IMG/VR virus record: IMGVR_UViG_3300028797_000120 | Coordinates: 1-64,000 of that record | Origin: an uncultured virus (IMG/VR IMGVR_UViG_3300028797_000120) | Lineage: Duplodnaviria > Heunggongvirae > Uroviricota > Caudoviricetes | Direction: 5' to 3' (one strand) | Length of the DNA stretch: 64,000 nucleotides | Part shown: positions 1 through 64,000 of the stretch, piece after piece | Layout of the letters: the number at the start of each line of letters is the position of its first letter | How positions within the stretch are numbered: the first letter of the stretch is position 1 | The notes under the pieces: model-generated | Told to the model about the DNA's origin: nothing | The model's input: the letters and a program-made list of their open reading frames with translations, nothing else | Database searches by the model: none | Translations under genes and position numbers: made by a program

Positions 1-160
1 CCAGTCCAGCAAGATACGCGAGGCCCATTTTGGAAGCCGCCACTGGACCCACACCCGGAAGTGCAGAAATCAAAGCGGATGCCGGCATCCCGGCTACCAC
101 ATCTCCGGCAACACCGACACCTTCCGCGCGCTTCACGGATGAACACTTCTCCATTGCCAT
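1..160 (-). CDS. Partial (runs off window edge) putative virion protein with hydrophobic Gly/Ala-rich N-terminus
   Basis: ATG at 160 downstream of AAGGAAAAG; reads MAMEKCSSVKRAEGVGVAGDVVAGMPASALISALPGVGPVAASKMGLAYLAGL, open to position 1; carries a K-x-A motif like its neighbours. Confidence 0.6.
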   Translation of the reverse strand, partial: MAMEKCSSVKRAEGVGVAGDVVAGMPASALISALPGVGPVAASKMGLAYLAGL

Positions 161-195
161 GGTTAGCTTTTCCTTATACATGCCTTATCCTTTCA

Positions 196-783
196 TCAGT
201 CCTGCTGGACCGTCTTCTCCTTGAGCTGTAGCGTGAGGTCGCCCAGCGACTTGAACACGTTGCGGAGCCTGTCCTCCATCTGGACGACGTCGTCGCTCCC
301 GTACCTCTGGTTGAAGTCCTCGTGCTTCCAGTAGAACAGGAACAGGATGCGTCCGAGCCGGTCGATCGTGTCCATGAACTCAGGGACGTACGAGTCTACG
401 ACGTTGCCAACGTCGTAGACCTTGACGAGCCCGCCGATGGCGGCCTGGTCGAACACGTGGCGCTGACCGGCGGCCGCCGCATCCGCGGCGAGGGCCTTCG
501 CCTCCTCGTCAAGCGGGAGGGCGCCCTCGAGCGAGTCCGTGTGCCCGTCGGGGATCTCCTCGCCCCCCATGTTGCGCTCCATCTCTCCGCCGATGTTGAT
601 GCCGCGAGTCATGCCGCCCTCGGGCGGGAGCCCCGGGACGCCGGTGAACTGGCCGTGGACCATCTCGACGTACGGCGACGCGTATACGGGAACTCCGGAG
701 TAGGGGTCCGTCGCGGGGATCTGGTCCATCGGGGCAGGCATCGCGACGTTCACGAGGCTTCCGACCTGCGCCGACTTCCCAAT
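196..783 (-). CDS. C-terminal segment of a large virion protein (continuation of 750..2936 in the -1 frame, or separate gene from GTG at 753)
   Basis: Only the last ~195 aa of the 196..1299 ORF look protein-like (IGKSAQVG...FMDTIDRLGRILFLFYWKHEDF); the upstream part is a shadow of the 750..2936 frame. Confidence 0.65.
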   Translation of the reverse strand: MGKSAQVGSLVNVAMPAPMDQIPATDPYSGVPVYASPYVEMVHGQFTGVPGLPPEGGMTRGINIGGEMERNMGGEEIPDGHTDSLEGALPLDEEAKALAADAAAAGQRHVFDQAAIGGLVKVYDVGNVVDSYVPEFMDTIDRLGRILFLFYWKHEDFNQRYGSDDVVQMEDRLRNVFKSLGDLTLQLKEKTVQQD

Positions 784-2936
784 CCGGCCTTTCCGGACAG
801 GGACGGTACCATTACGAGAATCCTTACGCCGTCCGAGGAAGCAGCCGCCTTTGAGAGGTAAGAGAACGCCCGCCTTGGCCTCATACCGAACCTTGTGACG
901 AGGTCTACGGCCGCCTGCTTGTATCCCATGGGGCCGTGCGGGCGTTTGGCGCCGTCGACGCTGAAGTAGAAGTCGGATCCGTCTGAGGCGATCTTGATCC
1001 TCTCGACTCCCTCGCTCTTCATCTGGTCGAGGATGTCCCCGGGATGTCCGAACGTGTACCTGCTGATCAGGGCCTTCCGTTCCTCGCCGGCCCTGGCAAT
1101 GCTCATTTCCCGATCCGCATCGCTCTCGTCCGGATTGTATGCGTGTTCCGGCAGCGTCCTGACCTTTAGCGCCTTCCAGTCTGCAGGGATGATGACTCCG
1201 GACGATGTCTTCTTCGGCATGCCGCCCTCCGAGCCGACGCTGAGGAAGTCCGAGGACCCGCAGATTTCGCACTCGCAGCAATTGTCTGCGTCGTACCACG
1301 TCTTCCTTCTCCCGTCGAAGTCGTGGTAGCGGTCGGACATATCCCAGTCCATGAAACCGTAATGCGGCTCAAGGGAACCGGACGGCTCTGTCTCGATGAC
1401 GCAGTTCCCCCATCCGGTTGAGAACCTAGTGTGGTCCCCGTCCTTGAAGACGTGCTTGATGAAGAACGGACCGGCCGCATTCCCCTTGTCGTCGATGAAC
1501 ATGTACGGCGTTCCCCTGTCCCTTCCGTCAGTCCCGACCTCGATTCCGCCGATGTCGGAAGCCTTCCCGTAAAGAGCCTTGAGATCGTCACCCTTGTCAT
1601 CCTTCGCGGAATCCTCCTTGAACTCAGTCGTGAGGACTGACATCGGGGATGCCTCCGCGATCACGAACCCGTTGTCCTCGAAGCAGAAAAGCGTGCAGTC
1701 CTTGCCGCAGGTCGGAGAGACGACTGCGTTCAGCATAAAGCCCTCGCGGGTCATACCGTCCCCCATTACGAAATTGTACATCCCGGGACCGTCCGGAGGA
1801 TTGAACCTGCGCTCGAAGCTGACGAGGGCGTCGTCGTCCGTAACCTTGGCCGTCTCCTCGTCAGGGCGGAGATCCTCGATGGTGAAGTCGCGCTCGACGA
1901 TCTGCCTGGCGTTCTCCTCGACCGTGAGAGGGCTATCCTCCTTACCGACGTCGGATGCAGGGGTGTCCTGGGCGGACTTAGACAGGTCACCGATGTCACC
2001 GACGACCCTTACCTTAGGCGATGAAGCGGCGATCTTGCGCATCCTGTCGACGTGGATGGATGCGTTCGCGAGCCTGTCGGTCCAGAACGCTCCTGCGTCC
2101 TTGTAGAGCGTGAGGGCCGCGTTGGCGAACCCTGCGTCGTGCATTGCCCCGAGGAACATGACCATGCACTCCGGTCCTCCCACCTTCTCCATGAAGGACC
2201 GGATGTATCCGGACTCGGCGCGCTTCTCAACCTTTCCAACCACCGACGACGCGAGGCCTGCCAACATTTCCGCGGTGTCCGGATCGGAGAGGGCTTTCGC
2301 GGTAGCCTCCTTGATGTGTTCCCACGCGTCGGAGAACGTCCACAACTCGTCTTTTTCAGCCGATCCCATCTTCCCGAGCATCACCTGCGGGCGCTGGACA
2401 AACGTGAGGTCAGGATTCCGCATGGTCTCCCTGACGCGGTCGTCGGCAGCCTCGCCGATGCTGACGGAATGCCGGCTGATGATGAAGTCGATCCATTTCT
2501 CCTCAAGCGGGATGAACTGGTTCGTCTTCTTGTTGAGGATCATGTCGATCCCGCGAACCTGATTGTTCAGGAAGAACGCGGGGACATAGTAGAAGTCGTC
2601 GCCGATCTTGTATCCGAAGATGCCGACGGCCTTCGAGCCGTCCTCGCTCCTGTCGACGACCTCGAACCCGATGAGGTACTTGATGAGGGCCGGCGCCCTG
2701 TCCTGGACGAACTGGAACGCGAGCGACCCGAAATCGTCCTCGTACTGGCGCTGGTTCGCCGACTCCGGGGCCTGCATCTCGTCCGGGTTACCAGTCACGG
2801 GGGACTGTCCCGGGTCTGGCGGGATCCCCTCAGGGCCTCCCGGCGCAGCCATCTGCGCCTCCTTGAAAATGAGCGTTCCCAGCCCGATTTTCGGGCTTAT
2901 CCTGAGAGAGTCGAAAGTGGGTCTAGAGCTTGCCAT
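750..2936 (-). CDS. Large putative virion structural/internal head protein
   Basis: 728-aa ORF, AAGGAG RBS, TGGTATAAT upstream, lies downstream of the capsid operon, many K-x-A motifs. Confidence 0.75.
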   Translation of the reverse strand: MASSRPTFDSLRISPKIGLGTLIFKEAQMAAPGGPEGIPPDPGQSPVTGNPDEMQAPESANQRQYEDDFGSLAFQFVQDRAPALIKYLIGFEVVDRSEDGSKAVGIFGYKIGDDFYYVPAFFLNNQVRGIDMILNKKTNQFIPLEEKWIDFIISRHSVSIGEAADDRVRETMRNPDLTFVQRPQVMLGKMGSAEKDELWTFSDAWEHIKEATAKALSDPDTAEMLAGLASSVVGKVEKRAESGYIRSFMEKVGGPECMVMFLGAMHDAGFANAALTLYKDAGAFWTDRLANASIHVDRMRKIAASSPKVRVVGDIGDLSKSAQDTPASDVGKEDSPLTVEENARQIVERDFTIEDLRPDEETAKVTDDDALVSFERRFNPPDGPGMYNFVMGDGMTREGFMLNAVVSPTCGKDCTLFCFEDNGFVIAEASPMSVLTTEFKEDSAKDDKGDDLKALYGKASDIGGIEVGTDGRDRGTPYMFIDDKGNAAGPFFIKHVFKDGDHTRFSTGWGNCVIETEPSGSLEPHYGFMDWDMSDRYHDFDGRRKTWYDADNCCECEICGSSDFLSVGSEGGMPKKTSSGVIIPADWKALKVRTLPEHAYNPDESDADREMSIARAGEERKALISRYTFGHPGDILDQMKSEGVERIKIASDGSDFYFSVDGAKRPHGPMGYKQAAVDLVTRFGMRPRRAFSYLSKAAASSDGVRILVMVPSLSGKAGLGSRRRSEAS

Positions 2937-2959
2937 TGCTTCTCCTTTGATTCGTCCCT

Positions 2960-2972
2960 ATTATACCAACAA
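2960..2972 (-). promoter_or_regulatory. Extended -10 promoter element TTGTTGGTATAAT
   Basis: Intergenic, 24 nt upstream of ATG 2936; same GGTATAAT core recurs at 12312, 28062 and 43026. Confidence 0.65.
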
Positions 2973-3006
2973 ATGCCCGAAACATCTTTTGCTGAGGGCC
3001 AGCGGC

Positions 3007-3468
3007 CTACGCCCACCCCCATCCGAGATTGGCGTTCAGCTCGCGCTTTTTCTTCCTCACCGCGGTAAGGAACTCGTCCCTGAGCCGCATGGACGCCTGG
3101 TCATACTCTGCAGCCTTCGCCTGGTCGTTGACCGACGTTCCACCCGCGCTGATCTGGAGGCTGTTCCTCCTGTACCGGTGGGCCGCCATGGCGAGAAGGT
3201 TGGACGCGACGCCGAGGAGGAGAATCGATCGGTAGGGGAACTTGTCCCAGTCCGTCCTGTAGATCTCCGGCGGAGTGTCGTTCCACCTGTCCACCGTGAT
3301 GTTCATAGCCGTCCGGATCTCCTCCGGAGTGAACTCGAAATCGTCGAGAAGGATGTTCGCCGCCGGGTTTTTGTCCCTGAGGAAGACGCGGACCTCCATG
3401 TCCGTCATCGGGGCGTCGTTTCCCTTTGGATCGATCGGCCTACCGTCTCTGTCCGTCACACCAGCCAT
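3007..3468 (-). CDS. Putative head completion / head-tail adaptor protein
   Basis: 153-aa helical protein (VRVFLRD...DFEFTPEEIRTAM), size and position two genes after the major capsid gene. Confidence 0.5.
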   Translation of the reverse strand: MAGVTDRDGRPIDPKGNDAPMTDMEVRVFLRDKNPAANILLDDFEFTPEEIRTAMNITVDRWNDTPPEIYRTDWDKFPYRSILLLGVASNLLAMAAHRYRRNSLQISAGGTSVNDQAKAAEYDQASMRLRDEFLTAVRKKKRELNANLGWGWA

Positions 3469-3968
3469 TCGGACCTCCCGGAATTCTTCTTTTCACCGTC
3501 CGTCCCTCCGGACCCTCCAGTGCCGTTGAGCCTGAGCAGGGGCGATTTCTTAGGGTCGACCGGGCTCACGTATCCAGGCGTGTCCGTGAAGGCGCTCTCA
3601 ATGGCGCTCCTGTTAAGCCCTAACAGCTCCCTTACCCTGTCCACGACCCTTCCCCACGCGTTCGAGAGGTGTCCCCTGTCTGCCCTGCCGTGCCTCTCGC
3701 CGTCCGCTCCCAGATAGAACGCGGCGCTTCCGACCAGCGCGGGGATCAGCCAGGACTTGTTCCTGTCCCAGAACGTCTCCTCGACATACCCTCCGTGTCC
3801 GCCGTGCCCGCCGTATGCGACCTTTCCGATGGACGCCTCCTTGCACAGCCTCTCCGCGACGGAGATCGCGTCGTCCGCCGGAAGCCCAGCCTCCGAGGCC
3901 GCCATCATTGCGCCTGCGGCGAACATAGGCGCCATGTTGTCCCTCAGGAACCTGTCTCTGATATCCAT
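3456..3968 (-). CDS. Hypothetical virion protein with one hydrophobic segment
   Basis: 170-aa ORF, WLIPALVGSAAFYLGA segment, KEA/KVA motifs. Confidence 0.65.
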   Translation of the reverse strand: MDIRDRFLRDNMAPMFAAGAMMAASEAGLPADDAISVAERLCKEASIGKVAYGGHGGHGGYVEETFWDRNKSWLIPALVGSAAFYLGADGERHGRADRGHLSNAWGRVVDRVRELLGLNRSAIESAFTDTPGYVSPVDPKKSPLLRLNGTGGSGGTDGEKKNSGRSEWLV

Positions 3969-3980
3969 GAATGTCCCCCA

Positions 3981-4020
3981 CAGAAGAGAGGCGGGACCGG
4001 AAACTAATCCGGCCCCGCCT
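3981..4020 (-). terminator. Hairpin (probable intrinsic terminator) after the major capsid gene
   Basis: AGGCGGGGCCGGA-TTAGTT-TCCGGTCCCGCCT 13-bp stem (one G.U) followed by a weak pyrimidine tract CTCTTCTG. Confidence 0.6.
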
Positions 4021-4075
4021 GGCCGTTAAGACCGTTGGACGGCTTGCTGGCTATGTCTCGATTCGCTCCATACGG

Positions 4076-5095
4076 CTAGCTGCCGCTGCCAGAGTCAGAG
4101 CCCGAGGTTTCGGTGTCCCAGCTTCCCTGGAACTGCGACCCGAACCGGGCCACCGCCATGCCGGCGATGTTGCCGAACGAGAAGCCGCCCAGCCAGTAGC
4201 TGAACCACTTGATGAAGTACGCCTCCTTGTTGAGGTACATCGTCCAGTCGGTCAGCGTGTAGTTGTGGCCGAGGAACGACGGCTCCGCGAAGAAGTAGAT
4301 GTACCCCTCCGGGACCAGGCTGCGCTTGATCGTGGAGATCGCCTTGATGCCCATGATCGTGGTCTCGGTGAGGCCGTTCTTCCAGTGCTCCTGGGCAAGG
4401 TCGCCACCGATTTCCTGACGGTTGAGCTTCAGCACGTCGCGCAGCGTGTTCTCGTGCGCAAGCATGACGTAGTTGCGGGCGATGAACTTGTCGTTGGCGT
4501 TTCCGGCCGGCAGCATCTTCGTTGCATCCGTGAACGTGTCGCGGTTGAGGCCTTCCTCGAAGTCCCTCCACTGAACCTTGCCGGTGACGGGATGGACGTT
4601 GCCGGCCACTCCGCCGCCAACAGTGTTGCTGACGATCGAGTTGACGGTGTCGATGAACTTCCGGTCGTGCGTAGCCATGCCGTCCTTGATGCTGTTGTCG
4701 GTGAGCATCTTGCGGATCGGGTAGTTGTACGTCCGGAGCTGGTCGATGTCCTTCGTGAACGCCGGGGTGACGATCCGGGCGAGCGGGGTGATGTACTTGG
4801 ACCCCGTGATGATCTCGCCCTCGGGGACCATCTCGAACGGGACGTACTTCGCTCCCGGGGAATCGGGCTCGAGGTCGTCGATGACGATCAGGTCCTCGGT
4901 CATGGTCTTCGCCAGCTTCTCGTTGCCGATCTTCTCGGGCGGGAGGATCTTGTTGGCGAAAGAACCCTCACGGATGTTGATGCGCGTCACGTCGCTCGCG
5001 GCCTGCGCCACCTTCTCGATGTCGGCGGACGCGCCCTTCTCGAGCATGGCGCGGAGGTTGCGGTCAAGAATCTGCTCCTGTGCTTCCTTAGTCAT
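4076..5095 (-). CDS. Major capsid protein (HK97-fold, inferred)
   Basis: 339 aa, strongly biased codons, last gene of a protease-scaffold-decoration-capsid run; IREGSFANKILPP N-terminal and VPEGYIYFFAEPSFLG C-terminal motifs typical of large-phage capsids. Confidence 0.8.
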   Translation of the reverse strand: MTKEAQEQILDRNLRAMLEKGASADIEKVAQAASDVTRINIREGSFANKILPPEKIGNEKLAKTMTEDLIVIDDLEPDSPGAKYVPFEMVPEGEIITGSKYITPLARIVTPAFTKDIDQLRTYNYPIRKMLTDNSIKDGMATHDRKFIDTVNSIVSNTVGGGVAGNVHPVTGKVQWRDFEEGLNRDTFTDATKMLPAGNANDKFIARNYVMLAHENTLRDVLKLNRQEIGGDLAQEHWKNGLTETTIMGIKAISTIKRSLVPEGYIYFFAEPSFLGHNYTLTDWTMYLNKEAYFIKWFSYWLGGFSFGNIAGMAVARFGSQFQGSWDTETSGSDSGSGS

Positions 5096-5110
5096 CTGTC
5101 TCTCCTTTCC

Positions 5111-5650
5111 CTAGATGGCGGTTTTGAAGCGGATGACCGAAACGTTGGCGCCGGTGCGGACAGCCAGCCTGCGGTCGTTGGGGCTGCCGGGGACGGCGAC
5201 CGCGTCATTCACCCAGCGCTCGAACGGGGCCGCGGTGACATATCCGACGAGGGGGTTAGTCCCGTCGCTTCCGGTCGTGGTGAGCAGTCCGTCGGCGACA
5301 TACAGCTTAGCCCCGACCGTGTAGTTAGTCTTGGACTTGTCGTACACGCTCGTCTCGTACTCGCCGTCCTGGGTGAGGTCGATGGCGCCGATCGCGGGCT
5401 TGCCGCCATTCGGGTCGAACGCCGTACCGACAAACCCGGCCGTCGGGTCGGAGCTGTCATGGAGCGCGACGTAGAGAATATTGTCCGTGTTTCCGGCGAT
5501 CTTGAACTCGGCGTTGGCGCCGGTTGCGTCGGAGGTAACCGCGACGATCATGCCGCGCTCGAACGTCGTAACGCTGTCCGCTGCCGGAAGCGTCTTGTCG
5601 ACCTGGGCGAGGCTCGGGTAGGGTCCCTTAACAGGAGAAAACCATCCCAT
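5111..5650 (-). CDS. Putative capsid decoration/cement protein
   Basis: Likely start MGWFSPVKG at 5650; beta-rich, YTVGAKLYVADGLLT...VGYVT motif; directly upstream of the capsid gene. Confidence 0.6.
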   Translation of the reverse strand: MGWFSPVKGPYPSLAQVDKTLPAADSVTTFERGMIVAVTSDATGANAEFKIAGNTDNILYVALHDSSDPTAGFVGTAFDPNGGKPAIGAIDLTQDGEYETSVYDKSKTNYTVGAKLYVADGLLTTTGSDGTNPLVGYVTAAPFERWVNDAVAVPGSPNDRRLAVRTGANVSVIRFKTAI

Positions 5651-5709
5651 GTTTTTTGCCTTTCCTTTGGTTTTGGCTTGTTGGTTGTGAACCGGCTGGC
5701 CCACATGGG

Positions 5710-6147
5710 TCAGTCGACGTAACCCGCCCCGCGGCGGCAGCCGAGGAGCAGGGCAGACCACGGATCATCGACGCTCCGGGAGGAATCGAAGTCTGATGCC
5801 CTGCCGAGCGTGGGCGCGGAAATGCTTTCCGCCATCTTCTCGACAAGATCCCAGACCCCTGACGGATCCTCCGCGACCTTGTTGACGAAGTCGTCAACCT
5901 TGTCGTTCCCGATCGCGCCGCATCCGGCCAGAACCCTAGCGGCGTGCGCGGCCTTCTTGTTGAAGCTCTCGCGGGCCTCAACGAAATTATTCAGCGTTTT
6001 CTTCGTCTCGCCAATCTCGACCTCGGCGGAAGCGAGCTTCTCGGTGAGGCGCCTCCCGAAGTCGCAAAGGTCGAGGATGCGGGCTGTCCTCCGGAGCTCT
6101 TCAGCCTCGGGGACCAGAACCTGCCTTTTCTGAATCTCTGCGCTCAT
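5710..6147 (-). CDS. Hypothetical coiled-coil head-assembly protein
   Basis: 145 aa, GGAGG RBS, helical, inside the head operon, KLA/KKA/KMA motifs. Confidence 0.65.
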   Translation of the reverse strand: MSAEIQKRQVLVPEAEELRRTARILDLCDFGRRLTEKLASAEVEIGETKKTLNNFVEARESFNKKAAHAARVLAGCGAIGNDKVDDFVNKVAEDPSGVWDLVEKMAESISAPTLGRASDFDSSRSVDDPWSALLLGCRRGAGYVD

Positions 6148-6163
6148 CGGAGAACACCTCCCG

Positions 6164-7669
6164 TCAGTTCGACTTGCGGCACGCGAGGGCGTACCGGGCG
6201 AGGGCGGCGGGGTCTACACCCATCTCGGCGGCCTTCTTGCAGAACCCCTCGATGTACTTGGCCTCGTCGCCAGTCGGACTGGCGGATGCCGTCTTCTCGC
6301 GGATCTTGGCCTCGATGGCGTCCTTGCGGCGCTGCAGGCATGCGGCGACCTTTCCGAGAAGCCCGCCCTTCGCTGACGCGGCGCTGGCCCTGTTGGCGAC
6401 GACCGCGGAGGCGACCTTGCTGATGGCGTTTTTCCTGATCGCAGCGGCGGCGGTCTTCATGGCCTCCTCGGCGGCGGCGGCACCGGCCGCCTCGTCCTGG
6501 GCGTCCTGGATCGCCTGCGCGGCGTCGGCCTCTCCGGCCGCTGCGGCATCATCGGCGGCGGCGGCTTCAGCGCCGGCCCCGGAACCACCCTCGATCTCGC
6601 CTACGATGGCCTTGGCCTGCTCCGGTGTGATCTCCCCGCTCTCGAGCCCCTGCGCGATGATCTCGGCGGCCTCGTCCTCCGTGATGTCTCCGTTCTCACC
6701 GGCGGCCGGCTCGGATCCTTCGTCCCCGGCGAGCTCATCGACGAGGGCCTTGGCCGTGTCGACGTCGAGCTCTCCTGTGCGGACGAGGTCCACGATCGCG
6801 GCTCCGAGCTCTTCCTCCGTCACGTCCTCGGGGATCTGGACATCCCCAACGCCGGTGGCTGCATCGGCGGCGGCTGCATCGGCGGAACCTGCGTCAGCGG
6901 CGGCCTCGGCGGCCGCGGCGTCCTCGCCGGAGATTCCGGCCATGGCCATGGCGTTGTTCGCGGCTGCCTCGGCGGCGGCGGGATCAAGCCCGTCGGCCTG
7001 TGCGGCCTTCACGCAGGCGGCCTTGATCAGGGAGATGACGGACTCCCTGTCGGAGGCCTTCTTCTCCTGGGCCTTCTGGATAGCGTTCTCGGCGGCCCCG
7101 CGACCGGCCATGAACGCGGCACTCGCGGCGGCGATCTTGGAGATCGTTTCGTCGTCCAGGGCGATAGTCGTCTTGGAGGGGTTCTGAGGCACGTCCGTCT
7201 GGGCCTGCTTCTGGGCGGACGGTGCGGGCTGTGCCTGCTTCTGGGAGGCCTGCTTCTGTGTTTCCTGCTTCTGGGCGGCCTGCTTCTGCCCGCTGTCGAT
7301 GTCGGACAAAAGGTCGTTGATGAGGCTGGCCATGCGGTCGGACGCCTCCTTGGCGCTGAGGGCGTCGTCCGTCACGAGGGGCTTCTCGTCCGGGTTCAGA
7401 AGCGGCTGGTCGACCTCAAGCTTGCCCTCGTTGAGAGGCTTTGCGTCGCCACCGTTCACGGCCCCCTCGGAGGATGTCGCTCCGGCGGGTAGGCCCTGCG
7501 TGACCTCCGGATCGGGTTTCTCAGCGTCCTTGGGGACTTTCTCGTCATGCTCGGAACCCGGAAGGGAGTCGACGCCGACAAGAGCCCCCGGTTCTGCAGC
7601 GAGCGTCTCGTTCGCAAGCTTCTCGAGCCTGTTGAACTGTTGGATGAGCTGGTTCAGCGGAAGTGCCAT
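6164..7669 (-). CDS. Scaffolding/core-like acidic Ala-rich protein
   Basis: 501 aa, AAGGAG RBS, low-complexity Ala/Glu/Asp, QKQA repeats, sits between protease and capsid genes. Confidence 0.65.
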   Translation of the reverse strand: MALPLNQLIQQFNRLEKLANETLAAEPGALVGVDSLPGSEHDEKVPKDAEKPDPEVTQGLPAGATSSEGAVNGGDAKPLNEGKLEVDQPLLNPDEKPLVTDDALSAKEASDRMASLINDLLSDIDSGQKQAAQKQETQKQASQKQAQPAPSAQKQAQTDVPQNPSKTTIALDDETISKIAAASAAFMAGRGAAENAIQKAQEKKASDRESVISLIKAACVKAAQADGLDPAAAEAAANNAMAMAGISGEDAAAAEAAADAGSADAAAADAATGVGDVQIPEDVTEEELGAAIVDLVRTGELDVDTAKALVDELAGDEGSEPAAGENGDITEDEAAEIIAQGLESGEITPEQAKAIVGEIEGGSGAGAEAAAADDAAAAGEADAAQAIQDAQDEAAGAAAAEEAMKTAAAAIRKNAISKVASAVVANRASAASAKGGLLGKVAACLQRRKDAIEAKIREKTASASPTGDEAKYIEGFCKKAAEMGVDPAALARYALACRKSN

Positions 7670-7795
7670 TTTTACTCCTTTAGTTTGTCTTGTTCCGTCT
7701 TTCCTGCCTGCGCCGTCGGTCGCCGGCTAGTACGCGGAGTACTTCCCAAGCAACTTGGCTGACACAGTAAATCATACATAATCCTCTGTGGCGTG

Positions 7796-9271
7796 TCAAC
7801 TCGCGGACGGCGACACCATGTCCTGCGCCGCTGCGATCGCGATCACGTCGTCCTCACGTATGCCGGCGCATGCCGGCCCTGACAGCGCCGCGGCCAGCGC
7901 GGCCACCTTGTACATCGCGTAGCGCCTGGCCAGCCTGTCCGCGACAGCGGAAACCTCGCCGTCCGCATCCGCGTCCGCGCTTTTCTCCATACGGACGAAC
8001 TGCGGGCACTCCCCGGACGCCATGGCAGACAGAATTCCAGTCACGGCGTCCCATGCGGAGAACCCGCCGGCGGACGCGGACTTCGACAGGGCCTCGCGGA
8101 TCGGACCGGGGACCGGACTAGAGAGCGCGAGCGGGCAGGACGGGTCGTAAGACGCGCAGTTGCAGAACCCGGCGCACGACGCCGTCTTGACGGCCTCCGT
8201 TATGATCCCGGGAACCCTGCGGGCGACATGGCCAGCGTATCGCACGACCTTCCCGTATTCGGGGCCGAACGCGTACTTCAGGAACGATTCGGCGTCGAGG
8301 ATGACGCCGGCGTTCCCGAGCGCGGCGAAGGCGTCGGAAGGGTCAAGGGCCCTGAGCGACGACAGAGTCTCCCCGTCCAGCCTGGCGCCTGCGAGCTTCC
8401 TGAGCTCGAACTCGTATGCCTCCCTAGCCCCCGACGGCTTCGCGCCGCCGAAAATCCACGAGTCCATCCTGGAATAGGCGCCGGCCAGCTTTTTCATGAT
8501 CCCGAGCTTCCTGACCGCCAGGTCCGACTCGATGACCAGATCGTCAGGGAGTACGTATCCCTCGATCTCTGCCCGCTTGACGGAACTGCAGATGGGGATG
8601 TCCTCCGGCATGCCAGAAGCGACCTTCAGGCTCCACGCGATGCGGTCCGCTGGCCGGCCGACGAAGGAGATGTCGAACCACGTCGGCTCGTCATTGTAGG
8701 TCCCGATCTGACTGCCGTCCTCCGCGATCTTCCCGAGGCTGTATTTGACGTGGTCGCACTCGTTCTCGTCGCCCGCCTGCTTCCGTATGGCCCCGCAGCA
8801 TGAGCAGCGGTCAAAAGGCACCTTGGCCGCCATGCTGAAGCTGACCTCGCCGGTCTTCTCGAGGCGGTCAAGATGGTCGCGGGCCTTCTCGTTGTCCGCC
8901 CAGATGTACAGCTCGATCCTGTGCATGTCCGGGTTGTATGCCGCGGCCTTGATCTGACCGATTGCCTTTTCGGGGTCCTTGTTCCTGTGGTGCTGGAAGA
9001 CGTGGCCGTACTTCACGAACGTGTCGTGGTACTTGACGCACGCCTCCTTAGGGAACAGATCCCCGTTCCTGTTCATCGGGTACGCCTCTGAGTCCCCGAG
9101 GGCGACCAGGTGGATCCCCGTCATGCCATCCGGAGGCTTGAGCTGGTCGTACCCGCACCTGAAGATCGTGGAGGCCTGCTTTCTCATCTCGGACGCGGAC
9201 TTCACGATCTCCCCGCCAACCCCGACGGACTGGCTGATGTCGGAAGAGTATGTGACCTTGATCATCGACAT
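7796..9271 (-). CDS. Prohead (capsid maturation) serine protease with CxxC insertion
   Basis: NRNGDLF, HVFQHHRNKDP (His), VSFSMAAKV (Ser) and WFDISFVGRPAD motifs match the HK97/assemblin-type prohead protease layout; first gene of the head operon. Confidence 0.8.
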   Translation of the reverse strand: MSMIKVTYSSDISQSVGVGGEIVKSASEMRKQASTIFRCGYDQLKPPDGMTGIHLVALGDSEAYPMNRNGDLFPKEACVKYHDTFVKYGHVFQHHRNKDPEKAIGQIKAAAYNPDMHRIELYIWADNEKARDHLDRLEKTGEVSFSMAAKVPFDRCSCCGAIRKQAGDENECDHVKYSLGKIAEDGSQIGTYNDEPTWFDISFVGRPADRIAWSLKVASGMPEDIPICSSVKRAEIEGYVLPDDLVIESDLAVRKLGIMKKLAGAYSRMDSWIFGGAKPSGAREAYEFELRKLAGARLDGETLSSLRALDPSDAFAALGNAGVILDAESFLKYAFGPEYGKVVRYAGHVARRVPGIITEAVKTASCAGFCNCASYDPSCPLALSSPVPGPIREALSKSASAGGFSAWDAVTGILSAMASGECPQFVRMEKSADADADGEVSAVADRLARRYAMYKVAALAAALSGPACAGIREDDVIAIAAAQDMVSPSAS

Positions 9272-9311
9272 GAATCACCCCTCTTTGAATAAACAAACTA
9301 CTCCAGAAGAT

Positions 9312-10382
9312 CTATTGATCCCCCAGAAGTTCTATTGCTCTATTGAGGTTATCCACACCGCCGCTGTTCATGTTAGCCAATACGGACAGTAACCCGCCGG
9401 CGAGTGCCGACGCTCCTCCTGCAGCAGCGGGCGTCCTGCTTGCCCTGTACCTATGATCGGATCCTTTTATCTTTACTACTCCTTTTGGCTGAGCTCCCGG
9501 TTCTTTGCTAGCAGTCAATGCTTTGTAATTACTGGCTGCTTCTGCAGCATTGACACCTCTACGAGCATCTGAAACAGCTTTGTTTTTACCTCCTGGATTT
9601 GTGAAGGTATTTGCTTTCGCATTGCTCACTTCACCCAAACCAACCTTCGAATTCGCAAATGCCAAATTAGCGTCAGTAACGTTTTTAGCATCTCTCAGAA
9701 AATCTGACCATTTCGCATTATAATCCCTTGCGCTAAGCAAGTTACCAATGTATTTTCCGAGCCCCCAAGCTCCTCCTGCATAAAACGGAATACTAGCCAA
9801 ATTTTCGACTGTACCAGCGAGGTTCCCCTCCGAAGCCAACCCTTCTAACGTTCCTTTCGGATCCGCTCCCGTGGCCGCCCTTCTCGCCTCTGCGTAATTA
9901 GTATCACGGCCTTTGCGAATACCGCTGATAAGATCGAGCACTTCGCTGGTATCCGCGGCTTTCTTCTTAAGCATGTCACCGAGGGCATAACCACCGTAAA
10001 TTCCAAGTCCAGCCGCGCCTAGTGGAAGGATCTTGGAAAGTGCGCGCCTCCACGCCGGCTTCCTTTTCCCGTTTTCGTCATTATCTCCACCGGCGAGCTC
10101 AGAGGCAACCGAATGAGACAGAAGCCCACCACCAGCCATAAGGGCCAGCGTTGTCCAGTCGAGATCTTTCACGGACGGGGCGGGACTCTCCGCCTCCCCA
10201 TCTAGACCATTGGCCGCGGCGTTACTGATCTGCTCTTTAACTTTCTCCAGTTTCCTCTCGGCCCTCCTGCTGTCCACGGGAACGAGAAAATCGTACCATG
10301 ACCTAGGAAGAACGGACTTCACAACATTCATATCATCACCATTCTTTCTCTGACTTCTATCAGTAGAGTGTTCCAGCATCAA
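9312..10382 (-). CDS. Hypothetical multi-segment membrane-like virion protein
   Basis: Several Gly/Ala/Leu hydrophobic stretches; KKKAA motif precedes a lower-GC C-terminal module; start uncertain. Confidence 0.65.
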   Translation of the reverse strand: MMLEHSTDRSQRKNGDDMNVVKSVLPRSWYDFLVPVDSRRAERKLEKVKEQISNAAANGLDGEAESPAPSVKDLDWTTLALMAGGGLLSHSVASELAGGDNDENGKRKPAWRRALSKILPLGAAGLGIYGGYALGDMLKKKAADTSEVLDLISGIRKGRDTNYAEARRAATGADPKGTLEGLASEGNLAGTVENLASIPFYAGGAWGLGKYIGNLLSARDYNAKWSDFLRDAKNVTDANLAFANSKVGLGEVSNAKANTFTNPGGKNKAVSDARRGVNAAEAASNYKALTASKEPGAQPKGVVKIKGSDHRYRASRTPAAAGGASALAGGLLSVLANMNSGGVDNLNRAIELLGDQ

Positions 10383-10801
10383 ATCTCAACAACCTCTTCC
10401 GTCGGGATCTGCGCCGTGAAGCTGGCGCGGAGATCATCAACGGCGCCCTCGATCCGTCCAATGACGATCTCCTTCCACTCGTTCCCGACGGCCCTCGCCT
10501 CTCCTACGGAAGAGTAGTCCCTAGAGTCGAAGCTACGCATGTACGGGAAGCCATGCAGGACCCTGACATACTCGTCGCCGAAAGTGACCGTCTTCTCCGG
10601 ATCCACGGAGGCCGACCTTGCCGACGCGCCCTGTGACTTAATCGTGGTGTCCGAGTACGTGTAGGTGACGTCTCCACCGACGTTGATCTCCGGCTCGCCG
10701 TACTGGACCATCAGCTCAAGGTCTCTCTCGCTCCAGTCCTCTGTGTTGATCAGAACCCTGAAGACCGAATCGTCCATTGAAAGAAAAACGCGAATCTTCA
10801 C
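10379..10801 (-). CDS. Hypothetical protein
   Basis: 140-aa ORF, GGAGG RBS, GTG start, tightly packed between neighbours. Confidence 0.65.
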   Translation of the reverse strand: MKIRVFLSMDDSVFRVLINTEDWSERDLELMVQYGEPEINVGGDVTYTYSDTTIKSQGASARSASVDPEKTVTFGDEYVRVLHGFPYMRSFDSRDYSSVGEARAVGNEWKEIVIGRIEGAVDDLRASFTAQIPTEEVVEI

Positions 10802-10809
10802 GGAACCTC

Positions 10810-12282
10810 CTAGAGATAGTTGGAATCCTTGATCGAGCTGTCCAGCCTCGTAAGGTCCTCGACGTTCGACATCCTTATCCCCTTGTCCACGTCAGTCATG
10901 ACCTTCATGTCCGCAGGAGACACGGCGACCGAGTTCACCGCGGACCTGAGGACGGACCTCACCATGGCCTTGTCAAGGGATATGCGGGGGGACGACATGA
11001 CGATCGACTTGTACACCTCCGCTACGACGTTCGGATCGGCGTCACGGATGATGGGGTCGTTTGCCATCAGGTCGTCAAGCAGCATCGACCTCCTGACGTT
11101 GAGAAGCATCTCGTCCTCACCCGACAGCTTGCCGTTGTCCGAAAGCGCCTTAAGCGCCGGGCTGAAGCTCACGGTCGGCAATATGTTCGCTATCGGGGCG
11201 GCGTCCTTCTCGATTTCCGTACCGGTCCCGTCTGAGGTGAGGGAACCATCCGCCATCTCACTGATGACAGACGCCAGTTTATCGCTCAGACGGCTGTCCG
11301 CGATGGTGTCCCATCCCGTACCGTTTGACGATCCTGAAACGTCTCCTTCAGGCTTGCCGTCAGGGGCATCCATGCCAGACGCTACCGGTTCGGCAGGGTC
11401 GAAAAAATCCGAAAGCGAAGACCCTCCTGCGTTATCATCCGGAAGTCCTGTGACGGAGGACTCAGCCTCCTCCGCTTTCTTGATGTAGAACGCCTCCTTG
11501 CCCCTGAACTCGGATGCCATGCCGAGAATGGTGTCGACCTCCTCGGCCATCTTGAGCAGGTCTTCCACGGGGGACGCGTCAAACACGGCGGACGACGCGA
11601 ACGCACCTCCGTCGGACGACGCGACGGACCCGCATACAGAGGAAACGAGTGAAAGGGCTTTGCCCGCCGTACAGGCCGATTTGAACATGGCGGCCGTTGT
11701 TTCCGGATCTTTGGACATCTCGATCGCCTCGGCGATCTTAACGGCCCGTTCGCGCGCGGCGATGTCCATCTCCCTGGAGAGACTTCCCGCCATCTCGCCG
11801 GCGGACTTCAGGAGATCGATGTCCCCGAAAATCATCTTCAGCACGCTCGCGCTCGACATTCCGGACGTTCCGTCATCATCCTCCCTTGACGAGGCCTCCT
11901 TCACGGCGGAACTGAATCCGGCATCCATGGCCTCCATCGTGGCGTTCGTTTTCGAAGGCGGATTCGCGTAGAAAGAGTAATCGCATACGTTTCCGGTTTC
12001 TGACGAAGCGGCCTTTTTGAGCCCGCCGTCCGACGCGCCGTCAAGGAGGATCTTGGCTACAGCCTCCTTGCTCGCCAGCTCGCAGGCCCCTGTCGGGTCG
12101 TTCTTGTCGCGCTCCTTGCTGATCGCGGCGAGCGTGTTGAACATCTCGACCAGACGGTCGGTCTGGTTACCGTTGAAATCGGCAGCCGACGCGGCCTTGG
12201 CAACCGCGTCGTTCGCGCCCATCCCGCCGTTGTAGTCCGCGGCAGCGGATTTCACGGCCTCCATCAGCTTTTCTTTAATCAT
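10810..12282 (-). CDS. Putative internal head/core protein
   Basis: 490 aa, AAGGAG RBS, GGTATAAT upstream, helical, very dense K-x-A motifs. Confidence 0.7.
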   Translation of the reverse strand: MIKEKLMEAVKSAAADYNGGMGANDAVAKAASAADFNGNQTDRLVEMFNTLAAISKERDKNDPTGACELASKEAVAKILLDGASDGGLKKAASSETGNVCDYSFYANPPSKTNATMEAMDAGFSSAVKEASSREDDDGTSGMSSASVLKMIFGDIDLLKSAGEMAGSLSREMDIAARERAVKIAEAIEMSKDPETTAAMFKSACTAGKALSLVSSVCGSVASSDGGAFASSAVFDASPVEDLLKMAEEVDTILGMASEFRGKEAFYIKKAEEAESSVTGLPDDNAGGSSLSDFFDPAEPVASGMDAPDGKPEGDVSGSSNGTGWDTIADSRLSDKLASVISEMADGSLTSDGTGTEIEKDAAPIANILPTVSFSPALKALSDNGKLSGEDEMLLNVRRSMLLDDLMANDPIIRDADPNVVAEVYKSIVMSSPRISLDKAMVRSVLRSAVNSVAVSPADMKVMTDVDKGIRMSNVEDLTRLDSSIKDSNYL

Positions 12283-12311
12283 GGGACAAAAGTCTCCTTA
12301 GTCATGTCATG

Positions 12312-12322
12312 ATTATACCGAA
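12312..12322 (-). promoter_or_regulatory. -10 element TTCGGTATAAT
   Basis: Intergenic, upstream of the RBS and ATG at 12282. Confidence 0.6.
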
Positions 12323-12337
12323 TAAAACGTGTAGAGT

Positions 12338-13579
12338 CTAACCGCCAATCTCGAGCCGGGACAGGTAATCGTCCAGCGCTTTCATTTTCTCTTTTCTTAT
12401 GCCATCTGCCTTCGGAAAATCCTTGTGGATTGACTTAACCATCTCAGACGCCATTTCGCGGCTCCACGGCTTTCCAAGGATCTCGTCGTACATCCTGTTC
12501 TTCGCATACGTGTCCCATATCACCTTGTCTTCATCGTTAAGCACGCCTTTCATTCTCTTGAGTAACTCCATACCCTCGTATTCCTTGGGCCTGATTTCCT
12601 CGCCTTCCATTATTTTCCCAAGAACCCTGTCTATCTTGTACCTTAACTCTGCCCTTTTTCTGTCGACCCTGTTTCCCTGAGCCCCGATTTCCGCGGCTGC
12701 GGTCTGGAGAGGGGCAACCATATACAACGGGAACTTAGCCGCTTCGGTCACAGCGGACCGGACACCTTTCCTTATACCATTCTCCAAGCCTTCGGATCTC
12801 GCCGACTTCCCTCCTTCTGACAGTCCAATTCCGGCAACGAAAGCTGGCAACGCGTACTTCCCTCCGAGGAAGAAGCTCGGGAACGCGTATCCGTTAAGAG
12901 CGGATCCCGCTATCTCTCCCGAGTTTCCTCCCTTGAGGTACGTTCCTATACCCTCCTTCGCGCCCATGGAAACGCCTATAGGTGTCTTGAGCTTACTGAG
13001 GGCGCCGAACGCCTTACCAAATCCTGACGCCACAGCGCTGCCTCCGGGAATCTTTGATGCGACACTTCTCATGGCGCCAGACACACCCCTCGCCATGGGA
13101 ACAATGCCGAGCCTTTTGAGGAGGACGGCCGCTGAGTTTGCCCCGACCATACCTGCTGTCGCCTCAGGGAGATAGGATCCGGCCGCCATTACCTTCTCAA
13201 GCGGGGTCCCCTTCTCGAATGCGTATTCCCTTCCAGCATCCAAGGCCGACTGAAGGCTAGGGTTTCCGAGCGCCCCGTACCATCCCCTGTATGCCATGTC
13301 AGGGTTTGCGCCGTTGACAGACCCGGAACCTCCGTTCCATTTGCCCTTTCCGGATGTCATGACGGACTTCTGTTCTCCGCCAGGAGCGACATTTTTCCAC
13401 GCCCTTATCTGCGGTACCGGTCTTCCTGAACTATCAAGCATGTGTCCGGAAGGCGATCTCGCGTCCCTGTTGTAGCCATGGTATCCCTCAAGCCACTCCG
13501 CCGGCCTCATCTGCGCTGTCTTCAACATGTCTACCCACGACGTCTTTCCTTCCATCGCCATACTGAACCCTCCTGACAT
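12338..13579 (-). CDS. Hypothetical virion protein with Gly-rich hydrophobic core
   Basis: 413-aa ORF; N-terminal WVDMLKTAQ leader. Confidence 0.65.
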   Translation of the reverse strand: MSGGFSMAMEGKTSWVDMLKTAQMRPAEWLEGYHGYNRDARSPSGHMLDSSGRPVPQIRAWKNVAPGGEQKSVMTSGKGKWNGGSGSVNGANPDMAYRGWYGALGNPSLQSALDAGREYAFEKGTPLEKVMAAGSYLPEATAGMVGANSAAVLLKRLGIVPMARGVSGAMRSVASKIPGGSAVASGFGKAFGALSKLKTPIGVSMGAKEGIGTYLKGGNSGEIAGSALNGYAFPSFFLGGKYALPAFVAGIGLSEGGKSARSEGLENGIRKGVRSAVTEAAKFPLYMVAPLQTAAAEIGAQGNRVDRKRAELRYKIDRVLGKIMEGEEIRPKEYEGMELLKRMKGVLNDEDKVIWDTYAKNRMYDEILGKPWSREMASEMVKSIHKDFPKADGIRKEKMKALDDYLSRLEIGG

Positions 13580-13596
13580 TTATGTTCATCAATGAA

Positions 13597-15243
13597 TCAG
13601 TTCTTTCTCCTTGCCCTGTCAGCCTGTCCTCCTGCGTCTTTTGCAGCTTGGCTAATCATCCCGCCGGAAAGATCATCAAGCCGAGACACAATGTCTGGAT
13701 GTTTCTCAATAAACGGGACGAAGTCTCTCCACCCCTTTTCAATCGACGGGAAAAGTCCGATTGTCTTACTGTTGAACCCTATGTCCCCAAGAGCTGTTTT
13801 AGGCATAAAAACGTATGGCCCGACGTTGTCAAAAAACCTTAGAAGCTCGTCGTAATGTCTCTTCATGGACTCTTCTGTATGGTATGCGCCGGTTCTCCTT
13901 ATGTCTGCGACAACCTTCTTGAGAGCATTAGACCCCTCCAGAGTGGGCGCTGACGCCGAGTAGTCCCAGAAAGGCCTCTTGATCCCGTACCCTTTCATGT
14001 CTGACACGTCTCCGAAACCACCGTTTATGTACGCCGACAGGACATTCCTTGAGGCAGGATACCTTGCGGATGTCCACTTTATCGCATCCATGACAGCGCG
14101 GTCGAGACCGTTTGTCTCTACAGCATCTTTCTGTTCGGCAGACCATCCTTTTCGTTTCGCGTACAAACCCATGACTCCCGGCATGGCGTATGCGAGATTT
14201 CCAATGTAAGCCGATTCTCCTTCCGGCCGCCGATATCCGCTGTCTGGCAACATCCCGGCGGCAAGATATGTCAGTGGGGCAACCCTTACGTCCTCCTTAA
14301 TGCCGTAGACCCCGGGGTTTTCCCCATTAGACGGAACGACTTGAGGCTCTATGGCCGAGACTGCACGCTCGATTGGTCCGACCCTAGGCTTATAAATAAA
14401 AAGCTCCTCGTCATCAGGGTCCGCGAACGCATTCTCCCAAAGGTACACGTTTTTTGGCCTAGGGATATAACCTGTTCCTACTCCTTTTTCCTGGTTCTTC
14501 CGTACGAGCTCCCTAAATGATTCATTGAACGCACGATAATCATTTTTCGTTTTAGCCGTTGCTGCCCTATCGAACAGCGCGACCTCGGGGATTGCGGCCC
14601 TTGCGAGACGAGGATGAAGCGCATCAGGAGTTAAGGTTTCCGCAATCCACTTTCCGAAATCAGCTTTTTTGAGCATCCTCCTTTTCTTCTTCTTCTCCCT
14701 GAGAGCCCTTACCTTTTCCGCTATAACAAACGAGAGCGCTATGGCGCCAGCGACAGATCCTGCTATCTGCGCACCATTACGGACAAGATCCATCCATCGC
14801 GGAACCTGATTTTCTCCTGGAACTTTTGATAATGTCCTATTCCTCCGTCTCCTTCCTCTTCGACTTTTAGATGATCTGGATTTTTCACGTAAAGATTTTT
14901 CGATTTCCGATCCAGAACCGGGAGAAGGGTCAGAAGTGGGAGAAGGGTCAGAACTGGATGATGTCCCAGAAGGGGCTAGAGTGGCAGAAGAGTCTTCTGT
15001 CCCTACGTAAGTGGCCCACCTACCCATTTCTTTAATATCCTTATCCGAGTATACGTCCTGTTTTCGCGAATTGAACGATCTTTCAGCAAAAGATCTCACT
15101 ATTGGAGCGCCCCATTCGTCCCAATCATTTATCCTTTTTCTATCATAAGGCGTACTTCCTGCTATTAACACTTTTAGAGGATCGGGAAGTCGGCTGAAAT
15201 CGATTCGTCCTTCTCTCAATGCATTTTCAAGCGTTTTATCCAT
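13597..15243 (-). CDS. Hypothetical modular virion protein (Ser/Pro linker, basic patch, TM segment, KKA, C-terminal domain)
   Basis: 548-aa ORF, lower GC than flanks, SDPSP repeats, IAGSVAGAIALSFVIA hydrophobic helix. Confidence 0.65.
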   Translation of the reverse strand: MDKTLENALREGRIDFSRLPDPLKVLIAGSTPYDRKRINDWDEWGAPIVRSFAERSFNSRKQDVYSDKDIKEMGRWATYVGTEDSSATLAPSGTSSSSDPSPTSDPSPGSGSEIEKSLREKSRSSKSRRGRRRRNRTLSKVPGENQVPRWMDLVRNGAQIAGSVAGAIALSFVIAEKVRALREKKKKRRMLKKADFGKWIAETLTPDALHPRLARAAIPEVALFDRAATAKTKNDYRAFNESFRELVRKNQEKGVGTGYIPRPKNVYLWENAFADPDDEELFIYKPRVGPIERAVSAIEPQVVPSNGENPGVYGIKEDVRVAPLTYLAAGMLPDSGYRRPEGESAYIGNLAYAMPGVMGLYAKRKGWSAEQKDAVETNGLDRAVMDAIKWTSARYPASRNVLSAYINGGFGDVSDMKGYGIKRPFWDYSASAPTLEGSNALKKVVADIRRTGAYHTEESMKRHYDELLRFFDNVGPYVFMPKTALGDIGFNSKTIGLFPSIEKGWRDFVPFIEKHPDIVSRLDDLSGGMISQAAKDAGGQADRARRKN

Positions 15244-15260
15244 ACAAACCCACCTTCACT

Positions 15261-15590
15261 TCATTTTCGATCTATCGGGTATAGAACCGTGTCGGCAACC
15301 GCCTCCAGGCACGTGTCCGCAGCCGGTATAACGGAGACAGGCACCGACAATACATTATACCATGAAAACCTGAATACGCCGTCCGTCGCCATCATCTGCG
15401 GGAACGCCGTAACGGCCGTCCACGACGCCATCTCCCTCGTGGACTGGTAGGGCCTCTCTATCCTCGCGTCCGTCCACGGGCATCGGTTGTAGACGTTCAT
15501 GCAGCCGGACGATATCGCAAGGACGGCCGCCAAAAGCGCCGGTATTACGATGCGGGCAGGGATAAGAACACATTTTGTCGCATAGTCCAT
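15261..15590 (-). CDS. YceK/YidQ (DUF1375)-like lipoprotein
   Basis: Likely start MDYATK at 15590; hydrophobic signal ending ISSG-C; PYQST and DTCLEAVADTVLYPID resemble the YceK/YidQ pattern. Confidence 0.55.
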   Translation of the reverse strand: MDYATKCVLIPARIVIPALLAAVLAISSGCMNVYNRCPWTDARIERPYQSTREMASWTAVTAFPQMMATDGVFRFSWYNVLSVPVSVIPAADTCLEAVADTVLYPIDRK

Positions 15591-15604
15591 CAAGCTCGCC
15601 ACAA

Positions 15605-17707
15605 CTACACCCCCTTTATCTCGACAGGGTCGTTCGGGCCGATCTCGCCGCCCCTGTACGCCCTGATCGCGTCCGCCTTCGTCTCGAACACCCTGACCGG
15701 ACGCTTCGTCCTGCCCCTCGTAAGCGCCCACAGCCCGGATATCTGCTCCTTCTCGGGCTTGTACCTGACGGACTTCATGTCCGTAAGGCTGATGAGGTTC
15801 TCGGACGGGAGCATCTTCTCAAGGGACTGCTTTGCGGCCTTGTCGCTCGCCGGCACGTGGATGTTCACCGTGTTGCTGAGAACGACGCCGTCGTCTGAAA
15901 TGAACGTGTCGGGGCCTGGCACAGTAAGATCATACCCGATTTCCTCCTTGCCCGTCTTCTCGACGGACTTGATCTTGAGCCACGAAACCTTATATGACGC
16001 CGTCTCCGAAAGGGCCTTCATCTCGGCGCAATCCCTGAGTTCGGTGTCCGGGCTTCCGTACAGGGAAAACAGAGCCTTTATGTCCCCCAATTGTGACCAT
16101 GTAAGGAATCCCTTCTTCCTCGCGATGTATATGTCGTTAACCGATTTCCTCACATCGGAGGACCATGTCGGAGCGATCCTTGGCTTCGAGGCGTTCCACC
16201 CGTCCGAGAGGGCTTTCAGCTCGTCGCCGCTCACGCTGACCTTCCACGACCTCCTGCTTCCGCCCGCGTCCTTCTCGAGCATCCCGGAGAACCTCGACTC
16301 GATATCAGCAAGCACGGACAATCCATTATCCCTTGCGATTGTGTTCTTTTCGGCCATCTCGTTCCCAATGGCCTCGATATCGCGGACGGTATTCCTGGTT
16401 ATCGTTCCGATACACGCGCGATTCCTCACGTTCATGGCGACACTATTCACTTTTCTTCTCATCGCCATCTCGTCTTCTCCTGCGGATCCCTCGTCAGAAC
16501 CCGAAACCTCGAAAGTCGGTATCAGACGCGATATCTTTTCCGCTATTCCGCGAGGGAACGGGATCACATCGTTCCTGACGTAGGTTGAGCGCGTGTCAAC
16601 ATGGGAAGAGACGAAAATGTCCCTCTTTCTCGAATGGCAGCACATCGAGAGGAGATCCACGCGCTTCGCGTCAACTGTGCTTACTGAGCATATCCAAGAG
16701 TCGTTCCCTCCGGACGTGCGCTTGCTGTAGGAAATAGAAGACCCGACCCCGAGGAGCTGGCAGCACCTCCTGAACTCCCTGACGAGACGGATGGATGTGC
16801 TTGAGAACGATATCAGGAGCTGGGGCTTCTCTTTGCTGTGGCTCAGGCATACCGTCCCGTCCGTAGCGATAAGCCCGTTAACGAGACCAAGGATAAACTC
16901 CCTTCCAGCGAACTGGAACCAGACCGGAAGCCTCTTATTGGCTGACCCGGACGTTTTCTCGTCCCCATGCCCGTCGATGAGCTCCTTGATCCGTCCTCCG
17001 AGAATACTTCGTCTACCGGAGTTCAGCCTGTAAGCGGTCGTGTCCCCGTACCTACCGGACTCATCGCAGAACCTGTGCTCGATCTTCGATATCGTGAAGT
17101 CCGGGAAAACGGTCTTCAGGAAGTCTGATACGAAGGCGATGTTATATCCATCGTTGTCCGAGAGATATGGGTTTAGGCACCTGTCCGCCCATCCGTCTCC
17201 AGCCATGATTCCGACGAACTGTCCGAAACCGAACCCGATTTCAGTACACAGCCCTGACTTTTCCAGCTTGATCATCCCATCCTGAAAATCAAACGACAGG
17301 CCATCAACAGAGGAGGCTAGAGGACAGTCCGATACGGGGACGAGAACATTCTTGTCCATCGCATCGGACGGCGTGAACCTCCCCGGAGTCATTGAGTCTC
17401 CGTTGGCCGCGATGCCGTAGACTGCCCTCGGGTCGTTGTCCGTGATGATCTGCCTTCCGTCCTCAAGGTTTACGATCTCAACCTTCTTCCCCCGATGCAC
17501 GGACCAGAATTTGACATCCCTGAACTCGGGGAGACCGGTCTTCTCGTTGTATGAGGAAACCCTCACGCCTTCCGGGACATCGTAGAACTCAATGTCGTAT
17601 CCGGAATCCTTCCTCACTGACGAGAGCCCGCCATGGGGGAAGTCCTCGAGATCAACGACAACCGGGACACCTTCCATCTCAGCCACCACGCTCTTTTTGA
17701 TCTGCAT
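15605..17707 (-). CDS. C-terminal split-intein half with LAGLIDADG homing endonuclease, fused to an 88-aa RNA polymerase beta' C-extein
   Basis: FVGIMAGDGW and LVNGLIATDGTV endonuclease motifs; ends GYDLTVPGPDTFISDDGVVLSN|TVNIHVPAS..MLPSENL, where TVNIHVP aligns with the QMAVHVP that follows NADFDGD in RpoC; own AAGGAG RBS. Confidence 0.85.
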   Translation of the reverse strand: MQIKKSVVAEMEGVPVVVDLEDFPHGGLSSVRKDSGYDIEFYDVPEGVRVSSYNEKTGLPEFRDVKFWSVHRGKKVEIVNLEDGRQIITDNDPRAVYGIAANGDSMTPGRFTPSDAMDKNVLVPVSDCPLASSVDGLSFDFQDGMIKLEKSGLCTEIGFGFGQFVGIMAGDGWADRCLNPYLSDNDGYNIAFVSDFLKTVFPDFTISKIEHRFCDESGRYGDTTAYRLNSGRRSILGGRIKELIDGHGDEKTSGSANKRLPVWFQFAGREFILGLVNGLIATDGTVCLSHSKEKPQLLISFSSTSIRLVREFRRCCQLLGVGSSISYSKRTSGGNDSWICSVSTVDAKRVDLLSMCCHSRKRDIFVSSHVDTRSTYVRNDVIPFPRGIAEKISRLIPTFEVSGSDEGSAGEDEMAMRRKVNSVAMNVRNRACIGTITRNTVRDIEAIGNEMAEKNTIARDNGLSVLADIESRFSGMLEKDAGGSRRSWKVSVSGDELKALSDGWNASKPRIAPTWSSDVRKSVNDIYIARKKGFLTWSQLGDIKALFSLYGSPDTELRDCAEMKALSETASYKVSWLKIKSVEKTGKEEIGYDLTVPGPDTFISDDGVVLSNTVNIHVPASDKAAKQSLEKMLPSENLISLTDMKSVRYKPEKEQISGLWALTRGRTKRPVRVFETKADAIRAYRGGEIGPNDPVEIKGV

Positions 17708-17843
17708 CTCCTAAACTCCTTTTCTGATTGGATGCGTGATAATTTATCAAAAACTTAAGATTGATGCAACCAATATCTTTGCTACTCAAAAAGTCGTCAA
17801 GAGCCTTGCCAGTAAGGCTGACGCGAACGCTTCCAATCTGCTG
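15872..17843 (-). mobile_element. Intein 2 (apparently split: IntN 17682-17843, IntC 15872-17707) inserted directly after the catalytic NADFDGD
   Basis: Extein continuity NADFDGD|TVNIHVP; IntN begins QQIGSVRV; IntC ends SN before Thr+1. Confidence 0.85.
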
Positions 17844-20800
17844 GTCGCCGTCGAAGTCGGCGTTGAACGCGCCACAGACTAGAGGGCAGACGTTGATTGA
17901 GCGCCCTTTCACGATGTGAGGCTTGAAGGCCATGATGTTGAACTTGTGCCACGTCGGGGCCCTGTCCATGAGAACGGGCCGCTCCTCCATGACGTCGTCC
18001 AGTATGTGCCTCGCAGTGGCGTTTCTCTCGTCGATCATCTCCTTTGAGGCGACCGGGGAATAGCCGCGCTGGACGAGCTTGCGCTCTACGAAGGGTCTGA
18101 ATATTGTCCAGGCCATGTCCTCAGGGATCCCGATCTGGTCCATGCTGAGGTTGCCGTTCGGGGTGATGACGGAGCGTCCGACGAGGTCCTGGGTCTTCGA
18201 GACGGTCTTTGCCTGGAACATCCCCATCTTCGGGACTGTCCCTATCACCTGCCTGACGGCGCCCTTGAGGTTCTTCGCGCGGCCCTCCTGCGTTACGGGG
18301 TCACCGAGCCCGTAGGCGGCCTTCACGGCCCCGTAGACGGCAAGGCGCTCGTCCGCGAGGGCGGAGGCGGGGAGCTCCCTGGAGAGGTCCTCGTAGTTGC
18401 GCTTCATCTCGATGAGCTCCTTGTAGAGCTCGTTCATGTCGGGCACGAGGGCTACGTCGCCCATCTTGGAGACCGGGCGGAACATGGGCGGGAGAACGGG
18501 AACCCGCGAGATCATCCAGTCTGACGGAGAGATGCCCATCTTATTGGCGGACTTCAGGTATCCGAGGACCTTAACGGCGTTGTCCCGCTGCGCCCCGCGC
18601 CTGGTTAGAACCTCCGAGCGGGCCTTCTCGATGGCGCCGTCCACGTCGACCTTCGACAGGGCTTCCCTGAGGGCTTCCCCGCCCGTCTTGCCGTTCAGCT
18701 CCTCGCGTCCGGAGAGGACGGCCTCCATTTTCTTCGCCGTCAGTCCGAGGACGCGGCGTACGGGCTCCTCCATCATCGGGTTTGGGACGGGATCCGGGAG
18801 CGTGATCATGCTCCAGCGGTTTCCGCCCATCCCGCCCGTCTTTCCGAGGTCGAAGAGTCCTCCCCTTACGGGGTTCATGTCGGGGTCGACCATCTGCGAG
18901 GAGTCGATCACTCGGCCCTGGGCGAGCTCGTCGATGTCCTTGTCGGTCTGCGGCATGATGGATGTGACGTCTCCCTTCTCCACGACGTTCACGCCGCCGG
19001 CGCGGAGTGTGTTCAGGAACTTCTGGTAGATGAACGGCACTCCGGGCTCCTCGACGGGGAGCCCGAGGCGGTAGCGGCGCCAGTACTCGTCGTTGCGCGA
19101 GCCGCGCAGGGTTATGGAGTCCTTCAGGACGTCGGTCGCGCCGTGAGAGAGCAGGGCCGTCGCGTCAAAACCAGAATTTGAAACCAGGCAGTCAGAAGCA
19201 CAGTATTTGTGCGATTTCGCAACTGTAATGTCATACAGGCATATTTCGTCGTCTGGACCATGCTTGCCATCGCTGTACGGCCTCACAGATGTGACAAGCG
19301 CCGGGACGCTTCCAAGTGCGTAAGCAGTGTCTACACCTACGTACGTTTCATACAGCCTTGAAACTTCATTTATCAGCCACTTCTTAGAGGCTGGTATGTC
19401 TTCAGGCCTGATGTATTTGGCTACAATACGAGCCATACTGCGGCAGGCATCAGCAGACAACCCCAAGTAATAATACTCTTTTTTTACACCTTTGTAGGTT
19501 TTATGCGTCGTCCTGACAGTCACGCCAGCGCCAAGCCTCCCGCAAAGCCATTCGGCAAGCCTACAGTTCTCTTCATACGTAAAGTTCAATGTTGATATTG
19601 CCCCAAATGGGCTACCGGTCGGCACTCCATTCTTCGTGTGCTCAGATGCGCAGCCATCGTCAAGGAACCATGCGGCTATGCCGACATCATTTATGTTAGA
19701 CAGGTCGACGTTGACAAGGCTCTTACGACCGAGAGACCCGTCTGGCTGTCTATAGAACATGTTCTTGAGCCGTTCTGCTATGTCATGGCGGTGAATCTGA
19801 AAATACACAATATGCGAGTCGTCTCCATCAGCACGCCTAAATCCAGTCTTGCTCTTCCTCTGGGTGTTCTTTCTGCTTGACACCAGCGCTCCTAGGCAGT
19901 GTATCTTCCAGTTGACGTAGGCGTACTGATGGTGGCTGTGCTGCTCTTGGTAGAACGGTATACATCCGACGTCTAAGCTATTCGTCCTGTCAGACTTGCA
20001 TAGATTGTCGTTTATATTGCATATGCATCCATCGCCAAGCATAGAACCCATTAGAATGGACATCTGGTCCTCTGTAGGCACATACCCGTATGTCGTCAGC
20101 CAGTCACCAGGCCTTAAATCACCAGCAAGAACTTCACCTTTGTTGAAGGAGTACATGTGATGCTGACGTGTGACATGCATCGTCTTGCCTGTGTATACTA
20201 CTCGCTTACGGCTACAATTATCTGACCCTGGCAGATAGTTAATTGATATGGACAGAACCTCTGACATCTTCCCCTTGCGGCAGAACCAGTTCGTTATGAG
20301 AGAATAACCCCATGACCCGTTGTCGAAGCGGGTCCACACGTATTCGGGAATTTTCTTGTCTACGATATGACCTATGGATTCCTCTCCATGCAATACCCTG
20401 ATCGGCTGATCTGCGGTGAAACACATACGCTTAGCACCGTCATCGCCCCCCTTGGCCGGCTGCTCGTCCATCGTGTAGGCGCTGTCCACGCCGCGTGCCG
20501 AGAACTTCTTTTCGGCCAGGTGGTGGAACGCCTTGACGTACGCGTACCCGTCTCCGACGTTCTTGATGATCCTTCCCGTCTGCGGGTCGAACACGTCTGA
20601 CGACTCCTTGACGCCGTTCTCGTCCATCTGCCGTTTGACCCATGCGGTCCACCCCTCTTGCGGCGGCAGCTGAGGGATGCGGATCTGCTTCCCTGTCTTC
20701 TTGGCCACCTTGGCGAGGTTCATCAGGGCTATCTGGCCCGGGGCGACGCGGGAGAGGAAACCCATGGGGTTCATCAGCATGTCGTACGGCTCGTTCGTGG

Positions 20801-23800
20801 CCGCGTCGCGCGGCATCTTATCGTCCGGGATGACGTCCGAGACGACCCCCTTTAGAGAGAAATCGGGGCACAGCTTGTCGCCGGGCTTCACAGGAGGGTC
20901 GCTGTTGACGATCACCTTCGCGCCGTGCGGTCCCGACACGATGTCCGTGACGACTCCAGGCCAGTCGTGCTCCCACTTCTGTGATCTGTCCGTGATGGCG
21001 TTCCTCAGGACGCCGGAGAGCTTTCCGAGCTGTGCGTTCTCCGGTGACAGCATCTTGGGCCCGATGGCGAGGATCATGGGGTCGTCCCTGTGGAGCACGG
21101 TACCGACCTTTACGACGCCGTCGTCCCCGATCGTGTCGGCCTGCGCCTTCGTGTAGGCCGACGGGAACGCCGCGAGGAACTTCGACCTGGCGATCTGCAC
21201 GCCGTTCTTAGTGTCCTGCTCGAAGTTGTACGTGCGCGACGTGGCGAGCTTCTTCGCCGCGGATTCCGAGATCACGATGGCGTCCTCGAACGACGACGTG
21301 CCCTGCGGGGCGGGAAGCACGGCGACCTTCAGGTTCCGTCCCATGGTGACCGTTCCGGTCTTCGGGTCGGTGAAGTTGGAGTTGGCGAGGATTCCGCCCT
21401 CCTCCACCTCGTCTCCCTTTTTCACCTGGGCGGTGAACGAGAGGGAGGACAGGCGGTTGAACGGGAGGCCCTTGACGAGCGACGCGGTGTGCTCGCGGCC
21501 GTCCTTCCCGCGGAGGACGATCTCATTGTCGCTCACCTTCACTACGGTACCGGCGAACGGGGCCGTCAGGCATCCGACCCTCCGCCCGTAGTACTCGCCG
21601 TACGTCGTTTTCCCGTCGTCGGTCAGGCTCTCGACAAGAGGAACCTCTCCCTCTTTCTGGGGGAGGAACTGCTCCCAGAACTTCGACATGTAGAACTGGC
21701 GGGCGCCCATGACGGCCGTTGGCATCGGGTTCATGTTGATGCCGGCAGACACGGTGTTGCCGAACCCAGGCACCATGAAGTCCACCTCGTCCCTGGGGAC
21801 CATCGTAGGCACGCCCTTGCGCATGACGTAGAGGTTGGGTGACTTCGGGTCCTGGCCCGGGAAGGCCACGGTGTGGGACGACGCGTCGTTCAGGGAGACG
21901 TAGCGGGTTTTACCGGTCCGCATGTCGATCATCTTGTTGTAGATCCGGTTGTCGCTCCCCTTCATCGTCCCGAGCGCCGCCCTGACGTCGATCCCGATGC
22001 CGAACGACTCAGGACCGCTGATGAAGTCCACGTAGCCCAGGTAGTCACCCTGGACGTTGCGGGCCTCGTTGGTCACGAGGTCGGGCGAGGAGATGCCGCC
22101 CTCCCCAAGGCGGGTGATGCGGGACTGCTGGGTGAGGAGCGACATCGGGTTCGCCTCCTCTCCTGGCATCGCGAGTCCGGACCCCGAGAGAAAGGTGTCG
22201 AGATAGGGCCCGAGCGCGTTCCTGGCTATGCGGGCCAGCGAGCGGTCCCGCTTCGCCCTGAACAGGAGGGACTTCGTGAGGCGTCCAGAGTCGCGGTCGA
22301 TGCGCTCGCGCATCATGTCCTCCACCCCGTAGAACCGGCTGAAGCGGGGGTTGTCGCGCTCGTCCGGCTCCTCAGCGCCCCTGTTGATGTTCAGGAGCTT
22401 CTGCGCGGCCCTGAGCATGACCTTCCCGGTCACTCCAGAGGCGTTCTCAAGCCCGAGCGTCCGGACGACGACGTCTGGGTCGAGCCCGCTGGAGGCAAGC
22501 GACTCGGAGATGAACGAGGCCTTCTCGGACGGGGTCAGGCTCATGTCGGCCCGGCGGCCGGCGTAGCGCGCGTAGACCTTGTCGACGGCCCTAGGGTCGA
22601 ACTTGGCGATGTTCACGTTCGCAACGGCGTCTCCCCAGGACTTCCGCATGTCGTCATCCGACACGCCGAGGGCGCTCAAAATGGGGTAAAGGGGGACATG
22701 GCCCTGTCCGACGCTCATGTTCAGTGCGCCGGTCGACCTGTCCAGTCCGATCCGGAAGCCGAGCCCGTTCGCCACGTTGAACTGGGACTCGAGCTCGCCG
22801 TTCTGCTTGCGGCGCACGTAGACCCCGGGGGACAGGCGGGCCTGAGAGATGACGGTGTACTCGCTCCCGTTATTGATGATCGTTCCCCTGTCGGTGTAGT
22901 AAGGTACCCTGATGACGCCGTCCCTTCGCTCGTCCAGGACTTTCCCGGTGCGCTTGTCCGTCAGGCGCCACGTCCCGGCGACAGAGCATCCGAGGCGCCT
23001 GTTGTTCAGGATGGCCCTCTTCTGCTGCTCAAGCGTGTAGGAGGTAGGACCCTCGTATTTAACGTCCAGAAGCTCGAGGCGCACGTCGTCGTTCTCGATC
23101 GGGAAGCGGTTCTTGACGGCTTCAAGGACGTTGTCCATGATGGCCTGCCGAGTGGCCGGCGCGTCCGTGAACCCGCGTAGCCTCACGCCCGGAGGCACGC
23201 CCTCCATGGGATCGTCGGCGTCGTCCGCCTGGGAAGTCTTGACTATGCTCTTCTCTTTCTTATATCCGGAAGCAGTCTCCTCGTCGTCAAGATTCTTCTG
23301 AGCCTCTTCCCGAGTGTTGAACACCTTCCCGGGATGGTCTCCGAACCCGCCGTACATGGCGAGTCCGGTGGTCTTAAACCTTCCCCCTTCTTCGATGTCT
23401 GGGGAATCTAGCCAGCAGCAGTAGTAATCCTTTCCGTTGGACCGCTTCCCGCCGTAATAGTATCCTACGATCTTACGTACCTTTCCACTCATCCTCGCGT
23501 GAGGGAAGGTTACCCATTTCCCGATAGGAAATTTTTCCTTCATTTCCGCGGGGATATCATCCTCCTCATGACGATCTTGCGATGTCTTGACGATGCTCTT
23601 TTTTTCGGCTGGATCTGATTTGGCGGCAGGGGCCTTGTCCGCGGGAGCCTGTTTTTCGGTCTTGGCTGGATTCGAGGCCTCCTGGTTCAGGACCCAGACG
23701 TCACCGTTCCTCCTGAGCCTCTTCATGAAGTCGCTGTGGAGCTTCGCCGACTTCGCGACGGCCGCCTCGCTGTAGCTCCTGTTCCCGGGTATCGTGTGGG

Positions 23801-24950
23801 CAGGAGTAAACACCTTTCTCAGAAGCCAGTCGGCGTACTTGTCAGCGGTGAACTCCGCCCCGGCGGCCATGTGGGCCTTGTAACCGGACCTGGACGGCAT
23901 GTAGACCTTCGTGAAATAGTCGATCTGGCTGTCGGACGAGTCTTGAAGCCCGTTCTTCGCGAGCCACGCCTTATAAGCATCAAGAGAGGGGCCCGTGTAC
24001 TGGAAGAGCCCGCGTCCACCTCCCCCTCCCATCTGCTTAGTGGCGTAGTCGAATCTACCTCCTGTCTCCCTGTCTATGTTCGCCAGCACAGCGGCCTCTA
24101 GAATCGGGTTGTTCAGATTCTCGTGGAGCCTCTTTGCAACGTTATTGAACCTTTCGTAGACATCCACCGGACCGGCGGCTTGCTTTGGCGGGGGGATAAC
24201 AATTTTCTGCCCGATAGAGAGAACGTTCGGGTTCTTGAGGCTGTTCGCGGCGATCAGCTCTTTCAAAGGAACCTTTAGCTTTTGGGCGATACCGTAAAGC
24301 GAGTCGCCCTTCTGGACGACGTATTCGGACGGGCGATTGACAGGATTGACCTGGGCCGCCTTCTCGTTGACCTTTATCGGATCGACGATCGGAGCGACGG
24401 ACCTGTACTCGTGGAACGGCTTGGTCTTGCGGTCAGACGAGTCGATCCACTTCCTGAACTCGGCCTTGGAGACAGGCGTGATCCATCCTAGGCCATTCCA
24501 CCCCTTCTGGTAGCAGGCTAGGTAGGTCTTCTTGGCGTCCTCGACGCTGTCGAAACCGTACATGACCTTGTGCTCGTCGAACTTTCCGGTCTTGGGGTCC
24601 ACCTGGTCGATGACGAAGACGCACCCCTTCTCCGGATGGTCGGACAGGTAGATGTCCACCGGGTCGCCGTCCGTGTCTGTCGTGCCCCTGATGTCTCCGT
24701 AGTCGCATGCGAGAGCATTGCTCCACCTCGTCCCGTCCGGAGAGACCCCGGATCGGATTGACCCCTTCGGGTTCTCTATGGACACGCGGAACCCGTCGAT
24801 GGACAGGTGGACCTTTCTGTAGTTCCCCGCCCTTCTCTGCCCTTCTGTGGGGTTCTCGGCTGCGTCAGGGGCTCCTGCGTTCACGGCGCGCTGCGCCGGC
24901 GAGGAGGCCTTTTTCGAGAAGATCGAGTCGATGGTTTCAAGTAGCGTCAT
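17679..24950 (-). CDS. Polyprotein: inorganic pyrophosphatase-like domain + LysM + phage tail-lysozyme-like domain + fused RNA polymerase beta/beta'(N-half), with inteins
   Basis: PPase DYGDIRGTTDTDGDPVD/FDEHKVM; LysM YVVQKGDSLYGIA..NPNVLSIGQKIVIP; lysozyme LANIDRETGG..GRGLFQYTG; beta motifs GTIINNGSEYTVISQ, FEDAIVISE, GDKL..KGVV, NPMGFLSR; beta' motifs GGLFD, PVLPPMFRP, GRSVITP, RAPTWHK, NADFDGD. Confidence 0.92.
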   Translation of the reverse strand: MTLLETIDSIFSKKASSPAQRAVNAGAPDAAENPTEGQRRAGNYRKVHLSIDGFRVSIENPKGSIRSGVSPDGTRWSNALACDYGDIRGTTDTDGDPVDIYLSDHPEKGCVFVIDQVDPKTGKFDEHKVMYGFDSVEDAKKTYLACYQKGWNGLGWITPVSKAEFRKWIDSSDRKTKPFHEYRSVAPIVDPIKVNEKAAQVNPVNRPSEYVVQKGDSLYGIAQKLKVPLKELIAANSLKNPNVLSIGQKIVIPPPKQAAGPVDVYERFNNVAKRLHENLNNPILEAAVLANIDRETGGRFDYATKQMGGGGGRGLFQYTGPSLDAYKAWLAKNGLQDSSDSQIDYFTKVYMPSRSGYKAHMAAGAEFTADKYADWLLRKVFTPAHTIPGNRSYSEAAVAKSAKLHSDFMKRLRRNGDVWVLNQEASNPAKTEKQAPADKAPAAKSDPAEKKSIVKTSQDRHEEDDIPAEMKEKFPIGKWVTFPHARMSGKVRKIVGYYYGGKRSNGKDYYCCWLDSPDIEEGGRFKTTGLAMYGGFGDHPGKVFNTREEAQKNLDDEETASGYKKEKSIVKTSQADDADDPMEGVPPGVRLRGFTDAPATRQAIMDNVLEAVKNRFPIENDDVRLELLDVKYEGPTSYTLEQQKRAILNNRRLGCSVAGTWRLTDKRTGKVLDERRDGVIRVPYYTDRGTIINNGSEYTVISQARLSPGVYVRRKQNGELESQFNVANGLGFRIGLDRSTGALNMSVGQGHVPLYPILSALGVSDDDMRKSWGDAVANVNIAKFDPRAVDKVYARYAGRRADMSLTPSEKASFISESLASSGLDPDVVVRTLGLENASGVTGKVMLRAAQKLLNINRGAEEPDERDNPRFSRFYGVEDMMRERIDRDSGRLTKSLLFRAKRDRSLARIARNALGPYLDTFLSGSGLAMPGEEANPMSLLTQQSRITRLGEGGISSPDLVTNEARNVQGDYLGYVDFISGPESFGIGIDVRAALGTMKGSDNRIYNKMIDMRTGKTRYVSLNDASSHTVAFPGQDPKSPNLYVMRKGVPTMVPRDEVDFMVPGFGNTVSAGINMNPMPTAVMGARQFYMSKFWEQFLPQKEGEVPLVESLTDDGKTTYGEYYGRRVGCLTAPFAGTVVKVSDNEIVLRGKDGREHTASLVKGLPFNRLSSLSFTAQVKKGDEVEEGGILANSNFTDPKTGTVTMGRNLKVAVLPAPQGTSSFEDAIVISESAAKKLATSRTYNFEQDTKNGVQIARSKFLAAFPSAYTKAQADTIGDDGVVKVGTVLHRDDPMILAIGPKMLSPENAQLGKLSGVLRNAITDRSQKWEHDWPGVVTDIVSGPHGAKVIVNSDPPVKPGDKLCPDFSLKGVVSDVIPDDKMPRDAATNEPYDMLMNPMGFLSRVAPGQIALMNLAKVAKKTGKQIRIPQLPPQEGWTAWVKRQMDENGVKESSDVFDPQTGRIIKNVGDGYAYVKAFHHLAEKKFSARGVDSAYTMDEQPAKGGDDGAKRMCFTADQPIRVLHGEESIGHIVDKKIPEYVWTRFDNGSWGYSLITNWFCRKGKMSEVLSISINYLPGSDNCSRKRVVYTGKTMHVTRQHHMYSFNKGEVLAGDLRPGDWLTTYGYVPTEDQMSILMGSMLGDGCICNINDNLCKSDRTNSLDVGCIPFYQEQHSHHQYAYVNWKIHCLGALVSSRKNTQRKSKTGFRRADGDDSHIVYFQIHRHDIAERLKNMFYRQPDGSLGRKSLVNVDLSNINDVGIAAWFLDDGCASEHTKNGVPTGSPFGAISTLNFTYEENCRLAEWLCGRLGAGVTVRTTHKTYKGVKKEYYYLGLSADACRSMARIVAKYIRPEDIPASKKWLINEVSRLYETYVGVDTAYALGSVPALVTSVRPYSDGKHGPDDEICLYDITVAKSHKYCASDCLVSNSGFDATALLSHGATDVLKDSITLRGSRNDEYWRRYRLGLPVEEPGVPFIYQKFLNTLRAGGVNVVEKGDVTSIMPQTDKDIDELAQGRVIDSSQMVDPDMNPVRGGLFDLGKTGGMGGNRWSMITLPDPVPNPMMEEPVRRVLGLTAKKMEAVLSGREELNGKTGGEALREALSKVDVDGAIEKARSEVLTRRGAQRDNAVKVLGYLKSANKMGISPSDWMISRVPVLPPMFRPVSKMGDVALVPDMNELYKELIEMKRNYEDLSRELPASALADERLAVYGAVKAAYGLGDPVTQEGRAKNLKGAVRQVIGTVPKMGMFQAKTVSKTQDLVGRSVITPNGNLSMDQIGIPEDMAWTIFRPFVERKLVQRGYSPVASKEMIDERNATARHILDDVMEERPVLMDRAPTWHKFNIMAFKPHIVKGRSINVCPLVCGAFNADFDGDQQIGSVRVSLTGKALDDFLSSKDIGCINLKFLINYHASNQKRSLGDADQKERGG
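17741..17769 (-). promoter_or_regulatory. Sigma70-like promoter embedded in the IntN coding sequence
   Basis: TTGCAT-17 nt-TAAATT with TG extension, in an AT-rich island ~34 nt upstream of the ATG at 17707. Confidence 0.55.
19176..20423 (-). mobile_element. Intein 1 (contiguous, 416 aa, LAGLIDADG endonuclease) in the RNAP beta C-terminal region
   Basis: GAKRM|CFTADQP...VTRQHHM...LMGSMLGDGC...AWFLDDGC...YDITVAKSHKY..LVSN|SGFDATALLSHGA; exteins align with RpoB GQRFGEMEVWALEAYGA; lower GC than flanks. Confidence 0.92.
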
Positions 24951-25065
24951 TTCTTCACCTGTGAGTTCTCAGCGCCGGTCACCGCGTTTCCTCTCGAATA
25001 GACCGGAACGGGCCATTTTTCGTTGAGCCGGCCATCTTTGATCGGGTAGTGTATTAAGCGGTCTT

Positions 25066-26781
25066 CTAGGTTTTGGCATTCGAGACGGTGGAAGGCTGCG
25101 GAGCCATACCTGAAAGAGCCTTGTTCACATAGTTTCTAGTGAACATCCTCCTCAATCCCAGACCGTTCATAAGCCAGCTCAGGAATCTAAACCACAGGCT
25201 CCCTCCCCTAGCCCACCCGTTATTTACGATCATTCTGTTCGTCCTGTCCTCCACCAATTGGTTCCACCCGGGGTGACTCCCATCGTTTAGGTAGCTCGTG
25301 AACAGGTCCCCTACCCTCTTGTCGGTGGTAACCCTTCTCTGAAGCTCATTCGGATCAAGTTTGGCGAACATGCCAAGCCTGTCCTTCGGAATCATCTCAA
25401 GCATTTTTTCCCTAGCGAGACGGGTATTCGGGTTTTCAGGGTCATACGCTTTCGCTATATCCAAAAGCTTATCCTTGTTCTTCTCATCGCTTATGATACC
25501 GTATATTTCGTTTACGGCGTTACCGTATCCTGTGTCATTAGCTTCATACGCATCCTTTGGGACGAATTCCTCCTTAATTTTGTCCACGGCCCTACTGAAT
25601 AAGTTCACCGAGTCTTCCGCCTTTTTCTCCATTACAAAGTCCATGAACATGGCCTGCTTGATGGACGCGGCTGCGAGTGCGGCCTCAGGCCGGATCCTCA
25701 TGTCCTTACCGTCAACTGTCCTGTATAGGACGAACCGGTCGTCCGGTATCGAGCTGGACCTGTCCTTCGCCTCCTCCTTCTCCCTCTTGCGCATCTCCAT
25801 GATCTTGTTCGTGACCATCCACATGGCGACGGCCGGGATAATGAACGACGATCCTATCACGGCTCCGGTAAGCGAGTTGATGTTCTCTCTGGGACCGTAT
25901 CCCTCCTCCTGGGCCGTTTTCTCGCCTCCGCCCTGCAGGATGTTGACGTAGCGATTCCTTGCCCGCTCGGCGTTCTTCATTGAATTCTGCGCCCTCATCT
26001 TGTTTACCCTGTCGACAATCATGGCGGACAGGTAGATGGCGCCGACCCCTCCAGCCGATATGGCAGTAGGGACGAAGGCCCCGGACTGGATGAACGCCTT
26101 CATCGTCTTGCCAGGATGGGCTATGGCCTTCCACGTCGAGTCAGCCCAATCAAGGTTCCAGCCGTCGTCCTTGGCCGTTTTCTCGTTTGATCCGGAATCT
26201 TGCCCGTTTCCTCCATCCCCGTTATCGCGCTTCTCTCGCTCCTCCTCGGCCTTCATAACGCCGATCGGGGATGTCGGGGACACGAACCTTCCGGCGTCGT
26301 CCCTGGGGAGATCCGTCTTTTTGTCACCGCCTTTCTCCGGAACGTCATCCTTGCCGCCCTCAGGCTTCGCCTTATCGGGCTCTGGAGAGCCTGACCCGTC
26401 CACGGCAGCCTTCGTGCCGAAAAAGTCGAACCGCCTCTCGCTCTTTCTCGATATCTCCCTCTTGAGACTGTCGATATCCTTTTTATCCATCCCCGAGATG
26501 TCCGTCTTCGCCACAGCGTCCGTTTCCCCTCCGAACATCCTCCTGTGCTCCTCCGGCGTCGGCAGGCCCTTTGTGAAGTTGGACTTATCGATGTCGACTA
26601 TGATCGCACTCTTGGACTTGTGAGGGTCAATGGCCTTCCGGCGCTTATCGTCCGACTTGACCCCGCTCGCGTACGTCCCGATCCCGGCCGACAGGACGCC
26701 GGCACCGAGAGCCCACCTCAGGTATTTCGCGAGTTCCTTACGCTGCCTTTCATCAAGTTGCAACTTAGCGCTCTTAATCAT
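25066..26781 (-). CDS. Hypothetical multi-pass membrane-like virion protein
   Basis: Likely start MIKSAK at 26781 (AAGGAG RBS); several hydrophobic segments preceded by KSA/KTA/KTA/KKA motifs. Confidence 0.7.
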   Translation of the reverse strand: MIKSAKLQLDERQRKELAKYLRWALGAGVLSAGIGTYASGVKSDDKRRKAIDPHKSKSAIIVDIDKSNFTKGLPTPEEHRRMFGGETDAVAKTDISGMDKKDIDSLKREISRKSERRFDFFGTKAAVDGSGSPEPDKAKPEGGKDDVPEKGGDKKTDLPRDDAGRFVSPTSPIGVMKAEEEREKRDNGDGGNGQDSGSNEKTAKDDGWNLDWADSTWKAIAHPGKTMKAFIQSGAFVPTAISAGGVGAIYLSAMIVDRVNKMRAQNSMKNAERARNRYVNILQGGGEKTAQEEGYGPRENINSLTGAVIGSSFIIPAVAMWMVTNKIMEMRKREKEEAKDRSSSIPDDRFVLYRTVDGKDMRIRPEAALAAASIKQAMFMDFVMEKKAEDSVNLFSRAVDKIKEEFVPKDAYEANDTGYGNAVNEIYGIISDEKNKDKLLDIAKAYDPENPNTRLAREKMLEMIPKDRLGMFAKLDPNELQRRVTTDKRVGDLFTSYLNDGSHPGWNQLVEDRTNRMIVNNGWARGGSLWFRFLSWLMNGLGLRRMFTRNYVNKALSGMAPQPSTVSNAKT

Positions 26782-27217
26782 CTCCATCTCCTTCATCGCA
26801 TTCATCGCCTTCATCGAATTCGCAGCCTTCGTCTGTCTCATCACCTTTTGACGGACTATCTCCTTCCCCGGCGAACTCCACATACTCGACATACTTCATC
26901 CAGTATGACGTCCCGTCTGGACGCCTAACAAGGTCCTTGCTCGTCTCGACAACGGCCTCAAGCCTTCCCACCTTCACGAGCAGACGCTTCCAAAGACTCT
27001 CGTACGCCTTCCTCTGATCAATGTCGGAAAGGTCGAATATCTCGACCTTCACCTTCTTGACCCTGAACTCGCTCCCGAATCCAGGAACCGGCGTCCCCCC
27101 ATCACCGCCTTCCGAAGCCCTGAATAGGGAATCAGGATTTATCGGGGCTCCAGTACAAAATGTCGGCACCCCCCTGCGGGCTGGACTTGACGAAACGAAC
27201 GAGAATCCAGACATCAC
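26774..27217 (-). CDS. Hypothetical protein with acidic C-terminal tail
   Basis: 147-aa ORF overlapping both neighbours. Confidence 0.65.
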   Translation of the reverse strand: MMSGFSFVSSSPARRGVPTFCTGAPINPDSLFRASEGGDGGTPVPGFGSEFRVKKVKVEIFDLSDIDQRKAYESLWKRLLVKVGRLEAVVETSKDLVRRPDGTSYWMKYVEYVEFAGEGDSPSKGDETDEGCEFDEGDECDEGDGDD

Positions 27218-27693
27218 GCGAGCCTCTCGTCAAGCGCGTCCATGAGCTCTCCGTACCGCTTCTCGTACTCATCGGACGGCATTTTCTTGTAGTTCCTGGC
27301 GAGGTCGTCCCTCATCCCACGGACGCGGTCCATCCACTTCGCGTCCTCGAGCTCCCTCGCCCTTCCAGCGTACATGGCCTCCACCTTCCTGTTGAACTCG
27401 GTCTCAGGGGACTCCCTTTGCATCCTGTCCTTGATGAGGTTCCACGCTACCGATCCGACCGTGCCTGCCCCAGCGCCGTAGACCGAGAGAGCCTTCAGGA
27501 GATTCACCGTCTCCTTCGTGAGCCCCCAGGCGGCCGGAACTGGGGAAACGAGCACGCCTCCTGCGTTCTTCAGGACTTTGAGGAACTCGCTGAACGATTT
27601 CAGGTCCACTTTCGCCGTCTTCTCCATCAAGGCGTCCCGAACGCCAGCCCTGAAAAGCAGGCCACGCTCGCTTTCGCTGATATACCCTGTCAT
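27214..27693 (-). CDS. Hypothetical virion protein
   Basis: Start MTGYISE at 27693 with GGAGG RBS; MEKTA motif then hydrophobic segments. Confidence 0.65.
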   Translation of the reverse strand: MTGYISESERGLLFRAGVRDALMEKTAKVDLKSFSEFLKVLKNAGGVLVSPVPAAWGLTKETVNLLKALSVYGAGAGTVGSVAWNLIKDRMQRESPETEFNRKVEAMYAGRARELEDAKWMDRVRGMRDDLARNYKKMPSDEYEKRYGELMDALDERLA

Positions 27694-27707
27694 CAAAACC
27701 TCCGGAT

Positions 27708-28052
27708 CTAGTATTTCCTGATGGCCGAGACGGCGCCTATGCCGGTCCCTAGCCCCTTGAGAAAGCCGTTGTTCGTGAATGCTCCCGTTATGACCCTTCC
27801 GAGGATGCCTCCTCCGATCATTCTGAGCGCGTTTTCCGCCGGCGACGTGCTCCTGAGTCCGGAGTCGATAATGCGTCCGAACGCGTCCCTGCGCTCCTCT
27901 GGAGTCCCGATTCCCCTCGCCTGGGCGACGCCTATTGCGTTGAGGACGTCTGCGACCGACGGCTCGGGGTTTTCCCGTCCTACGGTGGGGGACCAAGCCT
28001 GGCCGTAGAACGCCAGCTTCTGAAGGGTTGATGCGTGTCTGTCAGTGATCAT
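27708..28052 (-). CDS. Small Gly-rich hydrophobic virion protein, possibly on a near-leaderless transcript
   Basis: Start MITDRH at 28052, 9 nt downstream of TGTGGTATAAT, no SD; QKLA motif; glycine-zipper-like C-terminus. Confidence 0.6.
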   Translation of the reverse strand: MITDRHASTLQKLAFYGQAWSPTVGRENPEPSVADVLNAIGVAQARGIGTPEERRDAFGRIIDSGLRSTSPAENALRMIGGGILGRVITGAFTNNGFLKGLGTGIGAVSAIRKY

Positions 28053-28061
28053 AACTGACTG

Positions 28062-28073
28062 ATTATACCACAA
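28062..28073 (-). promoter_or_regulatory. Extended -10 promoter TTGTGGTATAAT
   Basis: Identical 12-mer at 43026-43037; heads the gene run that leads to the RNAP gene. Confidence 0.7.
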
Positions 28074-28085
28074 ACGGGATGAAAG

Positions 28086-28204
28086 TGGCGGACGGGGCGG
28101 GGGTCGAACCCGCATGCCTGGATGTCGGATGGTCCTGCGCCGTTCCGCGGCGTGTCCGATTCCGGTCGAAAGGAACAAAGCCCGGCATCGGACGGCTCCC
28201 GTCC
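28086..28204 (-). ncRNA. 119-nt tRNA-like RNA with encoded CCA but non-canonical core
   Basis: Perfect 7-bp acceptor stem GGACGGG/CCCGTCC + GCCA end; perfect T arm GCGGG-TTCGACC-CCCGC; no canonical D or anticodon arm; fills an intergenic gap. Confidence 0.75.
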
Positions 28205-28215
28205 TCACGGATAAT

Positions 28216-28962
28216 TTACCCAATCTGAACGGTCAGCGCATCCGGGGCCCACAGGCTCCTGTTCCTCTCGAGCCATGAGTCCGCCATATTTTTTTTCCTT
28301 CTGGAGAACGACGCGCTTCCCAGATGCTCGATATACGGGTCGAGCGACTTTATGCGATGGCCCTTTAGCCCGCGCTCCTCGCAGTCCCTGTAGAACCACG
28401 CCCCTGTGTCGTAGTGCTTGTTCGGGAGATTATTTGAAAGCATCTCCATGAACTCGCCGTTGTAGTACCTTACTCCGGAGTCCCGGACTAACGGAACGTT
28501 TATGAATGACAGGAACGGCAGAACCCTGTACGGGCAAAGTCCCATCTCATCGTTAAATGCGGAGAAGACCTGGCCCGACCATACGGCATCGTCAACGACA
28601 AAATCACGGATATCCCCCTTCATCAGCACATCGCTGTCAACCAGCATGAACGGCTCGTCGGTGTTGTCGATAAACCATTGGACAGACCTGCAATGCTTGG
28701 CCGACCCGTAGTTCGAGATGCGTGCATCCCTTGCGACCTTGTCCGGAAAACCCCGGAGCATCTCATCGAAGTCTATGACCTTACCGGACGTATTGTCGAC
28801 AACATCTATCCCGACACTTACGGTTTCCGGAGCTACGAAAGGGTCTCTGTCGCTGCTGTCGAATATGACGACACGGTCTATGCCCTTAGCGTTTTTATCG
28901 ATCGACCTTACGGCGGCCGATGTCACGTTGGGGGTATTATAGTGCGCGATGAAAGCTGTCAT
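28216..28962 (-). CDS. GT-A fold (GT2-like) glycosyltransferase
   Basis: FIAHYNTP, VVIFDSSD, MLVDSDV (DxD), DTG..., IEHLGSAS motifs; ATGA overlap with upstream paralogue. Confidence 0.75.
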   Translation of the reverse strand: MTAFIAHYNTPNVTSAAVRSIDKNAKGIDRVVIFDSSDRDPFVAPETVSVGIDVVDNTSGKVIDFDEMLRGFPDKVARDARISNYGSAKHCRSVQWFIDNTDEPFMLVDSDVLMKGDIRDFVVDDAVWSGQVFSAFNDEMGLCPYRVLPFLSFINVPLVRDSGVRYYNGEFMEMLSNNLPNKHYDTGAWFYRDCEERGLKGHRIKSLDPYIEHLGSASFSRRKKNMADSWLERNRSLWAPDALTVQIG

Positions 28963-29735
28963 TCCCACAGTCTCCTGTTCATCTCGATCCATGCGTGGAA
29001 ACTCATCCTCTTCCTATATGACGCGGATCCATAATGAACGATGTATTGGTCTAGAGACTCCAGCCTTTTGCCGTCCAGACCGCGCTCCTCGCAGTCCCTG
29101 TAGAACCACGCCCCAGTGTCGCAATTACTTCCATACTCATCTTCTGAGAATCTCCACATGAAATCCTCATTGAAATAACGCGCTCCCGCATTCTTTACCA
29201 TCGGAACGTTTATGTAACACGCGAACGGCAATATCCTTGTCGGCTTTAAACCATAATCCTCTGAGTATTCCGAAGAACATTCACCAACCCATGCGTGGGA
29301 TTCCGAAACCATTACGGACATGTCACTCTTGCAGAGAACATCGCTGTCAAGGAGTACAAACGGGTCGTCCGAGTTGTCTATGAGCCATTGAACTGACCTG
29401 CAGTGCCTGGCTGACCCGTAGTTAGCCGTCCCCCTCTCAGGGCGTTTCCCCTTTCTCTCGCTCACCATCCTGTCCAGATCAACAAGGTTTCCACCGGTGT
29501 TGTCCAAAACGCGGACGAGGTTTCCTAACCCTTCAGGTATGACGAATGGAAGATGGTCGCTGTTGTCGAAAACCGTTATCCTTGAGACGGAAGGCGTGCT
29601 TTTGACAACCGATTTTACGCAAGCGGACGTGAGGTCTGGGGTGTTGAAATGTACGATGCAGACGCCGATCATGCCATTTCCGTGATCGCAGGAGCCTCTC
29701 ATTCCCGTGTAGCGCAAATATCCTCCTGACATCAC
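28959..29735 (-). CDS. GT-A fold (GT2-like) glycosyltransferase, paralogue of 28216..28962
   Basis: CIVHFNTP, VFDNSD, LLDSDV, DTGAWF, IVHYGSAS; start may be at 29672. Confidence 0.75.
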   Translation of the reverse strand: MMSGGYLRYTGMRGSCDHGNGMIGVCIVHFNTPDLTSACVKSVVKSTPSVSRITVFDNSDHLPFVIPEGLGNLVRVLDNTGGNLVDLDRMVSERKGKRPERGTANYGSARHCRSVQWLIDNSDDPFVLLDSDVLCKSDMSVMVSESHAWVGECSSEYSEDYGLKPTRILPFACYINVPMVKNAGARYFNEDFMWRFSEDEYGSNCDTGAWFYRDCEERGLDGKRLESLDQYIVHYGSASYRKRMSFHAWIEMNRRLWE

Positions 29736-30913
29736 ATGAACCCAGGATATCCAGGGAAATCATTAAGGTTCTGGGGGTCGGCTATCCACGTCGGGTACTG
29801 AAGCCTGTCCTTGACTTGGATGAAGAAGCTCCTCTCCGTCGCGTAGCATTTTCCGGTAAGCGTGTTGTAGAAGTCCGCGTGGATGAGCGGCCTGTGGCTG
29901 ATGAAATTCTCTATCCACTGGTCGTATCCGCTTCTGAACACAGTCGCGGCGTGCGTTCCCCACAGGTCGCCCTTTATCCGGCCGAACCTGCCGTCAGTGT
30001 CGAACAGACCGTGTTTCCCGGCGAGGTCGTGCCTCCTGACGAAATGGAGATTTCCGAACGTGATCTCTGTCGCGTCGTCCGGTATTCCGCCATCCAGGAA
30101 CCTGCCCAGCTCGTCGCGGCAATTTGTGGCAGGGTAGGCGTCCGACTCGAATATGGTGATCTGGGGGAAATTCAGCGATTTCGCCGCCTTGATGAGCTCC
30201 AGATGGCTCAGGGCGCACGCGTCCATTCCGTTCGGGACGGAGCATGCCGGGAACCTACCGTCATACATGGGAGGTATTTTGCCGAATCCTGCGCTCTCCA
30301 TCCTTTCGGCGAACCTTCCGTACTCTTCCCCGCTCACGGCGAGGGCGAACGAGTGCTCCATCATCTCATCCACGGAGAAGCTCCTGAAAGTACGGACCCT
30401 CTTTACCCACGATCCGTCTTTGAAAGTCTCCGAAGGCCCTCCGATGTCGTAAACAGCCTTGCTAACGCCTTCGAACGGGAAGTCGTGCCCGGCCACGAAT
30501 TTCGGGCCCATAGACATGGACACGGCGATGTCTGATTTCACGTGCTCGTAGAGGTGGCAGGCGTCGATATACACGAGGTCGGGACGGACGTTCGGATATT
30601 CGTCATGGAAATCCTCCAGAACTCCCTTGAACTTCCTGATTTTGTCAGGATGTTTTGCCGCCACCTCGTCGAACGCTAGCTCGACCTCGCTCATGTCGGA
30701 GTGGGACGCCTTGTCGCTGTCGTCGTACCCAGGCTTCCACGGGTCAACGCACCAGATCTCGCGGACCTGCGGCATGTTTGCGAAGACCTCGGCGCTCTGT
30801 CCGGCGTAGCTTCCGACCTCAACCATGGAGATGCCGCTCAGGCCCGTATACTCGATGAGCTGGCGGAGGCCCTCGCGCCCTCCACTGTACCCACGCATGT
30901 CCATGACGCTCAT
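29732..30913 (-). CDS. Class I SAM methyltransferase (Methyltransf_24-like) fused to a GT25-like glycosyltransferase domain
   Basis: VEVGSYAGQS, CVDPW, YIDACHLYE, AGHDF; C-half CALSHLELIK..ITIFESDA..WGTHA. Confidence 0.7.
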   Translation of the reverse strand: MSVMDMRGYSGGREGLRQLIEYTGLSGISMVEVGSYAGQSAEVFANMPQVREIWCVDPWKPGYDDSDKASHSDMSEVELAFDEVAAKHPDKIRKFKGVLEDFHDEYPNVRPDLVYIDACHLYEHVKSDIAVSMSMGPKFVAGHDFPFEGVSKAVYDIGGPSETFKDGSWVKRVRTFRSFSVDEMMEHSFALAVSGEEYGRFAERMESAGFGKIPPMYDGRFPACSVPNGMDACALSHLELIKAAKSLNFPQITIFESDAYPATNCRDELGRFLDGGIPDDATEITFGNLHFVRRHDLAGKHGLFDTDGRFGRIKGDLWGTHAATVFRSGYDQWIENFISHRPLIHADFYNTLTGKCYATERSFFIQVKDRLQYPTWIADPQNLNDFPGYPGFM

Positions 30914-31060
30914 GAGAGGAGAACCTTTCTTATCGCCGCAAGGCTTGGACTCATAGGTGGAGAAGGAGGTTGCCAAAACAGGGGCGTGGAACCTTGCACG
31001 GGGGACATCGGATGCAAATAATCGTTCATCATTCTTTTCGCCTGCCCAAAGCCAATGGTG

Positions 31061-31552
31061 TTATTTTTTCCACCATTTTCCCGCATCATAATCATTAGGC
31101 AATCCAACGGGTTTCGCCGCGACAGGAAGACGTTCCGGCTTAAGATATTCTATGCCGCGCCTAGTATTTACGTAATTCACTACTCTATTCTGCGTATTGT
31201 CTCTATCTCCAAACCGCACCGATCCACCATGCTGGGTACTGAAACTATTCCCCGGCGCCTGCATTACATCTTTTTGAATAGTCCTGTAATTCCTATTTTG
31301 GATCGGTGTATTGCTGACATAAACAGGAACGCCGTTCTTTGTATGGAACCCTGCTCTTCCGCCATTAAACATCGTCCCGCCATGTTGGGTTGCAAGAGAT
31401 CTCGCTTTCTGCATCAATTTAGGCGTCTGCGGCTGCGCCGTGGGCCTCGTTTGAGTCTGCGGCTGTGCCGCCTGCGCCGTTGTCCGCGTCTTAGCGGGTT
31501 TACCGGCCTGGGCGATCTTGACGAGAAGGTTGATGTGGTCGAATGCGTTCAT
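31061..31552 (-). CDS. Basic hypothetical protein with short N-terminal KIA leader (possible internal virion protein)
   Basis: 163 aa, AAGGAG RBS, MNAFDHINLLVKIA then a K/R/Q/N-rich lower-GC body. Confidence 0.6.
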   Translation of the reverse strand: MNAFDHINLLVKIAQAGKPAKTRTTAQAAQPQTQTRPTAQPQTPKLMQKARSLATQHGGTMFNGGRAGFHTKNGVPVYVSNTPIQNRNYRTIQKDVMQAPGNSFSTQHGGSVRFGDRDNTQNRVVNYVNTRRGIEYLKPERLPVAAKPVGLPNDYDAGKWWKK

Positions 31553-31622
31553 TCCATAACTCCTTTCCTATATTAGACCAAAAACAGGGAAAACCAGAAA
31601 CTTCTCATAAGCCAATACGCAA

Positions 31623-33371
31623 CTACGCCTCGTTCGGGTCGAGGCGGTCGTCGACTGGGGCGTCCCCGCTCACAATACCTCCGCCGAACGCCTCGGGCGG
31701 TATCATGTCGTCGACGGCCATTCCGAGCAGCTTCATCGCGGCCATGCTGGCGAAGCACAGGGCGTGGCAGAAGTCGTCTGGCTGTGACTGGTTCCTGAGG
31801 TAGAGCCTGTGCGTTATCCCGCCGACCTCCGTTGTCGCCTCGTAGTCCGACAGGAGGTCCTCGAGGTAGATCCAGAACCCCTCCTCCTTCGGGAAGAAGG
31901 TCCTCCGGTTCCTAATGGCTAAAAAAAGGACGTCTAGCGCCATGACCTTGTCTATGGTCCAGCACTGGACGGTGTTCGTCCTTCCCGTTGACTGGTTCCT
32001 TCCGAACAGCTTGAGCTGCCGGGTGTACTGCATCTGGATGATGGGGAGCCCGAACCTCTTGGCCAGGATCTGGTTCTTGTCCAGACCCATTCCTGCGTCA
32101 GCCGCACACGCTATGACATTGTAGAACCGGCACACCTTGGCTATGTCCGTCATCTGCTCGTCGGGGTCGAAGCCCCTGTAGCGCCTCGCCCATAGCACGT
32201 CTATGCGGCCGCTCGGACGTATCCCGATGACCGTGATGACGGTGAAGGACGAGAGCTCCGCTCCGCCCCAGTCGATTCCGGCAACGGTGAAGGAGTACCG
32301 GTTCGGGTTCGCCTTCAGCTCCTCCTGAAGCGTCTTGGTCGAGGGGAGGAGGCACTGGCGCTGGATGTCGGCCCGCGTCAGTAGCCTCTGTCCGACAGAG
32401 TAGGAGATTCCGAGGTTCTCCTGGATGAAGGTCGCAAGGATTCCGGACGTCAGCTTGGTGAGCAGGCGGTTCCACTTTGCCGGGTCCTCCACGATCGCCG
32501 GCACGACGACCTGGGGTATGTGGTAGCCCCTGAAGGAGTTCATCCTGCCCGGGAATGCGGCGATCCACTTGCCATCCCTGACGTTGAGCTTTCTCCCGCA
32601 GTGTACGCAGTGCATGCCGTCCGCCTGGATCATGTTGAGGACCTTGCCGTCCATGTTGGGTATGTTGTGGTACCCGCATGACTTGCACCGCATGACCCAC
32701 TCGCACTGGGCGCTCTTCTGCCATAGCGACTCGATGAGGTTCTCGACCACCATGGCCGTGCCTGTGTAGCGGGAGCACCCGTACTTTGCGGACGTTAGCG
32801 TCTCCTTGACGATCGGGATGGTCTCCGAGGACTGGGACTGTATCTCGTCGAAGTCGCAGAACTCCTCCTCGAGGCCGCGGACGCGGTCGGCCGACGACTT
32901 GGCGTAGGTGAGGACTACACCTGATCCGTTCGCGAAGCTCTTGTGACCCGTGGCCTTGTTGATCTTCGAGTCGGACATCGTGTCGGCTAGAGCCTGAGAC
33001 TGGAGGGCCCCGGCGAGCGGGCATGACTTGATGGCCTCGCTCAGGATGAGGTCGCTGTACCGCCTTGACTGCTCCTGCAGCGGGGCGACGTAGAGCATCT
33101 GCAGGTTCGGGATCGTGATCATGTTCATCACCTCGCTCCTGGCGAGGTTCTGCGTCTTCCCGATCTGCCTGCCCGTCATGAAGATCATGTCCGGGACGAG
33201 CTCCCTGCCGTACATGACCCTGAACTGCGGGTAGTCCCTGAGGCTGTAGGGCTCACCCCTGATCCTGAACAGGGCGGGGAGCAGGTCTGCGCGGTCCATT
33301 GAGCGCATCCTCTCCCTGAAGGAATCGCTCCTGGCGATCCTGACAAGCTCCTCCGCCCCTATCTCTGCCAT
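31623..33371 (-). CDS. terL: Terminase large subunit (lambda GpA-like)
   Basis: Walker A TGRQIGKT, Walker B CDFDEIQ, YTGT coupling motif, two CxxC pairs, RGYHIPQ, nuclease AGIDWGG and PDDFCHA. Confidence 0.9.
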   Translation of the reverse strand: MAEIGAEELVRIARSDSFRERMRSMDRADLLPALFRIRGEPYSLRDYPQFRVMYGRELVPDMIFMTGRQIGKTQNLARSEVMNMITIPNLQMLYVAPLQEQSRRYSDLILSEAIKSCPLAGALQSQALADTMSDSKINKATGHKSFANGSGVVLTYAKSSADRVRGLEEEFCDFDEIQSQSSETIPIVKETLTSAKYGCSRYTGTAMVVENLIESLWQKSAQCEWVMRCKSCGYHNIPNMDGKVLNMIQADGMHCVHCGRKLNVRDGKWIAAFPGRMNSFRGYHIPQVVVPAIVEDPAKWNRLLTKLTSGILATFIQENLGISYSVGQRLLTRADIQRQCLLPSTKTLQEELKANPNRYSFTVAGIDWGGAELSSFTVITVIGIRPSGRIDVLWARRYRGFDPDEQMTDIAKVCRFYNVIACAADAGMGLDKNQILAKRFGLPIIQMQYTRQLKLFGRNQSTGRTNTVQCWTIDKVMALDVLFLAIRNRRTFFPKEEGFWIYLEDLLSDYEATTEVGGITHRLYLRNQSQPDDFCHALCFASMAAMKLLGMAVDDMIPPEAFGGGIVSGDAPVDDRLDPNEA

Positions 33372-33397
33372 CCCCTACAGTTCCCCAGATCACGGAC

Positions 33398-33967
33398 CTA
33401 TCGTTTGATTCCCAGCGATACCCCGAAGAGGTGCCTGTTTTTGGTGTAGAAATCCCAGTCCATTGCGCCCATGTCGAGATCCATAGGCTTGACGTAGGAC
33501 TCGAACATGGTGTCGATGACCCCGCACCCCCAGTCCCGGTCTATGACGTAGCAAAGGTATGGAGACTCGTACTTGTACTTCAGGAACGCCTTCCAGCAGT
33601 CCCCGTTCCACGCCAACGGCGAAGGCTCCCTCCTCTGCTGGTCCTCCCTGACAGGAAGGATGTCGTGCAGGACGACCACTCCCCCGCCGTTCAGGAACCT
33701 CATGGAGTTCATGATGTCCCTGTAGACCTGGTCGCTGTGGTGGAGCCCGTCTATGAAGACGATGTCGAACGTCTGCGCGTTCGAACCGAAGAACTCGTCT
33801 GACCCCATGACGTGCGTCTTTCCGACGCTTTTCGGATTCGGGTCCACGCCGACCTTCAGGCCGCACCTGATGTTCCCTATGACCTCCCCCCTGTCAACCC
33901 CGATCTCCAGGTAGCTCTGATATCCCCTGCTGTCTATGAAATCCTGTATGATGTCCCTTCTCGTCAC
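33398..33967 (-). CDS. Class I SAM-dependent methyltransferase (Methyltransf_24-like)
   Basis: YLEIGVDRG, GVDP, FDIVFIDGLH, VVLHD, WNGDCWKA, DWGCGVI. Confidence 0.85.
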   Translation of the reverse strand: MTRRDIIQDFIDSRGYQSYLEIGVDRGEVIGNIRCGLKVGVDPNPKSVGKTHVMGSDEFFGSNAQTFDIVFIDGLHHSDQVYRDIMNSMRFLNGGGVVVLHDILPVREDQQRREPSPLAWNGDCWKAFLKYKYESPYLCYVIDRDWGCGVIDTMFESYVKPMDLDMGAMDWDFYTKNRHLFGVSLGIKR

Positions 33968-34007
33968 GACACCCTCCTTTTTTTAGCCATCGCGCGACAC
34001 GCCGCCC

Positions 34008-34655
34008 CTACCTCGGCTCCGAATAGTCGCTGTCGTAGACGACCTCGAGGTCCGGACTGTCGAAGAACGACTGGGCCAGATACTTCGGCCCGCTCCTGAG
34101 TATCCCGTGCCACAGCGATCCCTTGAGCATGGGGATGTCCAGTCCTGGATAGCACTTCCTGACGAGCTCGTGGCAGTAGACAGGCTCGCCTCCCGAGGCG
34201 CCTTCCTCTACCGCGAAGTCGTAGTCGTACTCGTTCCCAACGTATTTGAGCGCGATACCGGCGGCTTTTCCGGTCAGCTCAGCCATGTCGCGCCCATCGG
34301 ACTGCTTCGGGCGGAGGATGGCGAACCCGTCGCACCTGAGGAAGTCGATGATGTCGGTCTTCTGGACGCCGTCGCTCATGGAGTGGACGATGAGGCCGTC
34401 CCCGATGCAGATCCCGGAGTGCGTGAACCTTCCCGGGATGAAGTACCCGTCGAGGTAGTTCCTGTACCTCCTGACGAAGATGTCCCCCGTCCTTGCCATG
34501 GACAGCGCCTTCCTGATGCCTGCGGCCCTAACGTCATACCCCTTCGGCGAGTATATGACGAACATGGGCCACCTGTAGACCTTGATCTTCCCGAGGACAT
34601 ACAGGAAACCTACCTTAATGCTCTTGACGACTCCGTGGCACAAACCCTTGAACAT
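34008..34655 (-). CDS. Permuted papain-like NlpC/P60 enzyme (YiiX/YebB family)
   Basis: GDIF..., FTHSGIC (His first), YDYDF, VYCHELV (Cys last). Confidence 0.8.
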   Translation of the reverse strand: MFKGLCHGVVKSIKVGFLYVLGKIKVYRWPMFVIYSPKGYDVRAAGIRKALSMARTGDIFVRRYRNYLDGYFIPGRFTHSGICIGDGLIVHSMSDGVQKTDIIDFLRCDGFAILRPKQSDGRDMAELTGKAAGIALKYVGNEYDYDFAVEEGASGGEPVYCHELVRKCYPGLDIPMLKGSLWHGILRSGPKYLAQSFFDSPDLEVVYDSDYSEPR

Positions 34656-34687
34656 CTCTCTTCTCCCTCTTTTGACCGACTGAACTA

Positions 34688-36043
34688 TTATACGTCTTTA
34701 CCTATCGCCCCGGCTATCTGAGAGTCGATTACCTCTGCATTGATCTCCCTGCCCCTGTCCTCGATGCTCTGCCTGTCGATGGCAAGCTGGCTGGATATCC
34801 TGCTCTTGATCTCTGCGCTCCTCTCGAGCATCGTCCTCTCGTCCGTGTCGACCGCGACCATCTCGGGCGCCGTGAGGGAGAGGATGCCCATGAGCGCGTT
34901 GACCGTGTCGTCCGCACCGACCTCACCGGAGCCACGGCGGTCCTCGGTGAGCTTCTTCGACTGGGCCGTGTAGGCCGAAAGGATCCTAGCGGCGTCCTCG
35001 TGCCTCATGTCTCCCGTGAACAGGTCGGACAGGAGTCTCCCCGTCGCCGCCTTCCATCCGAGATCCATGGCGTGCTCAAGGCTCCTGTCCGTCATGCCGT
35101 GCGCCTTGCCGTCCCATCTCCAGTAGTAGATCAGGGCGTCATAGCCCATCGTCGCCGCTATCGCCCTCCACACGTCGCTGTCCTTCGCAAGGGGGCGCCC
35201 GTCGCCGATCACGAAGCCGTCGCTGTCCAGCTCCTCGTTCTTCCTCATGAACGTCTTCAGGGGTCCGTAGGGCATAGCCATCCTCTGGATGAGCTGCATC
35301 GATGGGTTGAGGGACCAGTCGTCAATCCTGCAGTTGTAGAAGAGGCGCTCGTAAGCCTCGATCGCGGGACGTGCGCTCTGGATTCCGATAAGGTCAAGGG
35401 TAATCACGTCCATGTCTATGCCCGTCAGGAGGAGGGGCTCTATCCTTTTCCTCATCGCTGCCTCGCTCTCCCTCTCGTAGTACCATCTGGAAGCGAGGCG
35501 TACCGGGACGCTCTCGTCGGATATGCAGGATCCCTGCGACTCGTCGTTATACATGACGACCATCCTGGCTATCCAAGGATCGGATGCGAACGGCCTGTAG
35601 GATGCGTCCGTGTCGAACGGAGGGATCGCCCTGCACGTTGTCTCCACAACCGTGCCCGCCGGCGGCTGTTTGGATCCGTTTTTATTTTTCCGGCCCTTTC
35701 TGTGGGCTGATGCCGTGTTCTCTGGTGATGCGTGCGTTTCAGAAGGGATTTCTGACCTCTCCGGGGGGTCTTCGTTTTTGGGGTGTACTGTAACGTTTTG
35801 GTCAAATACCCCCCCCGTTACGGTACGCCCCTCCTTCGGGGGGTCTCCGGAGGGGTCTTTTTCGGCGTTTGTTACTGTACGGGTTACGGATATTCCGCCT
35901 GTTTTCGCTATGCTGTCCAGATCCCCCGCGTTTCTCGCTCCTGCCGAGAAAAGGTAGCCCGCCACGATCGACCTCCAGGCCGGGTTGAACTGGCACGGGT
36001 CGTCAAGCGGTGTCACGACTTCGCCTGTATCTGGGAGTAACAT
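34688..36043 (-). CDS. Hypothetical protein with a low-complexity internal linker
   Basis: 451-aa ORF; residues ~50-135 look disordered and are encoded by compositionally odd DNA. Confidence 0.7.
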   Translation of the reverse strand: MLLPDTGEVVTPLDDPCQFNPAWRSIVAGYLFSAGARNAGDLDSIAKTGGISVTRTVTNAEKDPSGDPPKEGRTVTGGVFDQNVTVHPKNEDPPERSEIPSETHASPENTASAHRKGRKNKNGSKQPPAGTVVETTCRAIPPFDTDASYRPFASDPWIARMVVMYNDESQGSCISDESVPVRLASRWYYERESEAAMRKRIEPLLLTGIDMDVITLDLIGIQSARPAIEAYERLFYNCRIDDWSLNPSMQLIQRMAMPYGPLKTFMRKNEELDSDGFVIGDGRPLAKDSDVWRAIAATMGYDALIYYWRWDGKAHGMTDRSLEHAMDLGWKAATGRLLSDLFTGDMRHEDAARILSAYTAQSKKLTEDRRGSGEVGADDTVNALMGILSLTAPEMVAVDTDERTMLERSAEIKSRISSQLAIDRQSIEDRGREINAEVIDSQIAGAIGKDV

Positions 36044-36052
36044 CTGGTCTGG

Positions 36053-36367
36053 TCAGGGCGTTCTTCTGTTCTTGTTCGTCGCGCCGTGCGCTTCGTGCGC
36101 CTTGTTCCGGTTGTCTCCGACAGATCCGCAGTAGATCGACACGACCTCGTCCCAGTCGTCGTCACCCCGTTTTGAGAAACCCCATATGTCCTTACGGAGT
36201 CTCGCGAGGATGGCTGAAGGCTCACCGTCACGCCCCCTGACGATGACGGCGCTTGCGTCCGGAGAGTCCAGAAGTACGTCGGAAGGCCCGAGCCCGAGCA
36301 CCATGACCCCTCCCTCGGCGGAAGGAGGGGCCTTTTCGGGAACGGTCTTTGATGCCCCCTGTGTCAT
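36053..36367 (-). CDS. Hypothetical protein
   Basis: Start MTQGASK in ATGA overlap with the metacaspase stop; GGAGG RBS. Confidence 0.55.
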   Translation of the reverse strand: MTQGASKTVPEKAPPSAEGGVMVLGLGPSDVLLDSPDASAVIVRGRDGEPSAILARLRKDIWGFSKRGDDDWDEVVSIYCGSVGDNRNKAHEAHGATNKNRRTP

Positions 36368-37284
36368 TTGAAAGCCTCCATTCCCGTGAACAGGGCGCCG
36401 AGCGACGTCTGGACGGGGTGTTGGTCCTTCTGCTCCCTCTGGACGTCCGAGTAGACGAGGGTCCACAGGCCGTCATACGATACTCCGGGCTTCCAGTTTC
36501 TGACGACGGCCCTTGTCATCACCCCGCCGGCCGAAGCGCCGTAGGAGAACTCGGCCTCCCTGCAGCCGCTCCAGCACAGGATCCTGGAGGAGACGGCCCT
36601 TCCCGAGGAGTCCACGGAGAGGGCGCCTGCCTGGACGAAGTCCGAAGGGTCGAACGTGAATCCGGACGACCACATGACGCACCTAGCGGAGAGCGCCCTG
36701 GCGTCCCCTCCCCGGATGGCCGATAAGTCCGACGCCACGCTCCTGTAGAGCGTCGCCGAATGGCATGCGTCGAAATAGAGGAAGACACGTCCCTTGCAGG
36801 AGCTCACGATTTCCCATATCTCGTCGTCCAGCATGTGCGTGTCGTAGAGGCACAGGTACTCGTCCTGCCTGTCGGCTCCGTCGGGCTCCTTCCCTCCGAG
36901 ATACTCCTGACCGCCGTGTCCGGAGTAGAAGAACAGGAACAGGCCGCCCTCCTGGGTCGATGACACGCCGTTCCTGAGCATTTTCTCGACGTTTGCCTTT
37001 GTGGCCTTCTCTGACACCAGGGTGTCGCCCGTGTACCCGAGCCCGTCCATGATCGAGGACAGGACCTCTGCGTCCTTTTTGCATCCCGGGCACGAGCCGA
37101 ACCGGGCCGACCTCTCCATCCCGACGCAGAGGTATGTCGCCGCGGCGTTAGTCCTGGACGACCACCATCCGGGATCCTCGCCGCATTCCCCTTCGCACGT
37201 CTTTCCCCTGCATCCGGCCAAAGAGACGGCGATCGCAGCAGCGGCCGACGCGGCCGAGGCGAGTGTGAGAACAGAAACTTTCAT
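36364..37284 (-). CDS. Metacaspase/caspase-family (C14) peptidase, predicted lipoprotein
   Basis: FLFFYSGHGGQ and YFDACHSAT catalytic dyad motifs, DEYLCLYD, WSGCRE; N-terminal hydrophobic stretch ending LAG-C lipobox. Confidence 0.88.
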   Translation of the reverse strand: MKVSVLTLASAASAAAAIAVSLAGCRGKTCEGECGEDPGWWSSRTNAAATYLCVGMERSARFGSCPGCKKDAEVLSSIMDGLGYTGDTLVSEKATKANVEKMLRNGVSSTQEGGLFLFFYSGHGGQEYLGGKEPDGADRQDEYLCLYDTHMLDDEIWEIVSSCKGRVFLYFDACHSATLYRSVASDLSAIRGGDARALSARCVMWSSGFTFDPSDFVQAGALSVDSSGRAVSSRILCWSGCREAEFSYGASAGGVMTRAVVRNWKPGVSYDGLWTLVYSDVQREQKDQHPVQTSLGALFTGMEAFK

Positions 37285-37328
37285 TCCATATCTCCCTTCG
37301 TTTTTTCTGTATTACAACCGCGGGCGCG

Positions 37329-37700
37329 TCATGCGTCCGCGCAAGACGACGTATCGGCTGGATCGGAGGACTGAGAGGCGGACGACCCATAGCCGGTCTC
37401 GGAAAGGAGCCCAGGGCTCGCGTAGCCCCTGTCTCGCTTGCCTCCCCACGTCGTCAGGGACCTCAGCCTCCACTTCCTGCACGGCGGGTCGAGCGAGTTC
37501 TCCTTCTTCTCCTCGATCCCGCACCTGAACTCGCAGGTCGTGCAGATCCTTTTCGGGCAGAACCCGGGGCATCTGCTCATGAGGCCCCTGGACCCGATGA
37601 CGCTCCCGTCCCCGTCCTTCCAGGCGCAGACGGCGGACACCGTCCCCCGGCTCGCAAGGACGGACCTTCTCCTGTAGTGTACGCACCACTGGCATGTCAT
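37329..37700 (-). CDS. Cys-rich hypothetical protein
   Basis: CQWC..C..CPGF and CTTC..C..C..W units. Confidence 0.55.
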   Translation of the reverse strand: MTCQWCVHYRRRSVLASRGTVSAVCAWKDGDGSVIGSRGLMSRCPGFCPKRICTTCEFRCGIEEKKENSLDPPCRKWRLRSLTTWGGKRDRGYASPGLLSETGYGSSASQSSDPADTSSCADA

Positions 37701-37746
37701 ACCTTACCCTCCATCTCCACTATTTTACAATATATTGAAATCGCCG

Positions 37747-38097
37747 TCAACCGGAGTCCGACTTGCCGGACTTCATGCGTCTATGAGACTTCCCGACGGA
37801 GGCCCTCCCGCCGGACCACAGGGGGCATTCCGACGCAGACTTTCGGACGTCCAGCGTGCACGCGCCCTTCCTCGCCGGCGTGACGCCGTCGGCGAAATAC
37901 TCTCCCCTGGACCAGTACCGGCAGTTGGGGCAGCTCCGCCTCAGGGAGAAGTCTGGGCATGTCTCCCTGCTGTACGGACGGGGCTCTCCCATCCTCTGGC
38001 TTTTCGGCGTGAACCTTACGCCCGCGTGCTGCGGGAGGGAGCACCTCCCGTACCTGCTCCCGTCGTAGCGTAGGTGCGAGCACCGGTGGCAGTCCAT
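37747..38097 (-). CDS. Cys-rich protein with two CxxCxY/W..GxC..CPxF/W units
   Basis: CHRCSHL..GRC..CPDF then CPNCRYW..GAC..CPLW. Confidence 0.6.
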   Translation of the reverse strand: MDCHRCSHLRYDGSRYGRCSLPQHAGVRFTPKSQRMGEPRPYSRETCPDFSLRRSCPNCRYWSRGEYFADGVTPARKGACTLDVRKSASECPLWSGGRASVGKSHRRMKSGKSDSG

Positions 38098-38351
38098 CAG
38101 AACTCCCCTTTCACTCCGACGGATACGAACACGTCCTTCGGGCCTCCCTCGCTGTCAGGGGTCCGCACCTTCACGAACGGCCTCACGCGTGGGCGACCTT
38201 GGCCAGCCTTGACCATCTCAAGGGATTCCGGGGACGGTGGAGAGTCGGCGTCAAGGCTCCTGGGGAGCCTGGAGGTCGGTCCGACGATACGACCGGGACC
38301 TGTGCTTTCCTGTCCAGCGCTTCCACGGGCGCCACTGTTTTCTCTTTTCAA
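38097..38351 (-). CDS. Hypothetical protein
   Basis: 84-aa ORF abutting both neighbours. Confidence 0.5.
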   Translation of the reverse strand: MKRENSGARGSAGQESTGPGRIVGPTSRLPRSLDADSPPSPESLEMVKAGQGRPRVRPFVKVRTPDSEGGPKDVFVSVGVKGEF

Positions 38352-38352
38352 G

Positions 38353-39429
38353 CTATTTCCTCCGTCCGCTCCCCTTCTGGACCCTCCTTGGAGGGTCCGG
38401 GGTCGGCTCCCTGTGGAGCTTCAGGATGAGCCTCCTCCTGAGCTCGGCCATGAACAGAACGGCCTCCTGGGCCGTTATCTCGCACGAGGACATGTCGTCC
38501 AGTATCTCGGACTGTGATTCGTAAGGCTTTATCCTGCCGAACGCTATGTCCTCCTCGATGTCCGAGACGCAGGAGTACGGCCTCGCCTTCCTCCTCGTGA
38601 ACCCAGCGTCCTGGACAGGCGAATTTCCCCCCGCGTCGGCGGCGCCGCATTTCGCTTGCGCAACGGGGGAAAGCGCTTCTGTTTTAGCTTCGTCCGCCGC
38701 CGCGGGGGAAACCCTAACGTCATCCTCATGCCCCTTCCTGGGGCACTGTGCCTTCTGCTGGCGCCTCTTCGGCTCCCAGTCCATCAAGAAGCCGCCGAAA
38801 AGCGACGGCTGGTTATCCGACAATTCCCTCGCCTCGGCCCTCCTGCGCTCGGCGTTGGACATCCTCCTGGGGGACGGATCCGGGACGCACCCGGCCATGC
38901 TCTCGGCTTCGGATATGCAATCCTCCGCGCCGTCGCAGAACCCCGGATGGAGGTATGTGCCCTTCAGGGAATCCCTGGACTTCAGGACAAGCAGGCGTAT
39001 CTTGAACGAACGCATGTCCCCAAGCAATACCGCCCTCCTGAACCTGTGGGTCGCGTACGACGCGACCTTGTCTCCGAAGAGGTCGCTGGCCAGGTCCTCG
39101 CAGATGGACGAGACCGACTCCTCCCAGTCAGTCAGCTGAGGAGGCTGGTAGAGACCCCTTCCAGAGTTCGCCCTTCCCCTGGACACGGCGGAGCGCATGG
39201 CCGAGAACCACCTGGAGTAGATGTCGGCTGCGGCCCTCAGTAGCCTGTCCGCGTTCGACCTGGCCCTCGTCACGCCGAACATGTCCGGGTCGTCGTCCAC
39301 GCACTCATCGGTACTCGGATCCGCAGGAGGGGGACCTCCCCCGCCTACCGTCCAAATATCGGCGGCCGTCATCCCGGCCGCCAAGCGCCTCTCCTCTCCG
39401 AGGCCAGCGCACGCCATCTCCGCGCCCAT
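38353..39429 (-). CDS. Hypothetical protein
   Basis: 358-aa ORF, GAGGAGG RBS. Confidence 0.6.
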   Translation of the reverse strand: MGAEMACAGLGEERRLAAGMTAADIWTVGGGGPPPADPSTDECVDDDPDMFGVTRARSNADRLLRAAADIYSRWFSAMRSAVSRGRANSGRGLYQPPQLTDWEESVSSICEDLASDLFGDKVASYATHRFRRAVLLGDMRSFKIRLLVLKSRDSLKGTYLHPGFCDGAEDCISEAESMAGCVPDPSPRRMSNAERRRAEARELSDNQPSLFGGFLMDWEPKRRQQKAQCPRKGHEDDVRVSPAAADEAKTEALSPVAQAKCGAADAGGNSPVQDAGFTRRKARPYSCVSDIEEDIAFGRIKPYESQSEILDDMSSCEITAQEAVLFMAELRRRLILKLHREPTPDPPRRVQKGSGRRK

Positions 39430-39463
39430 TCCAAAACCCTCCTCAGCTTATCCGCGACACGGG

Positions 39464-40612
39464 CTACTCTACGTCCTGACGCGCTTCGTCCTCCGGCGCT
39501 GCGTCCTCCCCTGACTGCTCGCCACCGAAATCCCCTCCCGCGTCAGCGAGCCTGATGAATCCGACGAACGAGAGCCCGCCGGCTATGGGGAGGTCGAACC
39601 TCGATCCCAGGAAGATCACCGGGTCGTCCACGTACCGCTTCCCGTCCATCGTGTAGGACATCAGGAGCCTGGCGGTGGGCTTGGGCGTGATGGTGGCCGA
39701 TCCGAACTTCGAGACTACCGTGATGCACGGGGCGGCGTGATAGACCATTATGGCGTCGAAGCTCATCTTCGTCCCGTCGATTTCGAAGGTAACGGGCGTG
39801 CTCCCGCTGATCCACCTTGTGAACGCGGACTCGTCCACGGAGGATGTCTTGTCAAGCGCGTCCTGCGCCTTCGCAGAGGCCGCCGAAGCGGTCACGATCT
39901 CGGACACGCGCCCCTGAAGGTCAGAGAGCGTCCGCTCGATGCCGTCGAACGAGATGCCGAGCCTCCTGTACAGGTCGTCGCGGAACTCCTCGAACTGGGA
40001 AACGCTGACAGCCCCCGACGCTTTCCTGGGCTTCTGCTGAGCGGGGACGCTTTTCGCCACGCCGTCTTTGGGCCCTTCCTTCCATGCGCCGGCCTGAGGG
40101 TTTTCAGGTAGGGACGTCCCGTCCCCGCCCTCGAGCCTGTGCCCGTCCTCTGACCAGGCGCTCTCGTGGTTGATCCGACCGTTCTTCATGTCCTCCACCC
40201 TCCTGACGGCGGCCGCCTCCCGGACGGCCCTGTCCTCCTGGCTTTCATCATGGACGCCGGAACCGGACTGGCTGTCCTGGCTGACGGGCCCGTTACCCAC
40301 GATCGGGACCCGCGCGCCGATGTCGTCATCGTCGTCGTAGTCCTCCGGACGGTCGGGTACCGCCTTCCTTCCCGGTTTTTTCATCTGGGCCTTTCGGAGG
40401 CTATAGAGGCTGAGCACGTCGTCTCCGTCGACGGTCACGTATCCCGTCTTGTGCTTCCGCCTCGCGACCTCCTTGTCGGCCCTCTCCTGTGGACCGGGAA
40501 GCGGGGGCTTTCCCATGGCCCTTCGCCTTCTGTTCTCCTCCTCAAGGTCCTCAAGCTCCTTGGCGAGCCTGTCGGCCTCCATCATGATCGACCCCATGTC
40601 CCTTTCAGACAT
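39464..40612 (-). CDS. Hypothetical protein
   Basis: 382-aa ORF, charged N-half, beta-rich C-terminal domain. Confidence 0.65.
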   Translation of the reverse strand: MSERDMGSIMMEADRLAKELEDLEEENRRRRAMGKPPLPGPQERADKEVARRKHKTGYVTVDGDDVLSLYSLRKAQMKKPGRKAVPDRPEDYDDDDDIGARVPIVGNGPVSQDSQSGSGVHDESQEDRAVREAAAVRRVEDMKNGRINHESAWSEDGHRLEGGDGTSLPENPQAGAWKEGPKDGVAKSVPAQQKPRKASGAVSVSQFEEFRDDLYRRLGISFDGIERTLSDLQGRVSEIVTASAASAKAQDALDKTSSVDESAFTRWISGSTPVTFEIDGTKMSFDAIMVYHAAPCITVVSKFGSATITPKPTARLLMSYTMDGKRYVDDPVIFLGSRFDLPIAGGLSFVGFIRLADAGGDFGGEQSGEDAAPEDEARQDVE

Positions 40613-40621
40613 CCGAACCCC

Positions 40622-41359
40622 CTATTTCCTCGACTTGCGTTTCTTTGACGTTTTCTCCTGCGCCGCGCCGCCGGCCTCCATCTCCCCGTTCTGCCTGAGG
40701 ACCGCGCCAAGCCCAGTCTCAGCGAGCTCGCGCTCCTTCTCCGCGGCGAGCCTGTCCATCTGACCCGAGCGCTCCGGAGCCTCGGGGACGGGGAGCTCAG
40801 TCTCCGCCTTGGCGCGCTCCGCGCCTTTGGCCATGTTCGCGCCGATCGGGTCCAGGGCGAGATTCTGGTCAAACTTTGCCCGTCCGGACGCGATCCTCTC
40901 GTTCTCGGCGATGATGTCCTCGAACCCGGACTTGATGACGTGCAGTGAGTCCGGCCCGCCGACTCCACGCCTGCGCTCTTCCGTCTCACCGTTGATGAGG
41001 GCCTCGCGCCTGGCGCCATCGGCGTTAGCCTTGCGCACGCGCTCGAGATGCTCGGACTGGAGCTTCCTCGCGCTCTCTATCGCCCGTTTCTCGCCAGTCG
41101 GGTCGCGCCTGATCTCGAGCGGGATGACGCTGGGGTCGAACTTCTCGCCCATCTCGTTGAGGTCCATGAGCCGCATGATAAGCCTAGCTTCGGTGTCGTT
41201 GAGTATCAGGCCTATCTCGTTCCTGCCCCCGCAGGCGTCGCACACGCTTTTCAGGGCGCTCTCAAGGTCCCTGTACGTGTCAGGCGTGGTCCTGCCGGGC
41301 CTCATGTTTCCCATGCTCGACAGGTAGATGTTCCGCGTTGTCATGTTGACGAATCTCAT
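40622..41359 (-). CDS. Hypothetical protein
   Basis: Probable start MRFVNM at 41359 (AAGGAAGG RBS); the ORF extends to 41431. Confidence 0.6.
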   Translation of the reverse strand: MRFVNMTTRNIYLSSMGNMRPGRTTPDTYRDLESALKSVCDACGGRNEIGLILNDTEARLIMRLMDLNEMGEKFDPSVIPLEIRRDPTGEKRAIESARKLQSEHLERVRKANADGARREALINGETEERRRGVGGPDSLHVIKSGFEDIIAENERIASGRAKFDQNLALDPIGANMAKGAERAKAETELPVPEAPERSGQMDRLAAEKERELAETGLGAVLRQNGEMEAGGAAQEKTSKKRKSRK

Positions 41360-42332
41360 TGCTGACCTTCCTTGTTTCGTCCTTCCGGACTTCCTGGCCG
41401 TTTTTGCCGTTCTGTCTGTTCTTGTCTTCACTGCACGCGTCGCTCCCCGGCCCGGAAGACGACGGGCAGGGGGATGACGAAGAGACGCTGTCGGCCAGCT
41501 GCTGCTGCGTCATCTTGGTGGATGGCGAAGGAAGGCCCGACTCGTTAGCCTCCCTCATGATGCGCAGGGCCGACGCGACGAAAGCGGTCGCCTTCTCGGC
41601 GCTGAACCCAACGCTCCCGAAGAATCCCGACTCCGCGCCGGCCGCAGCCCTTACGGATCTCCTGGCCAGCATGGGTAGCAGGGGGCATGACCCCGTGTCG
41701 AACAGGAGGGAGGTCAGGGTGTACACCACCGGCGTCGCATCCCGCTTCCTCACGGCGTACAGGAGCCTCCTCCTCCTGCACTGGGGGTTCCACGACAGGA
41801 ACCCTTCCTCCGCGGAGCTCTCCGCTATGGCCCTTTCCATGACAGGCATGACGGCGTCCTCTGCGAACGATCCCGACGGCTCGGACACGAACCTGGCCAT
41901 GGCGATCTCGTCGGCGAGCGAACGCATGGCCTTCCACACGTCCCTGGCGAACGACTGTTCGCTCGAGTCCGCCCGCATGGACAGAACCGCCGAGACGAAC
42001 GAGGCCGCGTTCCTGGCCCCCTCAGTGTCGAGGTTGAGCCTGTCCCCGGCCTCCCACGCCCTCCTCACGGACACCGCCGCGGGTATGATCCTGTCCTGGG
42101 ACACGCATCCCCTGTCGAACAGCTCGGCGACGGCCGACACCGACGGCATCCAGATCGCCGGGTCTTTCGACGCGGACAGCCTCCTCTCCTCGCTCTCGCC
42201 GCACTTTGACCATGTGACGACGTAAAACCCAAGGCCAGGGTCGAGCGTTATCCTCGCCGGCATCCGCTCGAACCTGAACGCGGGACGGCGCCTTTCGCCT
42301 CCCGTTCCGCTTCCTCCTGACGACACTGTCAT
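41280..42332 (-). CDS. Hypothetical protein
   Basis: ATGA overlap with the upstream stop at 42329. Confidence 0.55.
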   Translation of the reverse strand: MTVSSGGSGTGGERRRPAFRFERMPARITLDPGLGFYVVTWSKCGESEERRLSASKDPAIWMPSVSAVAELFDRGCVSQDRIIPAAVSVRRAWEAGDRLNLDTEGARNAASFVSAVLSMRADSSEQSFARDVWKAMRSLADEIAMARFVSEPSGSFAEDAVMPVMERAIAESSAEEGFLSWNPQCRRRRLLYAVRKRDATPVVYTLTSLLFDTGSCPLLPMLARRSVRAAAGAESGFFGSVGFSAEKATAFVASALRIMREANESGLPSPSTKMTQQQLADSVSSSSPCPSSSGPGSDACSEDKNRQNGKNGQEVRKDETRKVSNEIRQHDNAEHLPVEHGKHEARQDHA

Positions 42333-43012
42333 TCCCCCACGGACACGCATACCATGACTGTGAAGACGCAGCCGCTCTCATCCGACAAAGGCCCCAAGGG
42401 ACTGACCGTCATGGGATTTAAGCCGAGAAAGCGGCTCCGGCGACTTCCGGGACCCTCGTTCCGGATCCCATCAGGCACGGCACGGGCAGACCCTACGTCA
42501 CCGCAAGAGTCTCCGGATCCCCTCGACCACTTGCTTAGATCGACACCGAGCCTGTCCTTTATGTAGTCGAAGATGATAGGCTTCCACCCCGACGAAACGG
42601 AGCTATCGTGACCGATGACGTATTGGGCGACATCCAGCGCCCACTTGACGAGAACCGAAAGGAGGAGTTTCCTGATATACGACTTCTCGGCGCCTTCCGC
42701 GCCCCTGTCGTCCCCGGAGAGGTCGATTCCGTTTTTCCTCGCCGTTAACTCGACTACGTCTATAACGCTACTGCCCGACTTCTCGCACGCGTCCAGGAAA
42801 CCATCGATATCCTCCTGGCTGACATAGCACTCTTCTTTTTTCTTCGAAAACTCCTTTATGGACTCTTCGGCAAGGCCCCTGCCGTATTTTCCTATCCTGT
42901 CGGAAAAGGAACCGTCCTTGTTGCATTTTCCCCAACCGCACCCGGAGGAGCATCCCTCTTTCTCACCGTTACCCATATTCATCAATCCTTTCGTTCCGAT
43001 GCGCAAGTACAC
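42329..43012 (-). CDS. Hypothetical protein
   Basis: 227-aa ORF, first gene behind the promoter at 43026; start uncertain. Confidence 0.55.
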   Translation of the reverse strand: MYLRIGTKGLMNMGNGEKEGCSSGCGWGKCNKDGSFSDRIGKYGRGLAEESIKEFSKKKEECYVSQEDIDGFLDACEKSGSSVIDVVELTARKNGIDLSGDDRGAEGAEKSYIRKLLLSVLVKWALDVAQYVIGHDSSVSSGWKPIIFDYIKDRLGVDLSKWSRGSGDSCGDVGSARAVPDGIRNEGPGSRRSRFLGLNPMTVSPLGPLSDESGCVFTVMVCVSVGE

Positions 43013-43025
43013 ATCCGTCTCTAGT

Positions 43026-43037
43026 ATTATACCACAA
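43026..43037 (-). promoter_or_regulatory. Extended -10 promoter TTGTGGTATAAT
   Basis: In an AT-rich gap just downstream of a strong terminator. Confidence 0.7.
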
Positions 43038-43082
43038 TATTGTCACAATATGTTTTCTTTTTGAGAAAAATGTCCAATAGCT

Positions 43083-43111
43083 AAAAAAAAGGGCCGGGTT
43101 CCCCCGGCCCT
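43083..43111 (-). terminator. Intrinsic terminator closing the early-gene arm
   Basis: AGGGCCGGG-GGAA-CCCGGCCC followed by T8. Confidence 0.9.
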
Positions 43112-43139
43112 CCTAAGGCGCGAACGCCGATATCCGCCC

Positions 43140-43337
43140 CTACTCCTCCGGACGGAGTTTGTAGGACGCATGGATCGAATCCGATATGCACCCAAGCGCC
43201 GAGTAGAGCGCGGACATGACATCCCTCTTGGCGTCGGTGTCAAGCGGGCCTCCGCTGATCCTGGACGCGGCGCTCTCGACGGCCCTCTCGGCATCCCTGA
43301 GGTCATTTTCGAAAGCGTCAACTTCCTCGTTTGTCAT
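43140..43337 (-). CDS. Hypothetical protein
   Basis: 65-aa helical ORF. Confidence 0.5.
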   Translation of the reverse strand: MTNEEVDAFENDLRDAERAVESAASRISGGPLDTDAKRDVMSALYSALGCISDSIHASYKLRPEE

Positions 43338-44097
43338 CAGCCGTCACCGTCACCCTTTCCTTTATCGCCGAATCGACACCCTGCATGATGATGTCAAGAG
43401 CTTCGCACATAATATCCTGAAGATCGGTATACGAGACTGGACGTGACACCATCATGAGTATCCTCCTGTATGCCCTGTTTGCATATGCCTTCCTGTCCGT
43501 GTCCGGGGCGGAGCTCGAAGCCTCAGCAAGGTGCGCAAGCGATCTCGTCAGCGAAACGAACGACATCCACGATTCCCTGTCTTCATCGAAGAACATTTCT
43601 CGCACTTCATCGCGAGTGTAAGGGTAATTCAGGAACTCCTCGACATACTGCCATTTCGCCATTTCCATGTCGCACCCAGACGCCTTTGACAAAAGCATGC
43701 CGGCAATGCCATCCATAAATACGGAAAACTCCTTGCATTTTTCGTCAAACGCCTGCCCCTCAACCCTCGTGAACCAGTACAGACCCTTCCTTTTCGCGGA
43801 GACGACCAGAGCGTACGCGAAAAGGTATTTCATTGTCGCAAACGCGCTGGATTCGGCAGCCTCTTCGGTAAGGATCGAAGCCCTTACAATGTCCGTGTAT
43901 ACGTCCACTACGGAAGGGCCCTCCAGAACGTCCAGACCGTAGAGATTGCCGTACTCAAGCTCCCTTGCCGCAATGATCATGTTACGGAAATATCTTCCGA
44001 AATCCCTTCTTCCTGAGAAGTAGGACAAAACATCGGAACCACCAGACTCTGACATTCTCAATCCCTCACTTTCCATCTGCTGACAATTCTTTTCCAT
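43318..44097 (-). CDS. Hypothetical protein
   Basis: 259-aa ORF in a packed operon. Confidence 0.6.
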   Translation of the reverse strand: MEKNCQQMESEGLRMSESGGSDVLSYFSGRRDFGRYFRNMIIAARELEYGNLYGLDVLEGPSVVDVYTDIVRASILTEEAAESSAFATMKYLFAYALVVSAKRKGLYWFTRVEGQAFDEKCKEFSVFMDGIAGMLLSKASGCDMEMAKWQYVEEFLNYPYTRDEVREMFFDEDRESWMSFVSLTRSLAHLAEASSSAPDTDRKAYANRAYRRILMMVSRPVSYTDLQDIMCEALDIIMQGVDSAIKERVTVTADDKRGS

Positions 44098-44554
44098 GGT
44101 TTATGGCGGACGCGACCTCGCTCTCGGCGATCTTGACCTCCTCGTGGATCTCCTTGTCCAACGCATTGATCCTTTCTACGATCATGGACTGGGCCATGTC
44201 GAGAGCCTCATCGAAATGAAGAAGAACGACCTGCATCATTGCCCTGTCAATCTCATCCTTCGCGTATGCGATTGCGTCCTCGTTTATGGAATTACCGTCG
44301 CCCATGATCCTGATCATTCCCGGAAGGCCTCCCTTTTTCTCTCCGATGTCGTCCCTCGGGATGATCGTGTTACCCTTCCGGATGATTTCTTCCGCCGTGT
44401 ATCCGCCATGCTCGCCTTTCGGCCACACGACTCCGTTCAGCTCCGTGTCGTACATCCCTACGCACATCGACGGGCAGTACTCCAGCAAGGACCTAAGTGC
44501 CCTGACCGCCGTGTACGCGTCGGCCTTCCTCGTCATCTCGTAAAGCTTGTCCAT
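44066..44554 (-). CDS. Hypothetical protein
   Basis: 162 aa, AAGGAAGGTG RBS. Confidence 0.6.
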   Translation of the reverse strand: MDKLYEMTRKADAYTAVRALRSLLEYCPSMCVGMYDTELNGVVWPKGEHGGYTAEEIIRKGNTIIPRDDIGEKKGGLPGMIRIMGDGNSINEDAIAYAKDEIDRAMMQVVLLHFDEALDMAQSMIVERINALDKEIHEEVKIAESEVASAINHGKELSADGK

Positions 44555-44557
44555 TTA

Positions 44558-44959
44558 TTATTGATCACCTTCCTTTTTAGCTATAGACATCATGGCATCG
44601 TCAACGCCGCACTCGCGGCTCAGGATTTGAAGGGATTTCTCGGCGACGCCGATCATCTCCTTGCAATCGCAATAGACTTCGTTCACGCGGGACACAGCCA
44701 AGTCTCTCAACCTCTCCAACGCATCGCGAATGTATGCGATGTCCCCGCACCCCGTGTAGCGGTGCATCCGGTTCATCTCTTCGCAGAACTGGGTGGCGTT
44801 CTTGACCGCATCCTTGTTCCTTCGGTGAGGCTCTCCGGAGAAAAACAGGATGACGTTGCCGTCCGCGTCCCTCACGGTTGCCGTAGGAACCGGAGGAGAG
44901 TACGTTTTTTCACGCTCGCGTTTCCGACCAAGGTTCGTGAGAGGGTATCTCCAGTTCAC
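44558..44959 (-). CDS. Hypothetical protein
   Basis: Probable GTG start overlapping the upstream TGA. Confidence 0.5.
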   Translation of the reverse strand: MNWRYPLTNLGRKREREKTYSPPVPTATVRDADGNVILFFSGEPHRRNKDAVKNATQFCEEMNRMHRYTGCGDIAYIRDALERLRDLAVSRVNEVYCDCKEMIGVAEKSLQILSRECGVDDAMMSIAKKEGDQ

Positions 44960-45360
44960 TTTTCCTTGCTCCTTTCGCGTTTTACAAACCTGACATATCC
45001 ATCCCACCCCTTGTCGAATATGAGGAGAGCGTGGAATCTGGCGCATCCGAACATGGCTCCCGTGCAGTCTTCGCAGACGCTCAGTATCGCATTCTCGAAA
45101 TCGAGCTGACTGCTGTTCGTCATCCTCGGAGTCCACTTCTTACCGGTTTCGCGCTCGAATTCCTCCCGTTCCTTTTTCCATTTTTCCCTCTCTCCCTCGT
45201 GGCTCCTAAGCCACATCACGCCGGCCTTCGCCATCCTCCTGCAGGCAGCCTCATACCCTCCTCCGAATCCGCTGATCTCGAAAGGCCATTTGAACTCGCC
45301 TGCATCCTTCCTAACTTTCGAAGCCAGCTTCCTATCAGGTTTTGTCTTGCCGTCTCTCAT
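44956..45360 (-). CDS. Hypothetical protein
   Basis: 134 aa, overlaps both neighbours. Confidence 0.6.
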   Translation of the reverse strand: MRDGKTKPDRKLASKVRKDAGEFKWPFEISGFGGGYEAACRRMAKAGVMWLRSHEGEREKWKKEREEFERETGKKWTPRMTNSSQLDFENAILSVCEDCTGAMFGCARFHALLIFDKGWDGYVRFVKRERSKEK

Positions 45361-45593
45361 TCACAATATCCTTCCTCGGTTTCGGGCTCGACCCATTCAT
45401 CTTCATGTTCCACGGAAACGACCTTGATTTCCTCCACGGACAATCCTTCTCTCAGGCACCAGTCCGAGCAGAAAACATTGTCCGACTCATCCTCGGCGAA
45501 ATACCGCACCTGAAGGTAGTTGTCGCAAACCTTCAGGTACGTTTCCCCGTCATTCAATTCCTTTCCGCACACAGAGCATATCATTCCGCTCAT
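45357..45593 (-). CDS. Small zinc-finger protein
   Basis: CSVCG...FCSDWC. Confidence 0.6.
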   Translation of the reverse strand: MSGMICSVCGKELNDGETYLKVCDNYLQVRYFAEDESDNVFCSDWCLREGLSVEEIKVVSVEHEDEWVEPETEEGYCE

Positions 45594-45623
45594 TTTCCTC
45601 CCGCCGTGTCAGTCGCGGTAAAC

Positions 45624-46142
45624 TCAGGACAGTTTCTCGTCCCCCTCGACCTCTCCGATGCTCCTGTTTGCCTCGTCAACCGTTTTGTCGAGTTCCTTCC
45701 TGCTCGAATCGGACAGCTTGACGAACGCTTCCTTTATGAGATCGCCAGTCAATCCGATGATCTCGTCCAAATGACTATAGATTGTCATAAGTACCGCCTT
45801 CTCAAGAAACGTACTGAGGCTCCCCTTAGTTTCCGAGTACTTAGACGCATTCTTTCCGACAACCCGAAGGAGTCCACCCGCTCCACTGCAGAGGAATCCG
45901 AGCTTTGGAAGTCCGTCCGCATGCAGCTTCTCCTCTTTGTAGCTCCATGACCAGAATTCTGGGTTGAGGAAACCTCCTTCGTCCACAACCGCAGGAGGCT
46001 CGTAATCGCTGAACGAGCTTTCCCTGTCAAATACAACGATCCCTACGTTCCCTTCCTTGATATCCTTCTGGAGCTCACGTGCAATCCTGTAAGACTCAGG
46101 AAGATTATGCAACAATTCTAAGTTGATAATAACATCACTCAC
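45624..46142 (-). CDS. Hypothetical protein
   Basis: 172 aa, AAGGAG RBS, GTG start. Confidence 0.6.
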   Translation of the reverse strand: MSDVIINLELLHNLPESYRIARELQKDIKEGNVGIVVFDRESSFSDYEPPAVVDEGGFLNPEFWSWSYKEEKLHADGLPKLGFLCSGAGGLLRVVGKNASKYSETKGSLSTFLEKAVLMTIYSHLDEIIGLTGDLIKEAFVKLSDSSRKELDKTVDEANRSIGEVEGDEKLS

Positions 46143-46172
46143 AACACAACTCCTTCCCTATTTCCAAATACC

Positions 46173-46595
46173 TCAAACATCTCCTGAACCGTCTCCGTCT
46201 CCGTCGCCGTCGTCGTATCCGGAGCCGTAGCCATAGCCGGAACCGCAGCCGTAGCCGGATCCGAATCCGTAGCCAGCGCCAGAGCCGTCGCCGGCGTCGT
46301 ATCCGGAGCCGTAGCCGTCGCCGACGCCGCATCCGTAGCCGCTTCCGTCGCCGAATCCAGATCCGGAGCCGTCGCCTGAGCCGCATCCGTAGCCGCGGCC
46401 GGATCCGCAGCCGTAGCCGCAGCCAGACCCGTCGCCGGCGCCGTCGCCGCAGCCGTGTCCGCAGCCAGATCCGTAGCCGGTGCCGGAGCCGTAGCCGTGG
46501 CCGTATCCGGTGCCGGAGCCGTAGCCTGATCCAGATCCGTCGCAAGAGCTGGAGCAAGATCCGAACTTAAACGGCTTTGCTTTAATTTTGCTCAC
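46173..46595 (-). CDS. Gly-X dipeptide repeat protein
   Basis: ~120 aa of strict G-x alternation (x = S,Y,D,C,T,H,A,R,F,V); overlaps the upstream gene. Confidence 0.65.
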   Translation of the reverse strand: MSKIKAKPFKFGSCSSSCDGSGSGYGSGTGYGHGYGSGTGYGSGCGHGCGDGAGDGSGCGYGCGSGRGYGCGSGDGSGSGFGDGSGYGCGVGDGYGSGYDAGDGSGAGYGFGSGYGCGSGYGYGSGYDDGDGDGDGSGDV

Positions 46596-46977
46596 ACACT
46601 GCCGCCTCTCTTATTGTCCTCGCCGCCGTTTCGCTGCACGGTATCACCTCATATACGTCTCCCAAGAAGATTTCTGGGAGTTCGTCCGGAAGGGCTATAT
46701 TATTGGCGATGCCATGCACCGCGACCGCAGAGAGCGAAATGCCCTTTTTCGCCTTCCAAGACCACAGCCTACGTGAGTTGACGAGTTGGCAGTGGTTGCC
46801 GTCGTGATCCTTCAAAAATCCCGCGTGAACGCCACAGTAGTAGCCTCGGCATATCACGTACGGGAGTCCGTCGGTGTTCTGAGCGGGGTATTTGGCGGTT
46901 TCGTGGATTGCGCTTCTTCGTACCCACTCCTCGCCGTTTATCGTCATTGTGTCATCTGTGTTCATCTGAGTGTTCAT
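46582..46977 (-). CDS. DUF6948-like small beta protein
   Basis: YVICRGYYCGVHAG..LVNSRRLWSW..ISLSAVAVHGI..EVIPCSETA. Confidence 0.65.
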   Translation of the reverse strand: MNTQMNTDDTMTINGEEWVRRSAIHETAKYPAQNTDGLPYVICRGYYCGVHAGFLKDHDGNHCQLVNSRRLWSWKAKKGISLSAVAVHGIANNIALPDELPEIFLGDVYEVIPCSETAARTIREAAVCEQN

Positions 46978-47029
46978 CCTTTGTGTTTTTCATGATGGCC
47001 CTACTCGCTCGAGCTTTCGGGCCATCGTC

Positions 47030-47503
47030 TTACCTGTCGTAGCCGTCGCCGTATCCGGATCCGTATCCGTCGCCGTATCCGTCGCCATAGCCGTCGCCAT
47101 AGCCGTCGCCTTCGCCGGCGCCGTAGCCGTTGCCGGAGCCGAATCCGGCGCCGTAGCCGTTGCCGGAGCCGAATCCAGAGCCGTCTTCGTCGCCGGAGCC
47201 GTCGCCGTAGCCGTCTCCATAGCCGTAGCCTTCGCCGTCGCCTTCGCCTGAGCCGTAGCCGCGGACGTAGCTGTCTCCGGAGCCGTAGCCGTTGCCGGAG
47301 CCGAATCCGGCGCCGTTGCCGTAGCCGTATCCAGAGCCGTCTTCGTCGCCGGAGCCGTCGCCGTAGCCGTATCCAGAGCCGTCTTCGTCGCCGGAGCCGT
47401 CGCCTTCGCCAGATCCGTCGCCGTATCCTGAGCCGGAGCCGTATCCGGGTTCTGAATCGGGACTGAAACCGAAGTGCAGTCCGACTTCATCAGGATCAAT
47501 CAT
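47030..47503 (-). CDS. Gly-X dipeptide repeat protein (acidic)
   Basis: GYGDGSGDEDG-type repeats over ~135 aa; overlaps the upstream gene. Confidence 0.65.
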   Translation of the reverse strand: MIDPDEVGLHFGFSPDSEPGYGSGSGYGDGSGEGDGSGDEDGSGYGYGDGSGDEDGSGYGYGNGAGFGSGNGYGSGDSYVRGYGSGEGDGEGYGYGDGYGDGSGDEDGSGFGSGNGYGAGFGSGNGYGAGEGDGYGDGYGDGYGDGYGSGYGDGYDR

Positions 47504-47906
47504 TATCGTCTTCGATAAACTTCTCATAGGTTTCCCACGCGTGGTCGGTCACGGGAATGTACTCGATCGCGTTTGTCAAGACGACCTCGTCCGTCCTGTT
47601 AAGCCTTCCACTTGCGATCCCGTTGTGCGCGACGGCCGAGAGCGACAATCCCCCTCCGCTCCATTTCCAGAGACGGAGCGCATCCTTCAGATGGCACTCC
47701 GTAGCATTGTCCGGGTTAACCGACACCAAAGTGCCGATATGGACACCTGCCGAATAGGACCTGACAAGCACGCGCTTCCCGATCATAGGATGCCGCCAAA
47801 CCGGACGGCTGGCCTCCTTCACATTGCCTTCTTCCTTCACATCGCCTTCTTCCTCCATACCGACGATCTTCTCCAAAATTCCGATAAGCCTCTCATACTT
47901 TCCCAT
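47496..47906 (-). CDS. DUF6948-like small beta protein
   Basis: MIGKRVLVRSYSAGVHIG..LKDALRLWKW..LSLSAVAHNGI..IEYIPVT; GGAGGAG RBS. Confidence 0.65.
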   Translation of the reverse strand: MGKYERLIGILEKIVGMEEEGDVKEEGNVKEASRPVWRHPMIGKRVLVRSYSAGVHIGTLVSVNPDNATECHLKDALRLWKWSGGGLSLSAVAHNGIASGRLNRTDEVVLTNAIEYIPVTDHAWETYEKFIEDDND

Positions 47907-48167
47907 AATCCAAAGTCTCCTCCGATTTTCGTTCTGCAAAAGAAAAAACCCGCCGCCGCCAATTCATTAAGCGCTCGCACCCCTCCAACGGGGGCCGTCC
48001 GCGACGGCGGCGGGCATCCCTGCACCCGCCGGGAACATTTTGTCCTGCATGATTCCGTTCCAGACTCGCTCGAACATCTCGTATAGGGCGTACGACGCGT
48101 CTTGTGACAGGTGGTAAACGCTCTCGTCGGTGTCCATTATGACATACGTGTCCTTCATGTAGCGACC

Positions 48168-48671
48168 TCACCGCGTCGTCTCCAAGATGGCCTCGTCCGC
48201 CTTGAGCACTAGGTCGCTGACGGACTTTGCGAGTGTCTTCACAATATGCTTCTTGATCTGCTCGCCCATTATCTGGAACACCCAGTTGCCCTGGCCGACC
48301 TCGAACAAAGCCATGTTTTCGTCGACGCGCTGCTCGATGGACTTCCTGAGTTCGTCTGACATCTCTGAAACCTGATGCAGAATCTCTGCGTTGAACGACC
48401 TCCTGACCTCGGCCCTGATGTGCTCACGCGCTTCATTCGTCAGCCTGACCATGTTGTCGTCCCTGTGGGGATACCAGATGCCGAGGGTTGTGCTGTTTTG
48501 AATCACGGCGAGAATCAGCTTGTCGATTCTCTCTGACACCTGTTGCTTCACCTGCTCCTTGATTACCTTCTCCACCAGCTCGGCGACGTCGAGCCCCTGA
48601 AAGGTCATCATGATCTGCTCCTGTTTGGGCATTTTGGCGCTCTTGCGCCTTGAGTTTGTTGCTTTGCTCAT
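48168..48671 (-). CDS. Hypothetical coiled-coil protein
   Basis: 167 aa, AAGGAG RBS. Confidence 0.6.
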   Translation of the reverse strand: MSKATNSRRKSAKMPKQEQIMMTFQGLDVAELVEKVIKEQVKQQVSERIDKLILAVIQNSTTLGIWYPHRDDNMVRLTNEAREHIRAEVRRSFNAEILHQVSEMSDELRKSIEQRVDENMALFEVGQGNWVFQIMGEQIKKHIVKTLAKSVSDLVLKADEAILETTR

Positions 48672-48675
48672 TTTT

Positions 48676-49707
48676 TCAGTCTCCTTTGTTGTTATCTTTT
48701 TCCGACTCCGCCTGCTTCCTGGCGAGTGGGAACTTTTCCCCCATGACCGCTTCGTACAGCGCGAGCATGTTTTCGCGGGGTATCCTGTGGCAGCCGATCT
48801 GGATCGTGTCTCCCTCGTATCTAACGATGGAGTAGGGTCCTATCTTCATCGTGCGCATGTCCTTCCCGAGCGCCCACAGCCTCAGCAGCACCTTCGCCTC
48901 GTCCAGCGGGACGCTGACGCGCTCCGACGTCCTGATGCAGTTGTTTTCGGGCTCCGGCCACACGTACGCCGCGTTCCTGTCGATCTTTTTCCGGAACATC
49001 GTCCTCTGGTAGCGGTCGAACGGGAACCTCTCGCTGTGGTATCCAACGTCGAAGACCGCGCGCACGAACTCGCAGTAGTCCGCGCCAGACGTCTCCCCCT
49101 TCGGAAGGTACTTTGCGAACAGGATGCGCGTCTCGGCGGCGCGCTCCGCAGCCTCCCTGCGCCTCTTCGCCTGTAGCTCCTTCGCCATCTTCTCGACATC
49201 CATCGCCTCGAACCGCTTGAACCTACGGTCGCGGAGGGGCCTCGCCCATTCCTCGCACGAAAGCTCCATTACCTTTTTGCGGCACGCCATGAGATTCGCG
49301 AACTCGCGGCGGTTGCCGATCGTGTTCAGCTGGCCGGTTAGTCTCTCGAGGGCCTCGAGGAAGTTCTCCGCCACGCCTCTCGGCGAGAAGTCGGAACACC
49401 CCCTTCTGAGCGGCACGGGCACGACCGTGAACGGGCTCGCCTGTAGCACATACGATATGTGCTTTGACGTCGTTTTGCTCATCGAGTAATATGATATGAG
49501 CGTCAGCCCAGTCTCAGGATCATTCGTGCGGACGTCCTTCTCCTCCCTGTCCTTCGTCGGGACCACCTTCGCGATCGCCGTCGAGTAGCTGAAGGCCGTG
49601 GACCCCCTGTATCTCAGCGAGCATCCGCGGTACGCGTGGCTCTCGTCTCTGTCGACGCCCTTGTAGTAGAAGTCGTGGGCCATCGACCAGTTTGTGTGAC
49701 TTGACAT
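48676..49707 (-). CDS. Conserved-looking phage early protein of unknown function
   Basis: 343 aa; FSYSTAIA..SKTTSKH N-domain and IQIGCHRIP C-domain. Confidence 0.7.
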   Translation of the reverse strand: MSSHTNWSMAHDFYYKGVDRDESHAYRGCSLRYRGSTAFSYSTAIAKVVPTKDREEKDVRTNDPETGLTLISYYSMSKTTSKHISYVLQASPFTVVPVPLRRGCSDFSPRGVAENFLEALERLTGQLNTIGNRREFANLMACRKKVMELSCEEWARPLRDRRFKRFEAMDVEKMAKELQAKRRREAAERAAETRILFAKYLPKGETSGADYCEFVRAVFDVGYHSERFPFDRYQRTMFRKKIDRNAAYVWPEPENNCIRTSERVSVPLDEAKVLLRLWALGKDMRTMKIGPYSIVRYEGDTIQIGCHRIPRENMLALYEAVMGEKFPLARKQAESEKDNNKGD

Positions 49708-49737
49708 GTTTACCTTCTTTCGTTCGTTCTTTCAGGC

Positions 49738-50076
49738 TCACGCAGCCACGGCCGGACGTAGCGTCCAGCCGTCGTCTTCGAGCTGCGTCTCAACGGGCCC
49801 GTACAGCCACGCTGGGAGCCGATTGTCCGCCCCCTTCGGGACCAGTGACACGATCTCGCGGACGCACCGTACGTCGGCGGCGTCCACGAGTTCGATGATC
49901 TTCTTACACAGCAAGTCTCTGGTCCCATGCGTGGTGCATGGCATGGTTCCGTCAAGAAACCTCCCCATGGCGAGCAGCGTCAGTTTCCCGTTCCAGTAGA
50001 TCCGATCCGTGACGCGTTCGACGTTTTCCTTCACGACCGTCTTCACACGGTCGAATTTAATCGACTTTTCAGACAT
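49738..50076 (-). CDS. Hypothetical protein
   Basis: 112 aa, GGAGGAG RBS. Confidence 0.6.
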   Translation of the reverse strand: MSEKSIKFDRVKTVVKENVERVTDRIYWNGKLTLLAMGRFLDGTMPCTTHGTRDLLCKKIIELVDAADVRCVREIVSLVPKGADNRLPAWLYGPVETQLEDDGWTLRPAVAA

Positions 50077-50145
50077 GATTCTCGATCTCCTCCCCGATAC
50101 CCGTTACGATCCGGTATAGATCCTCGTCAGTGTCAGTTCCCATGA

Positions 50146-50514
50146 TCACTCCTTGTCAACGTCACCGCTTCTGTCGGAGACTCCGGTTTCAAACAGTTCC
50201 CTGGCGTCCTCCACATCAGCGGCGCACAGGCTACTTACCTTCCACAGCCTGTAGATCTTCCTGAACGTCCTGTTCGCGCGCAGATGCCGAAGGAGGACAT
50301 CGAGATCGACCTTTCCCTTTATCCTGTCGCGTTTAGGGTTCCAGACATACGCAGTAGCCATGAACGCGTCGCACACGTCTCCCTCGACCAGCTCGACCAA
50401 GACGCTGACCGGGAAGGACTTCCTCTTCCCGGTGAAGGCGACCTTACCGAATTCAATCGTGCTGATCATTTTTCTGGGTTTCATCGTCGCCATCGACTTC
50501 CCTCTCTGTAGCAT
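50146..50514 (-). CDS. Hypothetical protein
   Basis: 122-aa ORF. Confidence 0.55.
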   Translation of the reverse strand: MLQRGKSMATMKPRKMISTIEFGKVAFTGKRKSFPVSVLVELVEGDVCDAFMATAYVWNPKRDRIKGKVDLDVLLRHLRANRTFRKIYRLWKVSSLCAADVEDARELFETGVSDRSGDVDKE

Positions 50515-50525
50515 TCTCCCATTTC

Positions 50526-50774
50526 CTAGTCCTTTGACCTGTAGTTTTCGATTTGCTCACCCAGGCAATTCGCGGCGTCTAAGATGTGCCTGATCGCGGC
50601 CCTCACGAGGGTCTCCGCCGTCTCCATGGACATCAGGAAGTCTCCCTCGAACTCCCTCTCGTAGTCAAAGAGGATGCTGTACGCGTACGCGAGATGCTCG
50701 ACGCACTCCTTCTTCGCCTCGATGTAATCAGCAACCCCTTTAACCTCTTCCATGTCTTCTCTGTTTTTAGCCAT
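50526..50774 (-). CDS. Hypothetical protein
   Basis: 82 aa, AGGAG RBS. Confidence 0.55.
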   Translation of the reverse strand: MAKNREDMEEVKGVADYIEAKKECVEHLAYAYSILFDYEREFEGDFLMSMETAETLVRAAIRHILDAANCLGEQIENYRSKD

Positions 50775-50867
50775 ACCCTATCTCCTGAATAATGACCCGT
50801 CAATCAGATTGTCGCCATCGACTTCCGATTCTTGCGGATGTCGGTCGTTCCGATCTTCTTGATCATT

Positions 50868-51168
50868 TTAATTCTCCTTTCGTGTTTGCCATGTTTTCCT
50901 TAGCCCCATAGCATATTCGCCAGGGGGGATGTACCCTTTGTAGACGGACTGTGCAACACCCTTTACGAACACGACATTCGCGAGCGCGCAAAGTGTTTCC
51001 ACCCGCTCAAGGAACTCGTCTTCATCACAACTCTCGATCCTTTCCTCCGCAACACTTACCGCGAAGTCGGCGACAAACCTCGCCGCCCCGGTCGGATTCC
51101 TTGTCAGCATGTCCTTCAGCCAAGGCTGTACGTGGCCGGCGAACGTTACTTCCAACTTCATTCCCATG
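50868..51168 (-). CDS. Hypothetical protein
   Basis: Probable start MGMKLEV behind GGAGGAGG; start coordinate approximate. Confidence 0.5.
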
Positions 51169-51282
51169 TCATACCTCCTCCGCCTCGAATGTCGAGTGCT
51201 TGTATTATGACTACTCTCATCCCTTGGACCAGTCGTCCAGGCCCTTTTCAATCTTGTCGGCGAGCTCGGTACATGCGCTTCA

Positions 51283-51528
51283 TCAATCGAGCCTATTCCA
51301 GCCGTCGAACCGCATCATGCACTTCGGCGGCCGTGTCGGCTCGGGGTCCGCCTGTGTGACGGACTGCGTTTCTCTACCGTACGGATTGTCGACGGCGCAG
51401 CACATTTCGATCGACCCCCTGTCGAGGAGGTCGTCGACATACTGTTCCGCCTCTTCTCCGTCTTCCGCCTTCACGGCGACCCGCAGGTGGCGCGTCTGGT
51501 CGATGTCTACGTAGAACCATCTTTTCAT
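51283..51528 (-). CDS. DpnD/PcfM-like small protein
   Basis: FYVDIDQTRHLRVAVKAEDGEEAEQYV pattern. Confidence 0.45.
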   Translation of the reverse strand: MKRWFYVDIDQTRHLRVAVKAEDGEEAEQYVDDLLDRGSIEMCCAVDNPYGRETQSVTQADPEPTRPPKCMMRFDGWNRLD

Positions 51529-51691
51529 GGATCAATTTTCCTCCATACCTGCGTCCCTTTCGGGAGCCGCCTGTAGCCATACCTGTCCCGGTACCACGCA
51601 CGGGCCTCGGCCTCCGAATACGCATACACGTCGGACGCGTAAACATGCCCCGGGATCCAGAGCATCCAATGTATCAACCGCTTCACATCCT

Positions 51692-52135
51692 TCACAGGCA
51701 GGCATCCTTCAGCGGGCACTTGCTGTCCTTGAGGATGGACCTCTTCGCGATGTCGATGATGCCCTTCGGAACGTCGGCCGGCCTGAACCCGTCCGAGGCG
51801 ACCACGCACTCCTTCCCGTCGGAACGTGTGCACCGAAGGACTACGGTGCTTCCGTAGATGCCCCACGCGTCAACGATCGCGTAGGCGTTATTCATGGGAT
51901 CGTCCTGGTTCCACAGCATCACCAGCGTCCCCGGTTCCTGCTCGAGGGCCTCTACCCACTTCCACGGCATCGCCAGAAACATGATCTTTGGCGCGGGCAT
52001 TCCTGCTCCGTACTGCATGCGATATGCAGTTGTGTACCTCTGGTACATTTCGTCGCATTTTGCCTCGAGTTCCTTTGCATCACTGCTGATGTGTATAGCG
52101 GGGCGGCTCCCCGCCAGTTTCTCCAACACGTTCAT
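51692..52135 (-). CDS. Hypothetical protein
   Basis: 147 aa, AAGGAG RBS. Confidence 0.6.
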   Translation of the reverse strand: MNVLEKLAGSRPAIHISSDAKELEAKCDEMYQRYTTAYRMQYGAGMPAPKIMFLAMPWKWVEALEQEPGTLVMLWNQDDPMNNAYAIVDAWGIYGSTVVLRCTRSDGKECVVASDGFRPADVPKGIIDIAKRSILKDSKCPLKDACL

Positions 52136-52349
52136 TCCGCTTCTCCTTTCTTTTCTTCATCAGGCTCGTATGGCCACGGAGCGTTTGGGCACATGTCGTG
52201 TCCGAGTATCGCGCGCAGGAATCCGGACTTGTCACAGCATGGATAGTCCTCTCCAGGCGCATAGGACGCGACCTTGCAATGTCCGCACGTCTTCCAGTTT
52301 CTGTCACATTTCGATGTTATAGGAGAGTATTTCCTCATCGTCATTGACC

Positions 52350-52652
52350 CTACTCGTTTTTCTCGATCTCCTCGTTTTCCTCCGATGGCTGCGGCTCGAA
52401 GCACAGACTCTCCCCGCACCCGCCGTAGCTCCATATCGCGACGTCGCGGAGGCGGAAGTCACCGTTGGCGCAAAAGTCGAGCGTTATCTGGTCCACGTCC
52501 GACATCGGCTCCTCGGACCTTCTGTCCCACTTCACGCCCGCGCTCTTGAGCGCATTGACCATCGCCGCCACTGCGTCCTCGAACGCCGCGCGCTGGGCAA
52601 GATTCAGCTTCAGGTAGTCTTCGTAGCCGTCGTACTTTTCGCGCTTGGTCAT
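52350..52652 (-). CDS. Hypothetical protein
   Basis: Start MTKREK in ATGA overlap with the upstream stop. Confidence 0.5.
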   Translation of the reverse strand: MTKREKYDGYEDYLKLNLAQRAAFEDAVAAMVNALKSAGVKWDRRSEEPMSDVDQITLDFCANGDFRLRDVAIWSYGGCGESLCFEPQPSEENEEIEKNE

Positions 52653-53212
52653 TCGTCCTTGTCCTTCCAGTCGCGCCAGACGCGGCGCGCAGTCTTTCTC
52701 ACGAACTTGGCGAAGTCTTCCCACGAGCGGTAGCCAACAGGGGCGCCCAGATCCATCCTATCAATGTAGCCGTTGCGGCCCTTCGTGAAGACCATTCCCC
52801 ACTTGAGGTCGATGGACTCGTCGGTGTCGTCGACGTGCCCCTCCTCGAGCTCCGGGTCAGCCTTGGCCATCGCCTCGGTGACGTACGGCATCTCGAAGTC
52901 GATGTCGTAGTCGCACTGCATGATGTTGTTGTGCGTCTGCCGGCCGATCTTCCAGCAGATGCGCCAGCCTTGGTCCACCTCCTTCGGGTCGACAGGCGGG
53001 CAGAACGCGGGCCGGAGCTCGCCGTTCTTGCCGCACCATTTCTCCTCGGACGCCGGGCCGTAGCCGGACTGCCAGCCCATGCAGACGCAGTACCGGTACT
53101 TGTCGGTGCTCGCGAAGTGGATGGAGCAGCAGCCCGCCTGTTCGCGGACGAGCCACTCCCACCACCTCTTGAGCTCCTTTCCGGTGACTTCCTTGAGGTC
53201 ACATGTCCTCAT
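52649..53212 (-). CDS. Hypothetical Trp/Cys-rich protein
   Basis: 187 aa, AGGAG RBS. Confidence 0.6.
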   Translation of the reverse strand: MRTCDLKEVTGKELKRWWEWLVREQAGCCSIHFASTDKYRYCVCMGWQSGYGPASEEKWCGKNGELRPAFCPPVDPKEVDQGWRICWKIGRQTHNNIMQCDYDIDFEMPYVTEAMAKADPELEEGHVDDTDESIDLKWGMVFTKGRNGYIDRMDLGAPVGYRSWEDFAKFVRKTARRVWRDWKDKDE

Positions 53213-53528
53213 CGCAGGTCTCCTGTTTTAATCTCCTGTGATCTACGAGATAGGCCATCTCGTGCATGGTTCGCCCCAACAGCCAGTGCTTGCTGAACCC
53301 CGGGTCGGGTTCGTAAGGGAGTCTGTTGTTCCGAAATTCTATGGACAGCCGGACAAGCGCCTTCCGGCGCGTCCCGAACTTGAACCCCTGGACGTACTCC
53401 TTCCTGTGGCGGTCGAGTATACACCACCATATCTTCCCGTCCAGCGCGATGCGCTTGACCGGCTCGAACCTCGACTGCCCGAACCGGACGCACCGACACT
53501 GCGGGTACCTTTGGTCACTCGTCCTCAT
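53199..53528 (-). CDS. Hypothetical protein
   Basis: 109 aa, AAGGAGG RBS. Confidence 0.6.
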   Translation of the reverse strand: MRTSDQRYPQCRCVRFGQSRFEPVKRIALDGKIWWCILDRHRKEYVQGFKFGTRRKALVRLSIEFRNNRLPYEPDPGFSKHWLLGRTMHEMAYLVDHRRLKQETCDEDM

Positions 53529-53600
53529 TGTCTATTTCCTCCTTGATAATCAGTCAGTCTCCTCTACCTCGAAGGTCGCGTTAAGATGAGACGCGCACCT

Positions 53601-53804
53601 TCATCTGAACCTCTTTCCGCTGTCCGTGTCCGTTAACCGGTATCCCTGCCTGAGGTTGGACAGGGCCGTCACCGCACGGTCCCTCTCGGAACCATCCGTT
53701 CCTGCTATCCAGGCCATCAGGTAGTCTTCGTATTCTTTTTTGCTATGGAACGTGAACGACTTCCCGTAAGCGACGATCCCATACTTTTCCCCTTTTCCGC
53801 TCAT
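53601..53804 (-). CDS. Hypothetical protein
   Basis: Start MSGKGEK in ATGA overlap. Confidence 0.5.
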   Translation of the reverse strand: MSGKGEKYGIVAYGKSFTFHSKKEYEDYLMAWIAGTDGSERDRAVTALSNLRQGYRLTDTDSGKRFR

Positions 53805-54079
53805 GCACGTCTCCCAGGCCTCTTTTTCAGATATTCTCTCTCCACATCGTCTGTCTCTAAGCGGAGCATGTCCCATAAGCCGTCCATGTCAACGCACAAG
53901 CCAAGCTCATCGTTCATCGTCGCGTTGTCCTCAAGGAACCTTCCCCATGTTCCGGCAATCATCATGTCCGCTATCAGCTTGAAAGCAGGCCTAGTCTCAG
54001 GGGACGCGTCATCGTACACGGACCTCTTAGCGAACTTTACCCATTCGATGTCATTCTCGTTCTCTGTCATCATCCACAT
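53801..54079 (-). CDS. Hypothetical protein
   Basis: 92-aa ORF in a packed operon. Confidence 0.55.
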   Translation of the reverse strand: MWMMTENENDIEWVKFAKRSVYDDASPETRPAFKLIADMMIAGTWGRFLEDNATMNDELGLCVDMDGLWDMLRLETDDVEREYLKKRPGRRA

Positions 54080-54081
54080 GA

Positions 54082-54345
54082 CTAATCCTCTTCGTCTTCT
54101 TTTTTTTCCCCTCCCTCCGATACGGGCACGGACTTGACCGGCCGGTATTCCCAGCCGCCCCTGCGGTCCTGAACGAACACCACCGTGTCGTCCTCGACCT
54201 GGATGTCAAGGTCGTCCCAGTCGCAGAGCGGCGCGGCGTTGGCGATCTTTAACGCCTTATCCTCGGCCTCTTCCGTGGATCCCGCCTCGACCTCAACTAG
54301 TTTCTCCAACAGTTTCGTAAGCGTCACCGTGTATTCGAACGCCAT
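54082..54345 (-). CDS. DpnD/PcfM-like small protein
   Basis: FEYTVTLTKLLEKLVEVEAGSTEEAEDKA pattern. Confidence 0.55.
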   Translation of the reverse strand: MAFEYTVTLTKLLEKLVEVEAGSTEEAEDKALKIANAAPLCDWDDLDIQVEDDTVVFVQDRRGGWEYRPVKSVPVSEGGEKKEDEED

Positions 54346-54392
54346 ATCCTTCTCCTTTTCCTATTCCGCTTCATCCACCTCATAGGTGGTGT

Positions 54393-54824
54393 TCAGGTTT
54401 GAAGCTTGTTCCACCTCGCCACAGCCTCTTGATCCGTAATTGCCCAGGTTTCGGTCTGCGGACTATAGCGACACTTCTGGCAGCGCACATAAGAGCCGCC
54501 GTCATACGTCGGATGCACGATCCTTGCCCCGTCCTCGCCGCACCTTGGGCACGGCAGGGGGATTACAGGCTCGGAAGCGATCGTCTGGTGGACGGGTGAT
54601 GGCCGGACGGAAATGCGGGGCTCGCCGTCGTCGTCGCTCGCCTCGAACCCGTCAGTCCACACGCACACTTCACCCGAGTCAACGAGGCCGCGTATTTTCT
54701 GCGCGGCCTCCTTCTTACTCCAGGCGTCAACGTCGTAGACCTTCTTGACGGTCCACCTTACCTCAACTTCGTATCTCTTCAGATGTCCTTGTTCGTCGGT
54801 GCCAAGCGTAATGTATCTGCTCAT
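54393..54824 (-). CDS. DpnD/PcfM-like domain fused to a Lar-family (restriction alleviation-like) zinc finger
   Basis: YEVEVRWTVKKVYDVDAWSKKEA then PLPCPRCG..YVRCQKC..EAVARWN. Confidence 0.6.
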   Translation of the reverse strand: MSRYITLGTDEQGHLKRYEVEVRWTVKKVYDVDAWSKKEAAQKIRGLVDSGEVCVWTDGFEASDDDGEPRISVRPSPVHQTIASEPVIPLPCPRCGEDGARIVHPTYDGGSYVRCQKCRYSPQTETWAITDQEAVARWNKLQT

Positions 54825-54880
54825 GGCGATACCTCATTTCCCTCAGTATCACTTTCGTCTTTGTCGTCGACGCGTATTTC

Positions 54881-55180
54881 TTATACGAAATTTCCCCAGT
54901 CTTTGAGCGCGCCGACCCTGTCCCAGTCCCTTATCGGGTTGTCGTCACACCTGACACCGAGCGCGTAGAGAAGCGCTCCGTCGATCGTGTCGAATGATTC
55001 GATGAACACGTCCTTCCCCGTTGATGAGTCCACGACTTCGAACTTGCCATTGACCGACAGGTTTGGCGGCAGGATCCACACTCCGATTTTCGGCTTACGA
55101 AGCAGGCATCCGGCACGGATAACCCGTTCGGACTCCGTCATCTCTTTGGCGTTCTGTACAAACGTTATCTTCATACCCAC
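54881..55180 (-). CDS. Hypothetical protein
   Basis: 99-aa ORF. Confidence 0.55.
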   Translation of the reverse strand: MGMKITFVQNAKEMTESERVIRAGCLLRKPKIGVWILPPNLSVNGKFEVVDSSTGKDVFIESFDTIDGALLYALGVRCDDNPIRDWDRVGALKDWGNFV

Positions 55181-55253
55181 GTCCTTTCCTTATAGTGAAC
55201 AATGGTTCTCCCACACCACGGTGGATTTCTCCGGGTTCACTTTGACCCGAAGC

Positions 55254-55604
55254 TCAACCGAGTACCGGCTTCGGCAGTGTTACACACAGCTGAATGACGG
55301 ATTCTCCGTTTAGGACGATCGATCCGTTCGTCAGAACGGGCGTCGGTTCGATGACGCGAATTTCCGGCGTAAGATTCAGTAGAGCTTCGCCGTCGAGAAT
55401 GCGCGAGCGCTTGAGTTTTTGGTGCAGTTCGCTCCCGAGCTTCGCCCGGATGCTCGTCGTCACGTAAGAATTGTCGTTCACGCAAAGCATGACAGGCGAG
55501 CAAATAGCGGGCAAGACGCTTCGTAGCGTGAGTCTGCCCTCTTTCTTTAGGTTAAGCGTCACCGACTCGGTGTTAGCCGGTATGTCCAGATCGATCTTCT
55601 GCAT
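55254..55604 (-). CDS. Hypothetical protein, tandem duplicate A
   Basis: Near-identical to 55615..55986 including the RBS region. Confidence 0.65.
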   Translation of the reverse strand: MQKIDLDIPANTESVTLNLKKEGRLTLRSVLPAICSPVMLCVNDNSYVTTSIRAKLGSELHQKLKRSRILDGEALLNLTPEIRVIEPTPVLTNGSIVLNGESVIQLCVTLPKPVLG

Positions 55605-55614
55605 TGTCTTCTCC

Positions 55615-55986
55615 TCATCTTACTTCTGTTTCCTGCACGTTCCTTCCGCGAGAGCGGCAGTCCACCTTCGGCGGCGTCACACATAGCTGAAGGACGATCG
55701 ATCCGTTCAGCACGATGATGCTGATTTCTGGCGCGAGGTTCAGGATAGCTTCGCCCTCGAGGATGCGCGAGCGCTCGAGGATGCGCGAGCGCTCAAGCTT
55801 TTTGAGCAGGTCGCTCCCGCTCTTAGCCCGGATACTCGTCGTCACGTAAGACTCGTAGTTCACGCAGAGCATGACAGGCGAATGAATAGCGGGCAAGACG
55901 CTTCGCAGCGTGAGTCTGCCCTCTTTCTTTAGGTTCGGCGTTACCGATTCGGTGTTCGCCGGAATATCCAGATCAATCTTCTGCAT
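55615..55986 (-). CDS. Hypothetical protein, tandem duplicate B
   Basis: Shared MQKIDLDIPANTESVT start; internal LERSRI duplication. Confidence 0.65.
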   Translation of the reverse strand: MQKIDLDIPANTESVTPNLKKEGRLTLRSVLPAIHSPVMLCVNYESYVTTSIRAKSGSDLLKKLERSRILERSRILEGEAILNLAPEISIIVLNGSIVLQLCVTPPKVDCRSRGRNVQETEVR

Positions 55987-56257
55987 TGTCTTCTCCTTGT
56001 TTCACTTCGGTTTCGGTTTCGTGAACGCTCCAGACAATGCACCCGCCGTCCGGGAGAACCAGTATGGCGTCGTCGTCCGTGTCGAACGGCGTCGTGTTTT
56101 CGTCCGGCGGCGAGTGCAGGTCCCGCTCGATATACTCTTCCTTGAAGTCGTCCACCATCGCGGAATGGGCATGGTCCCCATGCAGGAACGTGTAGCAGGC
56201 CGACCGTACGTAACCGTACTGGTTGAGCCAGATCTTTTCCAGAACCCACACTCTCAT
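55973..56257 (-). CDS. Hypothetical protein
   Basis: 94 aa, GGAGG RBS. Confidence 0.55.
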   Translation of the reverse strand: MRVWVLEKIWLNQYGYVRSACYTFLHGDHAHSAMVDDFKEEYIERDLHSPPDENTTPFDTDDDAILVLPDGGCIVWSVHETETEVKQGEDNAED

Positions 56258-56282
56258 CTGACCTCCGTCCTCACTGTAAGTT

Positions 56283-57260
56283 TCATTTCAGTTCGTCCTT
56301 GTCCCTGATGATGTTTTCGCTGCGTATGGTGTCGTGGCTGAACACGTCCCAGAGCCGCTCGCCGTCCCCGACGAACGCGTTGTAGGCGCTGTTCCAGTGA
56401 CGGTACACCTTGGCCTCGGAGAGGTCCTGCGTCCATGAGGCGCGAACCTTTCTGCCGTTTATGACGTCTGACTCGCGGCATAGGTACAGCTTCGTCTCTG
56501 GGTGCACGATCACCAGCTCGGGTATCGTCCACTCGTCCCCGACGAAACGCCCCGTGGCGTCGAACACGTCCGTGTCCTCGTTTTTCGAGAAGCCGATGTC
56601 GTCGACGGAGTCAACGTAGTACCCGCCGCACGAGTCGCCGTCCTCCCAGTCGCAGTCGTCGAACTCCCGCCCGTCGGGATAGACCCGCTTGAACGGGACG
56701 CGAGTCTCTTCGCGATACCAGAAGCACTCGCCGTCCAGATACTTCTGGAACAGCTCGAGCTCGCCTTCCGCCAATTTCCACAGATACCGCCTGAACTCCG
56801 TTTCGTCCTTGGCCTCTCGTCTGGACTTCGTTTCCTCGTCGTATAGCTCCATCCAGGGTCCGCACATCTTCTCGAAGCGCTCCCTGTCAGTCCACATATA
56901 CGCCGCGTTCCTGGTAGTGTCCCAGCCGCCGGGATCGCACGGGAACTCCCGTATCGACCCCATGCTGAGCGCGATCCCGGAGTGGATGTACGCGGAGACC
57001 GGGAACGCGACGACGCCTTCGCGGAATCCATACTCTCCCGTCCCATAGCCGTCCTCGTCCTCGATTTCGACGAGCGGGCTGACGTAATCCTTCCGCCGCT
57101 CGTTGCCGCAGAACTCCCTCGGGATGTTCGAGTGAAGCAGGAACACCTGGTCGTAATCGATGAGCGGGTTTGGGCCGTCGCGGTCCCAGTCGATGATGAC
57201 GTGCGTTGACGCCTTGCTGGAGTCGCGCTCGTCAAGCGCCAGCACTTTTTTCTTGATCAT
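56283..57260 (-). CDS. Conserved-looking acidic phage protein of unknown function
   Basis: 325 aa; YIHSGIALS..GGWD, YLDGECF, DSCGGYY motifs. Confidence 0.7.
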   Translation of the reverse strand: MIKKKVLALDERDSSKASTHVIIDWDRDGPNPLIDYDQVFLLHSNIPREFCGNERRKDYVSPLVEIEDEDGYGTGEYGFREGVVAFPVSAYIHSGIALSMGSIREFPCDPGGWDTTRNAAYMWTDRERFEKMCGPWMELYDEETKSRREAKDETEFRRYLWKLAEGELELFQKYLDGECFWYREETRVPFKRVYPDGREFDDCDWEDGDSCGGYYVDSVDDIGFSKNEDTDVFDATGRFVGDEWTIPELVIVHPETKLYLCRESDVINGRKVRASWTQDLSEAKVYRHWNSAYNAFVGDGERLWDVFSHDTIRSENIIRDKDELK

Positions 57261-57727
57261 TGTAGAACTTCTCCGTCTTGTCCACCCCCGAACGCTTCGT
57301 CCGCCTTTCCGTGCACCCTGTCCTGTAGCGTGGACTTCACGTACTCAAGCACCTCAGGCGGGACGTCGGATTTCACAATCTCGTCCGCTTCCAGACTCGA
57401 TTCGCCGGTCGCAAGCAAGACCGCGACATTCCAGTGGTGGTGATTGCATCCGACAAGGGTCCATCCGTTTGTCATTCCGATCTTCCCATCTTTCGTGCGG
57501 ACGAGCACGTCCTTTTCCCACTCGAACGCATCGAGTCGGCGGAGGTCCACGTCTTCCAGCAGAAATATTTCGAAGGGCACATATTCGCGGTCCTCTTTGT
57601 AGTCGTCTCCGTAGCGGTCCTTGAGACACGCCTCGAAGCGGTCGTACACTTTCCTCGCACGCTTAATTTCATCGTCCGTCGGGCGTTTTAAGCACGTCCC
57701 AACCCTCAGCTTCTCAAACATCTTCAT
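57257..57727 (-). CDS. Hypothetical protein
   Basis: 156 aa, ATGA-coupled. Confidence 0.6.
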   Translation of the reverse strand: MKMFEKLRVGTCLKRPTDDEIKRARKVYDRFEACLKDRYGDDYKEDREYVPFEIFLLEDVDLRRLDAFEWEKDVLVRTKDGKIGMTNGWTLVGCNHHHWNVAVLLATGESSLEADEIVKSDVPPEVLEYVKSTLQDRVHGKADEAFGGGQDGEVLQ

Positions 57728-57942
57728 TCCTTGTCTCCTTCTTTATTCCTGTAATACTCCTCGACCACTCTCGCGATCTTTTCGGATTCTTCCCGCTCTG
57801 GGCGGTTGACGAATTTTCTCCCGCACCTAGGGCAAAACCTCGGATCCTTCCCCATGTCGCTGACAGCCGTGCGGCAATCCCTGCAGGCGCGTATGATACG
57901 AATGCGCCCCCTGCCGATTCCTTCCACGTCGATGATCTTCAT
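57724..57942 (-). CDS. Zinc-ribbon protein
   Basis: CRDC...FCPRCG. Confidence 0.6.
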   Translation of the reverse strand: MKIIDVEGIGRGRIRIIRACRDCRTAVSDMGKDPRFCPRCGRKFVNRPEREESEKIARVVEEYYRNKEGDKE

Positions 57943-58355
57943 TCCGCTCCTTCTTTATCCTCTGTGGCAAAAAGCCACTTCAGCACATCAACATAAAGAT
58001 TCAGGAACCCAACCCTTTCTCTGTGAGCATCCTCAAAAGCACTGCTTGCCTCTTTCCATGTCGCAAACTTGTCGCAGTTCCTCGACGGTTTGGAGAGGGC
58101 GTAAGACGCCCAGTTCTCGATCCAGTCAATCGCGTCTCGCACGCACGGCACGACATTTGGATTCCTCTCTCTCAATTCTGCGATTTTATCAAGAATCCAA
58201 GACAGCGCCTCGCGCATCGCCGCGGCGTTGCAAACGGGCGGATGTTCTTGATACGTCGGTGAGTTGCATCCGTTCGGCTCACCGTAGTATTCGCAGTATG
58301 TCGGCTCGATCTCGCCATCAGCGCATTTGATGCAGGTCTCTTTCCAGTCTTTCAT
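57939..58355 (-). CDS. Hypothetical protein
   Basis: 138 aa, AAGGAGG RBS. Confidence 0.6.
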   Translation of the reverse strand: MKDWKETCIKCADGEIEPTYCEYYGEPNGCNSPTYQEHPPVCNAAAMREALSWILDKIAELRERNPNVVPCVRDAIDWIENWASYALSKPSRNCDKFATWKEASSAFEDAHRERVGFLNLYVDVLKWLFATEDKEGAE

Positions 58356-58393
58356 TCAACGCCTCCTTCCTCATTCCCTATAGCTTTTCCATC

Positions 58394-59287
58394 CTAGCCC
58401 TCCGCCTCAACGATTTTGCCGCATTTCATTGTGTACCACGTGTCTGCCTTGTACTTTTCGCCGTCGATGCACACCATCTTCGCACCGCAAAGATACCAGT
58501 TGTAGTTGGGCACATCATTTCGCCAGTCAGCGAGGACGATATGAGAACCTTTCACGCCCCTGGCCTTGCCGTGGACGCCCCATGCGACGGCAATAGCGGT
58601 TTCGTTTTCTGCGCTTGCTTCGGAGTTGTAGCCTGTTGCGCTTGCGGCGGAGCGGACGCCCGTTGCGCTTGCGACGGAGTAGTCGCCCGTTACGCTTGCG
58701 GCGGAGCAGTCGCCAGCTGCGCTTGCGACGGAATTATAGTCAGTTGTGCTTGCGGCGGAGCACTCGCCCGTTACGCTTGCGGCAGAGTAGTGGCACATTG
58801 CGCTTGCGGCGGAGCACCTGCCCGTTGCGCTTGCAACGGAGTGATGGCCTGTTGCGCTTGCAACGGAGTGATGGCCTGTTGCGCTTGCAACGGAGTGATG
58901 GCCTGTTGCGCTTGCTGCGGAGCGGACGCCATTTACGCTTGCGAAACCATGATCTTCATAAGCTTTCGCCTCTGGCTTGACCCGCGCAATCGTGTAGTCG
59001 ATAGCGGCCTTGACCAGCCCGGCGAATGTCAGCCGCGCTCCGATAGTGATCTTCGTCGCTGCAATCTTCGAATCTCCACCATTATGGTCGATGTCGCCTC
59101 CCATCTCAACTTCATGATACACCGACTCGTCGTACAGACAATAATAATACAGGCAATCAAGCGGGTTTTCGCAAGCATGAAAACCCTCTCTACAACAACT
59201 GGCTCTGTCCGTCTCGTATGACTTGCCCTCCTCGTACTGGAATCCGCGGCAGGTCATATCCTTATTGAAACCCTTATAGGCCTTCAT
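58394..59287 (-). CDS. DUF7666-like protein with ~12 nine-residue beta-solenoid repeats
   Basis: MKAYKGFNKDMTCRGFQYEEG..GFHACENPLD N-domain; SATGxxSAA repeats; IDGEKYKADTWY C-cap. Confidence 0.75.
   Translation of the reverse strand: MKAYKGFNKDMTCRGFQYEEGKSYETDRASCCREGFHACENPLDCLYYYCLYDESVYHEVEMGGDIDHNGGDSKIAATKITIGARLTFAGLVKAAIDYTIARVKPEAKAYEDHGFASVNGVRSAASATGHHSVASATGHHSVASATGHHSVASATGRCSAASAMCHYSAASVTGECSAASTTDYNSVASAAGDCSAASVTGDYSVASATGVRSAASATGYNSEASAENETAIAVAWGVHGKARGVKGSHIVLADWRNDVPNYNWYLCGAKMVCIDGEKYKADTWYTMKCGKIVEAEG
58605..58945. repeat. 27-bp degenerate tandem coding repeat
   Basis: Three identical units GTTGCGCTTGCAACGGAGTGATGGCCT plus degenerate flanking copies. Confidence 0.85.
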
Positions 59288-60263
59288 CCCAATCCTCCAC
59301 CCTAACGATTTTCCCGTCACGCAGAGCATACCACGTGTCGGGCTTGTACTCAGACCCGTCGATCCGTATCGCCTTAACTCCGAGGACGTTATGTTCGACA
59401 TCGCGCTCGGTCAGCACAAGCCAGCATCCTATCGCACCGCGCGCCATGCAGTTGGCGCCCAGGACGGCAGCTATGGCGTTCTTACCTTTTACCTCTGCGT
59501 TTGATAAGTCTCCGGTAGCCGCTGCGTTTGATAAGTCTCCAGAAGCCGATGCATGTGATTCGACCCCGGAAGTCGTTGCGTTCGACTCGTCTCCTGAAGT
59601 CGCGGCGTGCGCTCTGTCACCCGAAGTCGCTGCGTTTGCGTTGTGTCCAGAAGTAGCGGCGCCTGCGCTGCCTCCAGCAGTCGCGGCGTTTGAGCCATCT
59701 CCCGAAGTCGCGGCGTGTGCGAAGGCTCCGGATGTCGCGGCGTGTGCGAAGGCTCCGGATGTCGCGGCGTGTGCGAAGGCTCCGGATGTCGCGGCGTGTG
59801 CGCTGCCTCCAGCAGTCGCGGCGTTTGAGCCTTCTCCCGAAGTCGCGGCGTTTGCGCAGACACCGGAAGTCGCGGCGTATGCGAAGTCTCCGGATGTCGC
59901 GGCGTGTGCTAAGGCTCCCGAAGTCGCGACGTGTTCATGGCCTACAGGAGAAGCATTTGCTTTATTTAACACAAAGCTGGTTCCAGCCTTGACCATGTCA
60001 GCCATAGTCATCCTGGGGCCGATTTTGATTCTGGTCGATGCTACCTTCGTCCCTCCTTTTTCGCTGACGATTTCGCCGTCAAGCTCGACCTCGTGATAAA
60101 CGGATTCGCCCGGTTGGTAGTAGAAAAAACAGTCCAACGGGTTCTCACATGCGTGGAACCCGCATTCACAAATTTCAGCCAGGTCCGTCTCGTACGACCC
60201 GCCTTCCTCGTACTGGAAGCCGCGGCAGGTCATATCCTTATTGAAACCTTTATAAGCCTTCAT
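59274..60263 (-). CDS. DUF7666-like protein with ~16 nine-residue repeats, paralogue of 58394..59287
   Basis: Same N-domain and C-cap; ATSGxxAxA repeats. Confidence 0.75.
   Translation of the reverse strand: MKAYKGFNKDMTCRGFQYEEGGSYETDLAEICECGFHACENPLDCFFYYQPGESVYHEVELDGEIVSEKGGTKVASTRIKIGPRMTMADMVKAGTSFVLNKANASPVGHEHVATSGALAHAATSGDFAYAATSGVCANAATSGEGSNAATAGGSAHAATSGAFAHAATSGAFAHAATSGAFAHAATSGDGSNAATAGGSAGAATSGHNANAATSGDRAHAATSGDESNATTSGVESHASASGDLSNAAATGDLSNAEVKGKNAIAAVLGANCMARGAIGCWLVLTERDVEHNVLGVKAIRIDGSEYKPDTWYALRDGKIVRVEDWDEGL
59495..59930. repeat. 27-bp degenerate tandem coding repeat
   Basis: Three identical units GTCGCGGCGTGTGCGAAGGCTCCGGAT plus degenerate copies. Confidence 0.85.
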
Positions 60264-60285
60264 CCCTAATTCCACCCTTTTAACC

Positions 60286-60546
60286 CTAGCACAACATGGC
60301 GTTGGGGTCGTTCTTGACCAGCCTCACGATCTCACGGCACAGGCAGAACCGCTCGTCCTGCTCCGTGTGCAGTTTATCGTAGTTCCCTTCATCAAACTCG
60401 ACGCCCGCGTTCATGAGGCGGCGCTGAAGGAAATCGACATACCTGTCGCGCGCCCGATCATACCTGATAAAACGGTCGACCAGCTCCCGCAGGAGCTGGC
60501 CTTCCGTCATTTCACCGATGTCCTTAACCTTTCTGTCCATTGACAC
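60286..60546 (-). CDS. Hypothetical protein
   Basis: 86 aa, GGAGG RBS. Confidence 0.55.
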   Translation of the reverse strand: MSMDRKVKDIGEMTEGQLLRELVDRFIRYDRARDRYVDFLQRRLMNAGVEFDEGNYDKLHTEQDERFCLCREIVRLVKNDPNAMLC

Positions 60547-60934
60547 TTAGCACCTCCGTCTTGTAGACGGTCCAGACAATCTCCCTGTCAGAACCGGTGT
60601 ACCTGTACATCCTCACGCCGACGCTGGAACTCTCCGGTCTTGACAGCGTCTTCCGGACCTCAGTCCTGATGTCGCTATCGGAGTAGCTCATGCCATAATA
60701 GTTCTCGCGGACTCTGTTTGTTACCATCTGCCTGAGCATCCTTTCGCAGGACTTCCTGTCATCCAGCACGACAGCCGTTGCGTTCAGATGTCCTGGAATT
60801 GATTCAGCTCCATAGCACGTCAGTCTGAACAACTCGCTGACAACCCAGACTTTTCCCATGGCCGAACACTCGGATGCATGACCGTTCTGTCTTACGAAAA
60901 CCCTCTTACCGCATGGATCAAATCCAACGATCAT
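60524..60934 (-). CDS. Hypothetical protein
   Basis: 136-aa ORF, ATGA-coupled. Confidence 0.55.
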   Translation of the reverse strand: MIVGFDPCGKRVFVRQNGHASECSAMGKVWVVSELFRLTCYGAESIPGHLNATAVVLDDRKSCERMLRQMVTNRVRENYYGMSYSDSDIRTEVRKTLSRPESSSVGVRMYRYTGSDREIVWTVYKTEVLSVNGQKG

Positions 60935-61461
60935 TCTTGTTTCCTCCTCCTGACCGGAGCGACACAGTCCCAGACCTCACCATCGGAACCGAGAAGATAG
61001 TACCTCTTCTTAAAGTCCGAAGGCCATCCCGCAAGAGCAAGGGCTGGCATCACGAAGCTCCTCAGGTCGCCCGAGGCGAACACCTTCTTTGAGAACGGAA
61101 GAAGATAACGGGACGTGCCACTCGATGACAGCGAAACGCCGTTTGAAAGGCCTGTGTCATTTACGCGCAGCGTCCTTCCGCTTAACGTTATTACGGAAAC
61201 CGCACCGTCGGCACGGTTCCCGTAAACGTCACAACCGAGAGACCCGTCGTGATCATTAACGAATCCGATTGAGACAACGCCTATTCCGGGACGGTAGAAC
61301 AGATATCGCCCCTCGTACCTGTAACGGTTGCATGGGACATATCCGTCCGCGCACACTGTCGGCATGTTCTTCTTGAAAGCCCTCTTGACCTTGTCAGTCC
61401 ACACGCAACCGTCCGGCCCGCCTTCATTCTTCTCCGTATTCGGAATCATCCCTCTCTTCAT
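60931..61461 (-). CDS. Hypothetical protein
   Basis: 176 aa, GGAGG RBS. Confidence 0.55.
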   Translation of the reverse strand: MKRGMIPNTEKNEGGPDGCVWTDKVKRAFKKNMPTVCADGYVPCNRYRYEGRYLFYRPGIGVVSIGFVNDHDGSLGCDVYGNRADGAVSVITLSGRTLRVNDTGLSNGVSLSSSGTSRYLLPFSKKVFASGDLRSFVMPALALAGWPSDFKKRYYLLGSDGEVWDCVAPVRRRKQE

Positions 61462-61792
61462 ACCCTCCTACTCCATTCTTCTTATCCATGTCCAGAGTCA
61501 CCCTCATCTCATGAGGGGAACCTATCCCAAGATAGTTCGGCGAGTAGTCATCGTCGCCTGACCACATCATGATGTTTGCGTGGGACGCATGCCATCCTTT
61601 CCCCAGGTTCTTGGCCTGGCGGATGATCTCCTCCGCGTCAGCGATTATATCCGGATAGACCAATTGGTCTCCAATCCTGATATTGACAAAAACGGTTATA
61701 TTCCATGACGAACCGCCGCACCTCCTCTCGATGTGTATGTTTCTTATTCTATCGCGCGGTATACCCTTGTTCTTTTTCTTGCCTGAGCTCAT
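61424..61792 (-). CDS. Hypothetical protein
   Basis: Probable start MSSGKK behind AAGGAGG. Confidence 0.55.
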   Translation of the reverse strand: MSSGKKKNKGIPRDRIRNIHIERRCGGSSWNITVFVNIRIGDQLVYPDIIADAEEIIRQAKNLGKGWHASHANIMMWSGDDDYSPNYLGIGSPHEMRVTLDMDKKNGVGGYEERDDSEYGEE

Positions 61793-61946
61793 TTTTCCTC
61801 CTTGGAATCGTTCGGCACCCACTCCGAAAGCTTATCGGAGAGGGTCGTCTCCTTCCGTTTCCTGCACACAGAGCCGATCGCATATCCGATCGCTACCGAG
61901 AAACTCCACACAATAACGCTCACCGCAAACACATCAACACCGTTCA

Positions 61947-62432
61947 TCATTCTCCCTCCCATATACGCCTTCTAGTCGTAACGCTCAGCATAGAGCGCCT
62001 CGTGCCGTCTTCGTACTTTTCGGATTCGACAAGATACTCGTCATAACCATCGTCCCTTCCGACGGACATACTTGACCCGTCCTCAAGATATGGCGCCAGT
62101 TCGGACATCGCGTCTTCCATGACTGAGCTCCAGCTGTATGATCCCCTGAATTCGCTCCGGTATGTCTCCCATCCTCCGTCGCATTCGTTATCGTACCTGC
62201 ACGAACCCTGGTGAAAGGCGAGTATGCACTTTATCATGCCCTCAAGCGTGTCGGTGTCGATACCGTTCTTGCGGCACTCTTCCCGGCACCAGCAGACATT
62301 TCCGAAACTGCCTTTCGGTCCGTACCTGGATTCCTTTTTCTCCATCCATTTCCGCAGGGAATCCCTCGCCTCATCGCGCTTCCCTTCCCTGAACTTAATG
62401 TCAAGGCATACGCTGTAGTTGTCTCCCATCAC
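61947..62432 (-). CDS. Hypothetical protein
   Basis: 161-aa ORF, GTGA-coupled. Confidence 0.6.
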   Translation of the reverse strand: MMGDNYSVCLDIKFREGKRDEARDSLRKWMEKKESRYGPKGSFGNVCWCREECRKNGIDTDTLEGMIKCILAFHQGSCRYDNECDGGWETYRSEFRGSYSWSSVMEDAMSELAPYLEDGSSMSVGRDDGYDEYLVESEKYEDGTRRSMLSVTTRRRIWEGE

Positions 62433-62677
62433 TTCCCCTTTCTTGACGCTCTCCTCTTTCTGGCGTTCGTGACCTTCACCTTAACCCTTACCCTCTTGAC
62501 CCGGGCTCCGCAATCATCTCCTTCGGCGATATATTCACCGGCCTCTTCGACCGTGTCGAAACGGTCAGCAGTCTGAGGGTCTCCCCAGCAATCGACGACA
62601 GCGCCGTCCTCGAACGTACGCCAGTACGTGCCCGGGACGCTGCTTATGACGAAGAACTCGTCCGTATCGATCTTCAT
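62429..62677 (-). CDS. Hypothetical protein
   Basis: 82 aa, ATGA-coupled. Confidence 0.55.
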   Translation of the reverse strand: MKIDTDEFFVISSVPGTYWRTFEDGAVVDCWGDPQTADRFDTVEEAGEYIAEGDDCGARVKRVRVKVKVTNARKRRASRKGK

Positions 62678-62955
62678 TTCTGGCTGTCCTCCAACCTCTC
62701 GAACTCTTCGGACTCCTCGACCTCATAGGTGACGTGAAAATTGGTCGCTAGTCCGTACCAGTCATACCCTCCTTTGAACCTATCGACTTCCCGTATCTCT
62801 TCGTCGACGATTCGTTCCGCATCGTATGGACTTCTAGCCTCTACGAAGAGATAGTGAGAGAGCGTGATCGCAGCCCTGACTTTGTATATCTGGACTTCTT
62901 TGCCTTCGTCGTCCTTATGCGAGAAGACGTGAACGGTCCTCTTCTTATGCTTCAT
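62674..62955 (-). CDS. DpnD/PcfM-like small protein
   Basis: YKVRAAITLSHYLFVEARSPYDAERIV pattern. Confidence 0.45.
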   Translation of the reverse strand: MKHKKRTVHVFSHKDDEGKEVQIYKVRAAITLSHYLFVEARSPYDAERIVDEEIREVDRFKGGYDWYGLATNFHVTYEVEESEEFERLEDSQK

Positions 62956-62996
62956 GAGACATCCTTTCCTCCGATGTATGAACAGACATGTAAAGG

Positions 62997-63431
62997 CTAA
63001 TCATCCGCTTGGTGTTGCGCTTTACCGCCATCATTCGGAAACAGACTGAAGATGTAATCCATCGTCTCTCTGTCGGCCAGCTTCACATCTCCAGGATTCC
63101 CGTCTCTGATAACGTCATGCCTAAGAACCGCAAACCTCCCGGTAGGGAACACCTTGTTCCCTTCCGCGTCACGGATTGCGAACCTATCCTGGTTCCCGTA
63201 TCTGGATCCGTCTTCGTTCACCTCAACGATAAGGACGCCTTTCTTGAACTTCTCTTTGCACTCATCGCACGCGTCTAGACCCCCTGTAATTTCGTGGGGC
63301 GCCTCCAGGTCGCCCTTAATCCTTCCCATAAGCGCCACTCCCATGGGTTTCCCGCACCAGAAGCACTTAAGAACTGATGGGTTGACTCCATACTTTTTAG
63401 ACAACTTTATGCTCCTACCTTTTCTTCCCAT
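62997..63431 (-). CDS. Zinc-finger hypothetical protein
   Basis: KYGVNPSVLKCFWCG...ACDECK; start may be at MGRKG (63412). Confidence 0.6.
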   Translation of the reverse strand: MGRKGRSIKLSKKYGVNPSVLKCFWCGKPMGVALMGRIKGDLEAPHEITGGLDACDECKEKFKKGVLIVEVNEDGSRYGNQDRFAIRDAEGNKVFPTGRFAVLRHDVIRDGNPGDVKLADRETMDYIFSLFPNDGGKAQHQADD

Positions 63432-63660
63432 TCGTTACCCCTTTCTTCACTTTCTTATCCGAAATCCCTTTCCCGGACGCCCTCGCCCGGCACTCCATCC
63501 AAAAGGCGATCGCCTTCCTCGACGCCTTAACGCAGTACAGGAGATGGTCTATCTTGAGCAAGTTCCTTTTGATACACCTTCGCTCCCTTGCTATGAATGA
63601 GTCTATCTCCTTCACGTAGAAATCTCCGACTACGTCGTCACCATTCTTCGCCATACGCAT
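63415..63660 (-). CDS. Hypothetical protein
   Basis: 81-aa ORF. Confidence 0.45.
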   Translation of the reverse strand: MRMAKNGDDVVGDFYVKEIDSFIARERRCIKRNLLKIDHLLYCVKASRKAIAFWMECRARASGKGISDKKVKKGVTNGKKR

Positions 63661-63681
63661 CCTCTTCTCCCATGTCCATCC

Positions 63682-63945
63682 CTATACCATGTATACGCTG
63701 ACGACAGGGATGTCGCAGTCCGGACTGTCCGGATCATCCTCGATCTTAACGTCGAACTCATCAAACTCCTTGTTCAGGAGATCCCTAATCTCTGAAATGG
63801 ACTCCTCGTCACCGCCGATGTAGTCTGCGTTCCAGATCCTGTGCCACTTGCCGTCCTTCTCGACGATCTTGAACCATATCTCGTCGTAGGCGATATCCAT
63901 CAATTCATGCAGAACCATATGACATCCCTTTTCATACTCACCCAA
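63682..63945 (-). CDS. Hypothetical protein
   Basis: 87-aa acidic ORF; start uncertain. Confidence 0.5.
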   Translation of the reverse strand: MGEYEKGCHMVLHELMDIAYDEIWFKIVEKDGKWHRIWNADYIGGDEESISEIRDLLNKEFDEFDVKIEDDPDSPDCDIPVVSVYMV

Positions 63946-64000
63946 GATGTAGGACGACCTTGTCAGTCCCGTAGTCGAAAGTGACCTGCCTCGCTCCCTG

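Follow-up and report, generated by a model that had tools for sequence, protein, structure and literature searches.

A naturally split intein without a residue-1 nucleophile in the catalytic loop of a gut phage RNA polymerase, most likely stitched together by an undescribed chemistry

In the gut phage behind IMG/VR record IMGVR_UViG_3300028797_000120, of which positions 1 to 64,000 constitute the window (the whole 64,000-nt stretch that was analysed), the metal-binding catalytic loop of the RNA polymerase (RNAP) is spread over two overlapping genes on the minus strand, as are all features described here. ORF1 (17679..24950, 2423 aa) encodes InPase, LysM, phage-lysozyme and RNAP beta regions, followed by the N-terminal part of beta' up to the DxDGD loop (the N-extein); the polymerase is already in pieces, the rest of beta' being encoded by a distant gene. 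The Mg-binding motif NADFDGD (17844..17864), whose last Asp is extein residue -1, leads into IntN (17679..17843), which is 54 residues long and ends at a stop codon. Its residues 1-11 match Hint strands 1 and 2, as judged from models of the contiguous homologue L089, and the remainder is a linker, read over a promoter-like site and a ribosome-binding site (RBS). The former, a sigma70-like TTGACG-17-GATATT (17772..17800, 9/12 matches), lies within IntN coding sequence in an AT-rich stretch (GC 0.34), and the segment 17705..17721 holds AAGGAG (17721-17716), an 8-nt spacer with an in-frame TAG (17713-17711), and the ATG of ORF2 at 17707, in the +1 frame. The two ORFs overlap by 29 nt, and comparison with P0001 and split relatives places the frame offset in the spacer before this ATG.

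ORF2 opens with IntC (15872..17707, 612 aa), which comprises the remaining Hint fold and, in frame, an endonuclease with two LAGLIDADG-type motifs, GIMAGDGW (17189..17212) and GLIATDG (16856..16876). These are preceded by His71 (17495..17497), a motif-NX-like His found at the same position in 220/223 clusters of the intein family described below, and by block B, D90-N-D92-P93-R94 (17426..17440), which supplies Asp B:7, Pro B:10 and Arg B:11; they are followed by Asp593 at F:4 (15929..15931) and by Ser611-Asn612 of block G (15872..15877, with N612 at 15874-15872). The insert ends GVVLSN and continues into TVNIHVP, the beginning of an 88-aa C-extein (15605..15871, from Thr+1) that provides the last barrel strand and the start of the next beta' domain, and that is 77-82% identical to its counterparts in the intein-free relatives L002 and L003. 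Since the latter read DxDGD-TVNIHVP, both intein junctions are fixed, and NADFDGD-TVNIHVP would be the joined product. Re-reading the sequence confirmed what an earlier note on this DNA had described of both frames: the NADFDGD motif with its 54-residue tail and stop, the RBS, TAG and ATG of ORF2, and the end of the insert.

The earlier note had also considered a 1-nt assembly error, which is unlikely: the junction is confirmed in assembled contigs (as opposed to raw reads), including one from a separate study that keeps the same frame. X2, which stems from the same sample but a second run, shows 0 differences over 17000-17870; X3, from another study (depth 6), spans that interval without a gap and differs by 19 substitutions; and X5 (151 nt, depth 2.8), which comes from a third study, leaves 17612-17762 unchanged, while X4 lies outside the junction. 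Homologues with a matching split, proposed as a further check, do exist. Among the 120 RNAPs nearest to the end of ORF1, 29 (the window's included) stop 39-54 aa past DxDGD with a homologous tail, 48 aa long in 16/29, and the other 28 such N-halves are 50-86% identical, with catalytic motifs intact. In addition, complete genomes G006, G001 and G003 each carry one such barrel locus and no other, which speaks against the pseudogene named in the earlier note. The best explanation is that the split is natural and inherited, in a mobile intein of an uncharacterised family; the proposal that the catalytic loop holds an intein with an atypical split, and that a second gene product completes the polymerase, is upheld.

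This family, delimited by its block-B motif, comprises 223 clusters, whose insertion site in the RNAP loop directly follows its third Asp, between DxDGD and Thr; N-end residues were counted over all 223 clusters and C-end residues over the 206 parsed, 17/223 C-ends being unparsed. Gln1, put forward earlier as a signature, does not serve as one, since residue 1 varies both family-wide (Gln in 81/223, Ala in 27/223, Cys or Ser in 14/223, with Ser in 5/223) and among the 29 closest split relatives (Q9, L8, K6, M5, E1). The other peculiarities that had been pointed out, namely the lack of a residue-1 nucleophile and of a block-B His, Asp at F:4 (206/206) and Ser at G:6 (205/206), all hold. Block B of the family reads TDDDPR, with invariant Asp and Arg, in a register set against the sister allele P0112, which keeps S-D-D-H; because the block-B motif defined the family, the absence of His B:10 is partly by construction. 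Thr+1 is invariant in the 206/206 parsed clusters, among alleles approximately 30% identical, an invariance that may be partly inherited from the target site, because the closest intein-free alleles mostly carry Thr there (68/72); diverse intein-free phage alleles carry Thr in 17/32 cases and Ala in 10/32. Empty alleles account for 72/120 of the close RNAPs, in addition to L002 and L003, and giant-virus alleles carry Glu after DxDGD. In sequence alignment only, His71 matches the His of PI-PkoII LIRH, with Val here in place of the preceding Arg/Lys; the motif NX His of cysteine-less Ser1 inteins is therefore present, and the Ser1 of that group is absent. With this His nearly invariant, and the block-B Asp and Arg invariant, the active site appears to have been remodelled rather than to have decayed.

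A register shifted by one residue, which would place Asn at the third catalytic position, was rejected for this family, as was an RNA-level intron, given the unconstrained variation of the insert's start codons and the extension of Hint blocks F and G up to the junction. The allele tree was built with FastTree only. The family has no match among the cultured phages of INPHARED, and its four loci in genome contigs, all of them MAG contigs, give no usable host. A sister family occupies the same site with DxDGN followed by Cys...Asp and then Thr, which hints that the side chain of an Asx at -1 may take part in the chemistry.

Two structure models are available, both of the contiguous homologue L089 rather than of the window's IntN/IntC pair. 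In the first (pLDDT 86), the Hint fold begins at residue 1 and runs through to the last residue, with Hint-only matches at Z 17-19 and rmsd 2-3 Å, and the alignment pairs its residue 1 with that of the Pab PolII and Pho RadA inteins. In the second, which includes the barrel, IntN stays in the Hint domain while the exteins rebuild the beta' barrel, the C-extein supplying a strand. The folded core of IntN is limited to residues 1-11. A Hint domain starting at the internal Met, with IntN as a non-Hint strand, as suggested by a first profile alignment, is rejected by both models. Prediction of the IntN + IntC complex reached 0.27 against a mark of 0.32, in a comparison for which controls were not folded, and bears on binding in neither direction.

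As far as the accessible portions of the literature go, three splicing classes are described, which employ a residue-1 nucleophile, Cys F:4 or Cys+1, almost always with His B:10. The Hint fold over the full length of the L089 model, the terminal Asn (N612), Thr+1 (T613) and the existence of empty alleles place the insert within the Hint superfamily. The class 1 signature is absent, Gln1 standing instead of Cys1/Ser1 and Asp and Pro instead of Thr B:7 and His B:10, and the WCT triplet of class 3 (Trp B:12, Cys F:4, Thr G:5) is here Ala, Asp (206/206) and Leu. The class 3 MP-Be DnaB intein, in the available text of PMC2807308 and PMC7664689, is likewise phage-borne, devoid of a residue-1 nucleophile and followed by Thr+1, but carries that triplet and His B:10, all absent here. 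By the exclusion-based definition in the accessible part of Tori et al. (PMC2807308), the window's intein would be class 2, and it shares with KlbA (Mills et al. 2014, PMC4031507; PMC2807308) the lack of a residue-1 nucleophile and of WCT, Ser G:6 and Asp F:4; however, KlbA inteins, as presented there, start with Ala1, are followed by Cys+1 and depend on Thr B:7 and His B:10, and all four differ here. Bacterial intein-like domains have no +1 nucleophile, whereas Thr+1 is present here.

The two genes, and a short IntN (54 aa here, 12-13 aa in the L051-L058 lineage) that contains the first strands only, correspond to an atypical split. The nearest such system is the PolB16 OarG intein, which, in the accessible text of Pasch et al. 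(2023, PMC10189870), also has an atypical split with a short IntN (15 aa), Asp at -1, an oxyester-type +1 residue and an NX His at the N-junction, His B:10 being dispensable there. PolB16 OarG is nevertheless class 1 (Ser1, Thr B:7, His B:10, His G:6), in contrast to the free residue 1, Asp, Pro and Ser found here, where the host protein is an RNAP and the endonuclease lies inside IntC. In the literature searched by title and start of abstract (few subscription journals, InBase being outside its scope), no paper on this family was found.

Trans-splicing without a residue-1 nucleophile, outside the tested residue signatures of classes 1-3, is the best reading of these sequence data and is predicted with fair confidence. 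Strands 1 and 2 of IntN would dock into IntC; the NX-like His, together with the Asp residues at B:7 and F:4, would activate the amide between Asp(-1) and residue 1, and the N-extein would move to Thr+1. Arg B:11, standing in for the absent His G:6, would then assist Asn cyclisation, which together with an O-N shift would yield NADFDGD-TVNIHVP. Within this reading, the acyl transfer could well proceed by direct attack of Thr+1, which would be class-2-like but involve an oxyester and no His B:10, a route that comes close to an even chance; a cyclic anhydride of Asp(-1) is a more tentative possibility, and some other acyl carrier within the intein, be it Asp F:4, Asp B:7 or the His, is unlikely. 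Precedents exist for parts of this scheme, among them the NX His and Arg B:11: in the accessible text of PMC4031507, Arg B:11 helps Asn cyclisation in Ssp DnaE, and Tko CDC21-1 splices without His B:10, although both keep the class 1 acyl shift. In the described literature, as far as its accessible parts go, none of the studied inteins is shown attacking the amide directly with Thr+1. The absence of Thr B:7 and His B:10, both of which class 1 and KlbA inteins require, also speaks against trans-splicing.

The Hint domain could instead cut at its C-end, and perhaps also at Asp-1, without ligation, leaving polymerase pieces that assemble non-covalently around a nicked catalytic loop. This possibility is disfavoured and improbable, even though the canonical machinery is only C-terminal (Asp F:4, Asn G:7), Asp-X bonds can cleave via a cyclic anhydride, also beside inteins (according to the accessible text of PMC7897204), and beta' is already fragmented; the conservation of Thr+1 in such divergent alleles, at a position where free alleles commonly carry Ala, and of the His, Asp and Arg facing the N-junction, argues against it, as does the retention of a whole Hint domain and minimal IntN by endonuclease-less split versions. 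Alternatively, the Hint halves might serve as a clasp that stays uncut, or IntN might take the place of the strand after DxDGD, with no self-processing. Bacterial RNAPs carry Gln or Glu after DxDGD, and residue 1 is Gln or Glu in 109/223 clusters; yet the model with the barrel keeps IntN in the Hint domain and forms the barrel with the C-extein, the terminal Asn and Thr+1 are invariant, and some 600 residues inserted on the Mg loop would probably obstruct the cleft, which makes either arrangement highly improbable.

A +1 ribosomal frameshift within the 29-nt overlap, generating a contiguous precursor for cis splicing in this clade, would fit the shortness of the overlap, the Shine-Dalgarno (SD)-like sequence and A-run right at the junction and, judged from tails, the same overlap in close relatives. 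It is nonetheless very unlikely: the in-frame TAG leaves only the overlap for a shift, L009 and L067 have identical IntN ends but a one-base difference ahead of the ATG, and other alleles of the split type show gaps, in-frame stops, either reading frame, or halves that lie kilobases apart. That the assembly is wrong, or that the polymerase gene died recently, is largely refuted and keeps only the slightest probability; family alleles are mostly contiguous and the best-matching dataset may be the source sample, but the independent contig without gap, the 28 other N-halves and the complete genome without a second barrel locus oppose it.

Trans-splicing remains the favoured reading, and the family suggests how the split came about. 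Of the readable, non-duplicate loci, 72/79 are contiguous and 7/79 are split at the DNA level, the latter differing in frame and gap; endonuclease-less IntC genes (235 residues) lie 1-5 kb from 12-13-aa IntN tails. Contiguous homologues with Cys/Ser1 had been named as evidence against a split intein; most homologues are indeed contiguous, but this does not refute it, because contiguous alleles also lack Cys/Ser1 and carry internal expression signals (promoter-like site, RBS, start codon) in the loop that follows Hint strand 2, at the very point where this locus and other lineages split. In a fixed-window test, an internal start with an SD of at least 4 occurs in 50/68 contiguous loci versus 5.1% of control windows, and a promoter-like match of at least 9/12 in 23/68 versus 0 and 3 in the flanks; the window's own promoter-like match is weak (1 found versus 0.2 expected). 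Sequence comparison shows the gene to be broken at the internal-start point here and in several other lineages. The internal start may have arisen to express the endonuclease half alone, and with such a start present, an indel or stop just upstream would still leave both halves translated. In fractured genes, as the accessible text of Dassa et al. (2009, PMC2677866) describes them, the break in a phage enzyme gene likewise falls inside an intein and is accompanied by an endonuclease and gene-control signals; there, however, the endonuclease gene is free-standing between the halves, while here it is part of the IntC reading frame, and unbroken alleles already possess the signals. Dassa et al. 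asked how a broken essential gene survives; an answer offered by this family is that promoter-like site, RBS and start predate the break. The family displays contiguous, overlapping, gapped and far-separated states of one insert.

This locus carries a split, nucleophile-less intein in the catalytic loop of a phage polymerase, and its chemistry is probably new, because a residue-1 nucleophile, Cys at F:4 or +1, and His B:10 are all missing from hundreds of alleles whose site is an essential catalytic loop. It is an even call whether the family represents a fourth mechanistic class, one that splices both in cis and in trans, accepts any residue 1 and dispenses with His at B:10, F:13 and G:6, possibly with the polymerase's own catalytic Asp(-1) as activated acyl donor, and whose own promoter and start would allow repeated gene splitting with no nonfunctional intermediate. 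Protein engineers would find a cysteine-free split intein of interest, given such a free residue 1 and a very short N-piece.

A second, separate and contiguous intein (19176..20423, minus strand) lies in the beta part of ORF1; it is 416 aa long, starts with Cys1, contains LAGLIDADG_2 and ends SN before Ser, and is present in L002 and absent from L003.

The window, positions 1-64,000 of a 120-kb virus record, carries on its minus strand an RNA polymerase interrupted at the DxDGD|T catalytic loop by an intein in two pieces. ORF1 (24950-17679) joins InPase, LysM, lysozyme and RNAP beta to the beginning of beta', and ends in the N-terminal intein piece (IntN); ORF2 (ATG at 17707) starts with the C-terminal piece (IntC), which includes a LAGLIDADG endonuclease, followed by the C-extein. 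An earlier note had described an apparently split, Gln1-initiated intein lacking the block-B His, and all of the sequence features that it listed at this locus were found. Since two intein-free relatives of the polymerase read DxDGD-TVNIHVP, the insert begins with the Gln at 17843 and ends with the Asn at 15872. The InPase, LysM and tail-lysozyme domains that precede the polymerase occupy 23890-24950 by domain matches, LysM and lysozyme being present only in some relatives; Salmonella phage Arash is reported to carry beta and beta' subunits in its virion. A second, contiguous Cys1 intein with a Ser-Asn C-end lies in the beta part of ORF1 (19176-20423, minus strand), and is found in locus L002 and missing from L003. 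IntN, whose end lies at 17679-17699, has 54 residues here versus 48 in most relatives, whose tails stop at an Asp-Ala-Asp also present in the window's IntN, suggesting that a stop codon was lost in this lineage.

The intein split at the RNAP loop is a real feature. The possibility of an assembly error, which the earlier note had proposed to check, was addressed by comparing contigs of four sequencing runs: the frame break is retained, with no indel at the junction. A contig from the same sample matches positions 17000-17870 exactly, one from another study displays 19 substitutions and zero gaps over the same interval, and one short contig from a third study spans the ORF1/ORF2 overlap; in the fourth run the junction lies outside the coverage. 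An 18.1-kb stretch of the window recurs unchanged in a 181-kb record that has terminal repeats; this record, probably the same assembly, was left out as support for the split; in that record the remaining beta' domain is weakly matched on a distant ORF. Among the best 120 hits to the ORF1 end, 72 have no intein, 29 (the window's ORF1 included) are of the split type, 16 carry a contiguous intein and 3 a sister intein, the query having contained the intein tail, which biases the split share upward, and the proteins having been taken without DNA context. All 29 split N-halves have a homologous tail with a stop 39-54 residues past DxDGD and retain the RAPTWH-type and DxDGD motifs, and are 50-86% identical to the window's ORF1 across 250 residues. 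N-half P0237 and P0121, like P0343 and P0122, have longest contigs of exactly equal length, P0121 and P0122 beginning at the IntC start, and in each of three complete genomes with a split allele there is a single barrel locus.

The IntC search yielded 120 long proteins among the matches listed, 109 with the block-B motif of the window's insert and 11 in sister groups. Proteins P0001-P0231 and non-duplicate loci gave 274 family alleles, forming 223 clusters at 80% identity. Residue 1 is variable (Q81, E28, A27, D22, L13, F9, C9, Y8, N7, S5, K4, G4, M3, H2, R1), 157 clusters have Gln as residue 2, and a His lies 18 residues ahead of block B in 220. Residue -1 is Asp in every allele (the pattern admitted Asp or Asn), and block B reads [TSA]-D-x-D-[PED]-R, the motif that also served to select the family; a same-site sister allele with Ser1 and S-D-D-H fixes the register as Asp B:7, Pro B:10 and Arg B:11. 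The 206 parsed C-ends all have Asp at F:4 and Thr at +1, with Ser as penultimate residue in 205, and the block-F His position is Glu in most. A search of titles and abstract starts, with most subscription journals outside its reach, found no paper on this family, and no cultured phage in INPHARED matches it.

AlphaFold models were made of the contiguous homologue L089 rather than of the window's own pair. Insert residues 1-11 are folded with high confidence (pLDDT 86 for the model), the following 35 are disordered, and Hint structures are matched starting at residue 1 (Z 17-19). When 130 N-extein and 60 C-extein residues are included (pLDDT 80.5), the intein match still starts at the junction, and the exteins jointly align with E. 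coli beta' 346-502 (154 residues, rmsd 1.7, Z 22.9). The models thus place the split in the loop after strand 2 of the Hint fold, with IntN predicted to belong to that fold and the C-extein to complete the RNAP barrel.

By the published definitions of the splicing classes, the family's motifs place it outside class 1, because Cys/Ser1 is lacking, and outside class 3, because there is no WCT, leaving class 2 by exclusion. The class 2 KlbA inteins share Ser G:6 and Asp F:4 with this family but have Ala1, Cys+1, Thr B:7 and His B:10, all four of which are absent here. For the atypically split PolB16 OarG intein, Pasch et al. 2023 (PMC10189870) describe a motif-NX His at the N-junction and a dispensable His B:10; in Ssp DnaE, Asn cyclisation is reported to be aided by Arg B:11 (PMC4031507). 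In this light the active site looks rebuilt. We consider it probable that the halves ligate the exteins, with catalytic roles that we infer: either Thr+1 would attack directly, or an Asp(-1) anhydride would form, Asp-X bonds being described in PMC7897204 as cleaving via anhydride, beside inteins too. Thr+1 is invariant in the family, in contrast to 32 distinct phage-type empty alleles (from 120 pattern matches listed, the rest being of giant-virus type or a duplicate), in which Thr occurs in 17 and Ala in 10; the weight of this contrast is reduced by the closest empty alleles, the 72 among the best 120 ORF1-end hits, where 68 have Thr at +1. The family is a new variant of intein; the chances that it constitutes a new mechanistic class are about even.

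A second family at the same site (P0110, P0257, P0311, P0325, P0367-P0430; L264, L268-L270, L279, L280, L291) replaces the third catalytic Asp by Asn and has Cys1, a His-free block B of S-x-N-E-S and a terminal Asp. The pattern DxDGN|Cys...Asp|Thr holds in 61 of 64 parsed hits (72 listed, 8 unparsed), two others being Asp|...Asp and one a member of the window's family. Canonical splicing would leave Asn at the third catalytic position, and the pattern suggests involvement of the -1 side chain in chemistry at this site. The Asn-1 amide might free the intein C-end and in doing so be deamidated to Asp, or, alternatively, the register might be shifted by one. A third group (P0111, P0112-P0120, P0432, P0433), with Asp-1, Ser1 or Cys1 and a terminal Asp, is a possible class 1 outgroup; P0112 retains the motif-NX His as well as His B:10, and in it a Met follows an SD-like stretch at the corresponding position.

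Two scans gave 126 loci, of which 79 were non-duplicates with a readable junction, 72 contiguous and 7 split. The split loci show +1, +2 or in-frame stops, an IntN of 21-54 residues and, in 7/7, a promoter-like site (at least 9/12) and SD ahead of the start. In 68 of the contiguous loci (the other 4 had no anchor motif), a start codon lying 19-23 codons ahead of LxDFP was preceded by an SD of at least 4 in 50 and of at least 5 in 38, versus 5.1% and 1.1% of control windows (n=7606), while promoter-like sites occurred in 23 of the 68, versus 0 upstream and 3 downstream (in a separate comparison, 19 observed versus 4.6 with shuffled linkers). Such signals would allow separate production of the endonuclease half, and a break just upstream of the internal start would then be harmless. 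In a 111-sequence FastTree tree, the split alleles verified at the DNA level are scattered over five positions, the window's allele clustering with three IntC-start proteins next to contiguous P0001 and P0002. In a further split lineage, that of gut phages L051-L058 (G001, G003, G004), IntN has 12-13 residues beginning with Cys, and an endonuclease-less IntC-extein gene of 322-324 aa, with its own promoter-like site, lies 1-5 kb off, in some with a DNA-ligase-like gene in between; this lineage offers the simplest construct for assays.

Elsewhere in the window, 7796-9271 weakly matches a head protease, and its orthologue (L003:12178-14724) carries a Cys1 intein; two neighbouring phrog_4433 paralogues lie at 58394-60275.

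Follow-up and report, generated by a model that had tools for sequence, protein, structure and literature searches.

The window analysed in the present study is a stretch of 64,000 nucleotides without any N letters, from an uncultured virus of the Caudoviricetes (positions 1 to 64,000 of IMG/VR record IMGVR_UViG_3300028797_000120), in which one open reading frame (ORF) joins several small domains to part of a cellular-type RNA polymerase (RNAP). The order within this ORF is leader, cargo cassettes, beta, intein 1, the C-terminal end of beta fused to the N-terminal part of beta' (beta'-N), and the N-fragment of a split intein 2; the remainder of intein 2 is found in the next ORF, at 15605-17707.

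17679-24950, minus strand: whole ORF, 2423 amino acids (aa)
24906-24950, minus strand: leader of 15 residues ending in K-K-A (K13), a candidate packaging propeptide
24396-24863, minus strand: InPase, type I pyrophosphatase fold of the polyvalent-protein subtype (PF18823, E 2e-50, residues 37-169)
24354-24362, minus strand: K-A-A site downstream of InPase (K197, motif position)
24189-24329, minus strand: LysM, first half of the LysM-lysozyme cassette (PF01476, residues 210-253, E 4e-15)
23676-24167, minus strand: lysozyme-like domain, second half of the cassette (PF18013, Phage_lysozyme2, residues 286-352, E 1e-7)
23580-23654, minus strand: low-complexity linker with K-Q-A (K433) and K-T-S (K455) (motif positions)
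23271-23567, minus strand: small beta-barrel cassette, Tudor/SH3-like (predicted structure, pLDDT 83-96)
23232-23240, minus strand: K-T-S site (K571, motif position), the polymerase beginning 10 residues later
20424-23210, minus strand: main part of RNAP beta (PF00562; Pfam Rpb2_6 at 1183-1501, E 3e-30)
19176-20423, minus strand: intein 1 (class 1 junctions and LAGLIDADG)
17844-19175, minus strand: C-terminal end of beta fused to beta'-N, with NADFDGD at the end (PF00623; Rpb1_2 at 2306-2371, E 1e-21; motif at 2363-2369)
17682-17843, minus strand: N-fragment of split intein 2, 54 aa (first residue Gln; 41% GC)
17772-17800, minus strand: weak sigma-70-like promoter match (9/12), within the N-fragment and upstream of the ribosome-binding site and the ATG at 17707
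15872-17707, minus strand: C-half of split intein 2, 612 aa (HINT and LAGLIDADG; PF14528, PF14890)
15605-15871, minus strand: C-extein, Thr+1 and 87 residues (matches E. coli beta' 466-551)

The order of InPase, LysM, lysozyme-like domain, small extra domain and RNAP, as given in a first-pass annotation of the same DNA, was confirmed by a Pfam profile scan and modelling. The ORF had also been read as a complete two-barrel polymerase, which does not hold: only beta and beta'-N are encoded, beta'-C is a distant separate gene, and two splicing events, at inteins that the annotation had overlooked, would be needed in addition to that gene. One contig, possibly from the source run, matches 20695-24659 without differences, a contig from another study spans the InPase, LysM and lysozyme joints (24043-24589), and a further contig retains the split junction of intein 2 without a gap. 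Although the record is uncultured and no single listed contig covers the full stretch, an artefact of assembly or sequencing is a negligible possibility, both for the fusion and for the interruption of intein 2, as the joints are spanned by contigs from other studies, LysM-lysozyme is joined to the polymerase in 8 separate protein clusters and InPase in 92, and both parts of intein 2 recur in relatives; the misassembled chimera considered in the annotation is thus not what the locus contains.

Among the closest known systems are Salmonella phage Arash (gp206, gp216 and gp10; PMC10585845) and, from sequence records, Vibrio phages D69, D148 and D181. The RNAP beta is 30% identical to Arash gp206, and in Arash, as here, beta/beta'-N ends approximately 88 residues after the catalytic motif. 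An Arash-like RNAP layout, with a separate beta'-C and a sigma-like gene, was observed, together with a homologous capsid and protease and an excess of K-x-A in head proteins; unlike the present protein, gp206 carries neither cargo nor intein. Arash gp218, gp220, gp222 and gp226 match the genome, and gp204, gp216 and gp217 have no match in record G000. In the complete record G001, the NADFDGD-type motif is the sole RNAP-type catalytic motif and lies in the sole RNAP gene, and no alpha subunit was detected in either of two near-complete records, against 14 of 14 in the control. The mReC phages likewise have a beta and a beta' that profiles of the cellular subunits detect, but their marker genes differ from those observed here (PMC7481178). 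The capsid ORF has no match to the mReC capsid family PF07068 at E up to 1 (in a genome-wide PF07068 search, the positive control was silent too), and the terminase matches are PF05876 and PF17289 instead of PF03237. In its accessible text, the mReC report does not mention an mReC RNAP that is fused, split, carried in the virion or interrupted by an intein (PMC7481178).

Several observations concern the cargo. The InPase retains the acidic motifs DGDPVD and DEHK, the former aligning to bacterial pyrophosphatases in sequence comparison, and by these motifs, whose residues presumably bind metal, it is a predicted type I pyrophosphatase; it also matches the gp19 portal domain of PDB 9b41 (E 8e-29). 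The LysM model resembles 4xcm (Z 8.2, rmsd 0.8 over 46 residues), and the RETGG sequence of the lysozyme-like domain, with its conserved Glu, is present in 8/8 carriers. The small barrel is only weakly similar to chromo, UvrD-CTD and CarD domains (best Z approximately 5), and an Atlas search with it gave no match at 0.9. The alignment-based cargo model has pLDDT <50 in the lysozyme part, the single-sequence fold of the cargo has pLDDT 35, and a Foldseek search against the PDB returned nothing at E 0.001 or better.

The annotation had proposed a kit for wall binding, wall cutting, transcription and pyrophosphate (PPi) removal, and had suggested comparing the N-terminal cargo among homologous RNAPs. 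This comparison revealed a constant InPase and a highly variable remainder: the InPase is present in 92 of 95 close relatives, and 32 architectures are found behind it. The LysM-lysozyme cassette is optional, being carried by 8/95 relatives scattered over the tree, so that a fixed kit is not supported, the InPase alone being constant. On the tree, the InPase requires 3 changes compared with 6.9 with shuffled labels, and 7 are required to place the lysozyme cassette in its 8 carriers, which does not improve on shuffled labels. The Tudor-like barrel or its paralogue occurs in 53/95 close relatives, and further cassettes include HExxH peptidases and a GNAT-like domain. Nineteen InPase-less sisters keep a leader of 25-60 aa with K-x-A-Q at its end. 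In the polymerase family, which has 1259 representatives at E up to 1e-30, cargo is rare among 148 distant representatives, and a genome scan returned only InPase domains, mostly from Bacteroidales records, none of them fused to RNAP. Judged from these alignments, cassettes have been shuffled in the space between leader and polymerase.

The borders of the modules carry a short Lys-x-Ala/Ser motif. All six examples quoted in the annotation were found at the domain borders, and the joints of relatives carry the motif as well, with the exception of PKQAAG between LysM and lysozyme, which is missing in 7/8 carriers. Among the 95 close relatives, 184 of 209 module joints contain Lys-x-Ala/Ser, and 37 matches lie in the 23,624 residues within modules. 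The joint counts are not independent, since they include homologous linkers repeatedly, and the pattern was selected post hoc from the same data. A motif at most 42 aa after the InPase was observed in 86/92 RNAP-fused copies versus 9/78 copies in Bacteroidales genomes; the first motif is at position 13 in 83/114 close homologues, and the last is 6-13 residues ahead of the polymerase core in 101/114 homologues. In the present protein, two sites are K-T-S, one site is followed by Pro, and residues 1-580 contain 3 motifs versus 1.7 +/- 1.3 in 200 shuffles, which is not above chance, the signal being that of the relatives. Compared with shuffles preserving amino-acid composition, the head proteins show a 3.7-3.8-fold excess (60 motifs versus 16.2 +/- 3.9 in this genome and 28 versus 7.3 +/- 2.6 in Arash), and tail proteins and non-structural genes are at 1.2-1.5 and 0.8-1.0 times the shuffled level, respectively. 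Arash gp206 has no excess, and in the polymerase core a wider pattern gives 105 matches versus 54 shuffled, 78 of them due to one conserved site. Among the 148 distant representatives, K-x-A was found in 8/70 short leaders, and thus the motif is not a family-wide packaging signal. The head-protease motifs of T4 and phiKZ end in Glu, and herpesvirus assemblin cuts after Ala. SPN3US gp245 cuts at the P3-x-P1 motif A-x-E in propeptides and in itself (PMC10052503). As here, the three-residue motif of SPN3US gp245, phiKZ gp175 and T4 gp21 occurs in propeptides, scaffold and protease, so that the system would work alike with a different specificity, Lys-x-Ala/Ser instead of a Glu-ending motif. A K-x-A protease motif was not found described in the open-access literature.

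The polymerase gene is located in a head module, between the terminase and a putative protease.

31623-33371, minus strand: large terminase subunit, in the same strand block and upstream (phrog_675, E 1e-60; PF05876)
7796-9271, minus strand: candidate prohead protease (phrog_18299, E 9e-5, a single weak profile match)
6164-7669, minus strand: scaffold-like protein with 15 K-x-A sites in 501 aa, its role suggested by position and composition
4076-5095, minus strand: major capsid protein, K-x-A at 3, 20 and 28 (Arash gp226, 26% identity, E 3e-20)

The protease assignment is tentative; the protein is 37% identical to Arash gp222 over 243 aa (E 5e-36), a comparison with PDB sequences gave nothing significant, and the domain is flanked by K-Q-A (31) and K-V-A (216), aligned with sites at 30 and 218 in gp222. 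The N-termini of capsid proteins bear the motif as well. In Arash virions, gp206 is detected more than any other protein, and gp216 and a sigma factor are present too (PMC10585845). SPN3US ejects head proteins that include a virion RNAP (PMC10052503). Both packaging of the polymerase and cutting at the Lys-x-Ala/Ser joints by the prohead protease, as the annotation had suggested, gain support from comparison, the former through the Arash homologue and the head-module location and the latter through the motif statistics.

Herein, we propose that the polymerase is probably packaged, with optional cargo behind its leader, and cut by the prohead protease. The late head-module gene would yield a precursor, which the N-terminal leader would load into the prohead. 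In one Arash-like clade, the gap between leader and polymerase might have become a cargo slot in which the InPase was fixed once, and other cassettes would be gained and lost as units with Lys-x-Ala/Ser on their borders. The prohead protease would cleave after Ala/Ser, releasing cargo enzymes and polymerase in fixed proportion, and the freed proteins would be ejected along with the DNA. The polymerase, once intein 1 has been removed in cis and trans-splicing at the third catalytic Asp has added the 88-residue tail encoded by the next ORF, would then transcribe the first phage genes with the separate beta'-C and the sigma-like gene.

An unlikely alternative is that the chain is packaged and remains uncut, K-x-A serving as a docking or assembly signal and the tethered InPase clearing PPi. 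N4 virion RNAP is packaged unprocessed (PMC5512222), approximately 80% of SPN3US head proteins are uncut (PMC10052503), and gp96 of Thermus phage P23-45, like the present protein a two-barrel RNAP with other virion domains attached, stays full-sized in virions, but this is a highly divergent tape-measure fusion (PMC10770324). The constancy of the InPase amid varying cassettes would also fit. However, a docking signal is unnecessary at every joint or on both sides of the protease domain, and the joint without a motif is that within LysM-lysozyme, the pair that must act together. If the chain is cut as we propose, the InPase is untethered, and hence the fusion would serve co-packaging, not PPi channelling. 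A polymerase made during infection and absent from the virion, with cargo acting in the cell and the motif reflecting recombination points or linker composition, is very unlikely. The Arash virion proteome also contains many non-structural enzymes, for which the authors allow carry-over (PMC10585845), the complete record has no other RNAP gene and this one may act at several stages, and the motif is mostly missing in distant relatives; against this, the excess over composition-preserving shuffles is confined to head proteins, the gene lies within the head module, and a wall-binding lysozyme would be of little use early in the cytoplasm.

The present protein resembles the polyvalent proteins, in which disparate enzymes, including InPase and lysozyme phage-type domains, occur in one virion-delivered chain (PMC5512222). 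Here, too, one chain holds several unrelated enzymatic domains that vary between relatives, and the InPase and lysozyme, both of phage type, lie in the setting of a late/virion gene. N4-like virion RNAPs are fused to MPTase, lysozyme, ART or PBECR, and PPi clearing by InPase has already been proposed (PMC5512222). The polymerase of polyvalent proteins is N4-like and single-subunit, with processing ascribed to an internal metallopeptidase (PMC5512222), whereas here a cellular-type two-barrel enzyme is combined with cassettes separated by a head-protease-like motif. The internal HExxH processing unit, common but not universal in polyvalent proteins, is absent from the cargo of this protein and of 85/95 close relatives. 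Cutting by an own metallopeptidase, following the MPTase self-processing suggested by Iyer 2017, or by a host protease after entry, is highly improbable, even though HExxH occurs in the cargo of 10/95 relatives, as the motif is common to the capsid, scaffold and protease of the phage. In the open-access literature, we found neither this architecture nor a precedent for a virion RNAP-effector fusion with this polymerase type, and the accessible text of the Arash report does not mention cleavage ("cleav" absent; PMC10585845).

With regard to the inteins, intein 1 (C1510-N1925, Ser+1 = S1926; LAGLIDADG_2, E 1e-15) is by its Cys1, Asn end and Ser+1 an ordinary predicted class 1 intein, and a contig of another run jumps exactly over it (19169 to 20428). 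Intein 2 is inserted directly after NADFDGD, on the third catalytic Asp, its N-part forming the last 54 residues of the ORF, and the C-extein tail directly continues the catalytic motif in intein-free alleles. An N-fragment of 35-54 aa ends 29/116 homologues, with Q, L, K, M, E or G as first residue and here no Cys/Ser nucleophile at its start; 57/74 matches of the C-half are stand-alone halves. A frameshift error as the cause of the split is ruled out by these recurrent halves and the ungapped contig. An RNA intron was also rejected, with no relevant Rfam match in 14000-26000 and junction folding like shuffles (z 0.04). The C-half matches DnaB inteins (E 2e-7), contains block B TDxDPR without His, Asp at F4 and a Ser-Asn end, and in aligned sequences Ser G6 (82/86), Thr B7 (83/86) and Asp F4 (86/86) are class 2 features. 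As in class 2 (KlbA) inteins, Cys/Ser1 is absent, Ser precedes the final Asn, and B7 and F4 are Thr and Asp; as in the atypically split AceL-TerL, the N-fragment is short (PMC4031507, PMC11766414). Class 1 was rejected on the Gln or variable first residue and Asp instead of His at B10, and class 2 (Ala1, Cys+1, His B10) on Gln1, Thr+1 and Asp B10; unlike class 3, there is no Cys at F4, nor any Cys column at 85% conservation. The endonuclease in the C-half and the position on a host enzyme's catalytic Asp differ from class 2/3 and AceL-TerL (PMC4031507, PMC11766414). Intein 2 is naturally split, as the stand-alone halves show, and by its residues fits none of the three described classes, and no inteins of this kind were found described in the open-access literature. 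A complex prediction of the halves scored 0.01, with the partner fold uncertain, and favours neither outcome; in a profile comparison with the beta'-C intein only the endonuclease aligned. Locus searches with the C-half returned only the identical record and intein-free relatives, and no RNA holder of the locus is listed.

Two undescribed mechanisms may coexist at this locus, a K-x-A cargo-slot code and intein chemistry outside classes 1-3, although we regard this joint reading as possible rather than probable. Under such a code, any motif-flanked domain may enter the head, be released and be injected, its ratio to the polymerase being fixed. Trans-splicing may proceed without a first-residue nucleophile or block-B His, and direct Thr attack, or the extein Asp as an anhydride, may be used. 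In a sister intein type, Asn replaces the catalytic Asp in 23 alleles and the intein ends in Asp, compared with catalytic Asp in 139/139 intein-free alleles; as Asn is encoded, splicing itself may restore the catalytic residue. If the code is true, it would provide a sequence-readable rule for head cargo in a large phage family. It would extend polyvalent proteins to a cellular-type RNAP and to a processing route other than self-cutting, and the slot, with its many architectures, might be a natural model for the gain and loss of injected counter-defence enzymes. Cysteine-free, naturally split with a short N-piece and lacking a nucleophile at its first residue, intein 2 would represent a novel splicing variant that might be of use for protein ligation, and through it formation of the active site would depend on a second gene. 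At the split, an AGGAG ribosome-binding site precedes the ATG, and the sigma-70-like match occurs once versus 0.2 +/- 0.5 in shuffles; as the start and the ribosome-binding site are conserved, re-initiation is more likely than programmed frameshifting.

The open reading frame at 17679-24950 (minus strand), which encodes 2423 residues, is a real observation and a variant of virion polyvalent proteins, with a putative cleavage code and an atypical intein. Pfam domains follow in the order InPase, LysM, Phage_lysozyme2, Rpb2_6, LAGLIDADG_2 and Rpb1_2, bearing out the multi-domain chain read in the first-pass annotation, and all six border motifs quoted there sit at module borders. The polymerase gene lies between the terminase gene and a block that encodes the prohead protease and the scaffold-like, decoration and capsid proteins. 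The DNA is that of a phage; G001, a complete record of 181 kb, is identical to it. One contig, possibly from the source run, spans InPase to most of beta with zero differences, and InPase-LysM-lysozyme and the end of the frame are each bridged by contigs of other studies. Therefore, the frame is no chimera, and the misassembly that the same annotation had named as a refuting outcome is discounted.

First, the frame holds beta, and beta' only up to the catalytic NADFDGD. Intein 1 spans C1510-N1925 between ordinary junctions, and the final 54 residues are the start of a second intein, which continues in the ORF at 15605-17707, whose last 88 residues match E. coli beta' 466-551. No alpha subunit was found in either of the two near-complete records.

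Terminase and further transcription genes
31623-33371: terminase, on one flank of the polymerase gene
G001 172628-175687 (L014:7628-10687): separate beta'-C gene, 1019 residues, with its own ordinary Cys1 LAGLIDADG intein, ~110 kb from the beta gene
G001 23041-23772 (L012:4041-4772): sigma-70-like gene within the tail block

The cultured Salmonella phage Arash shows the same polymerase layout at 30% identity, and its sigma gene, gp10, is placed like that of G001. According to excerpts of PMC10585845, the Arash polymerase gp206 tops the virion proteome with 3516 spectra; gp216 (1210 spectra) and a sigma factor (467 spectra) were detected as well, and the authors consider carry-over into the virion proteome possible. 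The capsid and terminase families stated for mReC phages differ from those of the window phage. At least seven distinct intein insertion sites were seen in the polymerase among 120 homologues, with up to three inteins in some proteins.

Second, Lys-x-Ala/Ser motifs mark the module borders. The motif count within the frame alone is not significant. Among its relatives, K-x-[AS]-[QEASGM] was found at 184 of 209 joints versus 37 matches in 23,624 intra-module residues, counts in which joints are not independent samples and for which the pattern was settled only after viewing the data. The LysM-lysozyme joint accounts for 7 of the 25 misses, the present frame being the only protein with a site there. 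The first motif stands at position 13 in 83 of 114 proteins, the last 6-13 residues ahead of the polymerase in 101 of 114, and a motif follows InPase in 86 of 92 RNAP-fused copies versus 9 of the 78 copies that belong to other proteins. Measured against within-protein shuffles, enrichment was 3.7x in the head block of G001 (13 proteins, the capsid protein not counted) and 3.8x in Arash gp218-226, 1.5x and 1.2x in the respective tail blocks, and 0.8x and 1.0x in non-structural genes; no excess over shuffles was seen in Arash gp206 itself. In both proteases the catalytic domain is preceded by K-Q-A and followed by K-V-A at aligned positions, and both capsid proteins carry sites within their first 30 residues. 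A narrow pattern matches 8 times in 81,880 polymerase core residues; counting against the motif, a wider one matches 105 times versus 54 after shuffling, with 78 of the 105 stemming from one conserved site.

By analogy, this distribution fits an SPN3US-type scheme in which P3 is Lys and P1 is Ala or Ser; the T4 and phiKZ prohead proteases follow similar three-residue rules. SPN3US gp245 cleaves after A-x-E in propeptides and in gp245 itself (PMC10052503, excerpts). We propose that the leader would direct loading of the chain into the head, that each joint would be cut, and that the free enzymes would be ejected together with the polymerase. Since InPase would be untethered in a cut chain, the fusion would set its amount in the head, where it may clear PPi, as proposed by Iyer 2017 (PMC5512222, excerpts), or attack a signalling nucleotide. 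The lysozyme cassette, which is optional, could help ejected proteins to cross the wall. Self-processing by a metallopeptidase, as proposed for polyvalent proteins, cannot apply because the chain is without HExxH. The main rival is that the chain stays uncut, as in N4 and P23-45. Virion RNAPs fused to lysozyme and effectors are known from N4-like phages (PMC5512222, excerpts), and a fusion to the tape measure from P23-45 (PMC10770324, excerpts). No further precedent came from excerpts of PMC7824862 and PMC11766414. In the literature covered, which took in few subscription papers, no description was found of a two-barrel RNAP carrying InPase, a head protease with a K-x-A motif, or inteins like those on the catalytic motif of this polymerase.

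Several unannotated genes flanking the polymerase gene (9312-15243 and 25066-26892) also carry K-x-A sites, including 11 in 10810-12282 and 3 in 25066-26892, and their products are candidate core or ejected proteins. Beyond the main head block, the product of 46744-47880 in a further record, G002 (10 sites), and Arash gp242 (6 sites) are K-x-A-dense and candidate head substrates.

Third, the cargo slot between leader and polymerase core is variable. A beta query matched 817 proteins among 7999 scored candidates, and the best 120 of the 817 were analysed. Within the first 95 of these, InPase is N-terminal in 92, and the interval from InPase to the polymerase ranges from 22 to 705 residues in 32 architectures, with Tudor-like barrels (53), LysM-lysozyme (8), HExxH domains (10) and a single weak GNAT match. 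Changes were counted on a tree of 99 beta sequences, built with FastTree, against 200 label shuffles: InPase required 3 versus 6.9 (0 of 200 shuffles as low), the lysozyme cassette 7 for 8 carriers versus 7.8 (37 of 200), Tudor 23 versus 33, and peptidase-like cassettes 11 for 11 carriers. From these counts, InPase is the inherited part of the slot, and the remaining cassettes are gained and lost. Nineteen sister proteins without cargo retain a short leader ending K-x-A-Q. For 148 distant representatives, the protein starts at most 10 residues from the core in 71, mostly proline-rich leaders of 11-70 residues occur in 70 (K-x-A in 8), five have longer leaders and two were not placed, which confines the slot to a single clade. 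In genome collections, the nearest InPases belong to giant proteins (median ~4700 residues) of mostly Bacteroidales records, and none of these is fused to RNAP.

Fourth, intein 2 is split and atypical. The motif was recognised in 116 close homologues, of which 71 run straight into the tail, 16 hold a contiguous insert and 29 end after a 35-54-residue fragment; stand-alone second halves make up 57 of 74 matches to ORF 15605-17707, its own genome's included. The residue at position 1 is variable (Q, L, K, M, E, G and others), and across 86 aligned sequences block B is T-D-x-D-P-R without His, Asp stands at F4, the end is Ser-Asn followed by Thr, and no Cys is conserved. This combination falls under none of the class 1, 2 and 3 definitions given in excerpts of PMC4031507, class 2 being closest. 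As it is widely conserved on an essential motif, intein 2 probably splices. Within the N-fragment, a ribosome-binding site together with a weak match to a promoter suggests that the split arose from separate expression of the endonuclease half.

Over 245 proteins, the third catalytic residue is Asp in 139 of 139 intein-free alleles; 23 intein alleles have Asn-Cys instead, 18 of which resolve to an Asp-Thr end. In this sister type, Asn is encoded in place of the Asp, with Cys next to it, Asp is the last intein residue ahead of Thr, and block B is S-D-N-E-S without His. Speculatively, the extein Asn might attack the Asp-Thr bond, and hydrolysis would then leave Asp. A third type, which likewise ends in Asp, has Ser or Cys as its first residue after the Asp (5 resolved). 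Carriers of atypical inteins on the catalytic motif include proteins P0044, P0054, P0058, P0223, P0254 and P0256.

Other genes of the window and of record G000
28216-30976 and 33398-33967: two glycosyltransferase-like paralogues (by eye, no Pfam match), a methyltransferase/glycosyltransferase fusion and a methyltransferase, reported as between terminase and polymerase; they may glycosylate the virion or the host surface
34008-34655 and 36364-37284: permuted papain-like amidase (PF05708); caspase-family protein (PF00656) with a lipoprotein-like N-terminus
55254-55986: two nearly identical ORFs in tandem, 116 and 123 aa long
58394-60275: two adjoining DUF7666 genes; the ORF at G000 77179-78093 is a third with a start of this kind
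G000 118207-119313: 368-aa ORF beside tail-fibre-like genes, whose start has a pattern that we take to resemble the reverse transcriptase of diversity-generating retroelements

Follow-up and report, generated by a model that had tools for sequence, protein, structure and literature searches.

A tRNA-shaped gene in a large gut phage that is probably a tRNA mimic

Two phage small RNAs encoded beside tRNA genes, T4 RnaC and RnaD (species 1 and 2 RNA), are 139 and 119 nt long (PMC3014915, accessible part). Irregular tRNAs are also known from metagenomes; E-loop tRNA1 is of this kind, and according to the accessible parts of PMC5389517 and PMC7609411 E. coli GlyRS and ThrRS both failed to charge the one tested. 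The locus described here lies in a 64,000-nt stretch of viral DNA (the window, meaning the whole stretch analysed), which belongs to a 120-kb virus record. It carries a 119-nt element that recurs identically in a complete 181-kb record (G004). The carrier is a large gut phage, and the element probably imitates a tRNA without working as a serine tRNA. It resembles RnaC in having a T arm, and long hairpins where the D and anticodon arms would be. However, the fold of RnaD has no T arm, the acceptor of RnaC is imperfect, and D-like and anticodon-like arms are found only in the window element. In blastn of 50,697 phage records, no T4-like RnaC or RnaD was listed and nothing matched beyond T-arm pieces, so that sequence homology is not supported; the folds differ as well.

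Top half and body of the element

The features of the locus are as follows, with element positions in brackets.

28086..28204, minus strand: tRNA-derived RNA gene, 119 nt (1-119), from sequence, fold and shuffles; single copy in the genome
28198..28204, minus strand: acceptor stem, 5' strand (G1 G2 A3), with 7/7 Watson-Crick pairs to 28090-28096
28154..28193, minus strand: putatively inserted hairpin (12-51), 7+4 bp, 16-nt pyrimidine-rich loop, pair probabilities 0.66-1.0
28139..28151, minus strand: hairpin resembling a D arm (54-66), with 4 bp and a GG in its short loop, predicted from the fold and assigned by analogy with a second element, L035
28118..28137, minus strand: anticodon-like arm (68-87), 3 bp here and 4 bp in four other strains, 8-nt loop, A before UCC
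28114..28117, minus strand: variable loop (88-91), 4 nt, class I type, from sequence
28097..28113, minus strand: T arm, 5 bp and 7-nt loop, from sequence
28086..28096, minus strand: acceptor 3' strand, discriminator G73 and encoded CCA, from sequence
28216..28992, minus strand: upstream gene, GT-A/GT2-like glycosyltransferase, with no Pfam match and Atlas structure rows to PF00535/PF13641 clusters (TM 0.69-0.72)
28062..28070, minus strand: promoter-like motif TGGTATAAT of the downstream gene, 15 nt past the CCA
27708..28049, minus strand: conserved 113-aa gene (synteny anchor), from conservation among relatives

The acceptor (GGACGGG/CCCGTCC) consists of seven Watson-Crick pairs and is followed by G73 and CCA, and the 5-bp T stem (GCGGG/CCCGC) closes a TTCGACC loop, as in the top half of a canonical tRNA. 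Between these parts lies an 84-nt middle, which opens with A and not U at position 8. The element is a real tRNA-shaped gene with a top half beyond chance; the motif of T arm, acceptor and CCA, matched 7/7 by a partner upstream, is present once in the window but in 0/200 dinucleotide shuffles (both strands). The first-pass annotation had described a perfect acceptor and T arm, the CCA, a serine-like G73 end, an 84-nt middle and the absence of U8, and the sequence agrees with it throughout, with A read at position 8. It had also set the element apart from ordinary tRNAs and from tmRNA, and had expected Rfam to give no match or a partial one. This was borne out. ARAGORN found 0 tRNA genes in the window, Rfam gave 0 matches to the element at gathering score, and no tmRNA was returned by either at normal thresholds. 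The best of the weak Rfam matches, to tRNA-Sec, reaches 18.2 bits where the cut-off is 47, and covers the top half only.

In the minimum-energy fold (-53.4 kcal/mol), the middle forms both hairpins that had been proposed from the sequence, together with the GCC/GGC helix closing their junction (pair probabilities 0.66-1.0 for hairpin 12-51, 0.88-0.98 for 53-67 and 0.86 for GCC/GGC). The accompanying statement that clear D and canonical anticodon arms are absent was not confirmed as such. There is no canonical anticodon arm: in place of a 5-bp stem and a 7-nt loop with U33 are 3-4 bp and an 8-nt loop, in which UCC is present behind an A. Absence itself goes too far, however, as 54-66 and 68-87 form D-like and anticodon-like arms in a class I-type fold at -50.9 kcal/mol, and it is by this 2.5 kcal/mol that the minimum-energy fold favours GCC/GGC over the anticodon-like arm. 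The stability of the whole RNA is unremarkable (z -1.6), with 16/200 shuffles folding equally well. In place of the canonical 2-nt connector with U8, A8 is followed by about 45 nt before the D-like arm.

The architecture is likely to be that of a class I tRNA which has taken up a 40-nt hairpin between the acceptor and the D arm. A 4-nt direct repeat, GCCG (9-12 and 54-57), bounds the stretch 9-53, and because of this repeat the hairpin could alternatively be an insert in the D loop, with 9-12 pairing with 63-66. When the 5' hairpin was removed in silico, ARAGORN made calls in 12/45 tries, none of which reached the normal threshold or had a valid anticodon. A serine-like cloverleaf with an 8-nt CGA loop was ruled out on energy, and a hammerhead-like reading of the GTCC/GGAC stem was dropped by eye, the familiar core motifs being absent in the element. 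A CsrA sponge, in view of the six GGA counted in the element, and an anti-Shine-Dalgarno loop are further candidate readings.

A second element and strain variants

A search with the anchor gene returned 19 metagenome loci, the identical copy and 18 others. At one of these 18, a second tRNA-like element, of 121 nt, was found in a related phage (L035:334-454, plus strand), 590 nt upstream of its anchor gene, which has 78% identity over residues 1-83. Its acceptor is CACGGCG/CGCCGTG (C1-G72), with U73, CCA and a T arm, and a TATAAT box ends 7 nt before base 1. From the 5' side, U8 and G9 are followed by a linker and then by a 6-bp hairpin, whose pyrimidine-rich loop is 17 nt long. Next come a textbook D arm with AATGGTA as its loop, an anticodon arm that holds ATCC, a variable loop of the short kind and, last, the T arm. 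Neither ARAGORN nor Rfam made a call for the L035 element. It folds better than 196/200 shuffles (z -2.5), and with the 5' hairpin removed in silico it is called by ARAGORN in 28/88 tries (24 Gly-TCC and 4 Ile, 15 of the calls at normal threshold).

In both elements the hairpin starts with GTCC and ends with GGAC, the loop contains GCT(A)TTGTTC, ATCC stands at positions 75-78, and the length is similar. Common descent is not established, since the matches of the middles (p 0.92) and of the loops (p 0.12) are not significant in alignment, and the score of L035 with model R2 (18.1 bits) is within the range of ordinary tRNAs (16-30). Judged by sequence, the two elements appear to have the same plan with little sequence in common; the alignment does not support homology, and convergence is possible. 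In the two elements, the loop of the hairpin could pair with the D loop over 7 and 8 bp (shuffle p 0.13-0.22 and 0.06, for a pairing chosen post hoc), and this pairing is a lead only. A more far-reaching and rather unlikely proposal is that the two represent an undescribed family of five-armed phage tRNA mimics acting as counter-defence decoys, in which the pyrimidine loop of a hairpin in the acceptor-D connector would pair with the D-loop GG and let the RNA alternate between a tRNA shape that forms the elbow and one that is locked. For SerRS, the hairpin of the window lineage may in addition take the place of the variable arm.

No third element was found in 22 family records with model R2, nor in 1.1 Mb of family DNA. 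IMG/VR pattern scans gave none beyond the identical copy, which accounts for 1/2, 1/13, 1/67, 0/66 and 1/37 loci, the others being ordinary tRNAs or chance. No such element was found in the DNA available for 17/18 of the other syntenic metagenome loci (many of which are short), models R1 and R2 found only ordinary tRNAs in relatives, and blastn of 50,697 phage and 72,556 plasmid records gave short pieces only. There is no second copy of the hairpin in the window genome. Divergent members could be missed by these searches, because the patterns were exact and each model was built from one sequence.

Strain variants were taken from contigs of four runs of four other studies, in pieces 3-7% different from the window; these strains share ancestry. 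None of 17 runs was listed as an RNA source of the element, which speaks neither for nor against expression. Among the 40 of 124 variant rows listed, the element is changed at positions 79, 82, 86, 91 and 103, that is at 0/62 paired versus 5/57 unpaired positions (Fisher p 0.023), hairpin 12-51 has no change, and 13/113 third codon positions differ in the adjoining gene (p 0.005 versus paired sites). In all four strains, the change at position 82 gives one more pair in the anticodon-like stem. Position 79 is also changed in all four; the base behind UCC is still a purine, but the serine-type fold loses one of its pairs. The paired sites are, provisionally, invariant among strains, and the element is probably maintained by selection. 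The listed changes spare the helices, although they spare the fold drawn in the first-pass annotation equally well. A coding role was rejected, as the frame running through the element takes 4/5 listed strain changes at codon position 2, versus 13/16 at position 3 in the true gene.

The same variants bear on whether the element is a decaying pseudo-tRNA, left over from a tRNA array and inactivated when a small palindrome was inserted. In a relative (terminase 69%), such an array lies downstream of the terminase; ARAGORN makes 25 calls there at the relaxed threshold (L003:12586-14734), and the array includes four tRNA-Ser of the normal long-arm type. The window phage has one ordinary tRNA-Arg. 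A leftover would also fit the 4-nt repeat flanking the insert, the short D loop, the 8-nt loop and the patchy occurrence. However, 12/12 top-half pairs and the CCA are intact, the strain changes avoid pairs (among the changes listed), the hairpin is single-copy in the genome, and the plan recurs in a second phage, where the arms are intact, so that decay is quite unlikely. On L003 of the relative, two further observations were made: three tRNA-Ser genes (CGA, GGA, TGA; 13015-13303, plus strand) have non-canonical 9-nt T loops and are called at the relaxed ARAGORN threshold only, and an odd tRNA-like gene behind tRNA-Met (3860-3944, plus strand) has a long D loop and an expanded anticodon arm, and is called as tRNA-Gly(GCC), likewise at the relaxed threshold only.

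Genomic setting, amino-acid identity and function

The phage carries its own RNA polymerase subunits, a gpA-type terminase (Pfam) and one ordinary tRNA, tRNA-Arg(CCT). GTDB genomes gave no match to the anchor gene, and the phage sigma factor gives no host pointer, with 33-46% matches in unrelated taxa among the matches listed. This sigma factor is a full-length RpoD-like protein of 601 aa (G004 L203:12378-14180), and TGGTATAAT motifs precede several genes across the phage family. Other observations concern a 2423-aa gene (window 17679-24950, minus strand) with InPase, LysM, lysozyme, RNA polymerase beta/beta-prime and LAGLIDADG (intein-like) domains; many structural-region proteins (window 196-17707, minus strand) with repeated K-x-A motifs (KEAQ, KTAQ), noted by eye and possibly protease cut sites; and a reverse transcriptase beside Mtd-domain genes (G004 L203:16609-19999 and L204:3-692), which looks like a diversity-generating retroelement.

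The genes upstream of the element are GT-A/GT2-like glycosyltransferases and a methyltransferase, and the stop codon of the nearest glycosyltransferase lies 11 nt upstream of the element. No sigma-70 promoter or terminator was called around the element, and no convincing promoter stands directly in front of it. Of the TGGTATAAT motif that lies on its other side, G000 has six copies on the coding strand and none on the other strand. In such a setting the element could be a mark for cutting, where RNase P cleavage at the tRNA-like 5' end creates the 3' end of the glycosyltransferase mRNA and splits off the next transcription unit, with the RNA as a by-product. The element fills the gap between the stop codon and the TGGTATAAT promoter 15 nt downstream, and its canonical part is the top half only, both of which suit this role, as does the lack of a called promoter or terminator nearby. 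L035, however, has its own TATAAT box directly in front, and an encoded CCA, a D-like arm and a constrained 40-nt hairpin would be unneeded. A mere cutting mark is thus rather improbable.

The end of the element resembles that of tRNA-Ser in G1-C72, G2-C71 and G73. Among 228 distinct fetched tRNAs, 7/9 with a GGA...TCC-G end are Ser (the others being one Asp and one Arg), and of the best phage blastn matches to the T arm and the 3' end, most (13/17 records) are to tRNA-Ser. The accessible part of PMC9976931 states that serine identity rests mainly on the long variable arm, and that SerRS disregards the anticodon and reads shape. In the window element, a serine-like fold (D 9-25, anticodon 29-46, long arm) reaches -41.2 versus -53.4 kcal/mol for the minimum, and the class I fold has a variable loop of 4 nt. 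Since no long variable arm is predicted in the best fold, serylation is doubtful, against the suggestion of the first-pass annotation; the same-plan L035 element has a non-serine end (C1-G72, U73).

Put in structural terms, that suggestion would have the inserted hairpin stand in for the long variable arm, making the RNA a permuted class II tRNA that is charged with serine and serves as decoy or donor. In the L-shaped tRNA, the variable loop and the 8/9 connector lie side by side. The end (G1-C72, G2-C71, A3-U70, G73), the prevalence of Ser among tRNAs with such an end and among the blastn records, and the indifference of SerRS to the anticodon would agree with this. Against it are the end of L035, the 12 kcal/mol by which the serine-like fold lies above the minimum, the pair of that fold broken at position 79 in four strains, and the lack of an acceptor enzyme among 143 phage proteins, which leave such a permuted tRNA unlikely. 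The proteins scanned with Pfam were 15 from the window and 128 of the 186 ORFs listed for G004, and most had no Pfam match at all, so that a domain may have escaped the scan. No aminoacyl-tRNA transferase (FemAB/MprF-type), synthetase, RNA ligase or splicing endonuclease domain was found among them. The suggestion that the element is an aminoacyl donor for the glycan cluster upstream is thereby left without a partner enzyme, because no aminoacyl-tRNA-dependent transferase domain was found and the neighbours are glycosyltransferases and a methyltransferase.

The body gives a weak hint in another direction, being Gly-UCC-like as far as its sequence indicates. Segment 68-108 has its best score against the tRNA-Gly(TCC) of a relative (44 versus 43 for the next, 228 distinct tRNAs), and for anticodon-variable-T segments this tRNA ranks 1 of 228 for the window element and 2 for L035. 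Glycine identity is given by G1-C72, C2-G71, C35, C36 and U73 (PMC9976931, accessible part). The window element has G73 and G2-C71 in place of U73 and C2-G71, and the serine and glycine identity sets both read as incomplete in both elements. The element might nevertheless work as an unusual decoder (Gly-UCC-like, reading four bases or shifting the frame by +1), or be a tRNA with an intron-like removable hairpin. The hairpin-less L035 does score as tRNA-Gly(TCC) with U73, and the varying loop base remains a purine in the position-37 register. However, A replaces U33 in both elements, the glycine set is complete in neither, the hairpin-less window element is called in 0/45 tries at the normal ARAGORN threshold, and no splicing endonuclease or RNA ligase domain is present in the 143 proteins scanned. 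A length of 40-45 nt is below self-splicing intron size. A decoding or spliced tRNA is very unlikely.

What the two elements have in common is the acceptor/T-arm/CCA surface; the amino-acid identity bases are not common to them, and neither has a normal anticodon loop. Both keep this surface and lose amino-acid identity and a normal anticodon loop, and therefore a non-decoding mimic acting through its end is favoured. The best explanation, offered tentatively, is that the window element is a phage gene for a processed, non-decoding tRNA look-alike, with a class I body and an inserted hairpin, which acts through its intact end. RNase P would free the RNA from the transcript of the glycosyltransferase operon by cutting at G1, and trimming of the 3' end would stop at the CCA, the acceptor/T-arm surface of the RNA being kept intact. 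It would read no codons, given its 8-nt loop, the lack of U33 in UCC register and the short D loop, and the extra hairpin would exclude it from the ribosome. With its intact end, the RNA may then serve as a decoy for host factors that bind the ends of tRNAs, or as a sink for them, such as CCA-tail nucleases of the Cas12a3 kind and other tRNA-end binders. Cas12a3 contacts the T arm, acceptor stem and CCA, with the other loops dispensable according to the accessible part of PMC12851939. A decoy or mimic role is a reasonable possibility, still short of probable. The decoy for anticodon nucleases put forward by the first-pass annotation fits poorly, because the anticodon loop is the degenerate part; a decoy for tRNA-end binders fits better. 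The element is also a candidate for counter-defence against nucleases that attack tRNA ends.

Comparison with described RNAs

The window element has in common with tmRNA a tRNA top half without a decoding anticodon. It differs from tmRNA in lacking G3-U70 and A73, in its length of 119 nt, and in having no tag reading frame and none of the pseudoknots. With bacterial class II tRNA-Ser and tRNA-Sec (RF00005, RF01852) it shares G1-C72, G2-C71, A3-U70, G73 and the T arm, but it is without the long variable arm, U8 and 7-nt anticodon loop of these tRNAs and is 7/5, not 8/5. The 13-bp branch, long D stem and variable arm, and UCA anticodon of tRNA-Sec are likewise lacking. The likeness to class I tRNA-Gly(UCC) lies in the 4-nt variable loop, a T stem identical to that of the relative's tRNA-Gly(TCC), and UCC followed by a purine; the differences are A33, the 8-nt loop, G73, G2-C71 and the inserted hairpin. 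As an RNA keeping the acceptor/T surface only, the element is a testable candidate for the role of phage tRNA-like RNAs such as T4 RnaC and RnaD. The tRNA finders miss the plan of the two elements, and phage tRNA inventories therefore undercount.

Searches of the literature showed no report of a phage tRNA that carries a hairpin in the connector, and the five-stem-junction allo-tRNAs of Mukai et al. (Supplementary Figure S5) may bear on novelty. The E-loop tRNA1 of Mukai et al. is similar in having extra sequence between the acceptor and the D stem (PMC5389517, PMC7609411, accessible parts), a likeness that is clear in L035 and would hold for the window element by analogy. In the 2/62 supplement rows of PMC5389517 on which the comparison is based, E-loop tRNAs are 8/4 and about 79 nt long, with a short unpaired loop, U73 and a normal anticodon arm, whereas the window element is 7/5 and 119 nt long, with a 40-nt hairpin, G73 and an 8-nt loop, and comes from a phage. 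A natural tRNA with a 40-nt hairpin at the 8/9 connector would show that the tRNA scaffold tolerates insertion at a site that is new in this respect.
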